Origin: Candidatus Limnocylindrales bacterium
GTDB taxonomy: Bacteria > Chloroflexota > Limnocylindria > Limnocylindrales > CSP1-4
Length of the DNA: 64,000 bases
Reading direction: 5' to 3'
NCBI GenBank assembly: GCA_044449785.1
Contig: JBIOII010000001.1
Location: 11,231-75,230 of the forward strand
A program made the position numbers and the translations under genes. Positions 1 to 64,000 of the stretch are shown in pieces. The notes under the pieces were generated by a model. That model had not been told where the DNA came from and did no database searches. It was given only the letters and a program-made list of their open reading frames with translations. Numbering within the stretch: the first letter of the stretch is position 1; each line of letters begins with the position of its first letter.

Positions 1-1717
1 AGCGAGCCAGGCGCCGGGCCCGGACCTCGTCGCGGCGCCGATGCCAATAGCGACAGCGCTGGAGAATGCCCACTACCCCGAGACATTCGCCGCCCGCGAT
101 GCGGCGCTGAGTAGACTCGGCTTCGACGAGTTGCTGGCTCTCCAGATCGGCATGGTTGCCCGCGACAGGGCCCGGCGGGCCCGGGTCGGCGTCCCGCTGG
201 AGGTACCCGAGTCTCGGTTCCGGCACGCCGTCGAAGCCGTGGAGGCTGCGCTGACCGAACAGGTCCGGGCCCGAACCGGAGCGGAGGAAGCCGCGCGCCT
301 CACCGACGACCAGGCCGCTGCTGTGGCCGCCGTGGCCGCCGACCTGGGCGGCACGAGACCGATGATGAGGCTGCTCCAGGGCGACGTCGGGTCCGGCAAG
401 ACCGCCGTGGCCGCCCTGGCACTGGCCTTCGTGGCCGACGCGGGCCGGCAGGGGGCGCTCCTGGCTCCGACGGATCTCCTCGCCAGGCAGCATGTCGTGG
501 CGCTGCGCAGGCTCGTCGAGCCGCTCGGCCATGGCGTGACGTTGTTGACGGGCACACTTCCGGCGGCCGAACGTCGAGCCGCGCTGGAACTGCTCGCGGC
601 TCCGGCGGCCGGCAACGGTCTGCTTGGGCTCACCGCCGGACGGATCGTCGTCGGGACCCACGCTCTGGTGCAGGAGTCCGTCAACTTCGCCGACCTGGCG
701 CTAGCCGTCGTCGACGAGCAGCACCGCTTCGGCGTCGCTCAGCGCGAGGCTCTCGGCGCCAAAGGCCGATCGCCGCACGTACTACTGATGACCGCTACCC
801 CGATCCCGCGGACCCTCGGGCAGATTCTGCTGGCCGATCTTGACGTATCCGACCTGCGTTCGCTCCCGGCGGGGCGGATCGGCATCAGGACCGGGATCCG
901 GCGGACCGAGGACCTGGCCGGCGCCGCCGCCGATCCGTCGCGCGGCGCCTATCCATTGATCGTTCGCGAGGTACACGCCGGCCACCGGGGTTTCGTCGTG
1001 GTGCCGCTCGTGGAGGAGGACGAGGAGACGGCCGCTCGCTCGGCGGACGAGGTAGCCGCAGCCCTGCCTCTCCGGCTCGCCACCGCCGCCGAGCGGCTGG
1101 GCTTGCCGGCCGAACCGGCGGCGCGCGTGGGCGTCGTCCACGGTCAGATGAAGGCTGCGGCGCGCGACGCGACGATGGACCGGTTCCGCCGCGGCGAGCT
1201 GGACGTGCTCGTAGGCACGACCGTCCTCGAGGTCGGCGTGGACGTTCCCGAAGCCACGGTCATGCTGATCCTCGACGCCGATCGCTTCGGTCTCGCCCAG
1301 CTGCATCAGCTGCGTGGCCGCGTCGGCCGGGGGGAGGCCCAGGCCTACTGCATCCTCGTATCCGACTCGGCCGATGCCACTGCCCGCGCCCGACTCGAGG
1401 CCCTGGCAACGCACACCGACGGCTTCGAGCTGGCCGAGATGGATCTCGAGCTGCGTCGCGAGGGTGAGCTGCTCGGCCTGCACCAGAGCGGTCTGCCGAC
1501 GTTGCGCATCGCATCGCTCCGCGACAAGCGCGACCGCGAGCGTGCCGCCCAGGCCCGCAACATCGCCGAGAGACTCGTAGACGGTGCGGGCGCGCTGAGG
1601 CCCGGTCACGAGGCTCTGGCGACCGAGTTGAGGACCGGCTGGCTGGCCCGAGTTGGGGCGGGCGAGGTCCTGGCAGACATCCCGTCCGACGACGGCGAGG
1701 CGGCACGTGATGCCTGA
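1..1717 (+). CDS. recG: ATP-dependent DNA helicase RecG, C-terminal about 560 aa; the 5' end lies upstream of the window
   Basis: Superfamily-2 helicase motifs are present: Walker A GDVGSGKT, DEQHRFGV, LLMTATPIPRTL and the C-terminal helicase motif QLRGRVGRG. Only the helicase core is present; the N-terminal wedge domain is missing, so the gene begins before position 1. The first in-frame Met in the window is at 41. Confidence 0.9.
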   Translation, partial: ASQAPGPDLVAAPMPIATALENAHYPETFAARDAALSRLGFDELLALQIGMVARDRARRARVGVPLEVPESRFRHAVEAVEAALTEQVRARTGAEEAARLTDDQAAAVAAVAADLGGTRPMMRLLQGDVGSGKTAVAALALAFVADAGRQGALLAPTDLLARQHVVALRRLVEPLGHGVTLLTGTLPAAERRAALELLAAPAAGNGLLGLTAGRIVVGTHALVQESVNFADLALAVVDEQHRFGVAQREALGAKGRSPHVLLMTATPIPRTLGQILLADLDVSDLRSLPAGRIGIRTGIRRTEDLAGAAADPSRGAYPLIVREVHAGHRGFVVVPLVEEDEETAARSADEVAAALPLRLATAAERLGLPAEPAARVGVVHGQMKAAARDATMDRFRRGELDVLVGTTVLEVGVDVPEATVMLILDADRFGLAQLHQLRGRVGRGEAQAYCILVSDSADATARARLEALATHTDGFELAEMDLELRREGELLGLHQSGLPTLRIASLRDKRDRERAAQARNIAERLVDGAGALRPGHEALATELRTGWLARVGAGEVLADIPSDDGEAARDA

Positions 1718-2360
1718 CGCCGGCCGGGTCATCGCCGGATCGGCCCGTGGAGTCCGGCTCCGCGGCTCCGGTGAAGGGACGAGGCCCTTCGCGGACCGTG
1801 TGAAGGAGACGCTCTTCGCCATTCTGGAGCCATATCTGGCGGGCGCCAACGTGCTGGACCTGTTCGCCGGGTCGGGGGCGGGCGGCATCGAGGCCCTGTC
1901 GCGCGGGGCGGCGAGCGCCACCTTCGTGGAGCGGGACGCCGACGCCGCGAAGGTCATCGCCGAGAACCTGGTCCGGGCCCGCCTGTCGGAACGGGGCCGT
2001 GTCGTCCGCGCGGACGTCCTGTCCTACCTCGGAGACCGTGCCCGCGCCGACGGGCCGTTCGACGTGGTTCTGATCGATCCACCGTACGCCGAGGCGGCCC
2101 TGATCGGGGCCACTCTGTCGCGGCTCGGGACGGCGGATCCGGCCCTCGTGACGCCCGGCGCCTGGATCGTGGCCAAGCACTTCTGGCGAACGCCTCCCCC
2201 GGAGGTCGCCGGGCTGCTAGCATCCGTCAGGAACCGCCGCTTCGGAGAGACCGCCCTGACGTTCTACCGTCGGGCGGACTCCTCGCTCCGGCGCGGGCAG
2301 TCGGTCGAGGACGTCACGCCGGATCGATCGCCGGCGGGGCCCGAGGAGGCAGCCAGGTGA
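1710..2360 (+). CDS. rsmD: 16S rRNA (guanine966-N2)-methyltransferase RsmD
   Basis: Contains the RsmD N-terminal RVIAGSARG motif and LDLFAGSGAGGIEALSRGA, and the DPPY catalytic motif (VVLIDPPYA). The ATG at 1710 overlaps the recG stop by 8 nt. Confidence 0.85.
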   Translation: MPDAGRVIAGSARGVRLRGSGEGTRPFADRVKETLFAILEPYLAGANVLDLFAGSGAGGIEALSRGAASATFVERDADAAKVIAENLVRARLSERGRVVRADVLSYLGDRARADGPFDVVLIDPPYAEAALIGATLSRLGTADPALVTPGAWIVAKHFWRTPPPEVAGLLASVRNRRFGETALTFYRRADSSLRRGQSVEDVTPDRSPAGPEEAAR

Positions 2361-2857
2361 AGATCGCCGTCTACCCGGGTTCGTTCGACCCGATCACATA
2401 CGGCCACCTCGACGTCGTCGCGCGAGCCGCCCTGGTATTCGATCGCGTCGTTCTCGCGGTGCTGGTCAATTTCCAGAAGGCGCCGACTCTCTCGACCGAC
2501 GACCGCTTGGCCGCCATCAGAGAAGCGGTGGACGAATGCTGCCCGGCCGAAGTTGCCGCGCGGGTCGAAATCGAGTCGTTCGACGGTCTGACGGTCGATT
2601 TCTGCCGCCGTCGCAAGGCAACCTTTGTCGTGCGAGGCCTGCGGGCGATCTCCGATTTCGAATCTGAGCTGCAGATGGCACACACCAATCGCAAGCTCGC
2701 CCCGGAGGTAGACACGGTCTTCTTCATGACAGCTCTCGAGCACAGCTACCTCAGCTCGAGCCTCGTCAAGGAGATCGCGGCTTTCGGCGGCGACGTGACT
2801 CAAATGGTGCCACCGTCCGTCGCCAAACGTCTGGCGGCGCCGGGACGAGGTCTATAA
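2357..2857 (+). CDS. coaD: phosphopantetheine adenylyltransferase
   Basis: N-terminus MKIAVYPGSFDPITYGHLDVV carries the nucleotidyltransferase HxGH motif. Length is 166 aa. GTG start overlaps the rsmD stop. Confidence 0.9.
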   Translation: MKIAVYPGSFDPITYGHLDVVARAALVFDRVVLAVLVNFQKAPTLSTDDRLAAIREAVDECCPAEVAARVEIESFDGLTVDFCRRRKATFVVRGLRAISDFESELQMAHTNRKLAPEVDTVFFMTALEHSYLSSSLVKEIAAFGGDVTQMVPPSVAKRLAAPGRGL

Positions 2858-2945
2858 TCCGAGCCAACCGGCAGCCCTTGCTACCTGCCCCAGGAGGGCC
2901 CGACCGATCGACATCATCGTCCTGATCGAGCGCCTCGAAGCGCTC

Positions 2946-3458
2946 GTGGCGAATGGCAGGAAGCTCCCGCTCACAAACAGCGTGATCATCGACCAGGCGG
3001 ATGCCCTCGAATGGATCGATCAGCTTCGGGTGACTATCCCCGAGGAGATCAAGTCTGCCCGGCGCGTGACCAACGAGGTCGAGCGGCTGCTCGAACAGGC
3101 GCGCGAGGAAGCCGAGCAGATCCTGGCCCGGGCGCAGGAGCAGGCTACGTACCTCATCGAGGAGCGTGAGCTGACGCGCCAGGCCGAGGAGCTGAGCCAC
3201 GAGATCATTCGCCAGGCCCAGGTGGAAGGCGACGAGGTCCGGCGCGGCGCCGATGACTACGCGTCCGAGGTCCTGGTCGGTCTCGAGACACAGGTGATGC
3301 GCACCCTGAGGACGATCAAGAGCGGCTTGGAACTGCTCGACGATCGACGCTCGGCCGCCACGGCAGATGCCGCTTCGACCGAGGCCATGGCGAGCGACGG
3401 CCAAGGAGACGTCGACGAATACGACGAATCGGACGCGGGTGAACCGGTCCGCGGCTGA
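2946..3458 (+). CDS. hypothetical coiled-coil protein (ATP-synthase-b-like heptad region followed by an acidic tail)
   Basis: ORF of 170 aa rich in E, R, Q and L with heptad periodicity (EVERLLEQAREEAEQILARAQEQATYLIEERELTRQAEEL) and a C-terminal D/E-rich tail. Positioned between coaD and yceD. I could assign no function. Confidence 0.5.
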   Translation: MANGRKLPLTNSVIIDQADALEWIDQLRVTIPEEIKSARRVTNEVERLLEQAREEAEQILARAQEQATYLIEERELTRQAEELSHEIIRQAQVEGDEVRRGADDYASEVLVGLETQVMRTLRTIKSGLELLDDRRSAATADAASTEAMASDGQGDVDEYDESDAGEPVRG

Positions 3459-3996
3459 CGATCTCGTCTTCAACGTCGCCGGGCTGCTAGCGGAGCCGGC
3501 TGGGTCCGTCCGGGACTTCGTCGTTGCGGTCGCACCGCTGGACCTCGGGCCGGACCTGCGCCAGCTTCGCGACATCGAAGGGGAGTTGCGGCTGACCCGG
3601 ACCAACCGCGGTCTTCTGGTGACGGGCCGTCTGACCACGGCGATCGAGCAGACCTGTAGCCGCTGCCTGGGCGAGATCGAATGGCCGGTTGAGATCGAGC
3701 TCGAAGAAGAGGCACTGCCGAGCCTGGACTTCATCACGGGGCTGCCCGTCGATATGGCCGACGAGCCGGACGCCCTCCGCCTGACGGACCACCACGAGTT
3801 GGACCTCGAGGGCGAGGTCCGCGACTGGATCGTCCTCGCCGAACCCATAGCGCCGGTATGTCGCGACGACTGCCCCGGCCTGTGCATCGAGTGCGGTGAG
3901 GAGCTGGCAAGCGGTCCGCACCACCACGCCGGCGACGAGATCGATCCCCGGCTGGAGACGTTGCGCGGTTTCGTCGAGGCTTCGGAGCGCGACTGA
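3439..3996 (+). CDS. yceD: YceD/DUF177 family protein (large-ribosomal-subunit accumulation protein), encoded upstream of rpmF
   Basis: Two Cys pairs, CSRCLGE...CRDDCPGLCIECGEEL, typical of DUF177. Conserved yceD-rpmF-plsX synteny. Start taken as GTG at 3439; the ORF track opens at 3367 and overlaps the preceding ORF. Confidence 0.8.
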   Translation: MNRSAADDLVFNVAGLLAEPAGSVRDFVVAVAPLDLGPDLRQLRDIEGELRLTRTNRGLLVTGRLTTAIEQTCSRCLGEIEWPVEIELEEEALPSLDFITGLPVDMADEPDALRLTDHHELDLEGEVRDWIVLAEPIAPVCRDDCPGLCIECGEELASGPHHHAGDEIDPRLETLRGFVEASERD

Positions 3997-4203
3997 AGCC
4001 GTCGCCGGGCCGATCGCTCGGACTCGGGACCGCGTCGTGCCGGCTCACGATGACAGTCAGCCGCGGAACCGCTAAACTCCCGCCTCGGCCCCATGCGCGA
4101 GGTATGCTTTGCCGTACCCGTCACGGATCGGATCACCGCGCCCCGGCGCCTTCCCGGCCCAGCCATCTGGCCACGCGCCGGAGCGAAAGGAGTAATCAGT
4201 TCA

Positions 4204-4404
4204 ATGGGTGTTCCAAAGAGGAGAGTCTCGCACGCCCGTCAGGGTGATCGCCGCGCTCACCACGCGATAACGGTCCCGCACCTGGAGCCGTGTCCGCATT
4301 GCCACCAACCCAAGCAGGTGCACCATGCCTGCCCGGTTTGCGGCTTCTACGCCGGCCGGCCCACGGTCGAGATCAAGCAGGAAAAGCCGCAGCAGCCGGC
4401 CTGA
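4204..4404 (+). CDS. rpmF: 50S ribosomal protein L32
   Basis: MGVPKRRVSHARQGDRRAHH...CPHCHQPKQVHHACPVCGFY with the Zn-ribbon C4 motif. ATG at 4204; the ORF track opens earlier at 4093. Confidence 0.9.
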   Translation: MGVPKRRVSHARQGDRRAHHAITVPHLEPCPHCHQPKQVHHACPVCGFYAGRPTVEIKQEKPQQPA

Positions 4405-4408
4405 GCCG

Positions 4409-5464
4409 GTGGATTTGAGCACGGTTCGCCCGGTCAGCGATGGCTCCGTCCGCGTCGCCGTCGACGCGATGGGCGGCGATCATGCACCTCTGGAAGTGGT
4501 CGCCGGAACGCTGGCCTGGGCGCGAGCCCACCCGGCCGATGCCGTGCTGCTCGTGGGCATACCGGAGCGGATCCGGGCCGTGGCCGACGGGCCAATGCCG
4601 TCCAACGTCGAGATCGTAGCCGCGAGCCAGGTCGTGGAGATGGACGAGTCGCCGGCGCTGGCATTGAAGGCCAAGAGGGACTCGTCGATCATGGTCGCGA
4701 TGGACCTGGTCAAGCAAGGTCGCGCCGACGCGCTGGTCACGGCGGGCCATTCGGGCGCCGGGATGGCCGCCGCGGTCCTGCGGCTGGGCCGCCTCCCGGG
4801 CGTGGACCGGCCGGCGCTCGCCGTCCAGATGGTGACCGAGACCGGTCCCTTCGTGCTCCTCGACATCGGCGCGAACATGGACTCGAGCGGACTCAACCTT
4901 TACCAGTTCGCCCACATGGGATCGCTCTACGCCGAGAGAGTCCTGGGTGTCAACAAGCCACGCGTGGCGCTGCTTTCGATCGGCGAGGAGAAGGGAAAGG
5001 GCGATCAGGCAGTCCAACTGGCGACGCAGTTGCTCGACGACGACGGCAGCCTCAACTTCATCGGCAATGTCGAGGGCCGGGATCTTGTAAAGCATCTGGC
5101 GGACGTCGCCGTTTGCGATGCCATGGTCGGCAACGTCACGATGAAGTTTTTCGAGGGTCTGGCCACGTTCATCGCCAATCTGTGGCGGCGCGAGTTCAGT
5201 CGCCGGCCGCTGGGCCCGATCGGCTACCTCTTTATGAAGCCGGGCGCCGATCGTATACGCAGCCTCTTCGACTACGAGAAGCTCGGCGCGTCGCCGCTCC
5301 TCGGGGTCAAGGGCATGGTCTTGATCACACACGGCTCGGCCAAGCGCAGGATGTTCGAGTTCGCTCTCGAAGCCGGGGCCGCGGCTGCGCGAGCCCACAT
5401 TCCGGAGCTGATCGCAGACGCGTTCCGCGGCCAGCCGCGCCGTCCCGAACAAACGGCGCGGTAA
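4409..5464 (+). CDS. plsX: phosphate acyltransferase PlsX
   Basis: VRVAVDAMGGDHAPLEVVAGTLAWA is the PlsX N-terminal signature. About 350 aa. GTG at 4409 lies immediately after the rpmF stop, consistent with an rpmF-plsX operon. Confidence 0.9.
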   Translation: MDLSTVRPVSDGSVRVAVDAMGGDHAPLEVVAGTLAWARAHPADAVLLVGIPERIRAVADGPMPSNVEIVAASQVVEMDESPALALKAKRDSSIMVAMDLVKQGRADALVTAGHSGAGMAAAVLRLGRLPGVDRPALAVQMVTETGPFVLLDIGANMDSSGLNLYQFAHMGSLYAERVLGVNKPRVALLSIGEEKGKGDQAVQLATQLLDDDGSLNFIGNVEGRDLVKHLADVAVCDAMVGNVTMKFFEGLATFIANLWRREFSRRPLGPIGYLFMKPGADRIRSLFDYEKLGASPLLGVKGMVLITHGSAKRRMFEFALEAGAAAARAHIPELIADAFRGQPRRPEQTAR

Positions 5465-5468
5465 CGCC

Positions 5469-5822
5469 ATGACCGCGCCGCAGCCATCGAATCCGTCCCC
5501 GCCGCTGATGCCCGATCCTCTGACCGTCAGCCACTCCGTCGTGGTCGAGATGGTCCGAGTGGCTGCTCTGGAGGTCCCCGGCGTACTCAAGGTCGGCCGT
5601 GGCGGACCGCTGGCCTGGCTCGGCGGTTCACCGGTTCGGGCGCGAGTGGGCGACGGCAAAGTCTCTGTCCGAGTCTGGATAATTGCCCGCCCCGGCCATG
5701 CCCTCGGCCCGCTGGCCGCGCAGGTCCGTCAGGCAGTCGGCGCGACGGTGGAGCGGCTGCTGGGCCTTGAGCTCGGCGAGGTCACGGTCGTCGTCGATGG
5801 GGTGGGGGGCTGGGGCAAGTGA
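5469..5822 (+). CDS. Asp23/Gls24 family envelope stress protein (alkaline shock protein 23-like, DUF322)
   Basis: 117 aa with LTVSHSVVVEMVRVAALEVPGV...VTVVVDGV, typical of Asp23. Paired with nusB, as yqhY-nusB is in Firmicutes. Confidence 0.8.
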   Translation: MTAPQPSNPSPPLMPDPLTVSHSVVVEMVRVAALEVPGVLKVGRGGPLAWLGGSPVRARVGDGKVSVRVWIIARPGHALGPLAAQVRQAVGATVERLLGLELGEVTVVVDGVGGWGK

Positions 5823-6319
5823 CCCCGCTCGCGGACGGCACGGGCTCGGGAGCGCACCATGTCCGGGGCGCAACGGACGAGGCCCGTTCGCATGGTTTGG
5901 GCCGCCGGCTGGCGCTGGCGGCGCTCTTCGAGGCCGAGTTCGGCCAGCGCACTGCCGCCGCGATTCTCGAGCGCCATCTCGCTGAAGCAGCCGCCGACGC
6001 CGCCACCGCGGACTTCGCCCGTGAGCTCGTCGCGAGCGTCATTGAGGATCGCGAGTGGATCGACGCGACGATCGAACGTCTCGCCCCTCAATACCCCGTG
6101 GTTCAGCTCGCCAAAATGGATCGGAGTCTGCTGCGTAGCGGCATCGGCGAGGTGCTACACTCCGGCACGCCGTCCCGGGTGGCGATCGCTGAATGGGTCG
6201 AGCTGGCTCGCACGTATAGTGGCGAACCGGCTCGGCGTCTCGTCAACGGTGTACTCGGGCGGATCACTCGCGACTCCGAAGCCGGTGCGCACCGCGCCCC
6301 GGAGCCGGGGCCGCAGTAA
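5819..6319 (+). CDS. nusB: transcription antitermination factor NusB
   Basis: [13 protein letters not shown]...[19 protein letters not shown] matches the NusB fold signature. GTG start overlaps the Asp23 stop. Confidence 0.85.
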
Positions 6320-6357
6320 CCGTCAATTGCAAGCCCAGGAACCCGAGGAGGGCGTCA

Positions 6358-6594
6358 GTGGCCACTACCTACGAGCGACTCAAGAAGATCGTCGTCGAGC
6401 AGCTCGGCGTCGACGAGGATGAGGTCAAGCCTGAAGCCTCGTTCGTCGACGATCTGAACGCCGATTCGCTGGACCTCGTCGAGCTGATCATGAGCCTCGA
6501 GGAAGAGTTCGGCACCGAGATCTCCGACGAAGATGCCGAGAAGATCCGGACCGTGCAGGACGCCGTCGACTACATCGACGAGCACGCGGCCTAG
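6358..6594 (+). CDS. acpP: acyl carrier protein
   Basis: 78 aa with the [21 protein letters not shown] phosphopantetheine-attachment motif (DSL). Confidence 0.9.
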
Positions 6595-6609
6595 CCCGCG
6601 ACCTGACTG

Positions 6610-7542
6610 ATGCGCCCCGCTGCCGCTCTCGTCGAGCGGCTGGGGCTCCCGGTCCGTGACCTCGCCCTGCTTCAGCAGGCACTGATCCACAGCAGCTATC
6701 TGCACGAGCATCGGGACCTGGCCGCCGGCCATAACGAGCGCCTGGAATTCCTGGGCGACTCGGTTGTGAGTCTGGCCATTTCGGACGCCCTCTATCGTCG
6801 CCATCCTGACGACGACGAGGGCGTTCTCTCCGCCCGGAGAGCCTCGATCGTGAGTACGGCCGGTCTGGCCCGTCTGGCCGGCCGGCTTGAGCTCGGCGAG
6901 TATCTGCTGCTCGGTGAGGGCGAATCGCAGCGTGGCGGCCGCCGTCGGCCCGCACTGCTCGCGTCGGCCTTCGAGGCCTTAGTCGGCGCCATCTACCTGG
7001 ATCTTGGTTTTGACGCCGCCAGCGGGTTCGTGACAGCCCTTGCCGCACCCGAGCTGACCAGCGATCGTCCGCTCGGGTCTTTGAAGAGCCCCAAGAGCCG
7101 GCTCCAGGAATACACCCAGCGGTTGACCGGCGAGCGGCCGCAATACCGCGTCCTCGATGCAGTGGGCCCTGATCACGACAAGGTCTTCCGGGTCGAAGTC
7201 GCCATCGGCGGGCGGGTTATCGGGGCTGGTGAAGGCCATTCGCGCCGACTGGCCGAGACCGACGCAGCCGCCCACGGCATCGAGGAGTTGAGGCGGACCT
7301 CTGGTGAATCCGAGTCCGGAACCGGCGCTGCCCCGGAGCTGGCTGAGTTTCCCGCGGACGAGCCCGACGACGTCCCGATTGATTGGGGCGAGTCGCAAGG
7401 GAGCGCCGGCGGGCAAGCTGAGCCCTGGACCGAGATCGACATCGAAGTGCTCGGCATCGCTCGAGAGGCCGATCTTCCGAGTGGTAGCTCGGAGCGCGGC
7501 TCCGCCGAGGCCAGGAAGCGATCGGGAGGAAAGCGGCGATGA
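6610..7542 (+). CDS. rnc: ribonuclease III with a C-terminal acidic/low-complexity extension of about 80 aa
   Basis: RNase III signature ERLEFLGDSVVSLAISDALY, and a dsRBD (RLQEYTQRLTGERPQYRVLDAVGPDHDKVFRVEVAIGGRVIGAGEGHSRRLAE). At 310 aa it is longer than typical RNase III; the extra length is an acidic tail followed by a basic KRSGGKRR end. Confidence 0.9.
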   Translation: MRPAAALVERLGLPVRDLALLQQALIHSSYLHEHRDLAAGHNERLEFLGDSVVSLAISDALYRRHPDDDEGVLSARRASIVSTAGLARLAGRLELGEYLLLGEGESQRGGRRRPALLASAFEALVGAIYLDLGFDAASGFVTALAAPELTSDRPLGSLKSPKSRLQEYTQRLTGERPQYRVLDAVGPDHDKVFRVEVAIGGRVIGAGEGHSRRLAETDAAAHGIEELRRTSGESESGTGAAPELAEFPADEPDDVPIDWGESQGSAGGQAEPWTEIDIEVLGIAREADLPSGSSERGSAEARKRSGGKRR

Positions 7543-7612
7543 TCCGGCACCGGAGCGGTGGCCGGCCCAACCACCCGCCCTCAGACGCCGAACGCCCAGC
7601 CGGTACGCGTAA

Positions 7613-10600
7613 GTGACCGCGCCGGCGCGCCTGCTGGCCCTGCGGCTGCAGGGCTTCAAGTCGTTTGGCGAACGAACGCTGGTCGAGTTCGGACCGGGGA
7701 TAAGCGCCGTCGTCGGACCGAACGGCTCGGGCAAGAGCAATCTAGCGGACGCCTTGCGCTGGGCGCTCGGCGAGCAGGGCCGGGCGCTCCGACTGCGCAA
7801 ATCGGAAGACGTCATCTTTGCCGGATCTGAGAAACGATCCGCCCTCGGCATGGCCGACGTCACCCTGGTCTTCGGCAACTCGGATCGACTGCTGCCGATC
7901 GACTACGAAACGGTCGAGCTGGGACGGCGTCTCTTTCGGTCGGGTGAGAACGACTACTTGCTCAATCGCCAGCGTGTTCGGCTCAAGGACCTGGTGGATC
8001 TCCTCGACTCGGCCCACCTGGCCGACAATGCGTTTCTCTTCATCGGCCAGGGCATGGTCGACCAGGCGCTGGCGTTGCGACCCGAGGAACGCCGGCCGCT
8101 CTTCGAGGAGGTTGCCGGCGTCAGGCGCCATGAACGACGAAAGGCCAAGGCCGAGGATCAGCTGCTCGAGGCCGATGCGAATCTGGCCCGGATCGAGGAC
8201 GTTCTCGCGGAGCTGCGGCCCCAGTCCCGACGGCTGGCCGCACAGGCCGAGCAGCAGGCCTCTCGTCAGACGGCGGGCCGCGAGTTCGGGCGGGCGATCA
8301 TCGCCCTGGCACGAGGCCGCTGGTCGGAAGCCGCGGGCCGCGAGCGCGAGGCCGCCGTGGACCTTTCAAGCGGACGCGGCCAGATCGACGCCGCCCTGTC
8401 GACTCTCCGCGGGTCCGAGGAGGCGGCTGCCGCGATCGCGCGTGAGCTGGCGTCGGGCTCGGAGACGGAGGCGGACCTGCGGGCGGCCCACGAGGCCGTG
8501 CGGGCACACTTGATCGAACTCCAATTGCGCGACGCCCGTGCGTTGTCTGACGTCGCCGCCGCCCAGCGCGACCGCCAACGCCTCGAGGCGGAGCTTGCGG
8601 CCGCGGAGGCCGATCTCGCGGTGCAACGGCGCGAGCAGGCGGCGCCGGTTCCGGCGCGCGACCTTGCCCTCGCGGCTGCGGTTGCCGAGGCCGAGCGATC
8701 CTTGACCGAAGCGCTCGGGGAGCTGGGTGCGATGCGCGCGGCACAGCAGGCCGAGGGCGAGGCGCTCGCCGCGCTCCGACGTGTGGAAGCGGCCCGCGCG
8801 GCCGAGATCGAGACGGCCAGACGCATGCTCGCCGAAGCCGAGCGGGCCGCCGCCGATGAACGCGCCCAATCGATCGACGCCGACCGCCGGCTCGCGGATG
8901 CCGAGGAGGCATGCGCCGGCCCGCGGACCGCGCTGGCAAATGCGATCGAGACCGAGAAAGCGGCGGTGGCAGCCCGCGAGGCAGCCCGGGCAGAATTGGA
9001 GGGTAGAGAAGGGGCACGGCAGACGTCGGCGGAGAAAGCGGCCGCCGCGTCGAGCAAGGTTGCCGGACTGCGCGGCCGGCTGGAAGCTCTTGGGACGCGG
9101 CTGGGCGAAGAGGAGAGCCGCGGCATCTCAAAGGCCGCGCGCCGGGCTGGCGGCCGATCCCTGTCGGAAGGGCTGGAGGTCGAAGCCGGTTTCCGAGTGG
9201 CAGTGGAAGCGGCGCTTGGCGAGGCGCTGCGCGGGTACGTCGTCGGGCTCGAGGCCGCGCTGGGCCTCGACGGGCAGCGCGGCGTGCTCATCCTCGACGC
9301 GGCCGGCGACGAAGGCCGGAGGGCAAGTGGCGGTCGTGACGGACGCGACCACTCCGAGGCCGACTGCGAAACGGCGACGGCTGCGGCATCGGGCGAGGGC
9401 GGCGGACGCCTCACCGATGCGATTCGGGTGGATCCTGTCGGCGCAGCGACGCGCTTGCTGGCTCGCTCGATCTGGGTGCCCGACCTCACCGCTGCGCTCA
9501 CCGTTCGAGCGAAGCTGCCGGCCGGCTGGGTCGCGGTTACGCGGGACGGGGCCGTCGTGACCTCGCTCGGCGTGGTGAGCATGGGCAGGGCCGAGTCGTT
9601 GCTCGAACGCCGGGCGGAGCTCGAGCGGCTCTCCGACGACGTGGCGAGGCTGGATGCCGACTCCGGCCTGGCGGCCACCGAGGCGGCGGAGATGAACAGG
9701 GCAGCGGCCTCGGGCCGCGGCGCGCTCGACGACGCGCGAGCGACAGAACGGAAGGCGACGAACGCGCGTCATGACGCCGAGGAGGCAGAGCGGCGCGTGA
9801 CCCGGGCGCTCGAAAGCGCGGCTCGGGAGGCGGCGTGGCGTTCGGCGCAGGCGGCCCGGCTCGAGGCGGATCGCGATCGACTCGCGGCAACCGTGCGCGT
9901 ACAGACCCCGGGACCGGCTGCTGCCAGGCCCGGTTCCAGTGCCGAATCCACGGCCGGCGGTGCTGCCCAAGACTCACCAGGATCGGCGTCTTCTCCGGAT
10001 CCCGCGGAACAGAGGGACGAGGCGCTGCGCGAGTGGGAGGCCAGGGCGGCATCTCTCCGAGCGCGCCGAGACGGGCTTGCAGCGGAGGATGCGTCGCTGG
10101 AGGCGGTTCGGCGCGAAGTGGAGGCGCGCCGGGCCCGCGCTTCGGCCGCCGCGAACCTCGACCAGGAGCGGATTGCCGGCCTCGAGCACCAGACGTCCGA
10201 GCTGGCCGGTCGAGAACAGAAGATGGGGGCGGAACGCGAGGGGTTGGGCGAGGAGCTGGCAGCCGCGGGGCTGCGAGAAGCTTCGCTCCGGGCAGACCTC
10301 GATGCGCTGCGAACCGCAGCATCTGCGGCGCGAACCAGGCTGGCCGAAGCTGAAGTGTCCGCGGCGCATGCTCGCGACCGTCTGCGCATCTGCCAGGAGC
10401 GAGTCCGGCGCGCCGAGGTGGCTGAGTTAGAGGCGCGCCTGGCCCTGGACTCGATCCGTGAGCAGGTCCTCGTCGAACTGGCGGGCCTGGGCAATCTCGG
10501 CGTTCGGCTGCTCGTCGAGGAGACGAACCTGAACGCCGAACGGGCCGACATCGGTGCCTTTGACCGCCAGGGGAGGTCGTCCGTAGACGGAGAGTCGTGG

Positions 10601-11398
10601 ATTGCGCCGGCGGGAGACTCCGAGGATGCATCGGCCGCCACGATGGAGACCCTGCTCGCCGAGGCGACCGCGCGCTGGGCCGAGTCGGCGGCCGCCGAGC
10701 CGCCCGGCGTCTCGAAGCTGGCCGCGCTGCGGCGGCGCTTCCACGAGCTCGGGGCCCCGAACCCCTTCGCCGCGGAGGAATACGATGCGATCAAGACGCG
10801 ACTGGACGGCCTCGAGGCCCAGCGCTCGGACCTAACCGCGGCAATCTCCAAGACGCGCGCTCTGATAGAGCAACTCAACGGCATGATCGCCACCCAGTTC
10901 AGGGCTACTTTCACGGCCCTCGAGGCGGCCTTCGACGCCCGTTTCCGCCAGCTCTTCGGTGGCGGGTTTGCGCGGCTCACCCTGACCGAGCCCGAAGACC
11001 TGGCCGCGACCGGCATCGAGATCGTGGCTCGTCCGCCGGGCAAGAAGGCCCAGCCACTGAGCATGCTGTCGGGTGGAGAACGGGCGCTTACGGCGGTGGC
11101 TCTGCTCTTCGCGATGCTCGAGGTCCATCCTGTGCCGTTCTGCGTCCTCGACGAGGTCGACGCCGCACTCGACGAGGCCAACGTCGGGCGGTTTGCGGAG
11201 GCCCTGCGCGGGCTCGCCGACCAGACGCAGTTCATCGTCATCACGCACAATCGCGGCACGATCGAAACCGCCGACGCGTTGTACGGCGTGACCGTCGGAG
11301 ACGACGCCATCAGCCGCGTGGTCAGCCTGCGGCTCGAGGAGGCGCGCGACCTGGCCGACCAGGTCAACAACGAGAGCAAGGCCGCGACAGCCGGCTGA
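7613..11398 (+). CDS. smc: chromosome segregation protein SMC
   Basis: N-terminal head [41 protein letters not shown]. A long A/E/R-rich coiled coil. C-terminal head [20 protein letters not shown]...[16 protein letters not shown] carries the signature and Walker B motifs. 1261 aa. acpP-rnc-smc-ftsY synteny. Confidence 0.9.
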   Translation: [1261 protein letters not shown]

Positions 11399-11604
11399 GC
11401 GGGAGGTCAACCCTGTTCCTGCGACGCAAACCGAAGGACACGGACCCGAAGGACGGGTCGCTCGAGTCGGAGAGGCCGGCCGAGCCTGCGCCCGAGCGCG
11501 CCCAGCCGCCCGCTGCAGAGGTTGCGATCCCCACCCCGGCGGTTGAAGCCGACCAGGCTTCGGGCGATCTCACGGCGGGTCTCGAGCGCAGCCGCGGCGG
11601 GTTC

Positions 11605-12447
11605 ATGTCACGCCTGCGCGGGATCCTCCGGAGTGGCCCGACCCCGGCCGACTGGGAGTCGGTAGAGGAGCTGCTGATCTCCGGCGACGTCGGCGGGGCC
11701 CTGGCGGTGGAAGTCGTCGAGCGGGCGCGCGCCCGCAAGGACGAGCCATCGGCGGAGGCGGCCGTTCGGGCCGAGCTGGCGGCCCGTTTGCTGCCGGGTG
11801 ACAGGGGGTGGCGTCCGGGCTCGGCCGAGGCCGGGGCACCCGCCGTGATCCTGATGGTCGGCGTCAACGGAACGGGGAAGACCACCACCATCGGCAAGCT
11901 GGCTCACATGTACAGGGCCGAGGGCCGCTCGGTCCTCCTCGCCGCGGCCGACACGTTCCGGGCCGCCGCCATCGACCAGCTCCGCATCTGGTCGGACCGT
12001 ACTGCCAGCGATTTCGTGGCGCATGCCCCCGGGGCGGACCCCGCGGCTGTCATCTACGACGCGATCGACGCGGCCGTTGCCCGCCACATGGACGTGGTGA
12101 TCGCCGATACGGCCGGACGACTTCACACCAAGTCGAACCTGATGGACGAGCTGGCGAAGATGCGCCGCGTGATCAATAAACGCCTGCCCGGAGCGCGGCC
12201 TGAGGTGCTCTTCGTTCTCGACGCCACCACGGGCCAGAACGGTCTGTCGCAGGCGAAGGTATTCCACGAGACGGTTGGTCTGACGGGCATCGTCCTGACC
12301 AAGCTCGACTCGACCGCCAAGGGCGGCATCGTCTTTGCGATCGAGGACACGCTCCACGTCCCGGTGCGGTTCGTTGGAGTCGGGGAGAAGCTCGGCGACC
12401 TCCTTCTGTTCGATCCGGAGGCCTTCGTCGGCGCGCTGTTCGCCTAG
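11605..12447 (+). CDS. ftsY: signal recognition particle receptor FtsY (start uncertain; may extend upstream to about 11413 with an acidic/Pro-rich N-terminus)
   Basis: NG domain with [38 protein letters not shown] and [11 protein letters not shown]-terminal MSRLRGIL...[11 protein letters not shown] aligns with short FtsY proteins. The 11413-11604 in-frame region lacks an ATG/GTG/TTG apart from a CTG at 11413. Confidence 0.85.
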
Positions 12448-12499
12448 CGGCAACACGTCCCGCACGAGCGACCCGGGGGACGATCGAATCCTGGCCTGG

Positions 12500-13120
12500 C
12501 TAGTCCTCGGCGTCCCTCGCGCGCCTCTCAGCCGAACGCGAGAGCGCGGCAGCGATGGCCATCGGGATTTTCGAAACCAGGAACCCAGCCAGGACCAGCG
12601 GCGCGGCGGTGAGGGCATTGAGCCGCCAGACGGTGCCGCTGCTGCCGACCGCGAGGGCGAGAACAAGGCTGAAACCGGCCACGGCCAGGAGCCAGGCCGG
12701 GCCGTGGGTACGGAGGACGCCGGTCAAGGCCGCCGCTACCGCTATGCCCAGGACGACGGCCAGGTAGGCGCCTGTCTCGGCATCCGAGCCGGTCGATACC
12801 TTCTGCGCGGCCAATACCTGGAACGGCTCCAGCCAGTTGAAGGAGAGCAAGATGCGAACGGCGATCAACGCTAGCGGCGCGTAACCGATGATGGCCGCGT
12901 ACTTGTCGTCTGTGTACTCGGGCACACCTCGCGACGACAGCCAGGTGACGCCGCCCCGCGACGACCATATGCGGACCAGCTGAGCGGAAAGGAACCAGGC
13001 CGGAAACCACCAGTAGCCTGCAATCAGCCCAGCCACCGCGAGAACGAACACGGTGTACGGCGATGGAACGTCGGCCAATGTGGTCGGAGAGGCTTGTTTC
13101 GCCCCCGTGGTGCCGGTCAT
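12500..13120 (-). CDS. hypothetical polytopic membrane protein (about 5-6 TM helices)
   Basis: 206 aa with multiple hydrophobic segments rich in W, Y and F (LAVAGLIAGYWWFPAWFL, LAVVLGIAVAAALTGVL, LLAVAGFSLVLALAVG, LVLAGFLVSKIPMAIAAAL). This composition is unlike the R/S/P-rich out-of-frame artefacts common here. It is one of the few minus-strand genes, sitting between ftsY and ffh. Confidence 0.5.
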   Translation of the reverse strand: MTGTTGAKQASPTTLADVPSPYTVFVLAVAGLIAGYWWFPAWFLSAQLVRIWSSRGGVTWLSSRGVPEYTDDKYAAIIGYAPLALIAVRILLSFNWLEPFQVLAAQKVSTGSDAETGAYLAVVLGIAVAAALTGVLRTHGPAWLLAVAGFSLVLALAVGSSGTVWRLNALTAAPLVLAGFLVSKIPMAIAAALSRSAERRARDAED

Positions 13121-13427
13121 AGGTCCCTTCGCGGAGCTGGCGTTGGAACGGCGGTTTCGATGCGGACTCTAGCGCACCGAAAGGGGGCGCCGGCCTCCGC
13201 TCGAGTCCGTACTAGGCCCAGCTTGCACCGGATGGCCGTAGAGCCGGAGATCGGGACGGGTGACGGAGCGAGGGCCGCGAACGGGGACCGCGAGCTTGGT
13301 GCCTCCTGTGCGCGTGGCGCTCGATGCGGTACACTCCGCGAGCCTTCGGTGCCGCCAGAATCCGCGGCCCAACGTCGCCCCTTCATGTCGGGGGCGGCGG
13401 GACGGATCAGGAGAGTCCCAGCCACCC

Positions 13428-14753
13428 ATGTTCGACGCCCTCAGCGACCGACTGCGCAAGACGCTCGGTGCCCTGACCGGGCACGGTCGCGTCAGCGCGG
13501 CCGACGTCGACGCGGCGATGCGCGAGGTCCGGCTGGCGCTCCTCGAGGCCGATGTCAACTTCAAGGTCGTCAAGGACTTCATCGCCCGCGTTCGTGAGCG
13601 CGCCGCCGGCACCGACATCCTCGAGAGCCTGACGGCCGGCCAGCAGGTCGTGAAGATTGTGAACGAGGAGCTGGTTGCGCTGCTCTCTGCCGGCGATCGA
13701 ACCTTCCGGTTGACCGGCAACCCTTCGGTCGTGCTCCTCGTCGGCCTCCAGGGCTCGGGCAAGACCACGAGCGCAGCCAAGCTCGCCCGGCATCTCCACA
13801 AGCAGGGTCGACGGCCGCTCATGGTGGCGGCGGACCCGTATCGTCCCGCCGCGGCCGACCAGCTCGAGACGCTCGGCAAGGCGCTGGATATCCCGGTGTA
13901 CCGCGCCCCGGCCGGGACGAACGTCCTCGCCATCGCAAAAGGCGGCCTTGATGCCGCCCGCAAACAGGTTCGCGACACGGTCATCCTAGATACGGCCGGC
14001 AGGCTGACCATAGATGCCCCACTGATGAAGGAGATCGCGGATCTCTCGGCGGCGGTGAAGGCGTCGGAGACGCTCCTGGTCGTCGACGCGATGACCGGCC
14101 AGGAAGCGGTCAACGTGGCCGAGGCGTTCCACGCCGCCGTCCCGGTCACCGGTCTGATCCTGACCAAGATCGACGGCGATGCGCGAGGCGGCGCGGCCCT
14201 CTCGATCAGCGCGGTCACGGGTTTGCCGGTCAAATTCCTCGGCACCGGCGAGAAGACCGACGCCCTCGAGCCGTTCCATCCGGACCGATTGGCCAGCCGG
14301 ATCCTCGGCATGGGCGATGTCCTGACCCTCATCGAGAGGGCGCAGGAGCATTACGACGAGAAGCAGGCCACAAAGATGGCCGAGAAGCTGCGCAAGAACA
14401 GCTTCACGCTCGAAGACATGCTGGACCAGATGGAGCAGGTCAGGAAAATGGGCCCGATGGGCCAGATCCTGGAGATGATCCCGGGCATGGGCGGTATGGC
14501 CAAGCAAGCCCAGGAATCGGTGGATCGGGGCGATCTCAAGCGCGTCGAGGCGATCATCCGGTCGATGACGCCCTCCGAGCGGCGCGAGCCAAGTATCCTG
14601 AACGGGGCCCGGCGGCGGCGCATCGCTCAGGGATCGGGCACGCGGCTGCAGGACGTCAACCAGCTCGTCAAGCAGTTCGGCGAGTTCCAGAAGGTAATGA
14701 AGCAGATGACCGGCGGTCGGCTTGGGCGGCGCATGCCGGGAATCTTCGGGTAG
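13428..14753 (+). CDS. ffh: signal recognition particle protein Ffh
   Basis: MFDALSDRLRKTL N-terminus, GLQGSGKTTSAAKLA Walker A, DTAGRL, and an M domain with Met-rich MGPMGQILEMIPGMGGMAK. ATG at 13428 is preceded by GGAGAG; the ORF track opens at 13260. Confidence 0.95.
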   Translation: MFDALSDRLRKTLGALTGHGRVSAADVDAAMREVRLALLEADVNFKVVKDFIARVRERAAGTDILESLTAGQQVVKIVNEELVALLSAGDRTFRLTGNPSVVLLVGLQGSGKTTSAAKLARHLHKQGRRPLMVAADPYRPAAADQLETLGKALDIPVYRAPAGTNVLAIAKGGLDAARKQVRDTVILDTAGRLTIDAPLMKEIADLSAAVKASETLLVVDAMTGQEAVNVAEAFHAAVPVTGLILTKIDGDARGGAALSISAVTGLPVKFLGTGEKTDALEPFHPDRLASRILGMGDVLTLIERAQEHYDEKQATKMAEKLRKNSFTLEDMLDQMEQVRKMGPMGQILEMIPGMGGMAKQAQESVDRGDLKRVEAIIRSMTPSERREPSILNGARRRRIAQGSGTRLQDVNQLVKQFGEFQKVMKQMTGGRLGRRMPGIFG

Positions 14754-14763
14754 GGGAGGCCAG

Positions 14764-16563
14764 ATGAGCGAGTATCAGAATCCTGGACGTGCGCGGCCGC
14801 CGGTCCAATCCGAGGTGCAAGGCACGGTCGTGCCGATTAGCGAGGCCTGGGCGGCGGGGGTCAACCCCATCCCGGTCTCGCCGCGCTCACGCCGGTTGCG
14901 ATGGGCGATCGCCGGAGCCGTCGTCACGTGCGTGGTCATCGCAAGCGCCGCCGGCGCGTTCGTGCTTTCCGGCGCGGCCGGGGCCAAGTCGCTCACTGCG
15001 AGTGCCGCTCCCAAGAACGCGATTGCGTTCCTGGAGGTCCGGACCGATCTGCCGGGCGACCAGCACGCCAACCTGGCCGACTTCATGAGCCACTTCCCGG
15101 GCTTCGCCGATCGCTCGCAGTTCGATAACGCTCTGGACGAGCTGCTCAACAAGCTGACCGCCGCGGTCTCGCCGGACCTCACATACTCGTCGGCCTTCAA
15201 GCCTTGGATGGAGGGCGAGGTTTCGGTCGCGTTGATGGACGTGGGCTCGATGGCGGGCATGATGTCCGGCGGTCCGATGATGTCTATCGACTCGCCGGCC
15301 CTCGCGAGCTTCACGCCGCCGAGTGCCGTCTCGATCTTCGCCCTCAAGGATCGAACCGCGGCTGAGAGCTGGGTAAGCGGCGAACTGACCCGCACCGGCT
15401 CGAAGGCCACGCCTCAGGCGTACGCTGGGACAACCCTCTATGTGATCGGCTCCGGCGCACAGGCGGGTGCGTATGCCTTCACCGACCAGGACCTGCTCGT
15501 GGGCACCGTAAACGGTGTCAAGGCCGCCCTCGACAGCAAGACCAACGGCTCGCTTGCCGACAACGCCAACTACCAGGCGGCGATGAAGTCGCTTTCCGGC
15601 GACAGCCTGGCCCGGTTCTATATCGACTCGAGTGCCATGTTCAGCGCTGTGGCCAATGACTTGAAGGCTGCTGCCAGCTCAATGGCCGGCAGCGGCAGGG
15701 TAGTTCCGCCGATGGTGGGCATGTCCTCAAGTGGCGTCCCCGCCTGGGTCGCGGGTTCCGTGCGGGCGGAGTCGAACGATATGGTCGTCAATCTCGTCGA
15801 ACCGGGCGTTGCCGGCAGCTCGACCGACAACCACACCAGCCGGCTAGGCTCTGTCCTGCCCGGCAGCACCGTCGGCGTCTTCGAAGTGCATTCGATCGGA
15901 GCGCTGGTCCTGAATGGGCTGTCGGCCCTTCAGTCGCAGCTGCCGGCCACTTCCCCCGACCCGGTGCAGGGCATCAAAGACGGTCTGGCGGCCATCGGCG
16001 GTCTCGACTGGCTCGGTGACGGGGTTGCGGTCGTGACCAGGAACGGCTCCACCTATGGCGGCGGGCTCGTTGCGGAAGCCACGGACGCCTCGACGGCCGC
16101 ATCGAAGGTGGCACTCGTCAGGCTCGCGACACTGGCCGGCGGCAACCTGCAGATCGCCAGCCGCGCCGAGACCTACAAGGGCGTGGATATCACGGTGCTG
16201 TCGATCCCGATCGGGTCGGGCCGTGCCCCGGTGGAGATCGCCGTGGCCGCGAAGGACGACCTGATCCTCGCCGGATACACGGACGCGTTCGTCAAGGCCG
16301 TCATCGACACTACGGCGTCGACATCCCTCGCTGCTCAGTCGGACTACTCGACCGTGATGGCGGCCGCCGGCGCCAGCAACCAGGAATCCTTCTACATCAA
16401 CGTCCCCGCCCTGGAGGACCAGATCGGCCAGGCCGTCTTCGCGGAGTCGCCATCCCGATGGACGGTGGACTACAAGCCCTACTTCGATCACATCGGCGGC
16501 GTCGGCTACTCGGTCGTCGGCGGCAATACGGTCACCCTGCGGCTCGTCGTCACGGCCAGATAG
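14764..16563 (+). CDS. hypothetical membrane-anchored extracytoplasmic protein (single N-terminal TM; possibly DUF3352-like)
   Basis: The ATG at 14764 is the first start downstream of the ffh stop (14753) and is preceded by GGGAGG; the ORF track opens at 14722 inside ffh. TM segment WAIAGAVVTCVVIASAAGAFVL, then a domain of about 540 aa with no recognisable catalytic motifs. Coding-like composition throughout. Confidence 0.55.
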   Translation: MSEYQNPGRARPPVQSEVQGTVVPISEAWAAGVNPIPVSPRSRRLRWAIAGAVVTCVVIASAAGAFVLSGAAGAKSLTASAAPKNAIAFLEVRTDLPGDQHANLADFMSHFPGFADRSQFDNALDELLNKLTAAVSPDLTYSSAFKPWMEGEVSVALMDVGSMAGMMSGGPMMSIDSPALASFTPPSAVSIFALKDRTAAESWVSGELTRTGSKATPQAYAGTTLYVIGSGAQAGAYAFTDQDLLVGTVNGVKAALDSKTNGSLADNANYQAAMKSLSGDSLARFYIDSSAMFSAVANDLKAAASSMAGSGRVVPPMVGMSSSGVPAWVAGSVRAESNDMVVNLVEPGVAGSSTDNHTSRLGSVLPGSTVGVFEVHSIGALVLNGLSALQSQLPATSPDPVQGIKDGLAAIGGLDWLGDGVAVVTRNGSTYGGGLVAEATDASTAASKVALVRLATLAGGNLQIASRAETYKGVDITVLSIPIGSGRAPVEIAVAAKDDLILAGYTDAFVKAVIDTTASTSLAAQSDYSTVMAAAGASNQESFYINVPALEDQIGQAVFAESPSRWTVDYKPYFDHIGGVGYSVVGGNTVTLRLVVTAR

Positions 16564-16610
16564 CTCGCCGGTCGCACGCCGTATGTAACTCTGGAGGAAG
16601 AGACTCGCAC

Positions 16611-16889
16611 ATGGCAGTTCGAATTCGCCTCAGCCGCGTCGGGGCCACCAAGCAGCCGGCCTACCGCGTCGTCGTCATGGACGGCCGAAGCGCTCGCGAC
16701 AGCCGCGCCATCGAGACCCTCGGCCACTACGACCCCAGGGCCGACCCGATCGCGTTCGTGGTCGACGCGGAGAAGGTCAAGAAGTGGCTCGCCCAGGGGG
16801 CGCTGCCGTCCGACACGGTTTCAAGGCTTCTCCAGAACGCCGGGATAATCCCCAAGGTGGCTCGTAAGGTCGGCCCGACCGCCAAGTAG
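16611..16889 (+). CDS. rpsP: 30S ribosomal protein S16
   Basis: MAVRIRLSRVGATKQPAYRVVVMD...HYDP with RBS GGAGGAAG 11 nt upstream. The ORF track opens at 16458; ATG is at 16611. Confidence 0.95.
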   Translation: MAVRIRLSRVGATKQPAYRVVVMDGRSARDSRAIETLGHYDPRADPIAFVVDAEKVKKWLAQGALPSDTVSRLLQNAGIIPKVARKVGPTAK

Positions 16890-16942
16890 GTCGAGCCGGC
16901 GCCGCGTCCCACCTAGTCTGAAGACAGAACAAGAGGAAGCGA

Positions 16943-17176
16943 ATGGCAGCCCAGGATCTGGTCGCGTATGTCGCCCGCAATCTGGTCGACGACCCAGACG
17001 CTGTCGTAGTCGAGGTCCACACCGGGCCCGACGGGACGGTCATCGAGCTCCACGTCGCCGAGGATGACATGGGCAAGGTGATCGGCCGGAACGGCAGCGT
17101 CGCCAAGGCGCTCCGAACCTTGCTCAAGGTCATGTCCGCTCGCGACGGTGAGCCCGTCTCCCTGGAAATCAGCTGA
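16943..17176 (+). CDS. KH-domain RNA-binding protein (UPF0109/YlqC family)
   Basis: 77 aa with GKVIGRNGSVAKALRTLL (KH GXXG loop). Conserved position between rpsP and rimM. Confidence 0.8.
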   Translation: MAAQDLVAYVARNLVDDPDAVVVEVHTGPDGTVIELHVAEDDMGKVIGRNGSVAKALRTLLKVMSARDGEPVSLEIS

Positions 17177-17186
17177 GCCTCCGGCT

Positions 17187-17774
17187 GTGAGCGCCGGGGA
17201 CCGGCTCGTGGTCGGCCAGGTGCGTGGCTTCCACGGGTTGCGTGGAACGGTTCGTATCGAATCCCTGACCGACCGCGCCGATGAGCGCTTTTCCGTGGGT
17301 CGAACCCTATTCAGAGAGGGCGGCGACCTCCGGCTGACGATCGTCGAGGCGAGCGCCGACGGCGTCGGTTGGCGCGTCCGGTTCGCGGAGGTTCCCGACC
17401 GGACCGCAGCCGAGACGCTTCGGGACGCCTATCTCGAGGCCGTGGTGGCCCCCGGCGAGGAATTGCCGCGCGGCGAGTTCTACTGGCACGAGGTCGTCGG
17501 GGCCAGGGTGAGCGACGTGGACGGCACTCATCTGGGCGACGTCGTCGACATCTACCGTGCCGGCGGAGCCGAGGTCGTGGTCGTACACGGTCCGGCCGGC
17601 GAGCTGGACATTCCGCTGGTCCGATCGATCGTCCGGATCTTCGCGCCTGCCCGGGCCGAGATCGTGGTCGACGGCGATGCCCTCGGGTTGCGCGCGAAGG
17701 ACCCGGACGCGGGCGAGACAGACGCCGAATCCCAGGGCGCAGTCGAGGCCGATGAGGCGCACGAACCGCAATGA
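17187..17774 (+). CDS. rimM: 16S rRNA processing protein RimM
   Basis: LVVGQVRGFHGLRGTVRIESLTD (RimM N-terminal barrel) and a PRC barrel (EFYWHEVVGARVSDVDGTHLGDVVDIYRAGGAEVVVV). GTG at 17187; the ORF track opens at 17148 inside the KH gene. Confidence 0.85.
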   Translation: MSAGDRLVVGQVRGFHGLRGTVRIESLTDRADERFSVGRTLFREGGDLRLTIVEASADGVGWRVRFAEVPDRTAAETLRDAYLEAVVAPGEELPRGEFYWHEVVGARVSDVDGTHLGDVVDIYRAGGAEVVVVHGPAGELDIPLVRSIVRIFAPARAEIVVDGDALGLRAKDPDAGETDAESQGAVEADEAHEPQ

Positions 17775-18601
17775 CGCAAGATGCAGAGGCGGGTTCCGGG
17801 GTAGCCGTCGACGAGTCGGTGCCGCCGGCCTCGCGCGCCCCGCTCGAGATCGAGATCTTGACCCTCTTCCCGGGCATGTTCTCCGGGCCGCTCGCCGAGA
17901 GCATCCCGGGCCGCGTCCAGACGCGCGGCCTGGCCACCGTGCGGGTCCACGACCTGCGCCAGTGGGGCCTGGGCCGTCACAAGACGGTCGATGACTACAC
18001 CTACGGTGGGGGAGCGGGGATGGTCCTGCGGCCCGAGCCCGTGGCGGCCGCCCTGGAGGTCCTGCGACGGCCGGATAGCACGGTCATCCTGCCCGACCCG
18101 GGCGGCGAAGTCTTCGCGCAGGCCCGCGCCCACGATCTTGTGGAACGCGGCCACTTGATCATCCTGTGCCCACGGTACGAGGGCGTGGACCACAGGATCC
18201 GAGCCATGGTGGACCTGGAGCTGTCGATCGGGGACTACGTCCTATCCGGCGGTGAGATCCCCGCGCTGGTCGTCGTCGACGCGATCCTGCGGCTGCTGCC
18301 CGGGGCGATCGATGCCGAATCCACCGCCGAAGAGTCGTTCAAGGCCGGCCTGCTCGAGTACCCGCAGTACACGCGTCCGCCGGAGTTTGGTGGCGTGGCG
18401 GTGCCGTCGGTGCTGACCAGCGGCCACCACGATGCCGTCCGGAAGTGGCGCCTGAAGGAAGCATTGCGCCGGACGCTGAGGGGACGGCCGGAGTTGCTCA
18501 AAGCCCGGACTCTGAGCCGGGAAGAGGCGGAGCTGCTGGCCGAAGTCCGGGCGGACGAACGAGCCCCCGCCGAGCCGGCCGCGGATCTGAACGCCGAGTA
18601 G
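17771..18601 (+). CDS. trmD: tRNA (guanine37-N1)-methyltransferase TrmD, with a C-terminal extension of about 30 aa
   Basis: LEIEILTLFPGMF, DDYTYGGGAGMVL and GDYVLSGGEIPALVVVDA are SPOUT/TrmD motifs. ATGA overlap with rimM. Confidence 0.9.
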   Translation: MTQDAEAGSGVAVDESVPPASRAPLEIEILTLFPGMFSGPLAESIPGRVQTRGLATVRVHDLRQWGLGRHKTVDDYTYGGGAGMVLRPEPVAAALEVLRRPDSTVILPDPGGEVFAQARAHDLVERGHLIILCPRYEGVDHRIRAMVDLELSIGDYVLSGGEIPALVVVDAILRLLPGAIDAESTAEESFKAGLLEYPQYTRPPEFGGVAVPSVLTSGHHDAVRKWRLKEALRRTLRGRPELLKARTLSREEAELLAEVRADERAPAEPAADLNAE

Positions 18602-18688
18602 CGGCCTCGAGCCAGAGTCGAGTCTCGCGGGTGATTTCGTTGACATACTCTGGCATCGCCATTCGTTGACCATTGCAGGGAGGTCCGA

Positions 18689-19246
18689 ATGACGATCCCG
18701 CAGCTGTTGGGGGAGCTGAAGCTGGTGGTCGATGAGGAGCGGGCCGCCGAGCGCACCGATTTCCGGCGCATCTACTCCGAGACCTGGTCGGATGTCTTTC
18801 GCTACGCCTGGGTACTGCTGCGGCACCGCGAAGATGCAGAGGACGTTGCCTTGGAGGCATTCCGCCGGGCCCTGGAGTCGTGGAATGCCGGGCACGGGCC
18901 GAAGGGTGACGCTCTGCCGTGGTTGTTTCTGATAACTCGGCGAGTCGCGATAGACCGGCTTCGCCGCAGGCGTCTGATCGGCTGGCTCTCACTCGAACGC
19001 GCGCCAGAACCCCAGATATCGGCCGACGAAGCCGCCTTCCGGCGCTCGGAGGTCTGGATCTGGTTCGAGCAGCTTTGCCGCGCGATTCCGGCCAACCAGC
19101 GGGAGGCGTTGCTCCTGCGCTTCCAGTTCGATCTATCCGACACTGAGGCCGCGAAGATCACGGGGACCTCGGCCGCGAATGTCAGAACGAGGGTCTCACG
19201 CGGCCTGGTGGCGCTTCGAGTTCGAGCCGGGGGTATGGAGCGATGA
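18689..19246 (+). CDS. ECF-family RNA polymerase sigma-70 factor
   Basis: Region 2 (FRYAWVLLRHREDAEDVALEAF) and region 4 HTH (EALLLRFQFDLSDTEAAKITGTSAANVRTRVSRGLVAL). 185 aa. RBS GGGAGG. The stop overlaps the downstream ORF start (ATGA). Confidence 0.85.
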   Translation: MTIPQLLGELKLVVDEERAAERTDFRRIYSETWSDVFRYAWVLLRHREDAEDVALEAFRRALESWNAGHGPKGDALPWLFLITRRVAIDRLRRRRLIGWLSLERAPEPQISADEAAFRRSEVWIWFEQLCRAIPANQREALLLRFQFDLSDTEAAKITGTSAANVRTRVSRGLVALRVRAGGMER

Positions 19247-20655
19247 GCAACCGGGACGGCTTCGAGATCGACGAAGAGGCTGTTGCCCGCGCGATCAAGA
19301 GGCGGATGAGCGGCCTCGACCCGTACCTTCCGAGTCCGCCACCTTACGAGACGGTGGACCCGAAGGCACGGCTTGCGGGCGCCGCCGGCTCCGGCCCGAG
19401 GGTGTCTTCGCGCCTTCGGCCGAACTTCGGCGCTTCTGTGGCGCTGGTCGGGATCGGGCTCGTCGTGGCCTTGGTGATGGCTTCCGGAGCCTTCCGAACG
19501 ACGCCGACGGTCGGGCCGTCCAGGAGCGTCCCGCCTGCCCCATCCCGGACGTTGGCGCCGTCATCGGTCAGCTCGGAAGTCGCTCAGGTTACGCCGACGC
19601 CGCCTCTGGCGACCGCCTCGCTGCCGCCGGGCGTCATCTTCAGCGGGCCGGTTCAGAACGTGGAATGGTCGCCGGGTGGAACCAGGATCGCGATCACCGA
19701 AGGCGCCAGCGGCAGCTCAATCGACGTCAAGATCCTGACCGTCGGCGGCCGGACGATCGATACGATAAGCGCCTGGTCGCTGGGCTGGCTGGACGACGAT
19801 TCGTACGTCGCAGTCGGGGAGTCGGGGGCCTTCGTCGGGTACGTGGGCAGTTCGGAACGCGAGGCGATCCCGGGCGACTACGTGGTTTTCATCCCCGCCA
19901 GCACGGCAGGCGCCGTCGCCCTGGAGCTCAACGTGACCGGCAGCAACCAGTACGTGATCTGGAGCGCGGCGGCCGGCCTCAGCGCCCCCAGAGATGGAGT
20001 GCCGGTAGCGTTCTCGCCAGATGGAACGCTGCTTGCGGTGGTCCACTATCCCCGCGATTGCTGCGCCGGGCTGCCCTCTCCGGAGCCGACGAACCCTCCG
20101 GGCCCCACGACACTGGATATCGTCCGCACGGACTCCGGCAAGTCCGTCCACACCACTGGAGACGTCGTCATGGCCTACGGACTGCCGGTCTCGTTCAGCC
20201 CCGACAGCCGGTTGGTCGCCTTCCGCCGGGACCCCGCGAACGGCCCCGAGGACCTGGGCATCCTCGACATAGCCACCGGCAAGGTCTGGGCGGTGGAGTC
20301 CGGCGGACTCGATATCGTGCCGCAGCACTCACTTGCGTGGCTGGACAACACTCATCTGGATCTGCGGTCGGCGGGGCCTGCCGGCGCTGCGCCGGTTGGT
20401 CTGAACGTCGTGGTCACGTATTGGCCGGCGGATGTCGCCGCCAGGAGTGCCTCCGCTCGCGGAGACCTGGCGACCGCGCGAACCGGCTCTACGCAGATAG
20501 TGATCCAGGGTGGTGGCCGGCAGGTGACGCGAGATATTCTCGGGACCTTCGACTCAGTGCAGCTCGAGTGGTCCCCGGATGGATCTGCGCTCGTGGTCGT
20601 CTGCAATACCTACGACCTCTATACGCCCGGGCAGGTGTTCCTCTTCAAGTTCTGA
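19243..20655 (+). CDS. putative membrane-anchored anti-sigma factor with an extracytoplasmic PD40/TolB-like beta-propeller domain
   Basis: Translationally coupled to the ECF sigma gene. A cytoplasmic N-terminus of about 60 aa, one TM (SVALVGIGLVVALVMASGAF), then an extracytoplasmic domain with repeated W/FSPDG motifs (EWSPGGTRIAI, FSPDGTLLAV, SFSPDSRLVAF, EWSPDGSALVV). No canonical HxxxCxxC zinc-binding anti-sigma motif, so the assignment is by context. Confidence 0.5.
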   Translation: MSNRDGFEIDEEAVARAIKRRMSGLDPYLPSPPPYETVDPKARLAGAAGSGPRVSSRLRPNFGASVALVGIGLVVALVMASGAFRTTPTVGPSRSVPPAPSRTLAPSSVSSEVAQVTPTPPLATASLPPGVIFSGPVQNVEWSPGGTRIAITEGASGSSIDVKILTVGGRTIDTISAWSLGWLDDDSYVAVGESGAFVGYVGSSEREAIPGDYVVFIPASTAGAVALELNVTGSNQYVIWSAAAGLSAPRDGVPVAFSPDGTLLAVVHYPRDCCAGLPSPEPTNPPGPTTLDIVRTDSGKSVHTTGDVVMAYGLPVSFSPDSRLVAFRRDPANGPEDLGILDIATGKVWAVESGGLDIVPQHSLAWLDNTHLDLRSAGPAGAAPVGLNVVVTYWPADVAARSASARGDLATARTGSTQIVIQGGGRQVTRDILGTFDSVQLEWSPDGSALVVVCNTYDLYTPGQVFLFKF

Positions 20656-20828
20656 CTGTCCGGACGCCGCAGGTCGTGTGATGCCGCAGGTCGGATCGGT
20701 TGTGCTATCCTTCGCCGTCGGTCGCGCTGGCGGCCTATTCCATTTGCCTTCACCGCGGCCGGGCTGCGGGCCACATAAGCTATGAGCGCAGCGCAGCCGC
20801 GCCGCTTGACGAAGAGTAGGGACCGATC

Positions 20829-21179
20829 GTGAACGTGCTCGAAGAGATCACCCAGGAACAGATCCGGACGGACATCCCCGAGCTCGCGCCGGGCGACACG
20901 GTCAAGGTTTCGGCCCGAGTGATCGAAGGCACCCGCGAGCGCGTCCAGGTCTTCGAAGGCACGGTCATGCGCTTGCGCGCCGGCGGCATCCAGAAGTCCA
21001 TCACGGTCCGTCGCATCGCCAGCGGCGTCGGCGTGGAGCGCACCTTCAAGGTGAACAGCCCCCGCATCGAGAAGATCGAAGTCGTCCGCCACGGCCAGGC
21101 CCGCCGCGCGCAGCTGTACTTCCTGCGCAAGCGCATCGGCAAGGCCGCGACGCTGCGCGAGCGCCGCGTCAACAGCTAG
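20829..21179 (+). CDS. rplS: 50S ribosomal protein L19
   Basis: L19 signature across 116 aa ([23 protein letters not shown]...RRAQLYFLR). GTG start. Confidence 0.95.
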
Positions 21180-21247
21180 CGAGCCGGAGCGACATGCCGG
21201 GCGCCCGTCGCTCCTCAACCTCGGTCGAGGACCCCGTCCGATCGCCC

Positions 21248-22033
21248 ATGGCGGCGCGGCGGGGTCCCACTGTTTCCGCCCCGGGTTCCAGCGGCGGGCG
21301 GCTCAGGGTCGAGGCCTGGCACAGGTCGCGGCTCGATCCCGATTTCGCCGAAGAGCGGATCCTGTGGTCACGCGGGTACCGCTACGTTGCCGGGATCGAC
21401 GAGGTCGGGCGGGGTTGCCTCGCCGGGCCCGTTGCGGCCGCTGCCGTGATCCTGCCTCCTGACTGGCAGCCGGCCGGTCTGCGGGACTCCAAGCTGCTCA
21501 AGCCCGAGGAACGGCGGCGCCTCGACGGCCAGATCAGGGCACGGGCGCTGGCCTGGTCGATCGCGTTCGTCGGGCCCGAGCTTATCGACCGCATCAACAT
21601 CCTTCAGGCCACTTTGCTGGCGAGCACGCTCGCGGCGGCACGGCTGCCGATTCGGCCGGACGCACTCCTGCTCGACGCGGTTTCGCTGCCAGAAGTGCCG
21701 CTCCACCAGCGTGTCCTGGTTTCCGCCGATCGGTTGTGCGCTTCCGTAGCGGCGGCGTCGGTGATCGCCAAAGTGGCCCGCGACGCGTTGATGCAGGAAT
21801 ACGAGCTGATGTACCCCGGCTACGACCTGGGCCGGAACAAGGGTTATGCCGCACCGGAGCATCGGGCGGGGCTCGAGGCCTACGGACTCACCCCGATCCA
21901 CCGGCTTTCGTTCGCGCCGTGCCGTGATCGCGAGCAAATGACACTGTGGCAGGATGGCGCCGCGGACGCGAGCGACGCAGCCGAGGATGCCGACGAGACG
22001 GACGACCTCGTGGCAGCGGAGCTGCCGGATTAG
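21248..22033 (+). CDS. rnhB: ribonuclease HII (start uncertain; the ORF opens at 21194)
   Basis: AGIDEVGRGCLAGPVAAAAVIL (catalytic D-E), DSKLL. rplS-rnhB synteny. The preceding N-terminus of about 45 aa is unusual, so the start could be at 21194 or 21248. Confidence 0.9.
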   Translation: MAARRGPTVSAPGSSGGRLRVEAWHRSRLDPDFAEERILWSRGYRYVAGIDEVGRGCLAGPVAAAAVILPPDWQPAGLRDSKLLKPEERRRLDGQIRARALAWSIAFVGPELIDRINILQATLLASTLAAARLPIRPDALLLDAVSLPEVPLHQRVLVSADRLCASVAAASVIAKVARDALMQEYELMYPGYDLGRNKGYAAPEHRAGLEAYGLTPIHRLSFAPCRDREQMTLWQDGAADASDAAEDADETDDLVAAELPD

Positions 22034-22050
22034 CGCCCGCCGGAGCGGGC

Positions 22051-22446
22051 TTGCGGCGGACTGAGCGACAAGTTTCGGGCGACTCGGCGGAGTCGCTGGT
22101 CGCCGATCGGCTGGCGGCCCGTGGCTGGACGATCCTCGGTCGGAACGTACGCCTCGGTCGGAGTGAGCTCGACATTCTCGCGGCAGACCCGGGCCCGCCG
22201 GCGCGGCTCGTCATCGTGGAAGTCCGGTGGCGCCGCTCCCGGGCGTTCGGCGGACCCGAGGAAACATTCGATCACAGGAAGCGCACTCAACTCCGAATTG
22301 GCCTCGCGCGCCTCCTCGAAGGCGGCCTGCTGCCCGACGGTTCGCCGCTGCCGAGGCTGCCGGTCGCGGTCGATTTCGCGGTGGTCGAGCCAGATCCCGC
22401 CGGAAACCCGATCGCTCGGTTGTACAGGAACGCACTGGAGGGTTGA
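22051..22446 (+). CDS. yraN: YraN family endonuclease (UPF0102)
   Basis: GESLVADRLAARGWTILGRNVRLGRSELDILAADP...LVIVEVRWRRS matches UPF0102, a PD-(D/E)xK-like fold. TTG at 22051 just after the rnhB stop; the ORF track opens at 21946 inside rnhB. Typical rnhB-yraN pairing. Confidence 0.8.
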   Translation: MRRTERQVSGDSAESLVADRLAARGWTILGRNVRLGRSELDILAADPGPPARLVIVEVRWRRSRAFGGPEETFDHRKRTQLRIGLARLLEGGLLPDGSPLPRLPVAVDFAVVEPDPAGNPIARLYRNALEG

Positions 22447-22487
22447 CGCAGGCCAGATCTAGGCCACCCCGCGGGCCGAAGCCGGCG

Positions 22488-24179
22488 CTACCAGTCGATG
22501 AGCTGCCGCGACGCGGCGTGAATGGCGACAATGACGGCACGCCCGTCGCCGGCGGGGCTCATCAGGGCGACCTGGGCGCCGTCGATCATCACGGTCGGAT
22601 CCATGGCTACCTGGACGAGCCGCCTGCCTGAGAAGGTGAGGGTCAGGATGACGCCCTCCTGGGCCTGGACGTCGTGATTGAGGTCGAACAGCAGATCGCC
22701 CATCGAGTAATCGACGAACGCCGGGCCATCCGGTCCGTCGACCGACTGGATTGCTCCCACCCAGTGGGAGTGGCTGCCGAGCACCAGGTCCGCGCCCGCG
22801 GCGATGAACGCGGCCGCTTCGTTCTTCTGGTCGCTGCTGAGCGCGTAGCTATATTCCTGTCCCCAGTGGGGCATCACGATCACGATGTCGGCGCCAGCTG
22901 TGCGCGCGGCTTTGATGTCGGCCGTGATCGACGCCGGGTCCAGCGGCGCGGCTCCCGGGTGATCCCCGGCGGCCCAGTTGTCCGAACCGACGGCCGAGTA
23001 GGCCAGCACGGCGACGCGCAGGCCGGCGGCGTTGAGCCAGGCCGGCCGGCGAGCCGCCGTCGTGTCCGCCCCGGCGCCTGCGTGGGCAATGCCGATCGCA
23101 TCGAGGTTCTTGCAAGTGTCGAGCACGCCCTGGTCGCCGCCGTTGCGGATGTGATTGTTCGCCAGCGAGACGGCGTCGATCCCGGCATCTCGCAGGCCGG
23201 CCAGCAGGGCCGGGTCAAACGTGAACACCAGACTGTTGGCGCGGTAGGCAAAGTCGTCCGGGGCGGATCCCTCGAGGTTTACGAGGGCGATATCCGCCTG
23301 CTCGAACTTGGCGCGGAGCGCTCCTGCCCCGCCCGTGTCGCGAGCGACCGCCAGTGACGCCCCCTGCCAGCCGCAGCACTCGTAGTGGGCGACCTCGGCG
23401 TACCCGCCGGACCACGGGAAATCTGGCCCGTAGCCAAGAGAAACCGCCTTGACGTAAACGGCCCGGTCCAGATTCACGTCGCCGCCGGCGGCAAGCGTCC
23501 ACTCGCTGGCCGTCGAGAAGGCCGGTGGGGCAGTCGACGCCACCATCAGAGGCCAGCGCGCGACGTCTCGGAGCCTGTCCGAGCCGAATAGCGCGACGCC
23601 GTCCACGGACAGGGCCCGGACGTCCGGCGTCACGTCGTCGACTGCCAGCAACCCGAGCGTCGAAGGCGATGCTCGGACGGCGGCTTTCACCTGTGCCGCC
23701 GAGAGCACCCGGATGCCGGCGGCCGGTGGAATACGGAAGGCCTTGGCGAGCGGGTCGGCGACGCCGTCCGCCACGACAATCGAACTGAACTCCGTGTCGG
23801 AAACCGCGTCGGCCAGTCCGGCCCACAGCCTCGCGACCTCCACGAGGCGGATGCTGAACGGCGCCGACCAGAACGAGACGACCGGCACGATCGGCTCGAG
23901 CGAAGCCGTGACAGGAGTGGCCGTCTGCGAGGGAGCGGGGTTGGCGGCCGGCGATTGCGCGACCGCGGGGGCGGCCGAGAGGCTGGGCGTGGCTGCCGCC
24001 ACCTCGATGTTCGACGGCGGGGCGCCGTGGACGCGCGATATGAGAACACCCGATGAGATCACGGCAATTACTGCGACGACGCCGCCGGCAAGCAGGAGCG
24101 CGCCGCCGACGGCGGTTCTCGAGGTGCCGCCCGACGCGCCGTCTGCTTTCCTGGGTCCTGTGAGCGCCGGGACCTTCAT
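22488..24179 (-). CDS. CapA/PGA_cap family metallophosphatase (poly-gamma-glutamate capsule biosynthesis-like) with an N-terminal membrane anchor and an Ala/Pro-rich N-domain
   Basis: N-terminal TM (LLLAGGVVAVIAVISSGVLI). C-terminal domain of about 350 aa with WTLAAGGDVNLDR, ADIALVNLE, LANNHIRNGG, VMPHWGQEY and GSHSHW, characteristic of CapA metallophosphoesterases. It is transcribed divergently from rpsB. Confidence 0.75.
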   Translation of the reverse strand: MKVPALTGPRKADGASGGTSRTAVGGALLLAGGVVAVIAVISSGVLISRVHGAPPSNIEVAAATPSLSAAPAVAQSPAANPAPSQTATPVTASLEPIVPVVSFWSAPFSIRLVEVARLWAGLADAVSDTEFSSIVVADGVADPLAKAFRIPPAAGIRVLSAAQVKAAVRASPSTLGLLAVDDVTPDVRALSVDGVALFGSDRLRDVARWPLMVASTAPPAFSTASEWTLAAGGDVNLDRAVYVKAVSLGYGPDFPWSGGYAEVAHYECCGWQGASLAVARDTGGAGALRAKFEQADIALVNLEGSAPDDFAYRANSLVFTFDPALLAGLRDAGIDAVSLANNHIRNGGDQGVLDTCKNLDAIGIAHAGAGADTTAARRPAWLNAAGLRVAVLAYSAVGSDNWAAGDHPGAAPLDPASITADIKAARTAGADIVIVMPHWGQEYSYALSSDQKNEAAAFIAAGADLVLGSHSHWVGAIQSVDGPDGPAFVDYSMGDLLFDLNHDVQAQEGVILTLTFSGRRLVQVAMDPTVMIDGAQVALMSPAGDGRAVIVAIHAASRQLIDW

Positions 24180-24465
24180 CGCAGGAGCGTACGCCCGCGC
24201 ACGGCGCCCCGTGATGCGATGCCGGCCCGCCCCACGGCGTCTCCAGGACGGTCGGGACCCCAGCGTCCCGGGGAGGTCGTGGGGCCTGTGCTACACTCCG
24301 CGCCGGTCGTCGCGTTTGCGAGGGCCCCCTGGCCTCACCGTCTTACGGCGGCGGCTCGGAGATCACACGCAGTGCCGCCGTGTCGAGAGCGGTGCCGGAC
24401 GAGCCGACGGGCTCCCGGTTCTCGCCAGGAGCGCTGCGGAGGAAACAACCGCAGGAGGTTCGTTC

Positions 24466-25365
24466 ATGTCGTCCGTTACGATGCGACAGCTCTTGGAGGC
24501 CGGCATCCACTTCGGCCACCAGACCCGTCGCTGGAATCCCAAGATGCGCCCGTTCATCTTCGCGGAGCGCAACGGGATCCACATCATCGACCTTGCCCAG
24601 ACGAAACAGCGTCTGGAAGTGGCGCTCGACGCCGCCCGCGACACGGTCGCGCGAGGCGACGGCGTGCTCTTCATCGGCACCAAGAAGCAGGCCCAGGAGC
24701 CGATCTCCCAGGAAGCCACGCGCGCCGGCCAGCCGTATGTCAATCGACGCTGGCTCGGCGGCATGCTCACCAACTTCGTGACCATTAAGAAGCGCATCGC
24801 CCTCCTCGACCAGCTCGAGGCCCGTCAGGCCAGCGGCGATTTCGACCGCCTGACGAAGAAGGAGACTGCGAAGCTCGTCGAGGAGATGGAGCATCTGCGC
24901 GACGCCTTCGGCGGCATCCGCAAGATGAAGCGCCTGCCCGGAATGGTCTTCATCGTGGACCCGCATCGCGAACGAATCGCGGTGACGGAGGCGCGCAAGC
25001 TCGAGCTCCCGATCATCGGCACCGGCGACACCAACGTGGACCCGGACGAGCTCGACTACATCATCCCGGCCAATGACGACGCAATCCGGGCCATCCGGCT
25101 GCTTTGCCAGCTCGTGGCCGACGCCTGCGTCGAAGGTCAGCGCGAGCGCGGCGCCCGGTCGGGTGTCGAAGCGGAAGCACCCGAGCCGGCGATCGAGGTC
25201 GAGATCGAGGAGCGTGCATCCGAGGAGCTAGTCGCCGCCCTGGCCGGTGGCGCGGCCCTCACTTTCGAGCCCGATGTCGACGAAGAGGAAGTCCTGCTGC
25301 CCGGCGTGCGGATCCCGTCTCATCCGCGCGACGCCGAGGCGGAAGAAGCTCCCCGGGCACGCTGA
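24466..25365 (+). CDS. rpsB: 30S ribosomal protein S2
   Basis: MRQLLEAGIHFGHQTRRWNPKM signature with RBS AGGAGG 8 nt upstream. The ORF track opens at 23713 because there is no upstream stop; ATG is at 24466. Confidence 0.95.
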   Translation: MSSVTMRQLLEAGIHFGHQTRRWNPKMRPFIFAERNGIHIIDLAQTKQRLEVALDAARDTVARGDGVLFIGTKKQAQEPISQEATRAGQPYVNRRWLGGMLTNFVTIKKRIALLDQLEARQASGDFDRLTKKETAKLVEEMEHLRDAFGGIRKMKRLPGMVFIVDPHRERIAVTEARKLELPIIGTGDTNVDPDELDYIIPANDDAIRAIRLLCQLVADACVEGQRERGARSGVEAEAPEPAIEVEIEERASEELVAALAGGAALTFEPDVDEEEVLLPGVRIPSHPRDAEAEEAPRAR

Positions 25366-25448
25366 GCCAGCACCAACTCGCCGGACCGGGGCGCGCCGAA
25401 GAGCGTTGAGGCCCGGGCCGGGCCGACGACAGGAGATACGGAACAACT

Positions 25449-26042
25449 ATGGCGACGATCAGTGCGGAGACAGTCAAGATCCTCCGGGAGCAGAGCGGCG
25501 CGGGCGTCATGGAGTGCAAGCGCGCGCTCGAAGAAACCGGCGGCGACGTCGAGAAGGCTGCCGTCCTGCTTCGTGAGAGGGGCCAGGTGGCTGCGGCCAA
25601 GAGGGCCGGCCGAGAGGCCAACGAGGGCCAGATAGCCAGCTACATCCATACTGGCGGCAAGATCGGCGTTCTGATCGAGGTCAATTGCGAAACTGACTTC
25701 GTGGCGCGCACCGACGAGTTCCAGAAGCTAGTCCGCGACCTGGCCATTCAAGTGGCCGGACTCCGGCCCCTGTACACGACGGTCGAGGCGATCCCGACCG
25801 AAGACCTCGAGGCCAAGCGGGCCGCGCTGATGTCCGATGAGACCATTCTCAAGAAGCCGGAAGCCGTCCGCGCGCAGATCGTCGAAGGCCAGCTCAAGAA
25901 GTGGTTTGCCGAGGTCGTGCTCGTAGAGCAGCCTTTCCGCGATCAGGACCGCACGGTGGGCGAATTGGTCACTGAAGCCATCGCCAAGACAGGCGAGAAT
26001 ATCCGTGTCCGGCGCTTCGTCCGGTTCGAGCTGGGTGAGTAG
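25449..26042 (+). CDS. tsf: elongation factor Ts
   Basis: VKILREQSGAGVMECKRALEETGGDVEKAAVLLRERG UBA-like N-terminus. rpsB-tsf synteny. Confidence 0.95.
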   Translation: MATISAETVKILREQSGAGVMECKRALEETGGDVEKAAVLLRERGQVAAAKRAGREANEGQIASYIHTGGKIGVLIEVNCETDFVARTDEFQKLVRDLAIQVAGLRPLYTTVEAIPTEDLEAKRAALMSDETILKKPEAVRAQIVEGQLKKWFAEVVLVEQPFRDQDRTVGELVTEAIAKTGENIRVRRFVRFELGE

Positions 26043-26840
26043 ATGAGCGAGGCCACTGCGGCCAGAGGCGAGGCCGGCGGTTCGGTCCAAACCGAGCCGG
26101 CGGCCGATGTTGCGAAGCGACCCCGCTACCGCCGCATCCTGCTCAAACTTTCCGGGGAGGCGCTTCTCGGTAAGCGGCAGTACGGCGTCGATCCGGACTT
26201 CTGCGCATTCATCGCCGCCCAGGTCGCGGAGGTCCATCGCTCTGGCGTCGAGATCGGCATCGTGGTCGGTGGCGGGAACATTTTCCGGGGTCTCGCGGCG
26301 GCCGCACGCGGCATGGACCGGGCCACTGGCGACTACATGGGCATGCTGGCGACCGTAATGAACGGCCTGGCCCTGCAAGACGCAATCGAGAAGGCGGGCG
26401 TGGCGACCCGCGTCATGAGCGCCATCGCGATGAACGAGATCGCGGAACCCTACATCCGGCGGCGGGCGGTCCGCCACCTCGAAAAGGGTCGGGTCATTAT
26501 CCTCGCGGCCGGAACTGGCAACCCTTACTTCACGACGGATACGGCAGCCGCGCTGCGGGCAGTGGAGATCGGGGCCGAGATCATCCTCAAGGCGACCAGG
26601 GTGGACGGTGTCTACGACTCCGATCCGCTCTCTAATCCGGACGCCAAACGCTACGAGCGGCTCACGTACTCACAGGTCCTGGCGCAGAGGCTGCGCGTTC
26701 TCGACGCCACGGCCGTGTCGCTGTGCATGGAGAATGACACTCCTATCGTCGTCTTCGATCTGAACACGCCCGAGAACATCACCCGCGTCGCAGCCGGCGA
26801 GCCGGTCGGCACCTTGATAACGGGAGGCAGCCCCGCATGA
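26043..26840 (+). CDS. pyrH: UMP kinase
   Basis: [21 protein letters not shown] and a [17 protein letters not shown]-type amino-acid-kinase motif. Confidence 0.95.
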
Positions 26841-27394
26841 GCAGCGAGATGTTGTCCGCCACCGAGCACAAGATGGCCCGGGCGGTGGAAGTTCTCGAAC
26901 GCGACCTGCAAGGCGTTCGCACCGGTCGTGCCTCGACTTCGCTGGTCGAGCGGGTCATGGTCGAGTACTACGGGACGCCCACGGCACTCAACCAGCTCGC
27001 CGGAATCAATGTCCCCGAGGCCCATCAGATCGTCATCCAGCCGTGGGACCGCGGAGTGCTGAGTGCCATCGAGAAGGCGATCATCAAGAGCGACATCGGT
27101 CTCGTGCCCAACGTCGATGGGGCCGTGGTCCGCCTGAACATCCCGCCGCTTACCGAGGAGCGCCGCAAGGACCTCGTGAAGGGCGTCCACAAGCGCATGG
27201 AGGAAGCGCGCGTCGAGATCCGGAACCTGCGCCGCGAGGCAGCCGACGGGCTCAAGAAGGAGGAGCACGACGGCACGCTCGGCGCCGATGAAGCCCGCCG
27301 CGAGCTCGAGCACCTCCAGCGCATCACCGACAAACACGTCGCCGACGTAGATCACATCGGCGCCGCGAAAGAGCAGGAGATCCTGGAGGTCTAG
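26837..27394 (+). CDS. frr: ribosome recycling factor
   Basis: 185 aa. [20 protein letters not shown]...[20 protein letters not shown] overlap with pyrH. Confidence 0.95.
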
Positions 27395-28212
27395 TGGCCG
27401 GCCGGATTTCCCGCCCAACCGACGCCCCGGCGCTAGTTCACCGGGAGTCGCAGGCGGTGGCCGATCAGCGGGTCGCAGGCCCCACGGCTCCGGACGCTGC
27501 TCCGACCGAGGCATTCGCAGTGCTCAATGAAGAGTTGCCGCGCCACGTGGCGATCATCATGGACGGCAACCGGCGCTGGGCAAAGGCGCGCGGGCGGCCC
27601 GAGATGGACGGCCACACCGCGGGCGTCGAGGCGATCCGCGAGATCATCCGGCACTCGGTCCGGCGAGGCATCGAGGTCCTGTCGCTCTACGCGTTCAGCC
27701 GCGAGAACTGGGCACGCTCCGACGAGGAGGTGAGCGGCCTGTTCATGCTCCTCGAACAAGTGATCCGCAATGAGACGGCCGAGCTGCGAGAGCAGGGCGC
27801 GCGCGTCAGGCTTCTGGGTCGGATCGACGAGCTGCCCCCGGCCACGCGAGCGTCGATCGAGCGGGCGCTGGAGGCCACGGCCCGTGGCACCCGGCTTCAG
27901 CTCAACATCGCGTTCAACTACTCGGGCCGGACCGAGCTGGTCGATGCCGCGCGCAGCCTCGCGGCGCGCGGTCTCCGGCCGGAGGAAATCGACGAAGACG
28001 TCCTGGCCGGCGCCCTGTACACCGCCGGGATGCCGGACCCGGATGTGGTGATCCGGACCGGGGGCGATGAACGGCTGTCGAACTTCCTGATCTGGCAGGC
28101 GGCTTACGCCGAGTTCTACTTCAGCCCGATCCTGTGGCCGGATTTCGGCCCGGCTGCGTTCGACGCCGCTCTCGTCGAGTACGCGAGCCGGCAGCGCCGG
28201 TTCGGCCGGTAG
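27394..28212 (+). CDS. uppS: isoprenyl transferase (undecaprenyl diphosphate synthase) with an N-terminal extension of about 45 aa
   Basis: PRHVAIIMDGNRRWA, FSRENWARS and VIRTGGDERLSNFLIWQAAYAEFYF. GTG overlaps the frr TAG (TAGTG). Confidence 0.9.
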   Translation: MAGRISRPTDAPALVHRESQAVADQRVAGPTAPDAAPTEAFAVLNEELPRHVAIIMDGNRRWAKARGRPEMDGHTAGVEAIREIIRHSVRRGIEVLSLYAFSRENWARSDEEVSGLFMLLEQVIRNETAELREQGARVRLLGRIDELPPATRASIERALEATARGTRLQLNIAFNYSGRTELVDAARSLAARGLRPEEIDEDVLAGALYTAGMPDPDVVIRTGGDERLSNFLIWQAAYAEFYFSPILWPDFGPAAFDAALVEYASRQRRFGR

Positions 28213-28218
28213 GATCGG

Positions 28219-29046
28219 GTGCGCACGCGGGCGCTCAGCGCCGCGATCTTCGTTCCGCCGTTCCTGATCGTTCTCGCTCTTGGCGAGCCATGGTTCGCAA
28301 CGCTAATCGCCGTCTTCGTCGCCGTGGCCGCATGGGAGGCGGTGAGGCTGTTGCGAGGCGCGGGTTACGCCGCCGTCCCCGCCCTGGCAGTGGTCGGCGC
28401 CGTGGCCGTGGCCGCCGACGTCGCCTCGATCGAGCAATTGCGACCTTACGCGGACCTGGCGGTGGCAGCGGTGCTGGTGGCGGCGGCTTTCGGCGTCTTC
28501 TTCCAGCCCGACGTGAAGGTCGGGTTCGCCGCCTGGATGGCGACCGCCTTCGCAGCCGTGTACGTGGGGATGCTCGGCGCCCTCGTAAGACTCGGCGAGG
28601 TTGCCCCGCCGCTGGCGCGAACGGCGCCGCTCGCCCAGTTGGGAGCCCAGCGAGGCTGGATCATCCTGGTGGTGCTGCTCGTCTGGTCATTCGACACCGG
28701 CGCATATTGCGTCGGCATCGCCCTCGGCAAGCGGAAGTTCCTTTCTCACATTTCGCCGTCGAAGAGCTACTGGGGGCTGGTCGGCGGCCTCGCGGCCTCG
28801 ACCGCAGTGGCGGTCGCGGGCCTCTGGTCGCTCGGCCAGCCGGCCGTCCTGGGGTTGGCTCTCGGTCCGGTTATTGGACTGGTTGCGCAGGCGGGCGATC
28901 TGGCCGAATCGATGTTGAAGCGCGCGGCGGGCGCAAAGGACTCCGGCCGGCTCATCCCCGGGCACGGGGGCATACTTGACCGCGTGGACTCGTTCATCTT
29001 CGCGGCACCCGTCGCTGCGCTGTTCGTGACGGCACTGGTCCGGTGA
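28219..29046 (+). CDS. cdsA: phosphatidate cytidylyltransferase
   Basis: Polytopic membrane protein with the C-terminal CTP-transferase signature SPSKSYWGLVGG...GHGGILDRVDSFIF. Confidence 0.9.
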   Translation: MRTRALSAAIFVPPFLIVLALGEPWFATLIAVFVAVAAWEAVRLLRGAGYAAVPALAVVGAVAVAADVASIEQLRPYADLAVAAVLVAAAFGVFFQPDVKVGFAAWMATAFAAVYVGMLGALVRLGEVAPPLARTAPLAQLGAQRGWIILVVLLVWSFDTGAYCVGIALGKRKFLSHISPSKSYWGLVGGLAASTAVAVAGLWSLGQPAVLGLALGPVIGLVAQAGDLAESMLKRAAGAKDSGRLIPGHGGILDRVDSFIFAAPVAALFVTALVR

Positions 29047-29047
29047 G

Positions 29048-30298
29048 ATGACCGCCGCGGCGGGGCAGGGGAGCCCCGGCAGGAGCCCGGGCCCGATCCG
29101 CGTGGCGCTGCTCGGATCGGGTGGCTCGATCGGACGCCAGGCCGTGGATGTCCTGGCTCGCCGCCCCGAGATGTTCCGGGTCGTGGCCCTGGCTACCGGC
29201 TCTCAGGCCCAGATGCTCGAGGAGCAGGCCCGGCTGCTCCGGCCGGCGGCGGTCTTCCTGGCCGACGCCCGTGGGGCGGAACGGCTGGATCTACCTGAGG
29301 GAACCGCGGTCGTTGGCGGGCCCGACGCGCTGCAAGAGCTGGCTACTGGGCACGACGTCGACCTGGTCGTCGTGGCTACCGGTGGTCTCGTCGCCCTCCG
29401 CTCCGTGCTCGCGGCGCTTGAGTCGGGCAAGGTCGTCGCGACGGCCAACAAAGAGACGCTCGTCGCCGGCGGGCACTTGGTCATGCCCCTCGTCCGCCGG
29501 CTGGCCGCGGGAGCTGTTGGAGCCACGGGCGACGCCCACCATCCCCTCGGAAGTCCGCTCGGCTGGCTCAGGCCTATCGATTCGGAGCACTCCGCGATCT
29601 GGCAGTGTCTCGCCGGGGAAGAAGGCACGGCCATCGAGCGCCTGCTGCTCACCGCGTCCGGCGGCCCGTTGCTGGATGCAACCGCGTCGGACCTCGCAAC
29701 GGTGACGCCCGAGCAGGCGCTGCGGCATCCGACCTGGACGATGGGCGCCAAGATCACGATCGACTCCGCGACCCTCGCCAACAAGGGGCTGGAGATCATC
29801 GAGGCGCGCTGGCTGTACGATGTCCCACTCGCGAAGATATCCGTGGTAATACACCCGCAGAGCGTCGTCCATTCGGCGGTCGAATTCGTGGACGGCTCCG
29901 TAAAGGCACAGCTAGGTACGCCGGACATGCGACTCCCGATCCAATACGCACTCACATACCCCGAGCGACTGCCCTCGCCGGCGGCGGCCGTGGACCTGAT
30001 CGCGGCCGGCCGGCTGGAGTTCCGGGCCCCGGACGAAAGTCGCTTTCCGGCCCTCCGTATAGCCCGGGAAGCCGGGCTTGCCGGCCCGCAGGCAAGCGCG
30101 GCCCTGATATCGGCCGACGAGGTGGCCGTGGAGCGGTTCCTCGGCGGCAGCCTGGACTTCAACGGGATACCGCGCCTGCTGGGCGCAGCGGTCCAGCGCT
30201 TCGGGGCGACAACGCCGGGGGAGGCGGCCGGACCTTCGCTCGAGCAGCTCGTGGCGCTCGACGTCGAAGTTCGGCGATTCGCGGAGGCCTACCGATGA
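29048..30298 (+). CDS. dxr: 1-deoxy-D-xylulose 5-phosphate reductoisomerase
   Basis: RVALLGSGGSIGRQAVDV (NADPH site), ANKETLV and GGPLLD. 416 aa. Confidence 0.95.
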   Translation: MTAAAGQGSPGRSPGPIRVALLGSGGSIGRQAVDVLARRPEMFRVVALATGSQAQMLEEQARLLRPAAVFLADARGAERLDLPEGTAVVGGPDALQELATGHDVDLVVVATGGLVALRSVLAALESGKVVATANKETLVAGGHLVMPLVRRLAAGAVGATGDAHHPLGSPLGWLRPIDSEHSAIWQCLAGEEGTAIERLLLTASGGPLLDATASDLATVTPEQALRHPTWTMGAKITIDSATLANKGLEIIEARWLYDVPLAKISVVIHPQSVVHSAVEFVDGSVKAQLGTPDMRLPIQYALTYPERLPSPAAAVDLIAAGRLEFRAPDESRFPALRIAREAGLAGPQASAALISADEVAVERFLGGSLDFNGIPRLLGAAVQRFGATTPGEAAGPSLEQLVALDVEVRRFAEAYR

Positions 30299-31404
30299 GC
30301 CTGGACGGGGTGCTCTTCTGGGTAGTCGCGATCCCGCTGTTGCTGCTCGTCCTGATTCCGCTGGTGATGGTCCACGAGCTCGGCCATTTCATCATGGCCC
30401 GGCTGGCCGGGATCCGCGTTTTGGAATTCGGGCTCGGCTTCCCTCCCCGCGCCAAGGTCATCGGTCATGACCACGAGACGGAGTACACGCTCAATTATCT
30501 GCCGATCGGCGGCTTCGTGAGGCTCGAGGGAGAGGAGACGAATTCGGACGATCCGAGAGCGTTCACCAATGCGCCGCTTGCCAAGCAGCTGATCGTGCTC
30601 GTGGCCGGTGTGTTCATGAACCTCGTGACCGCGACCGTTCTCTTCTTCATCGTCGCCTGGGCATTCAACCCGCGCGTCCAGCCGACGATCGCCGGGGTCG
30701 TAGCCAATTCACCGGCGCAGTCGGCAGGTCTGCAGGTGGGCGACGTCCTGATATCGCTCAACGGCAAGACGTACGCCGCGCCTTCGGTTCTGGAGTTCAC
30801 GAACGCCGACAACGTCGATCAATGGAGCACCGAGCTCCGGGCCCACGCCGGGCAGACGATCGACCTCGTTGTAGCCGACTCGTCCGGCAAGCAGCGCAAC
30901 CTGGTCGTGACGCTGCGGGTTCCGACGGCGAATGAAGGTGCGCTCGGCGTCCAGCTCGGGGCTTCGCTCGTCAACTCTCCCGGTGATCCGGTGAGTGCGG
31001 TCGGGATGGCCGTCGGCGGCACCGGCAGGGCCATGGACTTGATCATCGGAGCGCTCGGCGACATCGGGCGCCAGCTGTTCACCAACCCGTCACAGGCACC
31101 GCCGGGCGTACAGGGTCCCGTGGGCATCGCCTCGGACGTGGGCCACGCGGCCTCGCAGCCCGACGCCGTGATGCTCTTCCTGCTTCTTGCGGCCGTGCTG
31201 TCGGCCAACCTGGCTCTCGTCAACATCCTGCCCGTTCCCGTGCTGGACGGCGGCAAGATGGTGATCATGGTCGTGAAACGGATCTTCGGCGCCAGGGGCG
31301 TGAGCGCGGTCGAGACATTCGCCTACGTCGCCAGCTTCGCGCTCCTGTTAGCGTTCGTAGGCTGGATAACCTACTTCGACATCGTGCGCGGCGGCGCTCC
31401 GTAG
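30295..31404 (+). CDS. rseP: RIP metalloprotease RseP (site-2 protease, single PDZ)
   Basis: [16 protein letters not shown] (HExxH in TM1), a PDZ domain ([13 protein letters not shown]), and a C-terminal LDGG motif ([13 protein letters not shown]). ATG at 30295 overlaps the dxr stop; the ORF track runs from 29605. Confidence 0.85.
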
Positions 31405-31406
31405 CC

Positions 31407-32645
<1,239 letters not shown>

Positions 32646-32746
32646 CCGACCAGGCACGCGTCGCACGACTCGCCCAGGCCCGCGAGGACGGGCCAGGCGC
32701 TACGATTGCGCGAAATCACCGTGGTCGGATCGTCGGAGGAGTAATA

Positions 32747-34204
32747 GTGCCCAGCGAGGGTTTCGTCACCAGCATCACCCACCAGACCGAGAACTTCCCG
32801 GAGTGGTACAACGACGTGGTCCTGAAGGCGCAGCTCGCGGACTACTCCCCGGTTCGAGGGTGCATGGTGATCCGGCCGTACGGCTACGCCATCTGGGAGT
32901 CGATGCAGGCCGAGCTGGACCGGCACATCAAGGCGACGGGCCATAGCAACGTCTACTTCCCGCTCTTCGTGCCCAAGTCGCTGCTCGAGAAAGAGGCCGC
33001 GCACGTCGAGGGCTTCAACCCGCAGGTCGCATGGGTGACCCACGCCGGCGGCAAAGCGCTCGACGAGTGGCTGGCGATCCGGCCCACGAGCGAGGCGATC
33101 ATCGCCGAGAAGGTCAAGGACTGGATCCAGTCCTATCGCGACCTGCCGCTGCTGATGAACCTCTGGAACAACGTCGTCCGCTGGGAGTTGCGAACGCGGC
33201 TGTTCCTGCGGACAGCCGAGTTCCTGTGGCAGGAGGCGCACACTTTCCATGCCACCGAGAAGGAGGCGGCCGACGAAGTCGCCACCGGCCTCGAGTGCTA
33301 CCGCAAGGTCTCCGAAGACTGGCTGGCGATCCCCGTAATCAAGGGTCGCAAGACCGACAGCGAGAAGTTCCCGGGCGCCGACTGGACGTGGTGCGTCGAA
33401 GCGATGATGCGCGACAAGAAAGCCCTGCAGGCCGGCACGTCGCACATGCTCGGCCAGAACTTCGCGCGCGCCGCCGGCATCGAGTTCCTCGATCGCGACA
33501 ACGTGCGCAAGAACCCGTACGGCACGTCGTGGGGCTTCTCAACCCGGATGGTCGGGGCCACGATCATGACCCACGGCGACGACTCGGGGCTCGTCCTGCC
33601 ACCCAACGTCGCGCCCGTCCAGGTCGTTGTCGTCCCGATCTTCCGCAAGGACGAGGACAAGGCGGCCGTCGCCGGTGCCATCGATCGGTTCCAGGCTGCG
33701 CTGGCCGGGACACCGGAAGGTGCGGCCGTGCGGGCCAAGGTCGACTGGACGGACGACTCGCCGGGCTTCAAGTACAACCACTGGGAACTGCGCGGGGTGC
33801 CGTTCCGGCTCGAGATCGGGCCGCGCGACGTGGCGGCCGGTCAGGGCATGCTGGTCAAGCGCGTCGACCGTACGAAGGAAGCGGTTCCGCTCGAGCGCCT
33901 GGCCGCCGAGCTGCCGGCTCGATTGCGCGCCTATCAGGCCGAACTGTTCAAGCGAGCGCTCGATTTCCGTTCAGAGAATACCCACAAAGCCGATACGTAC
34001 CAGCATCTCAAGGATGGCCTGGACGGCGAAGGCGGGTTCTTCATGGCACCGTGGTGTGGGGATGCGAAGTGCGAACGCCAGGTCAATGAAGAGACCGGTG
34101 CCACCATCCGCTGCATTCCGTTCGACTCGCCCGACGAGCCAGGCAAGTGCATCGTCTGCGGCGGCTCGTCGCCGCGTCGCGTTCTCTTCGCCAGGGCTTA
34201 CTGA
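32747..34204 (+). CDS. proS: proline--tRNA ligase, archaeal/eukaryotic-like architecture (no editing insertion, C-terminal Zn-binding domain)
   Basis: Class II aaRS motifs (FRTAEFLWQEAHTFHAT), about 485 aa, C-terminal CGDAKCE...CIVCG zinc ribbon. No bacterial-type INS editing domain. Confidence 0.9.
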   Translation: MPSEGFVTSITHQTENFPEWYNDVVLKAQLADYSPVRGCMVIRPYGYAIWESMQAELDRHIKATGHSNVYFPLFVPKSLLEKEAAHVEGFNPQVAWVTHAGGKALDEWLAIRPTSEAIIAEKVKDWIQSYRDLPLLMNLWNNVVRWELRTRLFLRTAEFLWQEAHTFHATEKEAADEVATGLECYRKVSEDWLAIPVIKGRKTDSEKFPGADWTWCVEAMMRDKKALQAGTSHMLGQNFARAAGIEFLDRDNVRKNPYGTSWGFSTRMVGATIMTHGDDSGLVLPPNVAPVQVVVVPIFRKDEDKAAVAGAIDRFQAALAGTPEGAAVRAKVDWTDDSPGFKYNHWELRGVPFRLEIGPRDVAAGQGMLVKRVDRTKEAVPLERLAAELPARLRAYQAELFKRALDFRSENTHKADTYQHLKDGLDGEGGFFMAPWCGDAKCERQVNEETGATIRCIPFDSPDEPGKCIVCGGSSPRRVLFARAY

Positions 34205-34357
34205 GGCCGGTCGGCATCGCAGCAGCGGCCGAGGAGCGGCAGCAGAGGCATTGACAGATGCCGGTCTGGCTGGGCAGCCGGACCGCCTCGGGGCATGGCG
34301 CCCCTTGGATGGTCCAGGGGTGCCGTGTATACTTGCCGCAATCTACCGGCCGCTCGT

Positions 34358-34386
34358 GACGTGGGTGACCCCCACGTCTTTTGTTG
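34358..34386 (+). terminator. rho-independent terminator downstream of proS
   Basis: GACGTGGG-tgacc-CCCACGTC 8-bp perfect stem followed by TTTTGTTG. Confidence 0.7.
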
Positions 34387-34481
34387 AGCGGCCATAGGCG
34401 TGCCGGTCGGCGAATCGACCGGATGTTTGACGGCGGTGGCCGCATCGGCGGCCGCCGAACATAGCGGACGGGAGGCGCGAA

Positions 34482-35735
34482 GTGAGTCGGGATTTCGTCG
34501 GCGCCCTCCTGCAGCTGAACGCGGAGAAAGGTGTCTCGCGGGAGCAGCTGGTTCGCACCGTGGAAGAGGCGATCCAGTCGGCGTACCGGCGCACGCCCGG
34601 TGACGAGGACATCCAGGTCCGCATCGACGCCGAATCGGGCAAGGTCCGGGTCTTCCGGGCACGCCTGGTCGTAGAGGAGGTCGACGACCCGGCGACCCAG
34701 ATGACGCTCGGAGAAGCCAGGGCCGTCGATGCCGCGGCAGAGGTCGGCGATCTCGTCGAAACCGAGCAGCTCGACCAGGAAGCGTTCGGCCGAATCCACG
34801 CCCAGACCGCCAAGCAGGTGGTCCTGCAGCGGCTCCACGAAGCCGAGCGCAACGTCGTGTTCGACGAGTACGCCAGCCGCGAAGGCGAGCTGATTACAGG
34901 CACGGTGTCGCGCGTCGAGCCGCGAGCCATCATCCTCGATGTCGGCAAGGCCGAAGCCATCCTGGCCACGACCGAGCAGTCGCCGCTCGAGCATTACCGC
35001 ATCGGCCAGAACGTCAAGGCCTACGTGCTGGAAGTCCGCCGCAGCGCTAAGGGTCCGCAGATCTACGTCAGCCGCACTCACAAAGGCTTCCTTCGCCGGC
35101 TCTTCGAGCTCGAGGTGCCCGAGATCCACGCCGGCACCGTCGAGGTCAAGGCGATCGCCCGAGAGGCCGGAAGCCGCTCAAAGGTTGCCGTTGCCTCGCG
35201 ACAGCAGGGCCTGGATCCCGTCGGCGCCACTGTCGGCCAGCGCGGGGCGCGGGTTCAGGCGGTCGTGGCGGAGTTGGGCGGCGAGAAGATCGACGTGATC
35301 GAATGGTCCGAGGATGCCTCTACTTTCGTCGCCAAGGCGCTCAGCCCCGCGCAGGTGATCGAGGTCCGGATAGACGAAGAGCACCGCATCGCGAACGTCG
35401 TCGTGCCCGAGCGGATGCTATCGCTCGCGATCGGCCGTGAGGGTCAAAATGCCCGGCTCGCGGCCAAGCTGACCGGGTGGCGGATCGACATCCGAAGCGA
35501 TGTCTCCGTCGCCGAGGCGGCCAGGGCCGAAGCGGCCGCAGGATCGGCTGCGGCGCTTGTCTCCCAGGCGTCCGAGGCGCCTTCCACCGAGATCGTCGAA
35601 GCGGTCGCGGCGACCGACTCGGCGCCCGTCGCCGAGGTCGCGGCCGTCATCGGGGACGAGGCTGCGGCCAAACCGAAGCGGCGAAAGACCGCCAAGTCGA
35701 CAGAGCCCGACGCTGACGGGCAGGTGGCCCCGTAG
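34482..35735 (+). CDS. nusA: transcription termination/antitermination factor NusA
   Basis: N-terminal domain, S1 domain and two KH domains (IGREGQNARLAAKLTGWRIDI). An A/E-rich C-terminal tail. GTG start. Confidence 0.95.
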   Translation: MSRDFVGALLQLNAEKGVSREQLVRTVEEAIQSAYRRTPGDEDIQVRIDAESGKVRVFRARLVVEEVDDPATQMTLGEARAVDAAAEVGDLVETEQLDQEAFGRIHAQTAKQVVLQRLHEAERNVVFDEYASREGELITGTVSRVEPRAIILDVGKAEAILATTEQSPLEHYRIGQNVKAYVLEVRRSAKGPQIYVSRTHKGFLRRLFELEVPEIHAGTVEVKAIAREAGSRSKVAVASRQQGLDPVGATVGQRGARVQAVVAELGGEKIDVIEWSEDASTFVAKALSPAQVIEVRIDEEHRIANVVVPERMLSLAIGREGQNARLAAKLTGWRIDIRSDVSVAEAARAEAAAGSAAALVSQASEAPSTEIVEAVAATDSAPVAEVAAVIGDEAAAKPKRRKTAKSTEPDADGQVAP

Positions 35736-35809
35736 TCCGGGGAGCGCCTCCGCGGCGGTATCCGACAAGATCTTGCGTCGTCTGCCGGACGGCGCAGCAA
35801 AAGCGCGAG

Positions 35810-36037
35810 TTGCTGCGGATCGTCCGGACGCCGGACGGCCGAATCGTCCTCGACCCAACCGGCAAGATGCCGGGCCGAGGCGCTTATGTTTGTTCCAAAC
35901 CAGAGTGCCGCGTCGCGGCGCTCGACAAAGGATCGCTCCAGCGAGCTCTCGAGGTGCCGATCCCGGCGGAACTCCGGGCAGAGCTGACAGGGGAGGCGAG
36001 CGGGATCGAAGGAGGAGATAGTCGTGGCCAAGAGTAG
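35810..36037 (+). CDS. ylxR: YlxR/RnpM family protein (DUF448). The conserved N-terminal Cys motif lies in frame upstream (from about 35717) without a canonical start codon
   Basis: LLRIVRTPDGRIVLDPTGKMPGRGAYVC is the DUF448 core. In-frame upstream translation gives RRYPTRSCVVCRTAQQKRELL (the RxCxxCR motif), but no ATG/GTG/TTG occurs between the in-frame TGA at 35714 and the TTG at 35810. Confidence 0.75.
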   Translation: MLRIVRTPDGRIVLDPTGKMPGRGAYVCSKPECRVAALDKGSLQRALEVPIPAELRAELTGEASGIEGGDSRGQE

Positions 36038-37937
36038 GAGCGGTACGCGGGGCCGACGTGGACCGCGCAAGCCGGTGCGCCGCGACGTCGGAGCCCAGGG
36101 CGGCGCCCCGCAGTCGTCGGATCCGCGCGAACGCGGCGCGATAGAGCTGCCGTCGAGCATCACCGTCAAGGACCTCGCCGATCTCCTCGGCGTCAACCCG
36201 GCAGACGTCATACGCGAGCTCATCAAGAGCGGCATCTTCGCGAACATCAACCAGGGCATCGACCGTGAGACCGCATCGCTCGTAGCCGAGGAGCTCGGTT
36301 ACGAGGTGACCGAAGCCGCCCAAGCGGGAGCCGGCGCACCCAGCGGCGACGGCACTCAGGGTGAGGCTGCGCCGGTGAGCGCCGCGACGAAGGAGCAGCT
36401 GTACGAAGAGGACGAGGAAAGCCTCCTGCAGCCGCGTGCGCCGATCGTGACGGTCATGGGCCACGTCGACCACGGCAAGACCTCACTGCTCGACGCGATT
36501 CGGACCACGAAGGTCGCGGCCGGCGAGCGCGGTGGCATCACCCAGCACATCGGGGCGAGCGAGGTTGTCAAGGACGGCCGCCACATCGTCTTCCTGGACA
36601 CGCCGGGCCACGAGGCCTTTACGGCGATGCGCGCCCGCGGCGCCAAGGTCACCGACATCGCCATCGTGGTCGTTGCGGCCGACGATGGAGTCATGCCGCA
36701 GACCCTTGAGGCGATCGACCACGCCCGGGCGGCGAAGGTGCCGATCATCATCGCCCTCAACAAGATCGACAAGCCAGACGCCAATCCGGACCGCGTCAAG
36801 AACGGGCTGGCTGAAGCCGGCGTGGTGGTCGAGGAGTATGGCGGCGACGTGCCCATGGTCGCCGTCTCAGCGAAGGCCCGCCTGGGCTTGGACGAGCTGC
36901 TCGAGATGATCAACCTCGTGGCGGACTTGCAGGAGCTCAAAGCCAATCCAAAGCGAGCGGCCGTCGGGACGATCGTCGAGGCAGAACTCGACAAGGGACG
37001 GGGCCCGGTCGCTACCGCGCTGGTCCAGACCGGCACCCTGCGAGTGGGTGACGTCATCGTCGTCGGCGAGACCTACGGCAAGGTTCGCGCCCTCGAAAAC
37101 GCCCTGGGCAAGCGAATCACCAAGGCCGGCCCCTCGAGTCCGGCCGTGGTGTTGGGCCTGGCGGACGTTCCCCAGGCAGGAGACATCCTGCGGGTCGTGG
37201 CTGACGAGAAGATCGCCCGGGCCATGGTCGAGGAGCGCAAGACCGCTTCCGCGGCCAGGACCGAAGGCAGCGGCCGCGCCACGCTCGAAGACCTCTACGC
37301 CCAGATCCAGGCCGGCCAGACGAAGGAATTGAGGATCATCCTCAAGACCGACGTATCGGGCTCTCTCGGCGCCATCACCCACGCCCTCCAGCAGCTGTCA
37401 ACCGACGAGGTCCGGATCAACGTGCTCCATGAAGGCGCCGGCGACGTGACCGACAACGACATCATGCTGGCGGCCGCCTCGGACGCGATCGTGGTCGCGT
37501 TCAACACCAAGGTGACGGATACAGCGCGGCGTGCCGCCGAGTCGGAGAAGGTAGACGTCCGCAACTACGACATCATCTACAAGCTGACCGACGACATCAA
37601 CGCGGCGCTCCGAGGTCTGCTCGAGCCGGAGCAGGTCGAGACCGTCGAGGGTCGAGCGGAAATCCGCAAGATCTTCCGGGTCGGCAAGGTGGCGGTCATC
37701 GCCGGCTGCTACGTAACGGACGGACGGATCGTCCGGGGCGGCGGCGCCAGGGTCTGGCGTGGCGGCAAGGTGATCACCACGGACAGGATCGAGTCGGTCC
37801 GGCGCATGAAAGACGACGTCCGCGAAGTTACTACCAACTTCGAGTGCGGGATCGGCCTGGCCGGATCGAACGACCTGGTCGAAGGTGACATCATCGAGTG
37901 CTTCACCCAGCAGATGGTGAGCCGGGCGGCCGGTTGA
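36024..37937 (+). CDS. infB: translation initiation factor IF-2 (short N-terminal region)
   Basis: G domain [24 protein letters not shown] and NKID. 637 aa. GTG start overlaps the ylxR 3' end. Confidence 0.95.
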
Positions 37938-37956
37938 GCCGGAGTGGCGGGTCTCG

Positions 37957-38514
37957 ATGACGCAAAGAACTGATCGGATCGACGAGCTCCTTCGCCAGGA
38001 GATCGGCCAGGCGCTCGAGCGCGAGATCACCGATCCACGCATCGGATTCGTCACTGTCACAGACGTGGAGACCGTGCCGGATCTCTCGCGCGCCCGGGTC
38101 TGGGTGAGCATCATCGGCACCGCCGAGCAACGCAAGGAAAGCCTATCGGCGCTACGGCGGGCGATGCCGTTCATTCGCCGTGGCCTCGGATCGAAGATCC
38201 GCCTGAGGCGCATCCCCGAGCTCGAGGTGCGGCTCGACGATTCGATCGAGCGAGGCACCCGGGTCCTCCGGATCATCAACGAGCTTGAGGCCGGCAAGAA
38301 CCCCGCAGACGCTTCCGTCGGTGGCGGCGAGTCGCTGCCGACGCCGGTTGCCAGGCTGCCGCACGCGGGTGATTCGCTCGACGAGATGCTCGCCGCGACG
38401 CCGCCGCCCGATTCGGCGTCCAAGCCCGCGGTCAGGCGGCCGCGCGGCGGCGGGCGGGCGGGCGGCAAGCGCCGGCCTTCCGCCAAGCCGACCGAGCGCC
38501 GGAGCCGGCCATGA
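37957..38514 (+). CDS. rbfA: ribosome-binding factor A with a basic/Pro-rich C-terminal extension
   Basis: RIDELLRQEIGQALEREITDPRIGFVTVTDVE...VWVSI KH-like RbfA core, followed by an R/G/P-rich tail of about 65 aa. Confidence 0.85.
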   Translation: MTQRTDRIDELLRQEIGQALEREITDPRIGFVTVTDVETVPDLSRARVWVSIIGTAEQRKESLSALRRAMPFIRRGLGSKIRLRRIPELEVRLDDSIERGTRVLRIINELEAGKNPADASVGGGESLPTPVARLPHAGDSLDEMLAATPPPDSASKPAVRRPRGGGRAGGKRRPSAKPTERRSRP

Positions 38515-39545
38515 GCGAGGCCTCGCCGCGAGTCGACCTGACCGCGTATGCCGCCGCTGTACCCGACGATGTCGTCGAGCGGCTGAAGGCCGCGCGGCAC
38601 GTCCTCACGATATGCCACGAGAACCCAGAGGCGGACGCGCTCGGATCGGCGTTGGCCCTGGCGCTGCTCGTCGAGGCGAGTGGGGGAGTGGCAACTCCCG
38701 TTTGCCCTGACGCGGTTCCGGCAATGTACGAGTTCTTGCCGGGAATGGACCGGTTTCGTCGCGAACCGGATCCATCGATCGATTACGACTTGCTCGTGGT
38801 CGGCGACTGCGGCGAGCTGGAGAGAATCGGGCCCGTGCTGACGTCGCATGCGGAGCTGTTCACGAGGGTGCCAATCCTCGACATCGATCACCACGTCTCC
38901 AACGCTGGCTTTGGAGCCGTGGATTGGGTTGATCCGCACAGCTCGGCGACGTGCGAGATGGTCACGCTACTCGCGTGGCGTCTCGGAGTGCCGCTGACGG
39001 CGGTCGGTGGAACCCTTGCCTCGGCCCTGGCCGGTGGCGTCGTGATGGACACCGGAAACTTCCAGCACCCCAACGTAACGCCCCGCACTCTCGTAGTGAT
39101 CGCGGCGCTAAAGGAAGCCGGGGCACCGCTGAGCGAGATTGCCCGGCGCCTCTACCGCTCCAAACCGAACACGCAGCTGTGCCTGTTCGGCCGGGTCCTG
39201 GCGCGGATGGAGTCCGACCTCGGCGGGAGGCTCGTCTGGTCCACCCTGGAGCTGGCCGACCTGGCCGCGAGCGGCGCCTTGCCGTCTGAGTCGGAAGGTC
39301 TCATCGACCTGCTTTCGCAGTCGGAGACCTCCGAGGCCGCGATCCTCTTCAAGGAAGCCGGCGACTCGACCCGCATCAGCGTCCGAACACGGGACGGCGG
39401 CGTGGACGCGACCGTTCTGACCGGGACTTTCGGGGGCGGCGGCCACGCCCGTGCCGCCGGCGCCACATTGGCGTTGCCCCTCGAGGAAGCGCGCCGGGCG
39501 GTTCTGTCGCGCGCGGCGTCGCTCGTTTCAGCGGTCGAGCGGTAG
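38511..39545 (+). CDS. nrnA: DHH-family phosphoesterase NrnA (bifunctional oligoribonuclease/pAp phosphatase)
   Basis: DHH motifs LTICHENPEADALGSALAL, DHH and a DHHA1 GGGHARAAGATL. ATGA overlap with rbfA. Confidence 0.8.
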   Translation: MSEASPRVDLTAYAAAVPDDVVERLKAARHVLTICHENPEADALGSALALALLVEASGGVATPVCPDAVPAMYEFLPGMDRFRREPDPSIDYDLLVVGDCGELERIGPVLTSHAELFTRVPILDIDHHVSNAGFGAVDWVDPHSSATCEMVTLLAWRLGVPLTAVGGTLASALAGGVVMDTGNFQHPNVTPRTLVVIAALKEAGAPLSEIARRLYRSKPNTQLCLFGRVLARMESDLGGRLVWSTLELADLAASGALPSESEGLIDLLSQSETSEAAILFKEAGDSTRISVRTRDGGVDATVLTGTFGGGGHARAAGATLALPLEEARRAVLSRAASLVSAVER

Positions 39546-39547
39546 CT

Positions 39548-41413
39548 GTGGCCGCACCTGCCAGGGGCATGGACGGGATCCTCGTCGTCGCCAAGGAACC
39601 CGGCTTCACCTCGCACGATGTGGTGGCGCTGATCCGGCGGCTGACCGGGACGCGCCGCGCCGGCCACGGCGGCACGCTGGACCCGTTCGCCTCCGGCGTC
39701 CTGCCGGTCTTTCTCGGTATGGCGACGCGGCTCGTCGAATACCACATGGCCGACGACAAGGCCTATCGTGCGACGATCTGCTTCGGCGCCAGCTCGGAGA
39801 CGGACGACCGGGATGGCGAGCTGGTACCAGGTGCGGGTCCCGCGCCGACACGACAGGCAGTCGAGGCGGCGCTGGCTGCGTTTCGCGGCCGGATACAGCA
39901 GCGGCCGCCGGCTTACAGCGCTCTCAAGGTCGGCGGCCGGCGGGCATACGATCTGGCTCGCGAGGGAACTCCGGTCGAGCTGGCACCGCGGGCGGTCACG
40001 ATCAGCCGTCTGGACCTTCTCGAGTGGGACGGATCGGATCGCGATCGCCCGACCGCGGTCCTCGAAGTGGAATGTGGTGCCGGCACGTACATCAGATCGC
40101 TGGCCCGTGATTTGGGGGAGCGGTTGGGTTGCGGCGCCTATCTGGGGGCGCTTGTCAGGGTCTCGAGCGGGCCGTTCAGAACGGCGGCCGCACACTCCAT
40201 CGACGACGTCCGCCGGGCGGCCGCCGAGGGACCGGCGGCGCTGGCCGGGCTCCTTCTGCCCATCGACGCCGGCCTGGACACGATTCCGGAAGCGGAGCTT
40301 ACCGAGGCCGAGGTCGCGGCCGCGTCGCGCGGCCAGCAGGTGAAGCCCGTTCACCGGCCGCAGGTCGAAGCCGGGGCAAGGGTCCGGCTCGTGGCGGAGG
40401 ATCGATCGCTGATCGGGATCGGGTCGTGGAAGGGCGGCCGGCTCGTGCCCGAGAAGATCTTCGTGGCCGCCCCGCCGTCGGCATCGGGTGGAGGCTCCCG
40501 TGACAGCGGGCCCTCCGGGTCCTGGTCCCGCGAGGGCGACCACGCGATTCAGGTCGAGCCGCGGTTGCGGATGGTCGAACCGGCCAACCGCATGACCGTA
40601 GTCTCGGGTATCGACGCTCTCAGCGCCGAGCTAGGCCGCCTTTATCTGGCGGTGGGTGTCTTCGACGGCCTCCACCGCGGCCACCTTTATCTTCTCCGCG
40701 AGTTGCGGCGGGCGGCCGCGCGGGCCGGAGCGAGACCGGCCGTGATCACGTTCGACGCGCATCCGGAGGAGCTGATCGAGGGTCTGGCCCCGCCGCTGTT
40801 GTGCGATCCGGACGAGCGCCTGGTGCGCCTCGGTGCGGCCGGGGTCGCGGTGACGGTCGTCCAGCACTTCGACCACGCCCTTCGCATTACTCCCTACGAC
40901 GGCTTCGTGGCCGCGATTCGGGAGCGCGTGGAGCTGGCGGGGTTCGTGATGACACCGGACGCGGCGTTCGGCTTCGAGCGTGGCGGCACGCCGAAAACGC
41001 TGGTCGCGCTCGGTGAGCGCGAAGGGTTTAGCGTCACTGTCGTTTCGTCCTTCCTGTCGAACGGCGAGCAGGTACGCAGCTCCGAGATACGCCGCCGCAT
41101 CGCATCGGGCGACCTGGCCGGGGCGAGACAGCTGCTCGGCCGGCTCCACGGATTCACCGGCACGCTCGCCCCAAGCCACGGAGCCGGATTCGCACCGCTT
41201 ACCATCGAGCTCCCAGTCGCCCTGCCGCCGGACGGCCGCTACCGAGCGCTGGTCGGGCCGGCGTGGAAGCCGGGTGGCCGGCCCCAGCCGGCCACGATGC
41301 CCTCGGTGGCCGAGGTCCTCGACGGTCGGGTGCGTCTCGAAACCTCCGGCGTGAACCGCGCCGGCGAAGTCCGCGTCGTTTTGCTCGGTTCGCACGAGGG
41401 AGAGGCAAGTTAA
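39548..41413 (+). CDS. truB: single 621-aa ORF encoding tRNA pseudouridine55 synthase TruB (aa 1-about 330) fused in frame to an FAD synthetase (RibF N-terminal FMN adenylyltransferase domain) and a degenerate riboflavin-kinase-like tail
   Basis: TruB: ILVVAKEPGFTSHDVV...GHGGTLDPFASGVLPVFLG (catalytic Asp), PUA-like end. There is no stop codon before the RibF-like part, MTVVSGIDALSAELGRLYLAVGVFDGLHRGHLYLL (nucleotidyltransferase GxFDGxHxGH). An internal ATG at 40592 could serve as an independent ribF start. The last 100 aa lack the riboflavin-kinase PTAN motif. Confidence 0.85.
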   Translation: MAAPARGMDGILVVAKEPGFTSHDVVALIRRLTGTRRAGHGGTLDPFASGVLPVFLGMATRLVEYHMADDKAYRATICFGASSETDDRDGELVPGAGPAPTRQAVEAALAAFRGRIQQRPPAYSALKVGGRRAYDLAREGTPVELAPRAVTISRLDLLEWDGSDRDRPTAVLEVECGAGTYIRSLARDLGERLGCGAYLGALVRVSSGPFRTAAAHSIDDVRRAAAEGPAALAGLLLPIDAGLDTIPEAELTEAEVAAASRGQQVKPVHRPQVEAGARVRLVAEDRSLIGIGSWKGGRLVPEKIFVAAPPSASGGGSRDSGPSGSWSREGDHAIQVEPRLRMVEPANRMTVVSGIDALSAELGRLYLAVGVFDGLHRGHLYLLRELRRAAARAGARPAVITFDAHPEELIEGLAPPLLCDPDERLVRLGAAGVAVTVVQHFDHALRITPYDGFVAAIRERVELAGFVMTPDAAFGFERGGTPKTLVALGEREGFSVTVVSSFLSNGEQVRSSEIRRRIASGDLAGARQLLGRLHGFTGTLAPSHGAGFAPLTIELPVALPPDGRYRALVGPAWKPGGRPQPATMPSVAEVLDGRVRLETSGVNRAGEVRVVLLGSHEGEAS

Positions 41414-41558
41414 TGGTCCGGCACGGGGCCGCCGACCCGCGCCGAATCGCGGCGCTCGGAGTCGCCCTCGTCTAGCACGGGCGTGCGAACCCTGCTACCA
41501 TCCGCCAGGCATTTAGAGAGTTAGGAAACCACAGTCACAGAGCTATTCGGAGGATCGT

Positions 41559-41828
41559 GTGCCGCTCGCGCGGGAGACGAAGGAACAGGTTATTTCGGAG
41601 TACGCCGTCAAGGATGGCGACACGGGCTCAGCAGAGGTGCAGATTGCGCTCCTGACCGAGAGGATCAAGGAGCTTACGGAGCACCTGCGAGGCTTTCCGA
41701 AGGACAACCAGTCCCGCCGCGGCCTCCTCAAGCTCGTCGGACAGCGACGCAGACTTCTGGCATATCTTGTCAAGAAGGACAACGCTCGCTATCGGGCCGT
41801 CATCGCACGGCTGGGACTGCGCCGCTAG
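41559..41828 (+). CDS. rpsO: 30S ribosomal protein S15
   Basis: 89 aa. [21 protein letters not shown]...[21 protein letters not shown] start. Confidence 0.95.
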
Positions 41829-41943
41829 CGCAATCGCGTCGACGTGGGGCTGAGACCCCTCGCCGGCATATTCGCGCCCGGCTCGTCCAGGCGAGAGCAA
41901 GGACACACGCGCTTCCTCCTACGCTCGGGAGGAATACCAACCC
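41829..41943 (+). promoter_or_regulatory. rpsO-pnp intercistronic leader with two stem-loops (candidate RNase III / autoregulatory site and an SD-sequestering hairpin)
   Basis: GGGGCUGAGACCCC (4-bp G/C stem) at about 41845-41858. UUCCUCC-uacgcuc-GGGAGGAA (7-bp stem) at about 41903-41925, which places the GGGAGGAA Shine-Dalgarno-like element in the 3' arm of the stem, 18 nt before the pnp GTG. Confidence 0.5.
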
Positions 41944-44532
41944 GTGTCTCAGACATTCGAGACGCAATTCGCCGGTCGCACCCTGACCATCGAGACCGGC
42001 AAGCTCGCCATGCTGGCGGGTGGCTCAGTAACCGTTCGCTTCGGCGACACCATGGTCCTCGGAACCGCCAACCGGTCGGATCCGCGGCCCGGGCTCGACT
42101 TCTTCCCGCTCACCGTCGAGTTCGAAGAGCGCATGTACGCCGCCGGCAAGATCCCGGGCGGCTTCATCAAGCGTGAGTCGCGACCGTCCGAGCAGGCCAT
42201 CCTGTCGGCGCGTCTGACCGACCGACCGATCCGCCCCCTCTTCCCCGAGGGTTACAAGGACGACGTCCAGGTCGTTATCACGGTCCTCTCCACCGACCAG
42301 GAGAACCAGGCCGACGTTCTCGGCACCGTCGCCGCGTCAGCGGCGCTGACGATCAGCGAGATCCCATTCCAGGGCCCGATCGGGGCGGTACGCATCGGCC
42401 GCATCGACGGCGAGTTTGTCGTCAATCCGACCATCGCCGACCTCGAGCGCTCCGACATCGATCTCGTGGTCTCCGGTACCCGCGACGCCATCATGATGGT
42501 CGAGGCCGGCGCCTCGATCGTCCCCGAAGAGGTCATGGCCGAGGCGATCCTCTTCGCCCACCGTGCCCTCCAGCCGCTCATCGACCTACAGGAGAAGCTG
42601 CGCGAGGCAGTCGGCAAGCCGAAGAGCACCGTTTACCTCGAGCCCGGCACCGGTTCGGTGCTCGACTTCGTCAAGAAGGTCGGCGAGCCCGGTTGGGAGC
42701 TGGTCGTTCTGGATGTCGAGACGACGGGCCGCGACCCCAAGATGGCCGACCTCATCGAGATCGGCGCCGTGCGGGTGCGCGGCGGCCAGGTAGTAGACCG
42801 TTTCTCGACCTTCGTCAGCCCCGGCCGCGACATCTTCGGAACCCAGATGCACGGCATCACGACAGCCGACGTCGCCGGCGCCCCTCTCGCTCGGGAAGCG
42901 GCCGAGAAGCTGCTCGCGTTCGTCGGCGGCGCTCCCGTCGTGGGCCACAACGTCGGCTTCGACCTCGGGTTCCTGGATGAGGCTCTCGGCCAGCCCGGCA
43001 AACTCATCGAAGGCGGCTACTTCGATACCCTCGTCATCGCCCATGAGGCCTATCCGGACCTCGAGTCGTACAAGCTGGGCGACATCGCCCGCTTCTTCGG
43101 CATCAGCGTCGAGACGGCCCACCGCGGGCTGGCCGACGCCGAGACGACGGCCGCCATACTGGCGCAGTTCGCCGGCGATATCCCGAACCGAGTAGAGAAC
43201 CTCAAGGATGGCATCGCCATCTCCATTCGTGCCAACCGCAAGGAAGGCGAGAACTCTGCCGGCCTGCTCGACGCCGCTCGTCGACAGGCACGCGTCAGCA
43301 AGAGTCTCTTCGGGCTGGTGCAGAAGAAGACCGTTCGCCAGCTGGTCCTCGACGAGGGGATCCGCATGGACGGCCGCGGCATCGACGAGCTCCGGCAGAT
43401 CACGGTCGAGGTCGGCGTCCTGCCACGCGCCCACGGTTCCGGGCTATTCACCCGCGGCCAGACCCAGGCCCTCACCGTAGCGACGCTCGGCCCCGCCTCG
43501 GACGTGCAGCGGATCGACACGATCAGCCCCGAGACCGAGAAGCGGTATCTCCACCACTACAACATGCCCCCGTACAGCACCGGCGAGAACAAGCCGATGC
43601 GCGGCCCCGGCCGTCGCGAGATCGGCCACGGCCATCTCGCCGAACGCGCCCTGTTGCCGGTCCTGCCTTCTGAGGACGAGTTCCCGTACGTCATCAGGCT
43701 CGTCAGCGAGTGCGTGACGTCGAACGGCTCCACCTCGATGGCGTCGACCTGTGGCTCGAGCCTCGCTCTGATGGACGCCGGCGTGCCGATCAAGGCAGCC
43801 GTCGGCGGCGCGGCGATGGGCCTCATCAGCGAACCAGACGGCCGTTTCGTCGTCCTGACTGACATCCTCGGCAAGGAAGACGCCTTCGGCGACATGGACT
43901 TCAAGGTGACCGGCACCCGCGAGGGCGTCACGGCGCTACAGATGGACATCAAGGTCAAAGGCATAAACGAGGCGATCATCCGCCAGGGCCTCCAGAAGGC
44001 ACACGCGGCGCGGATCGCCATCCTCGACAAGATGGATGCGGTCATCCCGACGAGCCGCACCGAGATGAGCAGCTTCGCTCCGCGCATTATCACCATCAAG
44101 ATCAACCCCGAGAAGATCCGCGACATCATCGGCAAGGGCGGCTCCGTGATCCGCAAGATCCAGGAGGAGACCGGCACCGAGATCAACGTCGAGGACGACG
44201 GCACCGTCCAGATTGCCGCGGTGTCGGGCGATAGCTCGCGCAAGGCGGTGCAGTGGATCGAATCGCTCACCCGCGAGGTCGAGGTCGGCGGCCTGTACCT
44301 CGGCAAGGTCACCCGGATCATGGGCTTCGGCGCCTTCGTCGAGATCCTGCCGGGCAAGGAAGGCCTGGTCCGGATCGGCGAGCTGGCCGACTACCACGTT
44401 CCCACGGTTGAGGATGTGGTCTCGGTCGGCGACGAGGTCATGGTCGTGGTGGTCGAGATCGACCGCCAGGGCCGCATCAACCTTTCGCGCAAGGCCGCGA
44501 TGCAGCGCCACCTCGCTCGCGCCGAGTCGTAG
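41944..44532 (+). CDS. pnp: polyribonucleotide nucleotidyltransferase (PNPase) carrying an inserted DEDDh 3'-5' exonuclease domain (862 aa)
   Basis: RNase PH-1 domain, RNase PH-2 domain (RMDGRGIDELRQITVEVGVLPRAHGSGLFTRGQTQAL...FKVTGTREG), KH domain (GKGGSVIRKIQEETG) and S1 domain (GKVTRIMGFGAFVEI). Between PH-1 and PH-2, at aa about 250-415, lies a DnaQ-like exonuclease domain with Exo I VVLDVETTG, Exo II VVGHNVGFDLGFL and Exo III AHRGLADAETTA (H-x4-D, DEDDh). Confidence 0.95.
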   Translation: MSQTFETQFAGRTLTIETGKLAMLAGGSVTVRFGDTMVLGTANRSDPRPGLDFFPLTVEFEERMYAAGKIPGGFIKRESRPSEQAILSARLTDRPIRPLFPEGYKDDVQVVITVLSTDQENQADVLGTVAASAALTISEIPFQGPIGAVRIGRIDGEFVVNPTIADLERSDIDLVVSGTRDAIMMVEAGASIVPEEVMAEAILFAHRALQPLIDLQEKLREAVGKPKSTVYLEPGTGSVLDFVKKVGEPGWELVVLDVETTGRDPKMADLIEIGAVRVRGGQVVDRFSTFVSPGRDIFGTQMHGITTADVAGAPLAREAAEKLLAFVGGAPVVGHNVGFDLGFLDEALGQPGKLIEGGYFDTLVIAHEAYPDLESYKLGDIARFFGISVETAHRGLADAETTAAILAQFAGDIPNRVENLKDGIAISIRANRKEGENSAGLLDAARRQARVSKSLFGLVQKKTVRQLVLDEGIRMDGRGIDELRQITVEVGVLPRAHGSGLFTRGQTQALTVATLGPASDVQRIDTISPETEKRYLHHYNMPPYSTGENKPMRGPGRREIGHGHLAERALLPVLPSEDEFPYVIRLVSECVTSNGSTSMASTCGSSLALMDAGVPIKAAVGGAAMGLISEPDGRFVVLTDILGKEDAFGDMDFKVTGTREGVTALQMDIKVKGINEAIIRQGLQKAHAARIAILDKMDAVIPTSRTEMSSFAPRIITIKINPEKIRDIIGKGGSVIRKIQEETGTEINVEDDGTVQIAAVSGDSSRKAVQWIESLTREVEVGGLYLGKVTRIMGFGAFVEILPGKEGLVRIGELADYHVPTVEDVVSVGDEVMVVVVEIDRQGRINLSRKAAMQRHLARAES

Positions 44533-44543
44533 TCCAGAAGACG

Positions 44544-44567
44544 GGGCCGGTCGACTTCAGCCGGCCC
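44544..44567 (+). terminator. GC-rich hairpin after pnp (candidate terminator, no U-tract)
   Basis: GGGCCGG-tcgacttcag-CCGGCCC 7-bp stem 12 nt after the pnp stop. Confidence 0.4.
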
Positions 44568-44638
44568 GCAGTCTCCTGCATAGGGCCCCTGCATAAGCCA
44601 AAACATATGCACGTGGCCAGGGAGTCCCCCTGGCTCGC

Positions 44639-44647
44639 TGGTATACT
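44639..44647 (+). promoter_or_regulatory. candidate extended -10 promoter element for asd
   Basis: TGgTATACT (TGn + TATACT) about 40 nt upstream of the asd ATG, lying between the pnp terminator hairpin and the asd RBS. Confidence 0.35.
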
Positions 44648-44686
44648 CCGGCGGCGCCCGGCAATTCAACACATCTGAGTGGAGCC

Positions 44687-45760
44687 ATGTCCCGAGAACC
44701 TCGCCCGCTGACAGTCGCGGTCGTCGGAGCCACCGGCGTCGTCGGCAGAACGATGATCCAGGTCCTCGCCGAACGGCATTTCCCGGTTGGCGAGCTCCGT
44801 TTGCTGGCCTCCGGCCGCTCGGCCGGGTCCACGGTCAGCGCCGACGGACGCACCCTGACGGTGGAGGAGGCGATCCCGGAGGCGTTCGAGGGCGTCGACA
44901 TCGCCCTGTTCTCGGCCGGCGGTGACGTCTCGCGAATGCTGGCTCCAGAGGCGGCGGCGCGCGGCGCGACGGTGATCGACAACTCCAACGCCTGGCGGAT
45001 GCAGCCGAACGTCCCGCTCATCGTCAGCCAGGTCAACCCGGATGACGGCGAGTGGCACGAAGGGATCATCGCCAACCCGAACTGCTCGACGATGCAGCTC
45101 GTGCCGGTTCTCATGGCGCTGCGTGATACCGCAGGGCTCGAGCGGGTCATCGTGGACACGTATCAGTCGGTCTCCGGGACCGGAGCCGAGGCGCTGGCCG
45201 AGCTCGAAACCCAGATTCGCGCGCACGTGGCAGGCGAGCCGAAGATCGCGAGCGTCTACCCGCACCCAATCGCATTCAATGTCCTGCCCGAGATCGACGT
45301 CTTCCTGGAGAACGGCTACACCCGCGAGGAATGGAAGGTCGTGACCGAGAGCCGAAAGATCCTCCATCTCCCGGATCTCCGCGTTTCTTGCACGGCCGTC
45401 CGCGTCCCGGTCTTCGTCAGCCACTCCGAGGCAGTCCACGTCGAGACCGTGAAGCCGATGACGCCGGATGAAGCCCGCCGAGCCTTCGCCGCCGTTCCCG
45501 GCGTCGTCGTCATGGATGAGCCGGCGGCCCACGTCTATCCGATCGCCACGAAGGCGGCCGGCAAAGATGAGATCTTCGTGGGTCGAGTCAGGAAGGATCC
45601 GTCCGTGGAGCGAGGCCTGGCGTTCTGGGTCGTCAGCGACAATCTCCGCAAGGGCGCCGCCACCAACGCGGTCGAGATCGCGGAAGTGCTCGTGGAGCGG
45701 GGCTGGGTCGAGGCCCGCTCGCGCCGCGGAGTACCGAGCGTGGCCGGGGAGGCGTCGTGA
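44687..45760 (+). CDS. asd: aspartate-semialdehyde dehydrogenase
   Basis: VAVVGATGVVGRTMIQVL Rossmann fold, NPNCSTM (catalytic Cys) and VSGTGAEA. 357 aa. Confidence 0.9.
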   Translation: MSREPRPLTVAVVGATGVVGRTMIQVLAERHFPVGELRLLASGRSAGSTVSADGRTLTVEEAIPEAFEGVDIALFSAGGDVSRMLAPEAAARGATVIDNSNAWRMQPNVPLIVSQVNPDDGEWHEGIIANPNCSTMQLVPVLMALRDTAGLERVIVDTYQSVSGTGAEALAELETQIRAHVAGEPKIASVYPHPIAFNVLPEIDVFLENGYTREEWKVVTESRKILHLPDLRVSCTAVRVPVFVSHSEAVHVETVKPMTPDEARRAFAAVPGVVVMDEPAAHVYPIATKAAGKDEIFVGRVRKDPSVERGLAFWVVSDNLRKGAATNAVEIAEVLVERGWVEARSRRGVPSVAGEAS

Positions 45761-46647
45761 CCGACGCCGAGCGCCGCGCAGCGCTCGACGCCATCGCGGC
45801 GGAGGTGGCTGTCTGCACCCGCTGCCGTCTGCACCAAACGCGGACTCGCGCCGTTCCCGGCGAAGGCACCGCGGCCACGGAGGTCATGTTCGTCGGTGAG
45901 GGTCCCGGGTTCAACGAGGACCGTCAGGGCCGGCCGTTCGTTGGCCAAGCCGGGGCCCTTTTGGGCGAGCTGCTCGGCTCGGTCGGCTGGTCGCGCGACG
46001 AAGTGTTCATAACCAACGTCGTCAAGTGCCGGCCGCCCGAGAACCGAGACCCGGAGCCCGACGAGATTACTTCCTGCGCGCCCTTTCTCACCCGTCAGCT
46101 CGCGGCGCTCGATCCCGCGCTGATCGTCACGCTGGGTCGCTTCTCGATGGCGCGGTTCAACCCCGGGGCGCGGATCGGTCAGGTCCACGGCACGTTCCGA
46201 CCTGCCGACGCCGCGTCCGGCGCGCCCGAGGCCCTCACGTACGCGATGTACCATCCCGCCGCGGCGTTGCATCAAGGATCGCTCAAGGCCACTCTCTTCC
46301 GAGACATGGAGGGAGTGCCGGCGGCTCTGCTCGAGGCGCGCGGGCGGCGCAGCTCAATCGAGACGGCGCCCGAAGCGGCCCCTCCATCCTCTGAGGCTGA
46401 GCGAGCAGCGGCGACGACTGCAGCGGAGGCGAAGACGACCACGTCCACCAATGGCAGCTACGCCCGCCTGGCAGGTGCCGCGTCGAATGTCTTACCGGCC
46501 GCTCCTGAAGCCGCGACAGGACTGCCGGAGACGGCCCCGGCCGCCGCGGACTCACCTCGAACCGCGGCACTCGAGTCGCCCGACTCGGTCGGCTCCGAAC
46601 TTTCGGCTGCAGAATCCGACCCCACAGACCAACTCACCCTCTTCTAG
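45757..46647 (+). CDS. family 4 uracil-DNA glycosylase (4Fe-4S type) with a low-complexity C-terminal tail of about 100 aa
   Basis: CTRCRLHQTRTRAVPGEG, MFVGEGPGFNEDRQGRPFVGQAG and NVVKCRPPENRDP are UDG family 4 motifs with Fe-S ligands. An A/E/S/T/P-rich tail follows. GTGA overlap with asd. Confidence 0.85.
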   Translation: MTDAERRAALDAIAAEVAVCTRCRLHQTRTRAVPGEGTAATEVMFVGEGPGFNEDRQGRPFVGQAGALLGELLGSVGWSRDEVFITNVVKCRPPENRDPEPDEITSCAPFLTRQLAALDPALIVTLGRFSMARFNPGARIGQVHGTFRPADAASGAPEALTYAMYHPAAALHQGSLKATLFRDMEGVPAALLEARGRRSSIETAPEAAPPSSEAERAAATTAAEAKTTTSTNGSYARLAGAASNVLPAAPEAATGLPETAPAAADSPRTAALESPDSVGSELSAAESDPTDQLTLF

Positions 46648-46685
46648 GATGGACGCAACTGGACGGTCCCGTCACGCGAGTATCA

Positions 46686-48353
46686 ATGCCTGATAACGAG
46701 ACTCCGCTCCGAATAATCCCCCTCGGCGGCGTGGGGGAGATCGGCAAGAACATGTACGTGTTCGAGTACGGCGACGATATCGTCGTGGTCGACTGCGGGT
46801 TGATGTTCCCGGACGAGGAGATGTTCGGGATCGACCTCGTCATTCCCGACGTCACTTACCTGCGCGAAAACCAGGCCAAGGTGCGCGCATTCCTGATCAC
46901 CCACGCCCACGAAGACCATGTCGGCGGGTTGCCGTACGTGCTGCCGTACCTGCCCGGAGTGCCCGTCTACGCCTCGACGCTGGCCCGCGGTTTGCTGGGG
47001 ATCAAGATCAAGGAGCACAAGCTCCACAACAATCCGCTCATGCCTCTGGACCCGGGGGACATGCTCCAGATCGGGCCGTTCCGGGTCGAGCCGTTCCGGA
47101 TCAGCCACTCGATCCCGGACGCCATGGGAATTGCGCTGCACACCCCGGTCGGCACGGTCGTGACCACGGGCGACTTCAAGTTCGACCACACGCCGGTGGA
47201 CGGCCGTCGCTCGGACTTCGCGATGCTTTCGAGACTCGGCGAAGACGGCGTCATCTGCCTGCTCTCGGACTCAACCCGCGCCGAGAGTCCGGGCTACACG
47301 CTCTCCGAGCGTACCGTCGGCGAGACCTTCCGCGAGATCATGGAGCCGCTCGACGGCCGGGTGATCGTGGCCACCTTCGCGAGCAACATCGCCCGCATCC
47401 AGCAGGTCATCGATGCTGCAGCCACGTTCGATCGCAAGGTGGCGGTCGTGGGCCGGTCGATGGAGCAGAACTTCCGCATCGCGACGGACCTCGGCTACCT
47501 TACATACGCACCCGGCCAGATCGTCGGCAAGGACCAGATCGGGTCCGTGGCGGCCAACCGCATCGTCATCGCCACGACCGGGGCACAGGGCGAGCCGATG
47601 GCCGGCCTGGCCCGCATGGCGAACCGGGACCACCGTTTCGTGGAAATACAGCCGGGCGACACCGTCATCGTCAGCGCCAGCCCCATCCCCGGCAACGAGG
47701 AGTACGTGGCGCGCACGATCGACAACCTCTTCAAGGCCGGCGCCAACGTCTTCTACCACACGGTCAAGCACGCTCACGTGTCCGGCCACGCCAGCCAGGA
47801 AGAGCTCAAGCTCATGCTCGGCCTGACCCGGCCCAAGTACTTCATCCCGATCCACGGCGAGTTCCGAATGCTCGTCCAGCACGGCCGCCTCGCCGTTGAG
47901 ACTGGCGTGGCGCCGGAGAACGTCTTCATCATCGAGAACGGCCAGGCAATCGAGTTTTTCGCCGACGGCAGCGCCCGGCGGGCGGCGCCCGTGACCTCGG
48001 GTTACGTCCTCGTCGATGGGCTGTCGGTCGGGGACGTCGGCGAGGTAGTCCTGCGCGACAGGCGGGCCCTTGCCAGTGACGGCATGTTCATCGTCGTCGT
48101 CACCGTCGACAAGCAGACTGGGAAGGTCGTCGCACGACCCGAGATCGTGACCAGAGGCTTCGTCCACGCCAATGAGCGCGATCCGCTCATGATTGGAGCC
48201 GTTGAGCACATCCTTGCGGCCATCGAGAGCCCTGGCGACCGAACCAGTGAGGTCGGCCTGCTGAAGAGCCAGATCAAGGACGAAGTCTCACGCTACCTCT
48301 ACGAGCAGACGCGCCGGCGACCGCTGGTCTTCCCCGTCGTGGTGGAGGTGTAG
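46686..48353 (+). CDS. rnj: ribonuclease J
   Basis: Metallo-beta-lactamase HAHEDHVGG, beta-CASP and the RNase J C-terminal domain. IIPLGGVGEIGKNMYVFEY N-terminus. Confidence 0.9.
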   Translation: MPDNETPLRIIPLGGVGEIGKNMYVFEYGDDIVVVDCGLMFPDEEMFGIDLVIPDVTYLRENQAKVRAFLITHAHEDHVGGLPYVLPYLPGVPVYASTLARGLLGIKIKEHKLHNNPLMPLDPGDMLQIGPFRVEPFRISHSIPDAMGIALHTPVGTVVTTGDFKFDHTPVDGRRSDFAMLSRLGEDGVICLLSDSTRAESPGYTLSERTVGETFREIMEPLDGRVIVATFASNIARIQQVIDAAATFDRKVAVVGRSMEQNFRIATDLGYLTYAPGQIVGKDQIGSVAANRIVIATTGAQGEPMAGLARMANRDHRFVEIQPGDTVIVSASPIPGNEEYVARTIDNLFKAGANVFYHTVKHAHVSGHASQEELKLMLGLTRPKYFIPIHGEFRMLVQHGRLAVETGVAPENVFIIENGQAIEFFADGSARRAAPVTSGYVLVDGLSVGDVGEVVLRDRRALASDGMFIVVVTVDKQTGKVVARPEIVTRGFVHANERDPLMIGAVEHILAAIESPGDRTSEVGLLKSQIKDEVSRYLYEQTRRRPLVFPVVVEV

Positions 48354-50720
48354 ATGCCGTCCCGAACCACCGCCGCCTCGAGCCGGTCCAGCTCCACTCG
48401 GGGCAGCCGGATCGTCCCTCCGGTGCGACGAAGGCGTTCGCCGCGACGGTGGACCGTATCGGCCGAGATCGTCCGCTGGTTGATCGCGCTGGCGATGCAG
48501 CTCGTCGGTGTGACGCTTCTGATCGGCCTTACGATCCAGGGCGGGTCGCTCACCGATTGGGAGCGCAACACCGTCGCGCCCTGGTTCGGTACCGCTCGCT
48601 GGTTGCTGCCGCCCATCCTGGTACTTCTCGGGTACTACCTGGAGCGCGTCCAGGTGGACAATTGGGACTGGGAGCTGACGCTCACAGGCAGCGCGGTCGG
48701 CTATCTGTCGCTCCTGGGCCTGTTCGGCCTGGTCGATGCCCATCCGAGCGGCGGCATCATCGGCCGCGCTCTGGCTCATTTCCTCGTGCCGTTGGTCACC
48801 GCCCCCGGCGCGGTTGCCATCCTCATAGTATTCATGGCCGCGGGCACCCTCCTCGCCGTCGACATGTCGCTGCCGGCGGCAGTGGCTCCGCTTGGGCGTC
48901 TCGTGTCGCGGGCGATGGCGGCGCTCTTCCGACCGCCGCCGGAACCTACCGCGGCCAACGGCGCCGCCGCTACCGCGAGGGCCGACCGACCGGACAAGGC
49001 CGGCAAGGCCGCCGCGACAGCCGACGCGCGCCGCTTCGGCGACGACCGCACGCCCGCGATCCCGGCCGCGCTACCGAACCCGGGGCCCACCTCGCTGACT
49101 TTTGCCCCGCCGATGGCCGGGTCCCGCGAGAACGCGCCCGTGCACGGGCCCGGCGCCTCACCTCACGACGGCGGGTCCGTGCGCGACGGCGCCACTCTTC
49201 GCGGGCCGCACCCCGGGCTCACGGTCACGCCTCAGTCCAAGCTGGGTGGAACGGCCGCGGCCACGCCTGACAAGCCGCGCGTCGAGTACAGGCTGCCGCC
49301 GCTGACGCTGCTGGACGATGCCGCCCCGCGGATCGGCGAGAGCGGCATGGACCACGAGCGAAACGCCGCGATCATCGCCGCGAAGCTGGCGAGCTTCAAT
49401 ATTCCGGCGCGAGTGGCAGTCTGGAACGCCGGTCCGGTGGTGACGCAGTACGAGATCGAGCCGTCGCCGGACGTAAAGGTTTCGCGTATCGAGGCCCTCT
49501 CCGACGACCTGGCGATGGCCCTAGCCGCCCGGACCATACGGATCGAGGCACCGATCCCGGGCAAGAGCGTGGTGGGGATCGAGATCCCCAACAAGGACTT
49601 CAACATCGTCGCCCTGCGGCGAATCCTCGAGGAGGTTGATTTCCAGGCCACCTCGAAGCTGACCTTTGCCCTCGGCCGCGATGTGGCCGGCCATGCGCGT
49701 GCCGCCGACCTGGCCAAGATGCCGCACCTCCTGATAGCCGGCGCGACCGGCTCCGGCAAGAGCGTCATGGTCAACGCGTTGATCTCGAGTCTGCTCTGCA
49801 AGGCCACCCCGACCGAGGTCCGGCTCGTGCTCGTGGATCTCAAGCGCGTCGAACTGTCGGCATACAACGGCCTGCCGCATCTCATGGTTCCGGTGATCAC
49901 CGAGCCCGAACGAGCCAAGGCGGCGCTCAAGTGGGCCGTGGCGGAGATGGAGACCAGATACCGTCGCTTCGCCGGCGCCAACGCCCGAAACCTGGCCGGG
50001 TTCAACGAGACCAGGGCCGATCCGGCAGACCGCCTCCCGTACGTGGTCCTCATTGTCGACGAGCTGGCCGACCTGATGATGCGTGAGGGCAAGAACGTCG
50101 AGGAGCCGGTGGTCAGGCTCGCTCAGAAGGCCCGCGCCACTGGAATCCACCTGGTCCTGGCGACCCAGCGGCCGTCGGTGAACGTCGTCACCGGTCTGAT
50201 CAAGGCGAACTTCCCGAGCCGTATTGCGTTTGCGATGGCCTCCCAGATCGACTCGCGAACGATCCTCGACATGCCCGGCGCCGAGGATCTGATCGGTCGC
50301 GGCGACATGCTCTTCCAGCCAGCCGATCTGCCGCGCCCGATCCGCTTGCAAGGCGTCTTCGTGTCGGACAAGGAGATCGGGAACATCTGCGAGCACTGGC
50401 GCGCCGAGGCGGAGCCGCACTACGACATGGCGATCGTCGAAACCGACGAGGAGCCGTCGAACGCCAGCGAACTGCCTGACGAAGACGCGGATCGCCTGCT
50501 GCTCGATGCCGTCGGCGTCATCCAGGAGTACGATCGTGCATCTGCGTCGCTCCTCCAGCGACGTCTCAAGGTCGGGTATGCCCGCGCCGCGCGCATCATC
50601 GATCAACTGGAGGCACGGGGGTACATCGGCCCGTTCGACGGGTCGAACGCGCGGCAGGTGCTGCGCCGAGATAGTGCGCCGTCCGATCCACGCGGCGGAT
50701 ACGGCGAGGATGAGGTATGA
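48354..50720 (+). CDS. ftsK: DNA translocase FtsK/SpoIIIE
   Basis: N-terminal TM segments. Motor domain LIAGATGSGKSVMVNALISSLL (Walker A) and VVLIVDELADLM. C-terminal gamma winged helix (LLQRRLKVGYARAARIIDQLE). Confidence 0.9.
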   Translation: MPSRTTAASSRSSSTRGSRIVPPVRRRRSPRRWTVSAEIVRWLIALAMQLVGVTLLIGLTIQGGSLTDWERNTVAPWFGTARWLLPPILVLLGYYLERVQVDNWDWELTLTGSAVGYLSLLGLFGLVDAHPSGGIIGRALAHFLVPLVTAPGAVAILIVFMAAGTLLAVDMSLPAAVAPLGRLVSRAMAALFRPPPEPTAANGAAATARADRPDKAGKAAATADARRFGDDRTPAIPAALPNPGPTSLTFAPPMAGSRENAPVHGPGASPHDGGSVRDGATLRGPHPGLTVTPQSKLGGTAAATPDKPRVEYRLPPLTLLDDAAPRIGESGMDHERNAAIIAAKLASFNIPARVAVWNAGPVVTQYEIEPSPDVKVSRIEALSDDLAMALAARTIRIEAPIPGKSVVGIEIPNKDFNIVALRRILEEVDFQATSKLTFALGRDVAGHARAADLAKMPHLLIAGATGSGKSVMVNALISSLLCKATPTEVRLVLVDLKRVELSAYNGLPHLMVPVITEPERAKAALKWAVAEMETRYRRFAGANARNLAGFNETRADPADRLPYVVLIVDELADLMMREGKNVEEPVVRLAQKARATGIHLVLATQRPSVNVVTGLIKANFPSRIAFAMASQIDSRTILDMPGAEDLIGRGDMLFQPADLPRPIRLQGVFVSDKEIGNICEHWRAEAEPHYDMAIVETDEEPSNASELPDEDADRLLLDAVGVIQEYDRASASLLQRRLKVGYARAARIIDQLEARGYIGPFDGSNARQVLRRDSAPSDPRGGYGEDEV

Positions 50721-52138
50721 CGAGCACTAACCCGACACGGCGTTCGACACGCCGGCTGATCGGCCAGAGGGCAAGCCACGCGGGGGCCGGACTCGACGGT
50801 CGATCGGTAGTTGGGGAGCGCCTGCGAGACGCTCGGGAGCTCCGAGGGGTGGATCTCTACCGAGTCGAGCGCGACACGAAGATCCGAGCCAAGTATCTGG
50901 CCGACCTCGAACAGGGCGACTTCTCCGACCTGCCCGGAGACGTGTACACGCGCGGCTTCCTGCGGAACTACGCGACCTACCTCGGCCTGGACGCGGACGA
51001 GATCGAGGAGGAATGGCGTCGCGAGGCCGGCGGCAGGGCCCCGATCAGCCAGCTGATAGTCGGCCCTCAGCCGCTCACGATCCGCCGCGGCGTGGCCTTC
51101 CAGCGCAGCCATGTGATCATCGCGGTGGTCGCCGTCATCGTGCTCGCAGTCGCCGGCTACTTCGGCTATCAGCTGACCCGGTACCTGTCCTATCCAACGC
51201 TCGCCGTGAGTTCAGGCGGCTCGGCGCCCATCACGGTCCCGATCGGGACCACGAGCTACGTTCTGAAGGGCACGGCCACGCCCGGGACCACGGTCTTGAT
51301 CGTCTGGAACGGCCAGGATCCGCAGGTCGTATTAGCCGATGACGCCGGCCAGTGGAGCTACAAGGCGGTGCTGCAAAACGGCCCCAACCAGTTCGACATC
51401 CACGCCGAGAACCTCGACACGAGCCACGCCAGCAACACAGTCAGGCTGATCGTCATCGTTCCGATCCCCACCCCAACCCCGATGACTCCTGTGGTGGTCG
51501 TCACCGCTCCGGCTGACGGCGCGGCGCTCACCAACGGCAGTGTCGCAGTCACCGGCACCACGACTGACGTCGCGACGATCATGGTCAACCCGACCTATCT
51601 CGGACCGCCGCTTGCGCCGGGATCGACCCTTCCGCCGCCAACGCCGAGCGCCCCGGCGGCCGCTTCAGGCTCCGCGACGCCTGCGACCATAGCCTCGGCC
51701 GGACCCTCGGGGACTCCCGGCCCGCAACCGGTTACGACCAAGACCGGCGCCGACGGCACGTTCGCGGTGAATCTCACGCTGACGCCCGGAAGATGGCAGC
51801 TGACGCTCGTTGGAACGAGCGCCAGCGGCGCCTCGACTGCGCCGCTTACGAGAACGGTTACCGTTCCCTTCAAGGGCATCAACGTCTTGATCCAGATCAA
51901 GGGCGGTTCCGCGTCCGTGTCGGTCTACCACGATGGCATCACGGATACTCCCCCGTACACACAGGCCGACGGCTGGACGATGACCGTCGTCGCCAACAAA
52001 TACGTCTGCGTCAGGTCCACGCGACCGACTCTCGTGTTCATTACCGTGAACGGGACCCCGTATGGGCCGATCAGCGGCTTCGGCGGCCAGCGTGCGTACA
52101 TCGACGTGAACGGACCCCGGAACGCAGCCTCCTGCTAG
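50717..52138 (+). CDS. RodZ-like cytoskeleton protein (N-terminal HTH, single TM, Pro/Thr-rich and Ig-like periplasmic region, C-terminal DUF4115)
   Basis: HTH_25-like VGERLRDARELRGVDLYRVERDTKIRAKYLADLE. TM IIAVVAVIVLAVAGYFGY. C-terminal TVVANKYVCVRSTRPTLVFITVNGTPYGP resembles the RodZ C-terminal domain. Confidence 0.7.
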   Translation: MTSTNPTRRSTRRLIGQRASHAGAGLDGRSVVGERLRDARELRGVDLYRVERDTKIRAKYLADLEQGDFSDLPGDVYTRGFLRNYATYLGLDADEIEEEWRREAGGRAPISQLIVGPQPLTIRRGVAFQRSHVIIAVVAVIVLAVAGYFGYQLTRYLSYPTLAVSSGGSAPITVPIGTTSYVLKGTATPGTTVLIVWNGQDPQVVLADDAGQWSYKAVLQNGPNQFDIHAENLDTSHASNTVRLIVIVPIPTPTPMTPVVVVTAPADGAALTNGSVAVTGTTTDVATIMVNPTYLGPPLAPGSTLPPPTPSAPAAASGSATPATIASAGPSGTPGPQPVTTKTGADGTFAVNLTLTPGRWQLTLVGTSASGASTAPLTRTVTVPFKGINVLIQIKGGSASVSVYHDGITDTPPYTQADGWTMTVVANKYVCVRSTRPTLVFITVNGTPYGPISGFGGQRAYIDVNGPRNAASC

Positions 52139-52144
52139 CCGGCC

Positions 52145-52657
52145 ATGGATAGCGACTCGCTAGTCCAGCTGGTCGAACGCCTGCAGGCGATCTGCCTGGA
52201 TCGGGGGCTCACGGTGGCCACCGCGGAATCGTGCACCGGCGGTCTGGTCGCGAAGCTGATAACCGATATTCCGGGCTCCAGCGGCTACTTTCGGGCCGGG
52301 ATCGTCTCCTACGCCGACGACGCCAAGCTCCGGCTTCTGGGCGTGCCCGACGATCTGCTCGCCGCACACGGCGCCGTCAGCGCGCAAGTGGCCCGTTCGA
52401 TGGCCATCGGCGCTCTCGAGCGCACCGGCGCCAGCCTCGCCGTGGCCGTTACCGGTGTCTCCGGACCGTCGGGCGGAAGCCCTTCGAAGCCGATTGGGCT
52501 AACGTACGTGGCTGTGGCCGACGCGAACGGCGTTGACGTGCGCCGCTTCGTCTGGTCTGGTGATCGCGCGTCCAATCGTGAAGCCAGCGCCCGGGCCGCG
52601 GTCGAACTGATGCTTGAGCGAGTCGTGGCAACCGCGCCGGGCGGCGATAGCGCATGA
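52145..52657 (+). CDS. CinA C-terminal domain protein (nicotinamide-nucleotide amidohydrolase PncC-like)
   Basis: LTVATAESCTGGLVAKLITDIPGSS...GLTYVAV matches the stand-alone CinA C-domain. 170 aa. Confidence 0.8.
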   Translation: MDSDSLVQLVERLQAICLDRGLTVATAESCTGGLVAKLITDIPGSSGYFRAGIVSYADDAKLRLLGVPDDLLAAHGAVSAQVARSMAIGALERTGASLAVAVTGVSGPSGGSPSKPIGLTYVAVADANGVDVRRFVWSGDRASNREASARAAVELMLERVVATAPGGDSA

Positions 52658-54174
52658 AGGCGGTTCGTGGCGCGGCCTCCGTGGGGAGTGGCCTCGAGCC
52701 CGCCAGAGAGGCGCGTCCGATTCGCCGGGGCGAGCGGATCCACGTCGTCGGCGCGGCCGGCGCCGGCGCCTCGGCGGCCGCCCTGCTGGCATATCACCGG
52801 GGCGCGTACGTCAGCGGTTGCGATCCTGGCGGGCCGTCCCCCTACACGCCGCCCATCGAAGCCGCCGGCATTCGCCTCGATTGGGCTCACGACCCCGGCC
52901 ACGTCACCTCCGGCGAATTGCCTGATCGTCTCGCCGTTACGAAGGCGCTGACGGCCGTGGATCCGAACAATGCCGAGCTGGAGGCCGCGCGGGCCGCATC
53001 GATACCGGTGGAACCCTGGCAGCAGGTCATCGCCGATGCCGCGTTCGGCAAGGCCCTAGTGGGGATCGCGGGCACTCACGGCAAGAGCACGACGGCCGGT
53101 TGGCTGGTCCACGTCCTGGTAGAGGCCGGCCTCGACCCGTGCGCCTTCGTTGGCGCACTGCTGCCAACGGAGTTGAGCGGCGGGCTGCCGTCAACGGCGC
53201 GCTGGGGCCAGGGGATGCCGTTTATCGTCGAGGCGGACGAGTACGCGGGCAACTTCGACGCGTATCGACCGGACGTGACCGTGCTGACCTCAGCCGAGTG
53301 GGATCACCCGGACGTCTTCGCGGACCGCGCGGCGGTAATCGACTGCTTCGTCGCGTGGTTGGAGAGCGCCGCCCGGACCGCGCCCGCAGCCAACCTCGTG
53401 GCGAATGTGGCCGACTCGGGTGTCGCCGAAGTCGTAGAACGTCTCCGCGGCTGGCCAGGTCGGGTGATCGGGACGAGGGTGGCGACCGGCTCGGCTGCAT
53501 ACGGCCGCGAACACGACACCCTCACCGGAACGATAGTCGCGGCCGACCCCGGCGGTACGCTGCTGCGCCTTGAAGGGTTGACGTTGACAGGGCCACTGGC
53601 CGTCCATCTGGAACTCCCCGGCCGGCACAACGCCGCAAACGCTCTCGGTGTCGCTGCCACGGCACTGATATTGGGCGTTCCAGCCGACGTCCTCGCCTCA
53701 GCCCTGGGGACCTTCGGCGGCGTCGGGAGACGCCTGGAGCGGAAGGGTGAGGTGAGGGGTGTCGTGGTTTACGACGACTACGGCCATCATCCTACGGCGA
53801 TACTAGCGACCCTGGCCGCCATTCGCCAGCTGGAGCCCGGCCGGCGCATCTGGGCCGTTTATGAGCCGCTCACTTACCACCGCACTGCGGCCATGTTGGA
53901 AGGTTTTGCCGAAGTGCTCGCCACTGCCGATGCGGTCGCTGTCGCCGATATCTGGGCCAGCCGCGACCCCGACACCACCATCACTTCGGCCGCCGCTCTG
54001 GCGGAAGCTACGGCTCGGCGCAAGCCCGGTCTCCGAGCGGTTGCGCCCGGGAGTGTCGAGCAAACCGCTGCGTGGCTCGCGGGTCAGGTCCGCGCGGGCG
54101 ACGCCGTCCTGGTCATGGGCGGCGGCAAGAGCTATCGGATAGCGGAGCTGCTGTTGGAGGCTTTGGGCGGTTGA
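52654..54174 (+). CDS. Mur ligase family protein, closest to UDP-N-acetylmuramate:L-alanyl-gamma-D-glutamyl-meso-DAP ligase (Mpl) or MurC
   Basis: N-terminal IHVVGAAGAGASAAAL, GTHGKSTTAGWLVHVL (P-loop), FIVEADEYAGNF, and VVYDDYGHHPTAILATLAAIRQL, which closely resembles the Mpl C-terminal motif VYDDFAHHPTAILATLAALR. No other mur genes are adjacent. Confidence 0.75.
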   Translation: MKAVRGAASVGSGLEPAREARPIRRGERIHVVGAAGAGASAAALLAYHRGAYVSGCDPGGPSPYTPPIEAAGIRLDWAHDPGHVTSGELPDRLAVTKALTAVDPNNAELEAARAASIPVEPWQQVIADAAFGKALVGIAGTHGKSTTAGWLVHVLVEAGLDPCAFVGALLPTELSGGLPSTARWGQGMPFIVEADEYAGNFDAYRPDVTVLTSAEWDHPDVFADRAAVIDCFVAWLESAARTAPAANLVANVADSGVAEVVERLRGWPGRVIGTRVATGSAAYGREHDTLTGTIVAADPGGTLLRLEGLTLTGPLAVHLELPGRHNAANALGVAATALILGVPADVLASALGTFGGVGRRLERKGEVRGVVVYDDYGHHPTAILATLAAIRQLEPGRRIWAVYEPLTYHRTAAMLEGFAEVLATADAVAVADIWASRDPDTTITSAAALAEATARRKPGLRAVAPGSVEQTAAWLAGQVRAGDAVLVMGGGKSYRIAELLLEALGG

Positions 54175-54343
54175 AGCCGCGAGGTCCCGCCGGGAGGTCC
54201 GATCTTGCCGGTCCCAAACAGCGTCGCGGTACGGCACAATCAACTCCACTCGGAGCAAGCCCGATCGGTGGCCGCGCGGCAATCGCACTCCGGCGGCGCC
54301 CAACGAACCCCGGCCGATGCCTAACGGTGTGCAAGGAGGGTAG

Positions 54344-54835
54344 ATGGCAGGCGATTCCTCATTCGACGTGGTGAGTGAATTCGACGATCAGGAGATGCGC
54401 AACGCGCTCGACCAGGTCCGGCGTGAGGTCCAGCAACGTTACGACTTCAAGGGCGCGACTTTCGAGCTGACCCAGACCAAAGTCGAGCTGGTTATGGTTA
54501 CCGACGACGAGTTCCGGGCCAAGGCCATCCGCGAGATCATCGAGTCGAAGGCTGTGCGGCGCGGGCTTTCGCTGAAGATCTTCGACTGGGGCAAGATCGA
54601 GCCGTCGGGTGGAAACAAAGTTCGACAGCTGATAGTGCTGCGACGGGGCCTGGACGAGGACCTGGCAAGGAAGCTCAGCAAGCTGGTGCGCGACGAATTC
54701 CCAAAGGTCAAACCACAGATCCAGGGCGATGCGCTGCGCGTTTTCGCCAAGAGCAAGGACGATCTCCAACGTGTGATCGTGAGGCTCAGGGAACTGGATG
54801 AACCGCGGCCATTGCAGTTCACGAACTACCGGTGA
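54344..54835 (+). CDS. yajQ: YajQ family nucleotide (cyclic-di-GMP)-binding protein (UPF0234)
   Basis: SFDVVSEFDDQEMRNALDQVRREVQQRYDFKG is the YajQ N-terminus. 163 aa. RBS AAGGAGGG. Confidence 0.85.
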   Translation: MAGDSSFDVVSEFDDQEMRNALDQVRREVQQRYDFKGATFELTQTKVELVMVTDDEFRAKAIREIIESKAVRRGLSLKIFDWGKIEPSGGNKVRQLIVLRRGLDEDLARKLSKLVRDEFPKVKPQIQGDALRVFAKSKDDLQRVIVRLRELDEPRPLQFTNYR

Positions 54836-54879
54836 GAGCCGCTCGGTAACCCGGCGCGGCAATCCGAAGGAGTACGGCG

Positions 54880-56817
54880 ATGTCCATCGACGAGACCGGG
54901 GCAGCCACCATCACGGTCGGTGAGGCCCTGGCGGCGGGTCTGGCTCGCGCCGGAGTGAAGATCGCCTTCACCGTGCCGGGCGAAAGCGTTCTGGGGTTGC
55001 TGGAGGGGCTCGCTGCCAATCGCATCCGCGTCGTTGCGACCCGGCACGAGGGATCGGCCGCTTTCATGGCCGAGGCGGTGGCCCAGCTCACCGGCCGGCC
55101 GGCGGTTTGCATAGCCACCCGCGGACCCGGCGCCTCGAATCTTGCGATCGGGCTCCATGCCGCCCGCGCCGACTCTGCGCCCGTCATCGCCATCGTCGGC
55201 CAGGTCCGCCGCGATGTGCAGGGCCGCGAGGCCTTCCAGGAGATGGACCTGGTTCGCGCCTTCGAGCCGATCGTCAAGTGGGCCGCGGAGCTCAAAGAGC
55301 CGTCCGACGCCGAGGCGCTCATCGAGAAAGCCGTTGCCACCGCCATGAGGGGCCGGCCGGGGCCGGTTCTGCTGGCGGTACCATCCGATGTGTTCGACAT
55401 TTCCGTGCCGCCGGGCAATGGCCAGGTCGCAGCCTTCCATGCCGACCACGCCCCGGAGCCGGACCCGACACTCGTCCGGAAGATCCTCCATCTGCTCGCC
55501 GACGCCCGCAGACCGCTGATACTCGCGGGCGCCGGCGTGCTACGGGCCCGCAGCACCGACGCGCTGGTGCGCTTCGCCGAAACGATGCGCGTACCGGTGA
55601 TGGCCTCGTGGCGGCGCGGCGACGCGTTTCCAAACGACAACCCGCTCTATCTGGGCATGACCGGTCTGGGGGCGTCGCGCAGCGTCCAGGCGCGGCTCGA
55701 GGATGCGGATGCGCTGCTCGTGCTGGGTTGCCGCCTCAGTGAGATGACCACGTACGGCTACCGCGTGCCCGGGCTTTCCATGCGATGGGCTCAGGTCGAT
55801 GTAGAGCCGCGTGGAGCGGCGTTGCCGCACAGACCCGAGATAGTGATGGCGGCGGACGCGGCCGCCTTCCTGCGCGTGGCTCAAAGAGTCCTGGCCCGAG
55901 CCGCATTCGACGCCGCCTCCCTCGACGAGCGCACGGCCGCCAACGCGGCCGACCGGGAGGCCTACGACGCGGGCTCGCTTGTCGATGCCGAGCCGTGGGA
56001 CGGCCCGGGCGTTCACCCCGGTCGAGTCGTCGCGACGCTGGCCCGCGTCCTGCCTCCGGAGGCGATCCTGACCACCGACGCCGGTGACTTCGGAACCTGG
56101 GCGGCTCGCGGCTACCGCTTCCACCGGCCGGGCACGTTCCTCGGCTCCTCTGCCGGGCCGATGGGCTACGGCCTGCCGGCGGCGATCGGGGCAGCACTCG
56201 CGCGCCCCGGCCGCCTCGGCGTGGCTCTGGCCGGTGACGGCGGCTTTGCGATGACCATGGCCGAGATGGAGACGGCGGTCCGTGAGCGAGCCCACGTCGT
56301 GGCCCTGGTCTTCGACAACGGCCGGTACGGCACTATCTGGCGACACCAGGTGCAGCGCGGGGTGAATGCCGGGCTGGCCACCAGGCTTGGTCCCGTGGAC
56401 TTCGCCGCGGTCGCGGAAGCGTGCGGAGCGCTTGGACTCTCCGTTCGCAGCGACGACGAGTTCGAGCCGGCACTGCTCCAGGCCCTTGAAGCCGGACGTC
56501 CCGCCCTAATCCATCTGGCCCTCGATCCCCGCTGGACCACGCCGGACGCCTCACCGGCGGCAGGGGAAGACGAGTCCGACGGAACAGAGAAAGCACCTGT
56601 CGGGGAGCCACCGGGGGTTGATCTGGCCGAGCCCAAGGAAGTCACCGACGTGCCGGCCGAAGATGTCGTCGAGGAGAGCGCGGAGATAGAACTGGCGCTC
56701 GGCGCCGACGCAGTCGTCGCATCCGAGGAACTCCTGGCGCTGGCATCCGACGCGGAGGCCGCACCCGAGGATCCAGTCGCCGCCCCGACCAGCCGCGAAC
56801 CCGAGCCCACGGAGTAG
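54880..56817 (+). CDS. thiamine-pyrophosphate-dependent enzyme (acetolactate synthase large-subunit family) with an acidic C-terminal tail of about 90 aa
   Basis: TPP N-terminal Pyr domain (VPGESVLGLLEGL...RHEGSAAFMAEA), central domain, and C-terminal PP domain with GDGGFAMTMAEMETA (GDG-x24-N TPP motif). The tail is D/E/P/A-rich. Confidence 0.8.
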   Translation: MSIDETGAATITVGEALAAGLARAGVKIAFTVPGESVLGLLEGLAANRIRVVATRHEGSAAFMAEAVAQLTGRPAVCIATRGPGASNLAIGLHAARADSAPVIAIVGQVRRDVQGREAFQEMDLVRAFEPIVKWAAELKEPSDAEALIEKAVATAMRGRPGPVLLAVPSDVFDISVPPGNGQVAAFHADHAPEPDPTLVRKILHLLADARRPLILAGAGVLRARSTDALVRFAETMRVPVMASWRRGDAFPNDNPLYLGMTGLGASRSVQARLEDADALLVLGCRLSEMTTYGYRVPGLSMRWAQVDVEPRGAALPHRPEIVMAADAAAFLRVAQRVLARAAFDAASLDERTAANAADREAYDAGSLVDAEPWDGPGVHPGRVVATLARVLPPEAILTTDAGDFGTWAARGYRFHRPGTFLGSSAGPMGYGLPAAIGAALARPGRLGVALAGDGGFAMTMAEMETAVRERAHVVALVFDNGRYGTIWRHQVQRGVNAGLATRLGPVDFAAVAEACGALGLSVRSDDEFEPALLQALEAGRPALIHLALDPRWTTPDASPAAGEDESDGTEKAPVGEPPGVDLAEPKEVTDVPAEDVVEESAEIELALGADAVVASEELLALASDAEAAPEDPVAAPTSREPEPTE

Positions 56818-56898
56818 GGGAGGGATCCCGGCCGGGGGGCTCGCCGGCCACTGCCACGATCTGGCGGTCCGCGGCGCGCCGCGTAGAGAACGGGCGAG

Positions 56899-58443
56899 TC
56901 AAGCGGTCGGGTGCGCCCTACGCCGCTCCAGGACCAGCTGGACGCGGCGCTCGTGGAGGGCACGCTCGAGGCCAACCGGATAGGTGTGCGGGTTGAGCAG
57001 CCGCCTGATGGCAGGATGGAGGCTGCCGACCTGGGCGTGGGCTCGCGCGCGAATCTCCCCGAGCGGTGGGGCCGGCGCCAGGCGCCGTCCGGAACGCATC
57101 GCCGGTAGAACCAGCTCCTCCGGTTGCCAGGTGGCGTCGAGGGCGCGCATATGGAGCGCGTCCGCCGGGTCGACTATCACGTCGCCCTCGGGTGGAGCCG
57201 GCAGGTCCTCGTCGTAGATCATGTCCGCCCGGAAGCGGCCGGACGGATCCACGTAGCGACGGACTCCCAGGACGCCCGGAATTGAGATCTTGGCGCTGTG
57301 CTCGGACAACTTGACCGGATAGCGCCATCCGCCGTCGCGGTCGCAAATGGCGGTCAGCTTGTAGATCGCGCCGAGTGCCGGCTGGTCGAAGCAGGTGTCG
57401 AGGCGGGTTCCAACGCCCCAGATGTCGATGCGCGCTCCCTGCTCGCGCAGGGAGGCGATGGTGTACTCGTCGAGGTCGTTGGAAGCGACGATCTTCGTTT
57501 CGGCGAAGCCGGCGTCGTCGAGCATTCGCCTCGCTTCGGTCGAGAGATAGGCGAGATCGCCGGAGTCAAGGCGGATCCCGGCCAGTTTCCCGCCCCTCGC
57601 CTCGAGCCGTCGACCGGTCTCGATGGCGTGAGCGACTCCGGTCAGCGAGTCGTAGGTGTCGACCAGCAGGGTCACGTTGCCCGGCTGGGCGTCGGCGTAG
57701 GTGTCGAATGCGAGTTGCTCGTCGTCGAACACCTGGACCCAGGAATGGGCGTGGGTACCGCGGATCGGTATGCCGAACAGGCGACCCGCCAGGACGTTGG
57801 AGGTCGCGTCCACGCCGCCGATGTAAGCGGCTCTCGCGGCGGAGATGGCCCCGTCGAGGCCCTGCGCCCGCCGCAGCCCAAATTCGAGGACGGGGCCGCC
57901 TGCAGCCTCAACGACCCTGGCGGCTTTGGTGGCGACGAGCGTCTGGAAGCCGATCACCGTGAGAAGAACGCTCTCGACCAGCTGGGCCTGGAGGAGCGGT
58001 CCGCGTACCCTGAGCAACGGTTCGTTCGCGAACACGACCGTCCCCTCGGGGATGGCGTCGACGTCGCAGCTGAACTCGAGCGCGCCTAGGCCCCGCAGGA
58101 ATCCCTCGCTGAATAGCGGCTCCTGTCCGGCCCCACGCAGGCTCCGGAGGTACTCGATGTCGTCCGAGTCGAAGCGGAGGTTCTCGAGGATCGCCAAAGC
58201 GTCGTCGAGGCCGGCCGCCACGGCGTAACCACCGCCGAAAGGGAGAGTCCTGAAGCTGAGCGAGAAGACGGACTCGCTCTCGGCCACGCCCGCCTTCTCG
58301 TAGCCGGCCCCCATCGTCAGCTCGTAGAGGTCTGTGAGGGTGGCGAGGCTGGTTCGGTAGAGGTCAGATACGCGTGACACGGTGGCCTCGTCCAGCGACC
58401 GCTCGCAGGTCTGTGTCGGCGTTGTAAGCATCTTCCATTTCAC
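56899..58443 (-). CDS. pncB: nicotinate phosphoribosyltransferase
   Basis: LTDLYELTMGAGY, GTHAHSWVQ and LDSGDLAYL are NAPRTase motifs. 514 aa with a C-terminal extension. Confidence 0.85.
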   Translation of the reverse strand: MKWKMLTTPTQTCERSLDEATVSRVSDLYRTSLATLTDLYELTMGAGYEKAGVAESESVFSLSFRTLPFGGGYAVAAGLDDALAILENLRFDSDDIEYLRSLRGAGQEPLFSEGFLRGLGALEFSCDVDAIPEGTVVFANEPLLRVRGPLLQAQLVESVLLTVIGFQTLVATKAARVVEAAGGPVLEFGLRRAQGLDGAISAARAAYIGGVDATSNVLAGRLFGIPIRGTHAHSWVQVFDDEQLAFDTYADAQPGNVTLLVDTYDSLTGVAHAIETGRRLEARGGKLAGIRLDSGDLAYLSTEARRMLDDAGFAETKIVASNDLDEYTIASLREQGARIDIWGVGTRLDTCFDQPALGAIYKLTAICDRDGGWRYPVKLSEHSAKISIPGVLGVRRYVDPSGRFRADMIYDEDLPAPPEGDVIVDPADALHMRALDATWQPEELVLPAMRSGRRLAPAPPLGEIRARAHAQVGSLHPAIRRLLNPHTYPVGLERALHERRVQLVLERRRAHPTA

Positions 58444-58482
58444 GCCTCCAAGTCGGGTGGGTCGCAGCCCGACCTCGCCGGC

Positions 58483-58977
58483 TCAGCATAGTGGTGGCCG
58501 AGGGCAGTCGCGAAGGTCCGGAACGGACGGCGCGACCGGTGAGTCGCAACGGCACGGGCGGCCCTTCGAGTCAGCTGCTCCGAGGCGGGGCGACCGTCTC
58601 GCGCTCCACGAGGCGTGGCATGACGACAGCATGGACGGGTTCGCCCGGCCCGACCTCGAGGCGATGGGCCAGCAGCGCGAAACCGGCGCGGGCCGCGAGG
58701 TAGCCGACGCGATGGGCGTGTAGAACCGGTTGGCGTCGCGGTCGTCTGCGCGATGTGTCTTGAAGATGACGGCGATGCGGAGCGGCCTTCCGAGCCTCGC
58801 CTGGACCGCCTGGAACGGCCGGTACGCCTCGACTTCGATCGCCGTGGTGAAGCGCTTCCGGAGTTCCCACGGAACCCGAGGATCGGCGCCCAACACCAGC
58901 GCAACGTCGCGAGTCGATACGCCGACCGCGGCTGCTATGGCGGCCATTGTCGGTGGACTGCTCGAACCCAATCTCAC
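58483..58977 (-). pseudogene. LacI-family HTH regulator remnant (HTH intact, ligand-binding domain absent or frameshifted)
   Basis: MAAIAAAVGVSTRDVALVLGADPRVPWELRKRFTTAIEVEAYRP matches the LacI/PurR N-terminal HTH. The following 100 aa are R/S/P/A-rich with no periplasmic-binding-fold signal, and there is no room before pncB for the regulatory domain of about 270 aa. Confidence 0.35.
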
Positions 58978-59113
58978 CTCTTTCCCGGCCGGTTGCTGCC
59001 CGCGTCGCTCGGTCGCTATCCGGCGTCTGCTCGGGATGGACCGTCTAGTTCAGGGTTCGTACCATCAACAAATGGCCCTATCGGGGTTCGGGCTCGCGAA
59101 TCTGCGGATAGTC

Positions 59114-60553
59114 TTACGCGTCGGAGGCGGCCTTGTCGACGAATCCAACCACGAACTCGACGAAGCGGTAGACGTCGGCAAAGGTGCTCACGATCCCGAG
59201 CGAGACGCGAACGGCGCCGGTGCTCTTGTCGTCGATGCATCGCCTGAACTCGTCGAGCGCCAGACGGTCGCGGGCCCCGACGAAGCACGACGTGAGCTCC
59301 TGGGCCGAGAGACCGAGCGCAAGCTCCCCGCCGCCGGGGTTGCAGAAACAGCCCGTCCGCAGCGAGATCCGCGCCGCGTTGGCCCGGGCTTCGACCACGC
59401 GGTGATCGACGAAGTGGCCGTTGACGTCGTAGATGTTGAGCGAGATTGTGCCGCCCCGATCGACGCCGTCGAGTGGCCCGTAGACTCGGACCACCGGCAA
59501 ACCGTTGTCATGGCGGAGAGCCGCCAGCGCCCCGACAAGCCACTCAGCGAGGGCCTGGACACGGGTGTGAATCAAGTCGAGGCCGACTCGATCGATATGC
59601 CGCAGCCCGATCTCTACGGCGGGCAGCGACAGATAATCCAGCGTGCCGTCCTCGAACGCCTCCGCCCCATCCTGGAGGTAGTAGCGGTCGCCCTGCACCG
59701 ACGCCACGGTAATCGTGCCGCCTGCGAACCACGGCCGGTGGAGCTTCCGCAGGGCGGTCTTTCGGGCGATGAGCGCACCGACGCCGGTCGGGTAGCCGAA
59801 GATCTTGTAGAACGAGATCGGCACGAAGTCGGGATGCCAGCGGCTCAGGTCCAACCGGTTCGTCGGCACGAATGCCGCGGCATCCAGCAGCACGTCCCAG
59901 CCCTTTGCCTGCGCTCGCTCGATCCAGCGGAGCGAGTGACGGACACCGGAGAAATTGGACTGGGCCGGGTAGGCGAGCAGGTCGCAAGAACCCGTTCCGG
60001 TCTCTTCCAGGTAGCCGGCCAGGCGGTTGTCGTCGATGCGCATATCCGGCGGGATTACCGGCGCGTACGTCACTTTGGCGCCCTTGGCGCGAGCGAACTC
60101 GCGTATCCCGTTGACCGAGTTGTGGTTGTCGAAGGTCAGCAGATAGTGGCCGGCAGGGGAGAAGGGATAAGCCTCGCCCACGAGCCGGAGCGCACCGCTC
60201 GCGTTCTGGGTGAAGCAGACCTCGTACTCGTCCGGCGAAGCATTGAAGAACTCGAGCACGTACGCCCTGGCGCGCTCGACCCAGTGGGTCATCGCGAGAG
60301 AGGCGGGATTCGTGGAATGCGGGTTGCCGAAGACGCTGCCCAGGAGCAGCTCGGTGTGCGCCCGAACCTGCGAATTGGCGTATAGCCCGCCGGCGGTGTA
60401 GTCGAGGAAGACCTGTCCGTCGCGGTCCAGGCGCGAGTATTCGGTCGAACGCAAGTCATCCAGAGGGCGCGTAGAAGCGAATTCTGGATGAGACAGCTCG
60501 AAGCCGGCTTCCGCGTCGGCCGGAGTGGCGGAGCGACTGGAGTGGAGTGCCAA
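59114..60553 (-). CDS. class-V aminotransferase-fold PLP-dependent enzyme (molybdenum-cofactor-sulfurase/NifS-like cysteine desulfurase family)
   Basis: LDYTAGGLYA, FGNPHS, FTQNASGALRLVGE, DNHNSVNGIREFA, and a PLP Lys region (SFYKIFGYPTGVGALIARK). 479 aa. Confidence 0.75.
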   Translation of the reverse strand: MALHSSRSATPADAEAGFELSHPEFASTRPLDDLRSTEYSRLDRDGQVFLDYTAGGLYANSQVRAHTELLLGSVFGNPHSTNPASLAMTHWVERARAYVLEFFNASPDEYEVCFTQNASGALRLVGEAYPFSPAGHYLLTFDNHNSVNGIREFARAKGAKVTYAPVIPPDMRIDDNRLAGYLEETGTGSCDLLAYPAQSNFSGVRHSLRWIERAQAKGWDVLLDAAAFVPTNRLDLSRWHPDFVPISFYKIFGYPTGVGALIARKTALRKLHRPWFAGGTITVASVQGDRYYLQDGAEAFEDGTLDYLSLPAVEIGLRHIDRVGLDLIHTRVQALAEWLVGALAALRHDNGLPVVRVYGPLDGVDRGGTISLNIYDVNGHFVDHRVVEARANAARISLRTGCFCNPGGGELALGLSAQELTSCFVGARDRLALDEFRRCIDDKSTGAVRVSLGIVSTFADVYRFVEFVVGFVDKAASDA

Positions 60554-60923
60554 TGCGGTCCTCGCGAGTGTTTTCGAGACTGAGCTTGGCGCCCGGGGCG
60601 GCCATCGTCAACCGGGTCCTTCCATCGGCGCTGACGCCTGACGAATGGGACCTGCCGGCGCCGCCCCCGGCCATCATCGACGGCGGGCGAGTGGTCCTGC
60701 GCCGCGTCGGCAAGGACGAGCGGACACGGTTTCGCCAGATCCTCGCGGAGCCGGAAGTGGCTCGGTGGTGGGCTCCGCGCGGGACCGGCGACGCGGTCGA
60801 TGGCCTGTTCGAGGGCGACGAGGTGGCATACGCCTCACGGCGCCGTATCCTGGTCCAGACAGATGGCGGCCTGCCTGGACACGACGGCACGGCTTCCGGC
60901 GACCCAGCAGAGTGGAGCGATAG
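60547..60923 (+). pseudogene. possible GNAT acetyltransferase N-terminal fragment (RimJ/RimL-like), cut off by the pfkA start
   Basis: GGRVVLRRVGKDERTRFRQILAEPEVARWW resembles the RimL-type GNAT N-terminus. The frame runs into pfkA without acetyl-CoA motifs A and B. Confidence 0.25.
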
Positions 60924-62048
60924 ATGGCCTCTGCCAAGCGTATCGGCGTCCTCACGGCCGGCGGCGACAGCCCCGGACTCAACGCCGCGATTCGAGGCAT
61001 CGGGAAGGCGGCCATAGACCAATACGGCATGGAGGTCATCGGCTTCCGCGACGGTTTCCGCGGTCTCGTCGAGGACCGGTTCGTACCGCTCGATACCAGG
61101 CTCTCCGGCATCCTCACGGTCGGCGGCACGATCCTGGGAACCAGCCGCGACAAACCCCACAAGATGCTCGTCGACGGCCAGGTCGTGGACATGACCGGCG
61201 CCGTGGTCCGGACCTACGAGAGGCACCGCCTCGACGCGCTGGTGTGTCTGGGCGGAGATGGCACCGCGAAGAACGCACTCCGTCTCGTCCAGGCCGGGCT
61301 CAACATCATCACCCTGCCCAAGACGATCGACAACGACCTCGTGCTCACCGACGCGACCTTCGGGTTCGCCACTGCCCTCGATGTCGCCACCGAGGCGATC
61401 GACCGTTTGCACAGCACCGCCCACAGCCACCACCGGATCATCGTCGTCGAGCTAATGGGCAACAAGGCGGGCTGGCTGACGCTTGGCGCGGGCATCGCAG
61501 GCGGCGCCGACGTCATCCTCATCCCGGAGATCCCGTACAACGTGCGGTCCATCGCCGATGCGATCGGGCGGCGGGTCGAGCGTGGGTCCAACTTCAGCAT
61601 CGTTGCCGTGGCCGAAGGCGCCATGGAGATCGATGCCGCTGCGGCCTTTCGAGATGCAGACTCGCGGAAACGTTCGGCTTCGATCCCGGAAGATCGGGAG
61701 GCGGCGGTGGCCGACCTTGCCGCCGTCCAGGCGGCTCACGTCGGAAACACGCTCCGGCTGGCCGGCCAGCTGGAGGCTCTGACCGGGCTCGAATCCCGCG
61801 TCACAATCCTCGGCTACGTGCAGCGTGGTGGAACGCCGTCGGCCGCCGACCGACTGCTCGCGACTCGCCTGGGCAGCGCCGGCGCCGACCTAATCAACGA
61901 GGGCGTGTTCGGCGTGATGGTCGCGGCCCGGGGCGACGGGACGGAGCCGGTGCCGCTCGACCAGGTCGCCGGCAGGCGCAAGCCGGTACCGCCGGACCAC
62001 CCGTGGGTTCAGGCGGCCCGGCACGTCGAAACCTGCCTGGGTGACTGA
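60924..62048 (+). CDS. pfkA: 6-phosphofructokinase (PFK-A family)
   Basis: [34 protein letters not shown] and [10 protein letters not shown]. 374 aa. Confidence 0.9.
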
Positions 62049-62057
62049 TCGCCAAAA

Positions 62058-62073
62058 GGGCCGTGTCCGGCCC
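62058..62073. terminator. bidirectional hairpin between convergent pfkA and the minus-strand hypothetical gene
   Basis: AAAAGGGCCG-tgtc-CGGCCC 6-bp stem immediately after the pfkA stop and preceded by an A-run; on the minus strand this A-run becomes a U-tract following the hairpin. Confidence 0.45.
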
Positions 62074-62114
62074 GACTGCGGATGGGCGGTCCGACGGGCG
62101 CCGAGGATGCGGGC

Positions 62115-62435
62115 TTACTTCAGGTTGCGATGCCAGCGCAGTGGCCTGGAGTGCTCTCTCGAGATAACGCCCTTCGCCTCGAGATCGAGCTGGACCGCCT
62201 TGGACCACCAGCCGGCGTTCTCGCCGCCCGGAAATAGCGATTCGGGGAGCAACTGCAGGACAGCCTCGCGCAGCTCCCCCTGGGTCAGCCCGGGGATCTT
62301 CTTCGGAAGGGCCTTTAGCATGGCGTCGCGCATCGCGTAGTACATGCCGGCGTCGACCCGCGTCGTTGACCCGGGGTGGTTCACGTTCTGGATCGGGACC
62401 CGTCCCAACACCGAGTCGGTGCCGTGCTCTTTCAT
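62115..62435 (-). CDS. hypothetical protein (conserved-looking, soluble)
   Basis: 106-aa ORF with balanced, coding-like composition (MKEHGTDSVLGRVPIQNVNHPGSTTRVDAGMYYAMRDAMLKALPKK...). No motif recognised. Convergent with pfkA, with a hairpin between them. Confidence 0.5.
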   Translation of the reverse strand: MKEHGTDSVLGRVPIQNVNHPGSTTRVDAGMYYAMRDAMLKALPKKIPGLTQGELREAVLQLLPESLFPGGENAGWWSKAVQLDLEAKGVISREHSRPLRWHRNLK

Positions 62436-62570
62436 TCAGAATCCTCCGGCGGTCGTTGCTGCGGTGCCAACCTTACGGCATTCGTGGAATCGTCGAGTCG
62501 GCTCGGCGCTGCGCCGCAGGCGTCGTGGCGCCCCCGGCACGGACGTCGACCCGGTGTGCTAGAGCAGCAG

Positions 62571-62612
62571 CGTGAGGCGGCGCAGCGTCCCCCGAATGCG
62601 CGCCGCCTCACG
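62571..62612 (-). terminator. long inverted repeat downstream of the minus-strand methyltransferase-membrane gene
   Basis: CGTGAGGCGGCGC...(14-nt loop)...GCGCGCCGCCTCACG, an approximately 13-bp stem 30 nt past the gene's stop (62645). Confidence 0.5.
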
Positions 62613-62644
62613 CTCGAGCGGTGCCGGCGTCTGGTAACGGCCGG

Positions 62645-64000
62645 TCAGAGCCAGCGCGCGAGCAGCACCGCGAGCGAGACCGCGAAGAGCGCGAACCACA
62701 AAACTGAGAGCGCTCCTTCCGGTGCGGCGATGAGGGAGCGCGCGTCGATGGGCTCCACTGACCCGTCCGAGTAAACGATCTCGCCGCTCACATTCACGGC
62801 GCGACGCCGGACGGAGCGCGCACGGGTGGAGAGCCGCCGCTGCGCCAGGCTCAGCAGCGCGGCCGCGAGTGCCGCAAGAATGGTCGGAACCGGGTGAGCG
62901 CCCGTCGCGTACGCGGTCGCCACGACGGGGAAGGCTCCCCATCCCACGGCGAAGCCGACGTCCGAGTGTACGAGAGGCGCTTCGAACGCATAGAGCACCA
63001 CGATCGACGCGCCGCCGATCACAAGGAGCAGGAAGAGCGGGCCGACGATGGTTGCCCCGGCGAGGCCGATGGCGACCGCGGCGAGGAGCGCCATCGTGCC
63101 GAGGCCGGCGAGCACCGGGGATGGGATCTGTGTACGCAATGGCCGCCCGTTCAGCTCGTCGAACGCGTGGGCGCCAACCCCGACGGCGAGCCCGAAGGCA
63201 ATGAGCGCACCCGCAACGATCCGCGGATCGGGAGCCGGCGCAAGGGCCGCGCCGAGCAGGACATATGAGAGATGCCAAACCGTGTAAGGGGGATGGAGGA
63301 GCGTCCAGTAGTCGTGCCATCCGCCGCCAGGCGCTGCATAAAACGCCGGCGCGAGTGATGCCGGGGTGGGGGAGGGCGGTGGGTCGACCTTCGTCCCGCT
63401 GATAACCACGCCGCCCCCAAGACTCATCCGACGCACGCTCACGTCGCCAAGTCCGGCCTCGCGCCAGTACCGCTCGATTGACGAAACCGGATGACGGGCG
63501 TAGAAGCGTTCGATGCTCGGACCCAGGAACACACCCACAGAGGACCATTTCGCCGAGACGATTCGACCCGCGAGCGGCAGTCCGACGCGCGCGTACAGCC
63601 ACCACAGCGGGCGCCACACGCCACCCGGCAGGCCGAACTCGACCATGGCGACTCGACCGCCCGGCTTCACGACCCGAGCGAGTTCCCGCATCGTGGCGGC
63701 GGGATCGTCGACGTAGCGCAGGAGATACGTGAAGGTCAGATGGTCGAACGACGCGTCCGGAAACGGCAACTTCTCCGCCTTCCCTTCGACTATCGTCTCG
63801 AAGACTCCGTCTCGAGTCCGGGCAACCCGCAGCATGTCCACGCTCTGGTCAACCCCCACCACCGCACAGCCGTATCGATCGTGCAGCGCCTGGGCTACCA
63901 TTCCGGTTCCCGTCGCGACGTCCAGCACACGCTCCGTCGGTCGCGCGTCGATGGCGTCGACTAGCGCACGCCGCCATCGCGGATCCTGCCCGAGCGACAG
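62645..64000 (-). CDS. class I SAM-dependent methyltransferase (UbiE/MenG-like) fused to a C-terminal polytopic membrane domain; the 5' end lies beyond the window
   Basis: The reading frame stays open to position 64000 (…WRRALVDAIDARPTERVLDVATGTGM, motif I). MTase post-I and motif II (GCAVVGVDQS...FDHLTFTYLLRYVDD) and RVVKPGGRVAMVEF are present. After about 200 aa come about 6 hydrophobic helices (LSYVLLGAALA, ALIAFGLAVGVGAHAFDE, LAGLGTMALLAAVAIGLAG, LFLLLVIGGASIVVLYAF, VGWGAFPVVATAY, LSVLWFALFAVSLAVLLA). Confidence 0.7.
   Translation of the reverse strand: MSLGQDPRWRRALVDAIDARPTERVLDVATGTGMVAQALHDRYGCAVVGVDQSVDMLRVARTRDGVFETIVEGKAEKLPFPDASFDHLTFTYLLRYVDDPAATMRELARVVKPGGRVAMVEFGLPGGVWRPLWWLYARVGLPLAGRIVSAKWSSVGVFLGPSIERFYARHPVSSIERYWREAGLGDVSVRRMSLGGGVVISGTKVDPPPSPTPASLAPAFYAAPGGGWHDYWTLLHPPYTVWHLSYVLLGAALAPAPDPRIVAGALIAFGLAVGVGAHAFDELNGRPLRTQIPSPVLAGLGTMALLAAVAIGLAGATIVGPLFLLLVIGGASIVVLYAFEAPLVHSDVGFAVGWGAFPVVATAYATGAHPVPTILAALAAALLSLAQRRLSTRARSVRRRAVNVSGEIVYSDGSVEPIDARSLIAAPEGALSVLWFALFAVSLAVLLARWL

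Follow-up and report, generated by a model that had tools for sequence, protein, structure and literature searches.

A probable ECF sigma/anti-sigma cassette in the trmD-rplS gap of Limnocylindrales-type Chloroflexota

The core gene order rpsP-rimM-trmD-rplS of the E. coli trmD operon is also found in the 64-kb stretch of DNA analysed here (the window), part of a MAG assigned to Candidatus Limnocylindrales (Chloroflexota). The locus reads ffh, DUF3352, rpsP, KH (KhpA), rimM, trmD, two ORFs, rplS and rnhB (Table 1), and the distance from the trmD stop codon to the rplS start codon is 2,227 nt, as compared with 54-147 nt in 11 proteobacterial loci. The DUF3352 gene separates ffh from rpsP in all of the relatives. 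An earlier reading of this DNA, made without database searches (the sequence-only reading), had noted a 2.1-kb module separating trmD from rplS, and such a module is indeed present, with a sigma factor gene and the gene of a 470-aa partner protein in the gap. The question that the locus raises is whether these two genes are tied to the ribosomal genes on either side of them or are only lodged there. The explanation that we consider probable is that the insert is a self-contained signalling cassette, composed of an ECF sigma factor and a membrane anti-sigma factor, that belongs to a small family in Limnocylindrales-type Chloroflexota, and that its position among ribosomal genes reflects a permissive gap.

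Table 1. Features in and around the trmD-rplS gap of the window
Feature	Position	Strand	Remarks
trmD	17771..18601	+	Pfam tRNA_m1G_MT, 188.7 bits; ends the rpsP-KH-rimM-trmD block, upstream border of the slot
Bipartite promoter-like motif TTGACA-N16-TTCGTT	18640..18667	+	21 nt upstream of the sigma ATG
Shine-Dalgarno GGGAGG of the sigma gene	18678-18683	+	Downstream of TTGACA-N16-TTCGTT
ECF (group IV) sigma-70 family sigma factor, 185 aa	18689..19246	+	Sigma70_r2 and Sigma70_r4_2 only
Partner gene, 470 aa	19243-20655	+	ATGA overlap with the sigma gene; 48 homologues
Partner residues 1-61, cytoplasmic N-terminal module	19243..19425	+	Helix ~11-28, motif GLDPYLPSPPPYETV, Arg-rich stretch
Partner residues 62-84, single transmembrane helix (predicted)	19426..19494	+	Kyte-Doolittle maximum 2.46; AlphaFold2 helix 63-80
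Partner residues 85-128, Pro/Ser/Thr-rich disordered linker, extracytoplasmic	19495..19626	+	Low pLDDT
Partner residues 129-470 and stop codon, extracytoplasmic PD40-type beta-propeller (predicted)	19627..20655	+	AlphaFold2, Foldseek, PD40
Codons for His268...Cys273-Cys274 (VVHYPRDCCAG), propeller loop	20044..20064	+	Conserved in 27 sequences
Extended -10-like element TGcTATCCT	20703..20711	+	Putative rplS own promoter
Conserved rplS leader	20712..20828	+	Hairpins 20720-20735, 20753-20769, 20786-20805
rplS (ribosomal protein L19)	20829..21179	+	Pfam Ribosomal_L19, 147.6 bits; downstream border of the slot

Judging from the 77 homologues of the sigma factor and the 48 of its partner, the two ORFs are real genes and not chance reading frames. 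The first product scores 38.6 bits with Pfam Sigma70_r2 (cut-off 24) and 39.9 bits with Sigma70_r4_2 (cut-off 25.7), contains no further Pfam domain and passes the NCBIfam model TIGR02937 (sigma70-ECF) at 58.8 bits, for which the cut-off is 42.9. These scores bear out the earlier assignment of an ECF sigma factor to the gap, and the protein falls into group IV by its small size, its restriction to the sigma2 and sigma4 domains and a family score that exceeds the threshold. Its sequence is shared, at 100% identity, by an NCBI protein (P0049) from a Candidatus Limnocylindrales MAG. The 77 homologues lie at 50-100% identity, beyond which identity falls to 34-37%, and the nearest solved structures are those of SigW, SigE, SigK and SigL (E values of 1e-7 to 1e-5). 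The best-scoring named subfamily is the actinobacterial SigE family (TIGR02983; 88.3 bits over residues 20-180), but this score is below the curated cut-off of 141.55, for which reason membership was rejected; the window sigma factor is further set apart from that family by its Chloroflexota host and by the tight cluster that its own homologues form.

The ATGA start/stop overlap between the sigma and partner genes, proposed previously as a sign of translational coupling, is confirmed at 19243-19246. Only one hydrophobic segment occurs in the partner, at residues 62-84 (Kyte-Doolittle mean 2.46), and it is flanked by five K/R residues before and two after, from which the positive-inside rule predicts an N-in/C-out orientation, in agreement with the single-pass topology proposed from the sequence. 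Beyond the membrane the linker varies among homologues in length and sequence, and residues 75-124 of the AlphaFold2 model have pLDDT values below 50. The remainder (residues 130-470) is modelled at a pLDDT of ~90 as an all-beta structure of 30 strands, from which we would estimate a propeller of about seven blades. With this model Foldseek retrieves WD40, TolB, YVTN and acylaminoacyl-peptidase propellers (E values of 1e-10 to 1e-8), and the best 50 matches listed are almost all propellers with a probability of 1.00. Repeat motifs are located at residues 142 (WSPGGT), 257 (FSPDGT), 318 (FSPDS) and 443 (WSPDGS). Pfam PD40 (PF07676) gives 20.4 bits for the window protein, marginally below the cut-off of 20.9, which is exceeded by four family members (P0135, P0139, P0140 and P0143) at 26.5-43.7 bits. 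The fold model, the Foldseek matches and the four motif sites thus agree with the PD40/TolB-like propeller with W/FSPDG repeats that had been recognized at the outset. The kinship to TolB is one of fold (E ~1e-8 with TolB structures) and of the PD40-type W/FSPDG signature; in contrast to TolB, the partner lacks the TolB N-terminal domain and is predicted to be anchored in the membrane through an anti-sigma-like N-terminus, sequence identity is 10-16%, and the match is as good or better with WD40 and YVTN propellers. One propeller loop contains a His/Cys-Cys site, in which, over 27 sequences, H268 never varies and C274 hardly does, GCDGC replacing CC in four; the loop that directly follows it (residues 274-285) has pLDDT values below 50.

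The part of the partner that might act on the sigma factor is suggested by what its relatives have in common. The N-terminus of ~60 aa stays conserved in combination with at least four different outer domains, and its consensus, DExxxAxxIKxRMxGLDxYIPxxPxFxxIE, is kept in partners with wholly different ectodomains. The outer domains found among relatives are a PD40 propeller, PF04314 plus a propeller, Big_5 plus CAP, CAP alone, Asp-box-like repeats and one other repeat domain. Because it is conserved across such differing outer domains, this N-terminus (residues 1-61 in the window protein) is likely to be the segment that binds the sigma factor. The sigma-partner pairing holds in every examined locus that has the N-terminal module, and the partner shares with membrane anti-sigma factors an adjacent, co-oriented sigma gene and an N-in cytoplasmic segment that is conserved independently of the sensor. 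The anti-sigma assignment is therefore made from position, coupling and conservation, the module itself matching no known anti-sigma domain. Residues 1-61 contain neither Cys nor His, so that the HxxxCxxC motif is absent and the zinc-binding (ZAS) subtype of class I was rejected. Pfam anti-sigma families had no match to 10 N-terminal segments even at E<=10, and a class I domain (zf-HC2 / RskA_N) was likewise rejected, there being no Pfam match and one helix before the membrane span. An exhaustive profile search among 1.84 billion proteins matched the N-terminal profile to only 17 representative clusters, and a word-indexed search for homologues of the aligned N-termini yielded 5 fragments only.

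These results sustain the original observation that the partner has no canonical zinc-binding anti-sigma domain. The description of its architecture as atypical was overstated, as a single transmembrane helix, found in 82 ECF groups, is the topology that anti-sigma factors show most often, and their types are very diverse (PMC7826278); what does hold is that the N-terminal module matches no described anti-sigma domain family. In the literature on beta-propeller/PD40 anti-sigma factors or Limnocylindria sigma factors we found nothing specific.

Two kinds of known system invite comparison with this pair. RseA and RsiW have a class I anti-sigma domain and undergo regulated intramembrane proteolysis. 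As in the E. coli sigmaE/RseA and B. subtilis sigmaW/RsiW systems, the sigma gene in the window is coupled to a downstream gene whose product is predicted to span the membrane once with its N-terminus inside, with the likely sigma-binding part in the cytoplasm and the sensor part outside, an autoregulated promoter is probable, and the genome carries a gene for an RseP-type site-2 protease (M50 + PDZ, at ~30301-31404). The partner differs from RseA and RsiW in that its cytoplasmic part comprises only ~60 residues with one clear helix and has neither HxxxCxxC nor a Pfam anti-sigma match, in that its ectodomain is a beta-propeller, and in that proteolytic activation is assumed here. Short zinc-free anti-sigma factors are represented by CnrY of Cupriavidus (ECF291) and by RsbN of Streptomyces, the partner of BldN. 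Likened to these by description (in part from PMC7826278), the window partner shares a short, zinc-free cytoplasmic segment and a single membrane span, and, on a likeness of the same descriptive kind, it departs from CnrY in having its sensor domain fused to it, whereas CnrY depends on a separate sensor protein. With the BldN-family model TIGR02952 the window sigma factor scores 54.3 bits, far below the cut-off of 206.

The cassette appears to bring its own promoter with it. Of 21 loci with the sigma gene, 19 have a single copy of TTGACA-N15-17-TTCGT, situated on the + strand shortly before that gene, whereas the sequence is missing from all 41 loci in which the gene is lacking; moreover, TTGACA-N16-TTCGTT keeps the same position in every sigma context, the other upstream sequence being unrelated between contexts. 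The copy listed in Table 1 is the sole exact one in the window. The only candidate for a second copy, a site with two mismatches at 41746-41773 on the - strand, between truB/ribF and pnp and antisense to both, is within chance expectation and was rejected. ECF sigma factors often regulate their own promoters, and such promoters can be found as over-represented bipartite motifs (PMC7776599). From its sequence and distribution we take the motif to be probably the cassette's own promoter, sigma-dependent and autoregulatory; because its -35 half, TTGACA, is identical to the housekeeping consensus, it could also be a hybrid or housekeeping-type promoter.

On its downstream side the cassette is followed by what looks like a separate transcription start for rplS. 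The -10-like element, about 125 nt upstream of rplS, is a putative promoter of that gene, and the sequence TGTGnTAnnnT does not vary among 10 relatives, some of which have the insert and some not. The leader that follows (~115 nt; 62 invariant columns in the alignment) is conserved whether the slot is filled or empty, and within it TGCCTTC (20745-20751) can pair with the Shine-Dalgarno region AGTAGGGA (20815-20822). The first leader hairpin also scored as terminator-like. The RNAalifold consensus of eight leader sequences has 29 pairs with only one compensatory pair, too little for a covariation-backed structure, which was dropped. No Rfam family matched positions 13000-23000 at E<=1, not even the L19 leader RF00556, with which the region has in common a conserved, structured position upstream of rplS and the potential to pair with the Shine-Dalgarno sequence; it might be regarded as a candidate L19 leader that is absent from Rfam. 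The locus differs from the E. coli trmD operon in this -10-like element of rplS and in the acceptance of cargo by the gap that precedes it. At the upstream border, 87 nt separate trmD from the sigma gene and no terminator-like site was found between the two, so that some read-through from trmD is likely and the cassette may be co-transcribed with the ribosomal block.

A survey anchored on trmD covered the corresponding loci of 23 relatives. The slot is empty in 12 of them and holds the same sigma factor with a propeller or CAP-domain sensor in eight, while two have unrelated cargo (a SUFU/TPR pair in one case and a class II tRNA synthetase in the other) and one shows an SDR gene followed by the end of the contig; a gene on the opposite strand is among the alternative cargo. 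The propeller version recurs in at least seven further loci (L001, L020, L031, L032, L033, L034 and L035). With the sigma factor in the slot in ~40% of the relatives sampled by trmD, the initial view of the insertion as unusual has largely to be given up. The proteins that flank the cassette in the relatives bearing it are only 76-87% identical, and retention of the cassette in the slot is compatible with plain vertical inheritance and also with selection for position. Closely related sigma/partner pairs are found outside the slot in other genomes (L019, L023/L024, L027 and L025/L026), and the off-slot sigma factors include ones 63-66% identical to that of the window.

The reading that would give the position a function, in which the cassette is expressed mainly by read-through from rpsP-KH-rimM-trmD and onward into rplS, so that the supply of sigma and anti-sigma factor or the output of L19 is tied to ribosome synthesis, can draw upon the short spacing and lack of a terminator-like site after trmD and upon the several diverged relatives that keep the cassette in the slot despite a change of ectodomain. 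We nevertheless regard it as unlikely, since the cassette's motif accompanies the pair to non-ribosomal sites, sigma factors 63-66% identical to the window's function outside the slot, the rplS element and leader are conserved with or without the insert, and the slot is empty in about half of the relatives and taken up in others by unrelated genes, one of them on the opposite strand. Still less likely is an origin as a mobile or horizontally transferred island, acquired recently and placed in the operon by accident. It would account for the patchy presence of the cassette, for the clean empty sites (tblastn and blastn searches at E<=10 detected no cassette remnants in them), for the neighbour-joining tree of flanking proteins, on which occupied and empty slots are interleaved (the tree is star-like and without support values, so that gains and losses cannot be counted on it), and for the IS21 transposase, resolvase and RepSA that adjoin a sigma gene, 54% identical in its product to the window's, in another genome. 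However, no convincing flanking direct or inverted repeats or target-site duplications were found around the insert, which contains no integrase or transposase gene and has a GC content (0.65-0.69) free of anomaly relative to its flanks (0.64-0.72), and on these grounds the class of mobile element or genomic island was rejected; the slot-resident sigma factors, furthermore, have diverged to 57-82% identity, which speaks for a long stay with losses and against a recent arrival.

The role of the partner can also be doubted. It might be an envelope protein that is transcribed together with the sigma factor, as a target of the latter or as a TolB-like structural component, with the sigma factor controlled in some other way, as might be expected from the missing anti-sigma domain and zinc motif, from a short cytoplasmic part with a single confidently predicted helix, and from proteins in which the same propeller follows a lipoprotein-like signal sequence instead of this N-terminus and which are encoded away from sigma genes (P0021, P0022, P0027 and P0036). 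This alternative seems to us very unlikely, given that the N-terminal 60 residues are the sole part conserved among the partners of this sigma family, the ectodomains being swapped, that the start/stop overlap is maintained, and that the topology is of the commonest anti-sigma type (PMC7826278). A further reading, speculative and with a slim chance of being right, is that the trmD-rplS gap is a maintained site for sensor cassettes, where one sigma factor and its membrane tether of 60 residues persisted through a family-level radiation while the sensor (PD40 propeller, Big_5+CAP, CAP or Asp-box-like repeats) was exchanged in place several times; read-through would then give a basal level of the pair linked to growth rate, and the invariant His-x4-Cys-Cys loop, which is CxxC in some members, could act outside the membrane as a sensor of thiols or metals. 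Genes for HMA, cupredoxin and two-component proteins precede the pair in L023/L024, and a PF04314 domain, for which JGI gives the name 'copper(I)-binding protein', is inserted in the partner P0045. The sigma factors of L019 and L027 are 88-90% identical to that of L023, yet have different upstream genes, and a copper link was set aside as a low-probability lead.

Under the explanation that we favor, that of a self-contained cassette in a permissive gap, the N-terminal segment of the partner would hold the sigma factor inactive at the membrane until a signal sensed by the propeller outside brought about its release, presumably by regulated proteolysis ending with the RseP-type site-2 protease. 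The free sigma factor would transcribe its own operon from TTGACA-N16-TTCGTT, together with a regulon, and the place of the cassette beside ribosomal genes would be a permissive gap between two transcription units with no functional link. The proposal of the sequence-only reading that envelope signalling is embedded in, or co-regulated with, ribosome-maturation genes is not supported, in view of the motif that travels with the pair, the -10-like element and leader of rplS, the polymorphic slot and the off-slot pairs; nothing ties the cassette to ribosome maturation.

The result chiefly corrects an attractive but unsupported reading, and its lasting gains are modest. The bipartite motif is a testable one for finding regulons in Limnocylindrales genomes, and the N-terminal module, small and previously undescribed, could join the ECF classifications. 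In the family, sensor domains have been swapped while the sigma factor and its tether stayed constant, which makes it a clear natural case of such exchange. The seemingly universal operon is interrupted because this lineage has a permissive trmD-rplS gap ahead of the promoter and leader of rplS, and not as a consequence of regulatory rewiring; the cassette that occupies the gap is of a fairly ordinary, lineage-restricted ECF sigma/anti-sigma kind, situated in a permissive intergenic hot spot.

The interval from the trmD stop to the rplS start measures 2,227 nt in the window, compared with 54-147 nt in 11 proteobacterial loci retrieved with the same query, and it contains an ECF sigma ORF followed by the ORF of a membrane partner, as the sequence-only reading had maintained when it placed an extra module in this part of the ribosomal operon. 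The two ORFs are coupled through an ATGA overlap, and the GC content of the insert is 0.65-0.69 vs 0.64-0.72 for its flanks. The DUF3352 gene is a second, fixed interruption, in this case of the usual ffh-rpsP neighbourhood, and occupies that place in all related Limnocylindrales loci whose sequence extends over the region. Elsewhere in the window, a PNPase-like ORF carries an RNase_T (DEDD exonuclease) domain (PF00929, residues 254-406) between its first and second RNase PH modules, which is unusual for PNPase; another ORF combines the N- and C-terminal TruB domains with a FAD synthetase (RibF) domain, as an apparent truB-ribF fusion or as two adjacent genes merged in the ORF list; and a PGA_cap (CapA-like) protein combines a membrane anchor at its N terminus with a linker of low complexity.

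Features of the window and of homologous loci from relatives (L-handles); the slot is the trmD-rplS gap
Locus	Feature	Position	Strand	Remark
window	ffh	ends 14753	+	
window	DUF3352 gene, 613 aa	14722-16563	+	between ffh and rpsP
window	rpsP	ends 16889	+	
window	KhpA-type KH gene	16943-17176	+	
window	rimM	17148-17774	+	
window	trmD	17771-18601	+	upstream border of slot
window	TTGACATACTCTGGCATCGCCATTCGTT	18640-18667		21 nt 5' of sigma ATG
window	ECF sigma ORF, 185 aa	18689-19246	+	
window	partner ORF, 470 aa	19243-20655	+	
window	ATGA overlap	19243-19246		
window	VVHYPRDCCAG	20044-20064		partner residues 268-274
window	candidate L19 leader region	20700-20828		
window	TGcTATCCT	20703-20711		extended -10-like
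window	leader hairpins	20720-20735, 20753-20769, 20786-20805		
window	TGCCTTC	20745-20751		
window	Shine-Dalgarno region AGTAGGGA	20815-20822		
window	rplS	20829-21179	+	downstream border of slot
window	rnhB	21194-22033	+	
window	UPF0102/YraN-type ORF	3' of rnhB	+	family name taken from homologous loci
window	PGA_cap gene, 563 aa	22488-24179	-	between yraN-like gene and rpsB
window	RseP/RasP-type site-2 protease, Peptidase_M50 + PDZ	~30301-31404	+	between dxr and ispG (GcpE)
window	TruB + RibF ORF, 621 aa	39548-41413	+	
window	PNPase-like ORF, 862 aa	41944-44532	+	
L002, L003, L004, L016, L037, L038, L040, L041, L042, L046, L047, L050	slot empty			150-475 nt incl. rplS leader; 12 among listed
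L001, L034, L035	slot: this sigma + propeller partner			3 among listed
L005, L006, L036, L045, L049	slot: this sigma + CAP-type partner			5 among listed
L048	slot: SDR gene, then contig end	5262-5915		1 among listed
L039	slot: SUFU-like + TPR protein	2700-4561		unrelated cargo; 1 among listed
L044	slot: class II (Lys/Asp/Asn-type) aminoacyl-tRNA synthetase	2513-4006	- (opposite)	1 among listed
window, L001, L020, L019, L023, L031, L033	ectodomain: PD40 propeller			
L027	ectodomain: PF04314 domain + propeller			
L005	ectodomain: Big_5 + CAP			
L006	ectodomain: CAP alone			
L021/L022	ectodomain: SxDGSTW (Asp-box-like) repeats			
L025/L026	ectodomain: another repeat domain			

The sigma protein consists of Sigma70_r2 and Sigma70_r4_2 domains only and is a member of the ECF family, passing the general model TIGR02937 with 58.8 bits (cut-off 42.9). 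Its top named subfamily, the actinobacterial "SigE family" (TIGR02983), is not one to which it belongs, the score of 88.3 bits being well under the cut-off of 141.55; the closest solved structures are SigW, SigE, SigK and SigL (E 1e-7 to 1e-5). One NCBI protein (P0049), encoded by a Candidatus Limnocylindrales MAG, is 100% identical to it; the homologues cluster tightly at 50-100% identity, and the next ones fall to 34-37%.

The partner has a lone membrane span by hydropathy (residues 62-84), with five Lys/Arg residues before it and two after it, indicating an N-in/C-out orientation. An AlphaFold2 model built with a 27-sequence alignment (mean pLDDT 72, ~90 for the C-terminal domain) predicts helices at residues 11-28 and, in the membrane, 63-80, then a Pro/Ser/Thr-rich linker, disordered as far as about residue 124, and over residues 130-470 an all-beta domain made of 30 strands, which from the strand count is probably a seven-bladed propeller. 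Foldseek searches of the PDB with this model returned beta-propellers throughout (E 1e-10 to 1e-8, 10-16% identity), among them WDR91, WDR5, an archaeal YVTN propeller, TolB and acylaminoacyl peptidase, which points to a generic propeller rather than specifically to TolB. The window protein scores 20.4 bits for PD40 (cut-off 20.9) and four family members score 26.5-43.7 bits; the propeller is PD40-like at the level of the family. The canonical zinc-binding anti-sigma domain is missing, as first proposed: residues 1-61 contain neither Cys nor His, and none of ten N-terminal segments matched a Pfam anti-sigma domain family with the threshold relaxed to E<=10. The partner is neither a ZAS nor a recognisable class I anti-sigma factor, and the sequence-only reading had described it accurately.

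At every locus where a homologous sigma was detected, the start codon of the following gene coincides with the sigma stop or lies very close to it, and this gene's product opens with DExxxAxxIKxRMxGLDxYIPxxPxFxxIE, an Arg-rich stretch and one membrane helix, the remainder differing between loci. The same propeller also exists without the N-terminal module, in the homologous protein P0021 and its relatives, which have a lipoprotein-like signal sequence and are not encoded beside a sigma gene. A profile of the module found only 17 matches among 1.84 billion representative proteins, with ectodomains that are propeller, CAP or unassigned. Because the N-terminal module is shared and the ectodomains vary, the conserved unit is the sigma factor plus a cytoplasmic tether, with an exchangeable sensor; this is the behaviour expected of a sigma/anti-sigma pair and good indirect evidence for one. 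Among anti-sigma topologies a single membrane helix is the most frequent, occurring in 82 ECF groups (PMC7826278). Our literature search found no paper describing this sigma/partner family.

Both in the ribosomal slot and in unrelated contexts, the motif TTGACA-N16-TTCGTT precedes the sigma gene at an equal distance; the remaining sequence 5' of sigma has no similarity between these contexts. The form TTGACA-N15-17-TTCGT occurs in 19 of the 62 fetched loci, each time once, on the coding strand and just 5' of sigma, and is absent from all 41 loci that have no sigma gene. Two sigma-bearing loci do not have the exact motif, L045 and L020 (an indel-prone assembly, with cGACA and a 15-nt spacer instead), and the 64-kb window contains no further exact copy. 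The -10 half includes the CGT core typical of ECF promoters, and the -35 half is identical to the consensus of housekeeping promoters. ECF sigma factors often drive their own promoters, and such autopromoters have been detected as over-represented bipartite motifs 5' of clustered ECF genes (PMC7776599). Since the motif travels with the sigma gene, and given this precedent, we infer that it is an autoregulatory promoter dependent on this sigma.

Ten relatives, with filled and with empty slots alike, show strong conservation of the 130 nt 5' of rplS. These open with an extended -10-like TGTGnTAnnnT and continue as a ~115-nt leader with three conserved hairpins, the first of which is the "terminator-like" site of a consensus scan; TGCCTTC is able to pair with the Shine-Dalgarno region. 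Rfam gave no family match to the leader at E<=1. We regard it as a candidate lineage-specific L19 autoregulatory leader, with too little covariation for its structure to be proved. Lying 3' of the trmD stop and 5' of the presumed rplS promoter and its leader, the insert disrupts no unit. Some read-through from trmD into the cassette is likely, as the consensus scan revealed no terminator 3' of trmD.

Species-representative genomes and JGI metagenome contigs were sampled through trmD, an unbiased anchor, and the window proteins and alternative cargos were mapped onto them; this gave 23 informative Limnocylindrales-like loci among the matches listed, so that frequencies are approximate. Twelve of the 23 listed have an uninterrupted trmD-rplS junction and eight carry the same sigma in the slot; the placement, unusual to the sequence-only reading, is typical of the lineage but polymorphic. 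A short-chain dehydrogenase (SDR) gene, the occupant in L048, also lies 5' of sigma in the L006 slot (3237-3944). Look-ups anchored on proteins revealed further propeller cassettes in the slot (L020, L031/L032, L033), as well as one of the Asp-box-like type (L021/L022). The gap is thus a hot spot for insertions in general, and a permissive gap, open to unrelated genes too, is the best explanation for the placement of the cassette. The proposal that the placement embeds envelope signalling among ribosome-maturation genes finds no support in a polymorphic slot with unrelated cargo, an rplS upstream element independent of the insert and a promoter motif that travels with the cassette.

Occupied and empty genomes are interleaved in a neighbour-joining tree, star-like and without support values, that was built from eight flanking proteins; empty slots contain no cassette remnants, and no repeats flank the window insert. 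Slot-resident sigmas are 57-82% identical to each other and the flanking proteins 76-87%, which fits a long stay in the slot, with losses on several occasions and replacement of the sensor in place, better than a recent arrival. The L020 (propeller) sigma, for instance, is 79% identical to the L021 (Asp-box-like) sigma vs 73% to that of the window. Outside the slot, three non-ribosomal neighbourhoods (L019, L023/L024, L027) encode sigmas 63-66% identical to that of the window, each with a propeller partner 40-41% identical. In L025/L026 (1-4886), a sigma that is 54% identical and has another kind of partner adjoins an IS21-type transposase and IstB, a resolvase and a RepSA-type replication protein, a mobile-element neighbourhood.

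As for the signal, in one off-slot relative (L023, 2853-4773, and L024, 35-1101) the pair lies directly 3' of genes for a cupredoxin, a membrane protein with several spans and an HMA (heavy-metal-associated) protein, with a response regulator and a histidine kinase further 5'. The L027 partner has an inserted PF04314 domain (JGI label "copper(I)-binding protein"). In the window partner, VVHYPRDCCAG, at the start of a low-confidence propeller loop, is a possible site of redox or metal sensing; His268 is invariant and Cys273-Cys274 nearly so, with GCDGC instead in four sequences. These neighbours, the insertion and the conserved residues suggest a metal or thiol signal, but we keep the idea only as a low-probability lead, because the L019 and L027 sigmas, although 88-90% identical to that of L023, have different upstream genes that do not include the HMA/cupredoxin set.

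We consider it quite probable that the insert is an ordinary type of ECF sigma/membrane anti-sigma cassette residing in a permissive gap. By analogy with RseA/RsiW-type systems, the window pair would work like a standard one: the tether would sequester sigma at the membrane until an extracytoplasmic cue on the propeller triggered its release, probably through site-1 cleavage and then intramembrane cleavage by an RseP-type M50/PDZ protease, for which the site-2 protease of the window is a plausible processing enzyme, and the freed sigma would then transcribe its own operon and a further regulon.

What the first reader, a model, noticed from the sequence alone, without database searches (positions are those of the whole stretch)
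39548..41413. truB and ribF encoded as one uninterrupted 621-aa ORF; the riboflavin-kinase half of RibF looks degenerate
truB and ribF are normally adjacent but separate genes. Here the TruB catalytic/PUA region is followed, without any stop codon and in the same frame, by a typical FMN adenylyltransferase domain (LYLAVGVFDGLHRGHLYLL...). The C-terminal 100 aa, where the riboflavin kinase should be, lack the PTAN flavin-binding motif: the sequence reads GFTGTLAP where G-PTAN-L would be expected. Two internal ATGs (40571, 40592) sit right at the start of the RibF-like part, so both a fusion protein and an independent RibF could be made. Either possibility is unusual: a pseudouridine synthase-FAD synthetase fusion, or same-frame nested genes.
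Basis: seen in the sequence. Interest (0 to 1): 0.6.

Follow-up and report, generated by a model that had tools for sequence, protein, structure and literature searches.

The report
Conserved TruB–FAD synthetase fusion, kinase lost
In this soil Chloroflexota lineage the tRNA pseudouridine synthase TruB and the FAD-making half of RibF are really one protein whose riboflavin-kinase end has decayed to a small barrel; similar fusions turn out to be common in sequence databases, so it is a real but only moderately unusual variant.

Summary
The 621-aa ORF (39548-41413, +) is real. It is identical to an NCBI MAG protein from Candidatus Limnocylindrales. At least 120 protein clusters (67-100% identity) and about 30 species-level genomes keep the same single ORF, so it is not an assembly artefact.

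Its parts are a complete TruB with PUA domain, a disordered Gly/Ala-rich linker of variable length, an FMN adenylyltransferase with invariant active-site motifs, and an ~80-aa six-stranded barrel. The barrel is a riboflavin-kinase remnant: the PTAN loop is deleted, the catalytic-Glu loop is shortened, and the C-terminal helix is gone.

More distant Limnocylindrales keep separate, translationally coupled truB and ribF with an intact kinase. An intermediate group has an unfused ribF that already has the degenerate tail, so kinase decay probably came before fusion.

The nested-gene idea is weak. M349 is the ancestral ribF start, but it has no Shine-Dalgarno sequence and is replaced in one fused subclade.

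Neither feature is unique. TruB-RibF fusions, mostly with intact kinase, occur in many unrelated lineages. FMNAT with a short PTAN-less C-terminus matches the published "FADS-type II". I found no paper describing the fusion. The enzyme that supplies FMN in this clade was not found.

The parts
39548..41413 (+). Whole fused truB-ribF' ORF (621 aa from GTG 39548; stop TAA 41411-41413)
   Evidence: identical to P0001, which NCBI names TruB from a Candidatus Limnocylindrales MAG
39569..39571 (+). ATG (M8), the likely true start codon
   Evidence: 71 of 119 homologues start here and 108 of 119 have Met at this column; the consensus begins MDGILVVAK
39572..40276 (+). TruB catalytic domain (residues 9-243), including the catalytic Asp45 codon at 39680-39682
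   Evidence: Pfam TruB_N and TruB_C_2; TIGR00431 224 bits vs cut-off 151; H40, D45, Y73 and R183 invariant in 119 sequences; Foldseek to E. coli TruB 1k8w, TM 0.88; dN/dS 0.15
40286..40462 (+). TruB PUA domain (residues 247-305)
   Evidence: Pfam PF09157, 30.6 bits vs cut-off 21; pLDDT >90
40463..40555 (+). Linker (residues 306-336): Gly/Ala/Ser-rich, variable in length (about 25-50 aa in homologues), predicted disordered
   Evidence: alignment; pLDDT <50 for residues 311-333; dN/dS 0.69
40556..40594 (+). Conserved 'EPRLRxVxPxNRM' segment (residues 337-349). It contains M342 (40571-40573) and M349 (40592-40594); M349 is the ancestral ribF start codon
   Evidence: E337 and M349 invariant in A1; codons vary synonymously and no Shine-Dalgarno sequence lies upstream; M349 aligns with the start of unfused RibF in relatives
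40595..41146 (+). FMN adenylyltransferase module (residues 350-533). HxGH lies at 40673-40684; SSxIR is residues 511-515
   Evidence: Pfam FAD_syn E 2e-28; H376, H379, D471, S511, S512 and R515 invariant; motifs as defined in PMC2573891; dN/dS 0.11; Foldseek to FADS 2x0k and 4uzf
41147..41392 (+). Degenerate riboflavin-kinase remnant (residues 534-615): a six-stranded beta-barrel without PTAN loop or C-terminal helix
   Evidence: no Flavokinase hit; hhalign of the tail against RFK, 89.8% probability, E 2e-7; AF2 model of the tail alone, pLDDT 89, pTM 0.80; best fold matches are the RFK modules of 3op1, 5a88 and 5a8a, TM about 0.6; dN/dS 0.46
41168..41203 (+). Site where the PTAN loop should be (residues 541-552, APSHGAGFAPLT); a loop of variable length in homologues
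38511..39545 (+). Upstream neighbour: DHH-family nrnA-like gene, whose stop lies 2 nt before GTG 39548. It belongs to the conserved infB-rbfA-nrnA-truB/ribF-rpsO-pnp block
   Evidence: the same gene order in L041 and L042
41559..41828 (+). Downstream neighbour rpsO, with its own GGAGGA ribosome-binding site

Best explanation
The ORF is one gene for one polypeptide with two working enzymes and a relic.

- An N-terminal tRNA pseudouridine-55 synthase (TruB with its PUA domain).
- A flexible low-complexity linker.
- An FMN adenylyltransferase that makes FAD from FMN and ATP.
- An ~80-aa beta-barrel left over from the riboflavin-kinase module. It can no longer phosphorylate riboflavin, because the PTAN ATP/Mg loop is deleted, the Glu-loop is shortened and its Glu is not conserved, and the flavin-capping C-terminal helix is missing.

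The likely history within Limnocylindrales has three stages. The ancestor had truB followed by a translationally coupled bifunctional ribF (a 2-nt spacer or an overlap between stop and start codons). The kinase module then decayed, giving an unfused enzyme like the published FADS-type II. Finally, a sub-clade that includes this genome lost the truB stop codon, and the two frames were joined through a newly made linker of variable length.

Shown here: the architecture, its conservation, the state of the motifs, the predicted fold, and the order of states among relatives.

Inferred: that both enzyme activities are retained, that kinase activity is lost, that FMN comes from an unidentified separate kinase or from uptake, and that the barrel is kept for structural or regulatory reasons.
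For: - **The fusion is conserved.** At least 120 clusters of 600-660 aa share the same Pfam architecture. Forty GTDB species genomes, all Chloroflexota/Limnocylindrales, carry a relative, and about 30 of them have the single ORF.
- **Sister genomes are unfused.** L032, L033, L035 and L037 have separate truB and ribF with GFPTANL, GVRPTF, LEVHLFD..LYG and the C-terminal helix. Their stop and start codons overlap or lie 2 nt apart.
- **An intermediate state exists.** P0249, P0252, P0257, P0260, P0271 and P0300 are unfused, hit FAD_syn only, have degenerate tails, and branch below the fused clade. In L044 the truB stop codon overlaps the ribF ATG.
- **Selection acts on both enzymes.** dN/dS is 0.15 for TruB, 0.11 for FMNAT, 0.69 for the linker and 0.46 for the tail.
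- **Catalytic residues are invariant.** H40, D45, Y73 and R183 in TruB; H376, H379, D471, S511, S512 and R515 in FMNAT (motifs from PMC2573891).
- **The tail descends from the kinase module.** phmmer alignment to CaFADS runs through kinase strand 1 and 'ALPxDGxY'. hhalign gives 89.8% probability. The whole-model FADS alignment spans about 290 columns. The best fold matches of the tail-only model are RFK modules.
- **Kinase motifs are gone.** There is no Pfam Flavokinase hit and no score against a 36-sequence RFK HMM even at E<=10. The PTAN region is an indel-rich loop. The Glu equivalent E598 is kept in only 72 of 119 sequences.
Against: - No biochemical data exist, so the activities are inferred from motifs.
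- The NJ tree behind 'decay before fusion' is rough: one domain, distance method, no support values. Two fragmentary fused proteins (P0242, P0246) sit among or near the unfused forms, so fission after fusion, or more than one fusion, is possible.
- The FMNAT N4 motif deviates from the consensus (G123 to T, F126 to A). The sister genomes with an intact kinase show the same deviation.
- No replacement riboflavin kinase was found for this clade, so the metabolic logic is incomplete.
- Tail dN/dS of 0.46 and eight invariant tail residues show the barrel is not simply decaying.
Confidence: 0.8

Rival explanations
1. Assembly or sequencing artefact: a missed stop codon or frameshift falsely joins separate truB and ribF genes.
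For: Some related long-read MAGs do carry frameshifts in this region (L021, L022, L026, L034, L040).
Against: The same in-frame junction occurs in at least 120 protein clusters and about 30 species genomes from independent projects, both Illumina and nanopore. Linker indels are always multiples of three. The frameshifted assemblies still read through the junction in one frame.
Confidence: 0.02
2. Same-frame nested genes: besides the full-length fusion, internal initiation at ATG 40592 (M349, the ancestral ribF start) yields a free FMNAT-plus-barrel protein.
For: M349 is invariant in all 119 close homologues although it lies next to a variable linker. It aligns exactly with the start of unfused RibF in relatives.
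Against: There is no Shine-Dalgarno sequence upstream, whereas rpsO, pnp, nusA, infB, proS and acpP in the window all have GGAGG-type sites. No promoter-like site lies in the region. The codons upstream vary synonymously while the residues are conserved, which points to protein-level selection rather than a conserved RBS. M349 is replaced by His or Ala in fused loci L017-L020, L023, L039, L018 and L021. The 119 sequences are closely related, so invariance is weaker evidence than the number suggests.
Confidence: 0.12
3. The C-terminal barrel has gained a new function, for example flavin hydrolase, regulation, or an oligomer contact that shapes the FMNAT site. This has been proposed for plant-like FADS and FADS-type II.
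For: dN/dS of 0.46 is below neutral. P556, P560, G563, Y565, G570, W573, A582 and R609 are invariant. The fold is predicted with confidence (pLDDT 89). Other lineages (P0251, P0266, P0342, P0388) also keep a short PTAN-less tail. PMC2972280 discusses a possible different activity or a regulatory role.
Against: The invariant residues are mostly Pro, Gly and aromatic, typical of a structural core. No conserved polar constellation is evident. Nothing links the tail to a specific chemistry.
Confidence: 0.2
4. The tail still phosphorylates riboflavin through a non-canonical site, so the protein is trifunctional.
For: No other riboflavin kinase was found in the window or in the flanks of related loci. 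'PPDGxY', part of the flavin-pocket motif, is retained.
Against: The PTAN loop (T208 and N210 bind Mg-ATP) is deleted. The equivalent of the E268 catalytic base is not conserved (72 of 119). The terminal helix that closes the flavin pocket is absent. Only 64 kb of this genome and about 12 kb per related genome were searched, so a kinase elsewhere is entirely possible.
Confidence: 0.04

Closest known systems
Bacterial TruB, tRNA pseudouridine-55 synthase (E. coli TruB, PDB 1K8W)
   Same: Full catalytic domain plus PUA domain; catalytic Asp in GTLDP and the His, Tyr and Arg partners are invariant; TM 0.88 to 1k8w.
   Different: It does not end after the PUA domain. It continues through a 30-50-aa linker into a second enzyme.
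Bifunctional FAD synthetase, type I (RibF; C. ammoniagenes FADS, PDB 2X0K)
   Same: The N-terminal FMNAT module with the HxGH and SSxxR motifs; two-module layout with a beta-barrel after the FMNAT module; the same genomic position downstream of truB.
   Different: The kinase module is about 80 aa instead of about 150. It lacks PTAN, the GxxPT and Glu-loop consensus, and the terminal helix. TIGR00083 scores 85 bits against a cut-off of 184.
FADS-type II and plant-like FADS (AtRibF1/AtRibF2), as defined by Yruela et al. 2010 (PMC2972280)
   Same: Conserved FMNAT module followed by a C-terminal module that is 40-60 residues shorter and lacks PTAN. According to Sandoval et al. 2008, as reported in PMC2972280, the plant enzymes have FADS activity but no RFK activity.
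   Different: Here the module is fused to TruB. It arose independently inside Chloroflexota from a local type I ribF. The plant LNxPP motif was not looked for.
TruB-RibF fusion proteins in other bacteria (e.g. NCBI MBR6824617.1 from Bacillota MAGs and MBQ3848438.1 from Clostridia MAGs, both named 'bifunctional riboflavin kinase/FAD synthetase')
   Same: Single polypeptide with TruB_N followed by FAD_syn.
   Different: Most keep an intact Flavokinase domain (P0250, P0253, P0258). Their junctions differ: spacing between the TruB and FMNAT motifs ranges from 199 to 379 residues, and some lack the PUA domain. This suggests independent fusion events. A few (P0251, P0266, P0342, P0388) have also lost the kinase.

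Membership tests
TruB (tRNA pseudouridine-55 synthase, TIGR00431) | Family HMM above the curated cut-off | tested here: met
   TIGR00431 224.2 bits vs 151.45; Pfam TruB_N 168 bits vs 27.3
TruB (tRNA pseudouridine-55 synthase, TIGR00431) | Catalytic Asp in the GTLDP motif with the conserved His, Tyr and Arg partners | tested here: met
   H40, D45, Y73 and R183 are invariant in 119 homologues. Residue roles are from my own knowledge of E. coli TruB (H43, D48, Y76, R181).
TruB (tRNA pseudouridine-55 synthase, TIGR00431) | C-terminal PUA domain and the TruB fold | tested here: met
   PF09157 30.6 bits vs 21; Foldseek to 1k8w E 3e-27, TM 0.88
TruB (tRNA pseudouridine-55 synthase, TIGR00431) | Converts U55 of tRNA to pseudouridine | not testable with these tools
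   Needs an enzyme assay
Bifunctional riboflavin kinase/FAD synthetase, type I (RibF, TIGR00083) | Family HMM above the curated cut-off | tested here: not met
   TIGR00083 85 bits vs 184; the best NF00416x model 118 bits vs 295; matches stop near model position 200 of 325
Bifunctional riboflavin kinase/FAD synthetase, type I (RibF, TIGR00083) | FMNAT motifs N1 (GxFDGxHxGH), N2 (F-x-P-H/Q-P), N5 (SS[TS]x[IV]R) | tested here: met
   VGVFDGLHRGH, TFDAHP and RSSEIR are invariant; motif definitions from PMC2573891. N4 is partly divergent (MTPDAAFG), as it is in sister genomes with an intact kinase.
Bifunctional riboflavin kinase/FAD synthetase, type I (RibF, TIGR00083) | Flavokinase domain with G[FY]PT[ALIV]N, GxxPT, the [LVI]E...Y[GDN] loop and the terminal helix (R292, D310) | tested here: not met
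   No PF01687 hit; no hit to the custom RFK HMM; PTAN loop deleted, Glu not conserved, helix absent
FADS-type II (Yruela et al. 2010) | FMNAT module conserved with HxGH and SSxxR | tested here: met
   definition in PMC2972280
FADS-type II (Yruela et al. 2010) | C-terminal module shorter than in type I and without the PTAN motif | tested here: met
   About 80-88 aa against about 150 aa; no PTAN
FADS-type II (Yruela et al. 2010) | FMNAT activity without RFK activity | not testable with these tools
   Needs flavin HPLC or TLC assays on purified protein
TruB-RibF fusion architecture (no formal family name) | TruB_N and FAD_syn in one uninterrupted ORF, conserved in orthologues | tested here: met

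The most novel reading that the evidence does not exclude
The fusion may be more than a neutral merger of neighbouring genes. It recurs in unrelated lineages (Chloroflexota, Bacillota/Clostridia and others of unknown taxon) with different junctions. That could mean pseudouridine-55 synthase and FAD synthesis are functionally coupled. For example, FAD might be made where flavin-dependent tRNA-modifying enzymes act, such as TrmFO on the neighbouring U54. Alternatively, tRNA binding might regulate FAD synthesis. In the Limnocylindrales form the kinase barrel would then be retained as an interface for that coupling. This would explain the long-standing, unexplained conservation of truB-ribF adjacency.
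Probability: 0.07. Interest if true: 0.75.

Novelty: new variant of a known kind. Interest (0 to 1): 0.38.

Why it matters
- **Annotation.** Public records call this protein just 'TruB', and call its cousins just 'riboflavin kinase/FAD synthetase'. Metabolic reconstructions of Limnocylindria would therefore either miss FAD synthesis or wrongly credit these genomes with a riboflavin kinase.
- **Evolution.** Limnocylindrales provides a clean natural series in one lineage: bifunctional RibF, then FMNAT with a dead kinase barrel, then the TruB fusion. This is useful for studying how the kinase module contributes to FMNAT function in FAD synthetases, which are discussed as drug targets.
- **Open question.** It is unknown what makes FMN in this clade.
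- **Possible functional link.** The recurrence of TruB-RibF fusions is Rosetta-stone-type evidence for a link between the two genes, but only weak evidence, because adjacent, translationally coupled genes fuse easily.

Tried and rejected
1. **Stand-alone riboflavin kinase.**
 - Pfam on 20 unassigned ORFs of the window found none.
 - A custom RFK HMM was run over all six-frame ORFs of at least 40 aa in the window and 44 loci. It hit only the unfused sister ribF genes.
 - A protein search with the sister-clade kinase domain returned only short ribF fragments. P0131 and P0174 proved to be frameshift pieces in the same truB context.
 - P0231 is a genuine 138-aa stand-alone Flavokinase on a 73%-GC JGI contig, next to shikimate dehydrogenase. 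Its taxon could not be established, and its homologues share no contig with fused genes.
 - Archaeal-type CTP-dependent kinases were covered only through the Pfam scans of those 20 ORFs.
2. **Assembly artefact.** Rejected; see the rival explanations.
3. **Internal promoter or RBS.** No promoter-like site lies in 39300-42000, and there is no Shine-Dalgarno sequence before M342 or M349.
4. **FMN riboswitch or other RNA element.** Rfam at gathering thresholds found nothing in the window.
5. **Literature on the fusion.** Searches for TruB+RibF+fusion, for pseudouridine synthase+FAD synthetase+gene fusion, and for truB+ribF found none. PMC4630832 describes only an ordinary truB-ribF operon. The Limnocylindria paper PMC6169038 says nothing relevant.
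7. **First tail alignment.** It was rebuilt as A3 from accepted sequences.
Full report
**Observation.** The window (68% G+C) holds an uninterrupted ORF from GTG 39548 to TAA 41413, 621 aa. Its codon-position G+C looks coding (GC3 0.82). Pfam finds TruB_N (30-182), TruB_C_2 (183-243), the PUA domain (247-303) and FAD_syn (363-512), with no Flavokinase hit even at E<=1. NCBIfam places the N-terminal half above the TruB cut-off. Every RibF equivalog model falls far below its cut-off and matches only its first ~200 positions. The ORF sits in the usual infB-rbfA-nrnA-truB-ribF-rpsO-pnp block. The likely start is ATG 39569 (M8) rather than GTG 39548.

**Not an artefact.** The protein is identical to an NCBI MAG protein from Candidatus Limnocylindrales. 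At least 120 clusters at 67-100% identity have the same length and architecture. A scan of one genome per GTDB species returned 40 loci, all Chloroflexota/Limnocylindrales MAGs from independent short-read and long-read projects. About 30 carry the single ORF. Three more have obvious assembly frameshifts or N-runs elsewhere in the gene but read through the junction in one frame.

**Anatomy.** An alignment of 119 homologues and an AlphaFold model (pLDDT 85) show four parts.

- TruB with its PUA domain, up to about residue 305.
- A Gly/Ala/Ser-rich linker, about 25-50 aa in homologues, disordered (pLDDT <50) and nearly neutral (dN/dS 0.69).
- A conserved 'EPRLRxVxPxNRM' segment followed by the FMNAT module (350-533).
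- Six beta-strands (534-615) and then the end of the protein.

The model's N-terminal half matches E. coli TruB (1k8w, TM 0.88). Its C-terminal half matches bifunctional FAD synthetases over about 290 columns, which includes the tail.

Both enzymes are under strong purifying selection (dN/dS 0.15 and 0.11). Their catalytic residues are invariant: H40, D45, Y73 and R183 in TruB, and H376, H379, D471, S511, S512 and R515 in FMNAT. The FMNAT motifs are those defined for the FADS family in PMC2573891.

**The tail is a dead riboflavin-kinase barrel.**

- phmmer aligns the protein to C. ammoniagenes FADS through the first kinase strand and the 'ALPxDGxY' strand, with a gap where GRGGKELGFPTAN lies.
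- A profile-profile comparison of the tail alignment with a 36-sequence kinase alignment gives 89.8% probability (E 2e-7). It shows the PTAN loop deleted, the Glu-loop shortened and the C-terminal helix absent. Part of that score comes from the shared 'LLGR' helix end.
- The PTAN region is an indel-rich loop in the family. The Glu equivalent is kept in only 72 of 119 sequences.
- A kinase HMM does not detect the tails at all.
- Folded alone, the tail gives a confident six-stranded barrel (pLDDT 89, pTM 0.80). Its best structural matches are the kinase modules of S. pneumoniae and C. ammoniagenes FADS (TM about 0.6, probability 0.97-1.0), although the E-values are weak.
- The tail is under relaxed but real constraint (dN/dS 0.46), with eight invariant residues.

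**History.** More distant Limnocylindrales (L032, L033, L035, L037; also L034 and L040, which carry frameshift errors) have separate truB and ribF. Their stop and start codons overlap or lie 2 nt apart, and that ribF has a fully canonical kinase. A further group (P0249, P0252, P0257, P0260, P0271, P0300) is unfused, hits FAD_syn only and has degenerate tails. In the one locus of this group that was fetched (L044, encoding P0257), the truB stop overlaps the ribF ATG. In a rough NJ tree of the FMNAT domain these proteins branch below the fused clade. The simplest reading is that kinase decay came first and fusion by stop-codon loss followed. This ordering is an inference from a weak tree.

**Nested gene?** M349 aligns with the ancestral ribF start and is invariant in the 119 close homologues. 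Several observations argue against an independent start.

- No Shine-Dalgarno sequence precedes it, whereas independently initiated genes in the window have GGAGG.
- No promoter-like site is nearby.
- The upstream codons vary synonymously while the residues are conserved.
- Fused genomes of one subclade have His or Ala at this position.
- M342 is Val or Ile in nearly all homologues.

A minor internally initiated product cannot be excluded, but the conserved product is the fusion.

**Comparison with what is known.** A profile search of 1.84 billion representatives found about 45 proteins among the best 150 that carry both TruB and FMNAT motifs. They come from clearly different lineages.

- Most keep an intact Flavokinase domain: P0250, P0253 and P0258 by Pfam, and many more by the PTAN motif.
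- Four others have lost it (P0251, P0266, P0342, P0388).
- Junction geometry varies widely, and some lack the PUA domain. This argues for several independent fusions.
- NCBI names such proteins simply 'bifunctional riboflavin kinase/FAD synthetase' or 'TruB'.

The FMNAT-plus-short-PTAN-less-tail half fits 'FADS-type II' and resembles the plant-like FADS (PMC2972280). According to that paper, the plant-like enzymes showed FAD synthetase activity but no kinase activity. I found no paper describing the TruB fusion, but only the held library was searched.

**Open point.** No riboflavin kinase was found in the 64-kb window or in the flanks of the related loci. Protein searches seeded with the sister-clade kinase domain also found none attributable to the fused clade. 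Whole genomes could not be scanned with these tools.

**Verdict.** The finding is real and correctly read in its essentials. It is a lineage-conserved TruB-FMNAT fusion with a relic kinase barrel. Each element has precedents, so I rate it a new variant of a known kind with moderate interest (0.38). Its value lies mainly in correcting annotation, in the natural evolutionary series it provides, and in the unanswered question of where FMN comes from.

Noticed in passing
window 41944-44532 (+): The PNPase gene encodes 862 aa and carries an RNase_T/DEDD exonuclease domain (PF00929, residues 254-406, E 1e-28) inserted between the two RNase PH cores, where the all-alpha PNPase domain normally lies. 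The insert is conserved (52-85% identity) in at least 27 related Limnocylindrales loci, in both the fused and unfused truB clades. One literature search found nothing on it. It may deserve its own follow-up.
   Followed up: partly
window 39548-39571: The annotated GTG start is probably 7 codons too early. Most homologues begin at the ATG at 39569 (MDGILVV...).
   Followed up: yes
L043 5001-5417 (protein P0231): A genuine stand-alone 138-aa Flavokinase gene directly upstream of a shikimate dehydrogenase gene, on a 68-kb, 73%-GC JGI metagenome contig of unknown taxon. It is a candidate type for the missing kinase but is not linked to the fused clade.
   Followed up: partly
proteins P0247, P0385, P0319; P0189: Database proteins that appear to join the upstream DHH/NrnA gene to TruB, or Flavokinase to ribosomal protein S15. 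Several contain long frameshift-like stretches, so they are probably assembly or gene-calling artefacts rather than further fusions.
   Followed up: no
proteins P0292, P0342, P0276, P0286, P0384: TruB-RibF fusions from other lineages in which the TruB and FMNAT motifs lie only 199-242 residues apart, so the PUA domain seems to have been lost at the junction.
   Followed up: no
window 11608-12666 (-) and 26651-27514 (-): Two long ORFs with high GC3 have no Pfam hit. The second lies where pyrH and frr would be expected on the + strand, so it is probably a spurious antisense ORF typical of high-GC DNA.
   Followed up: no
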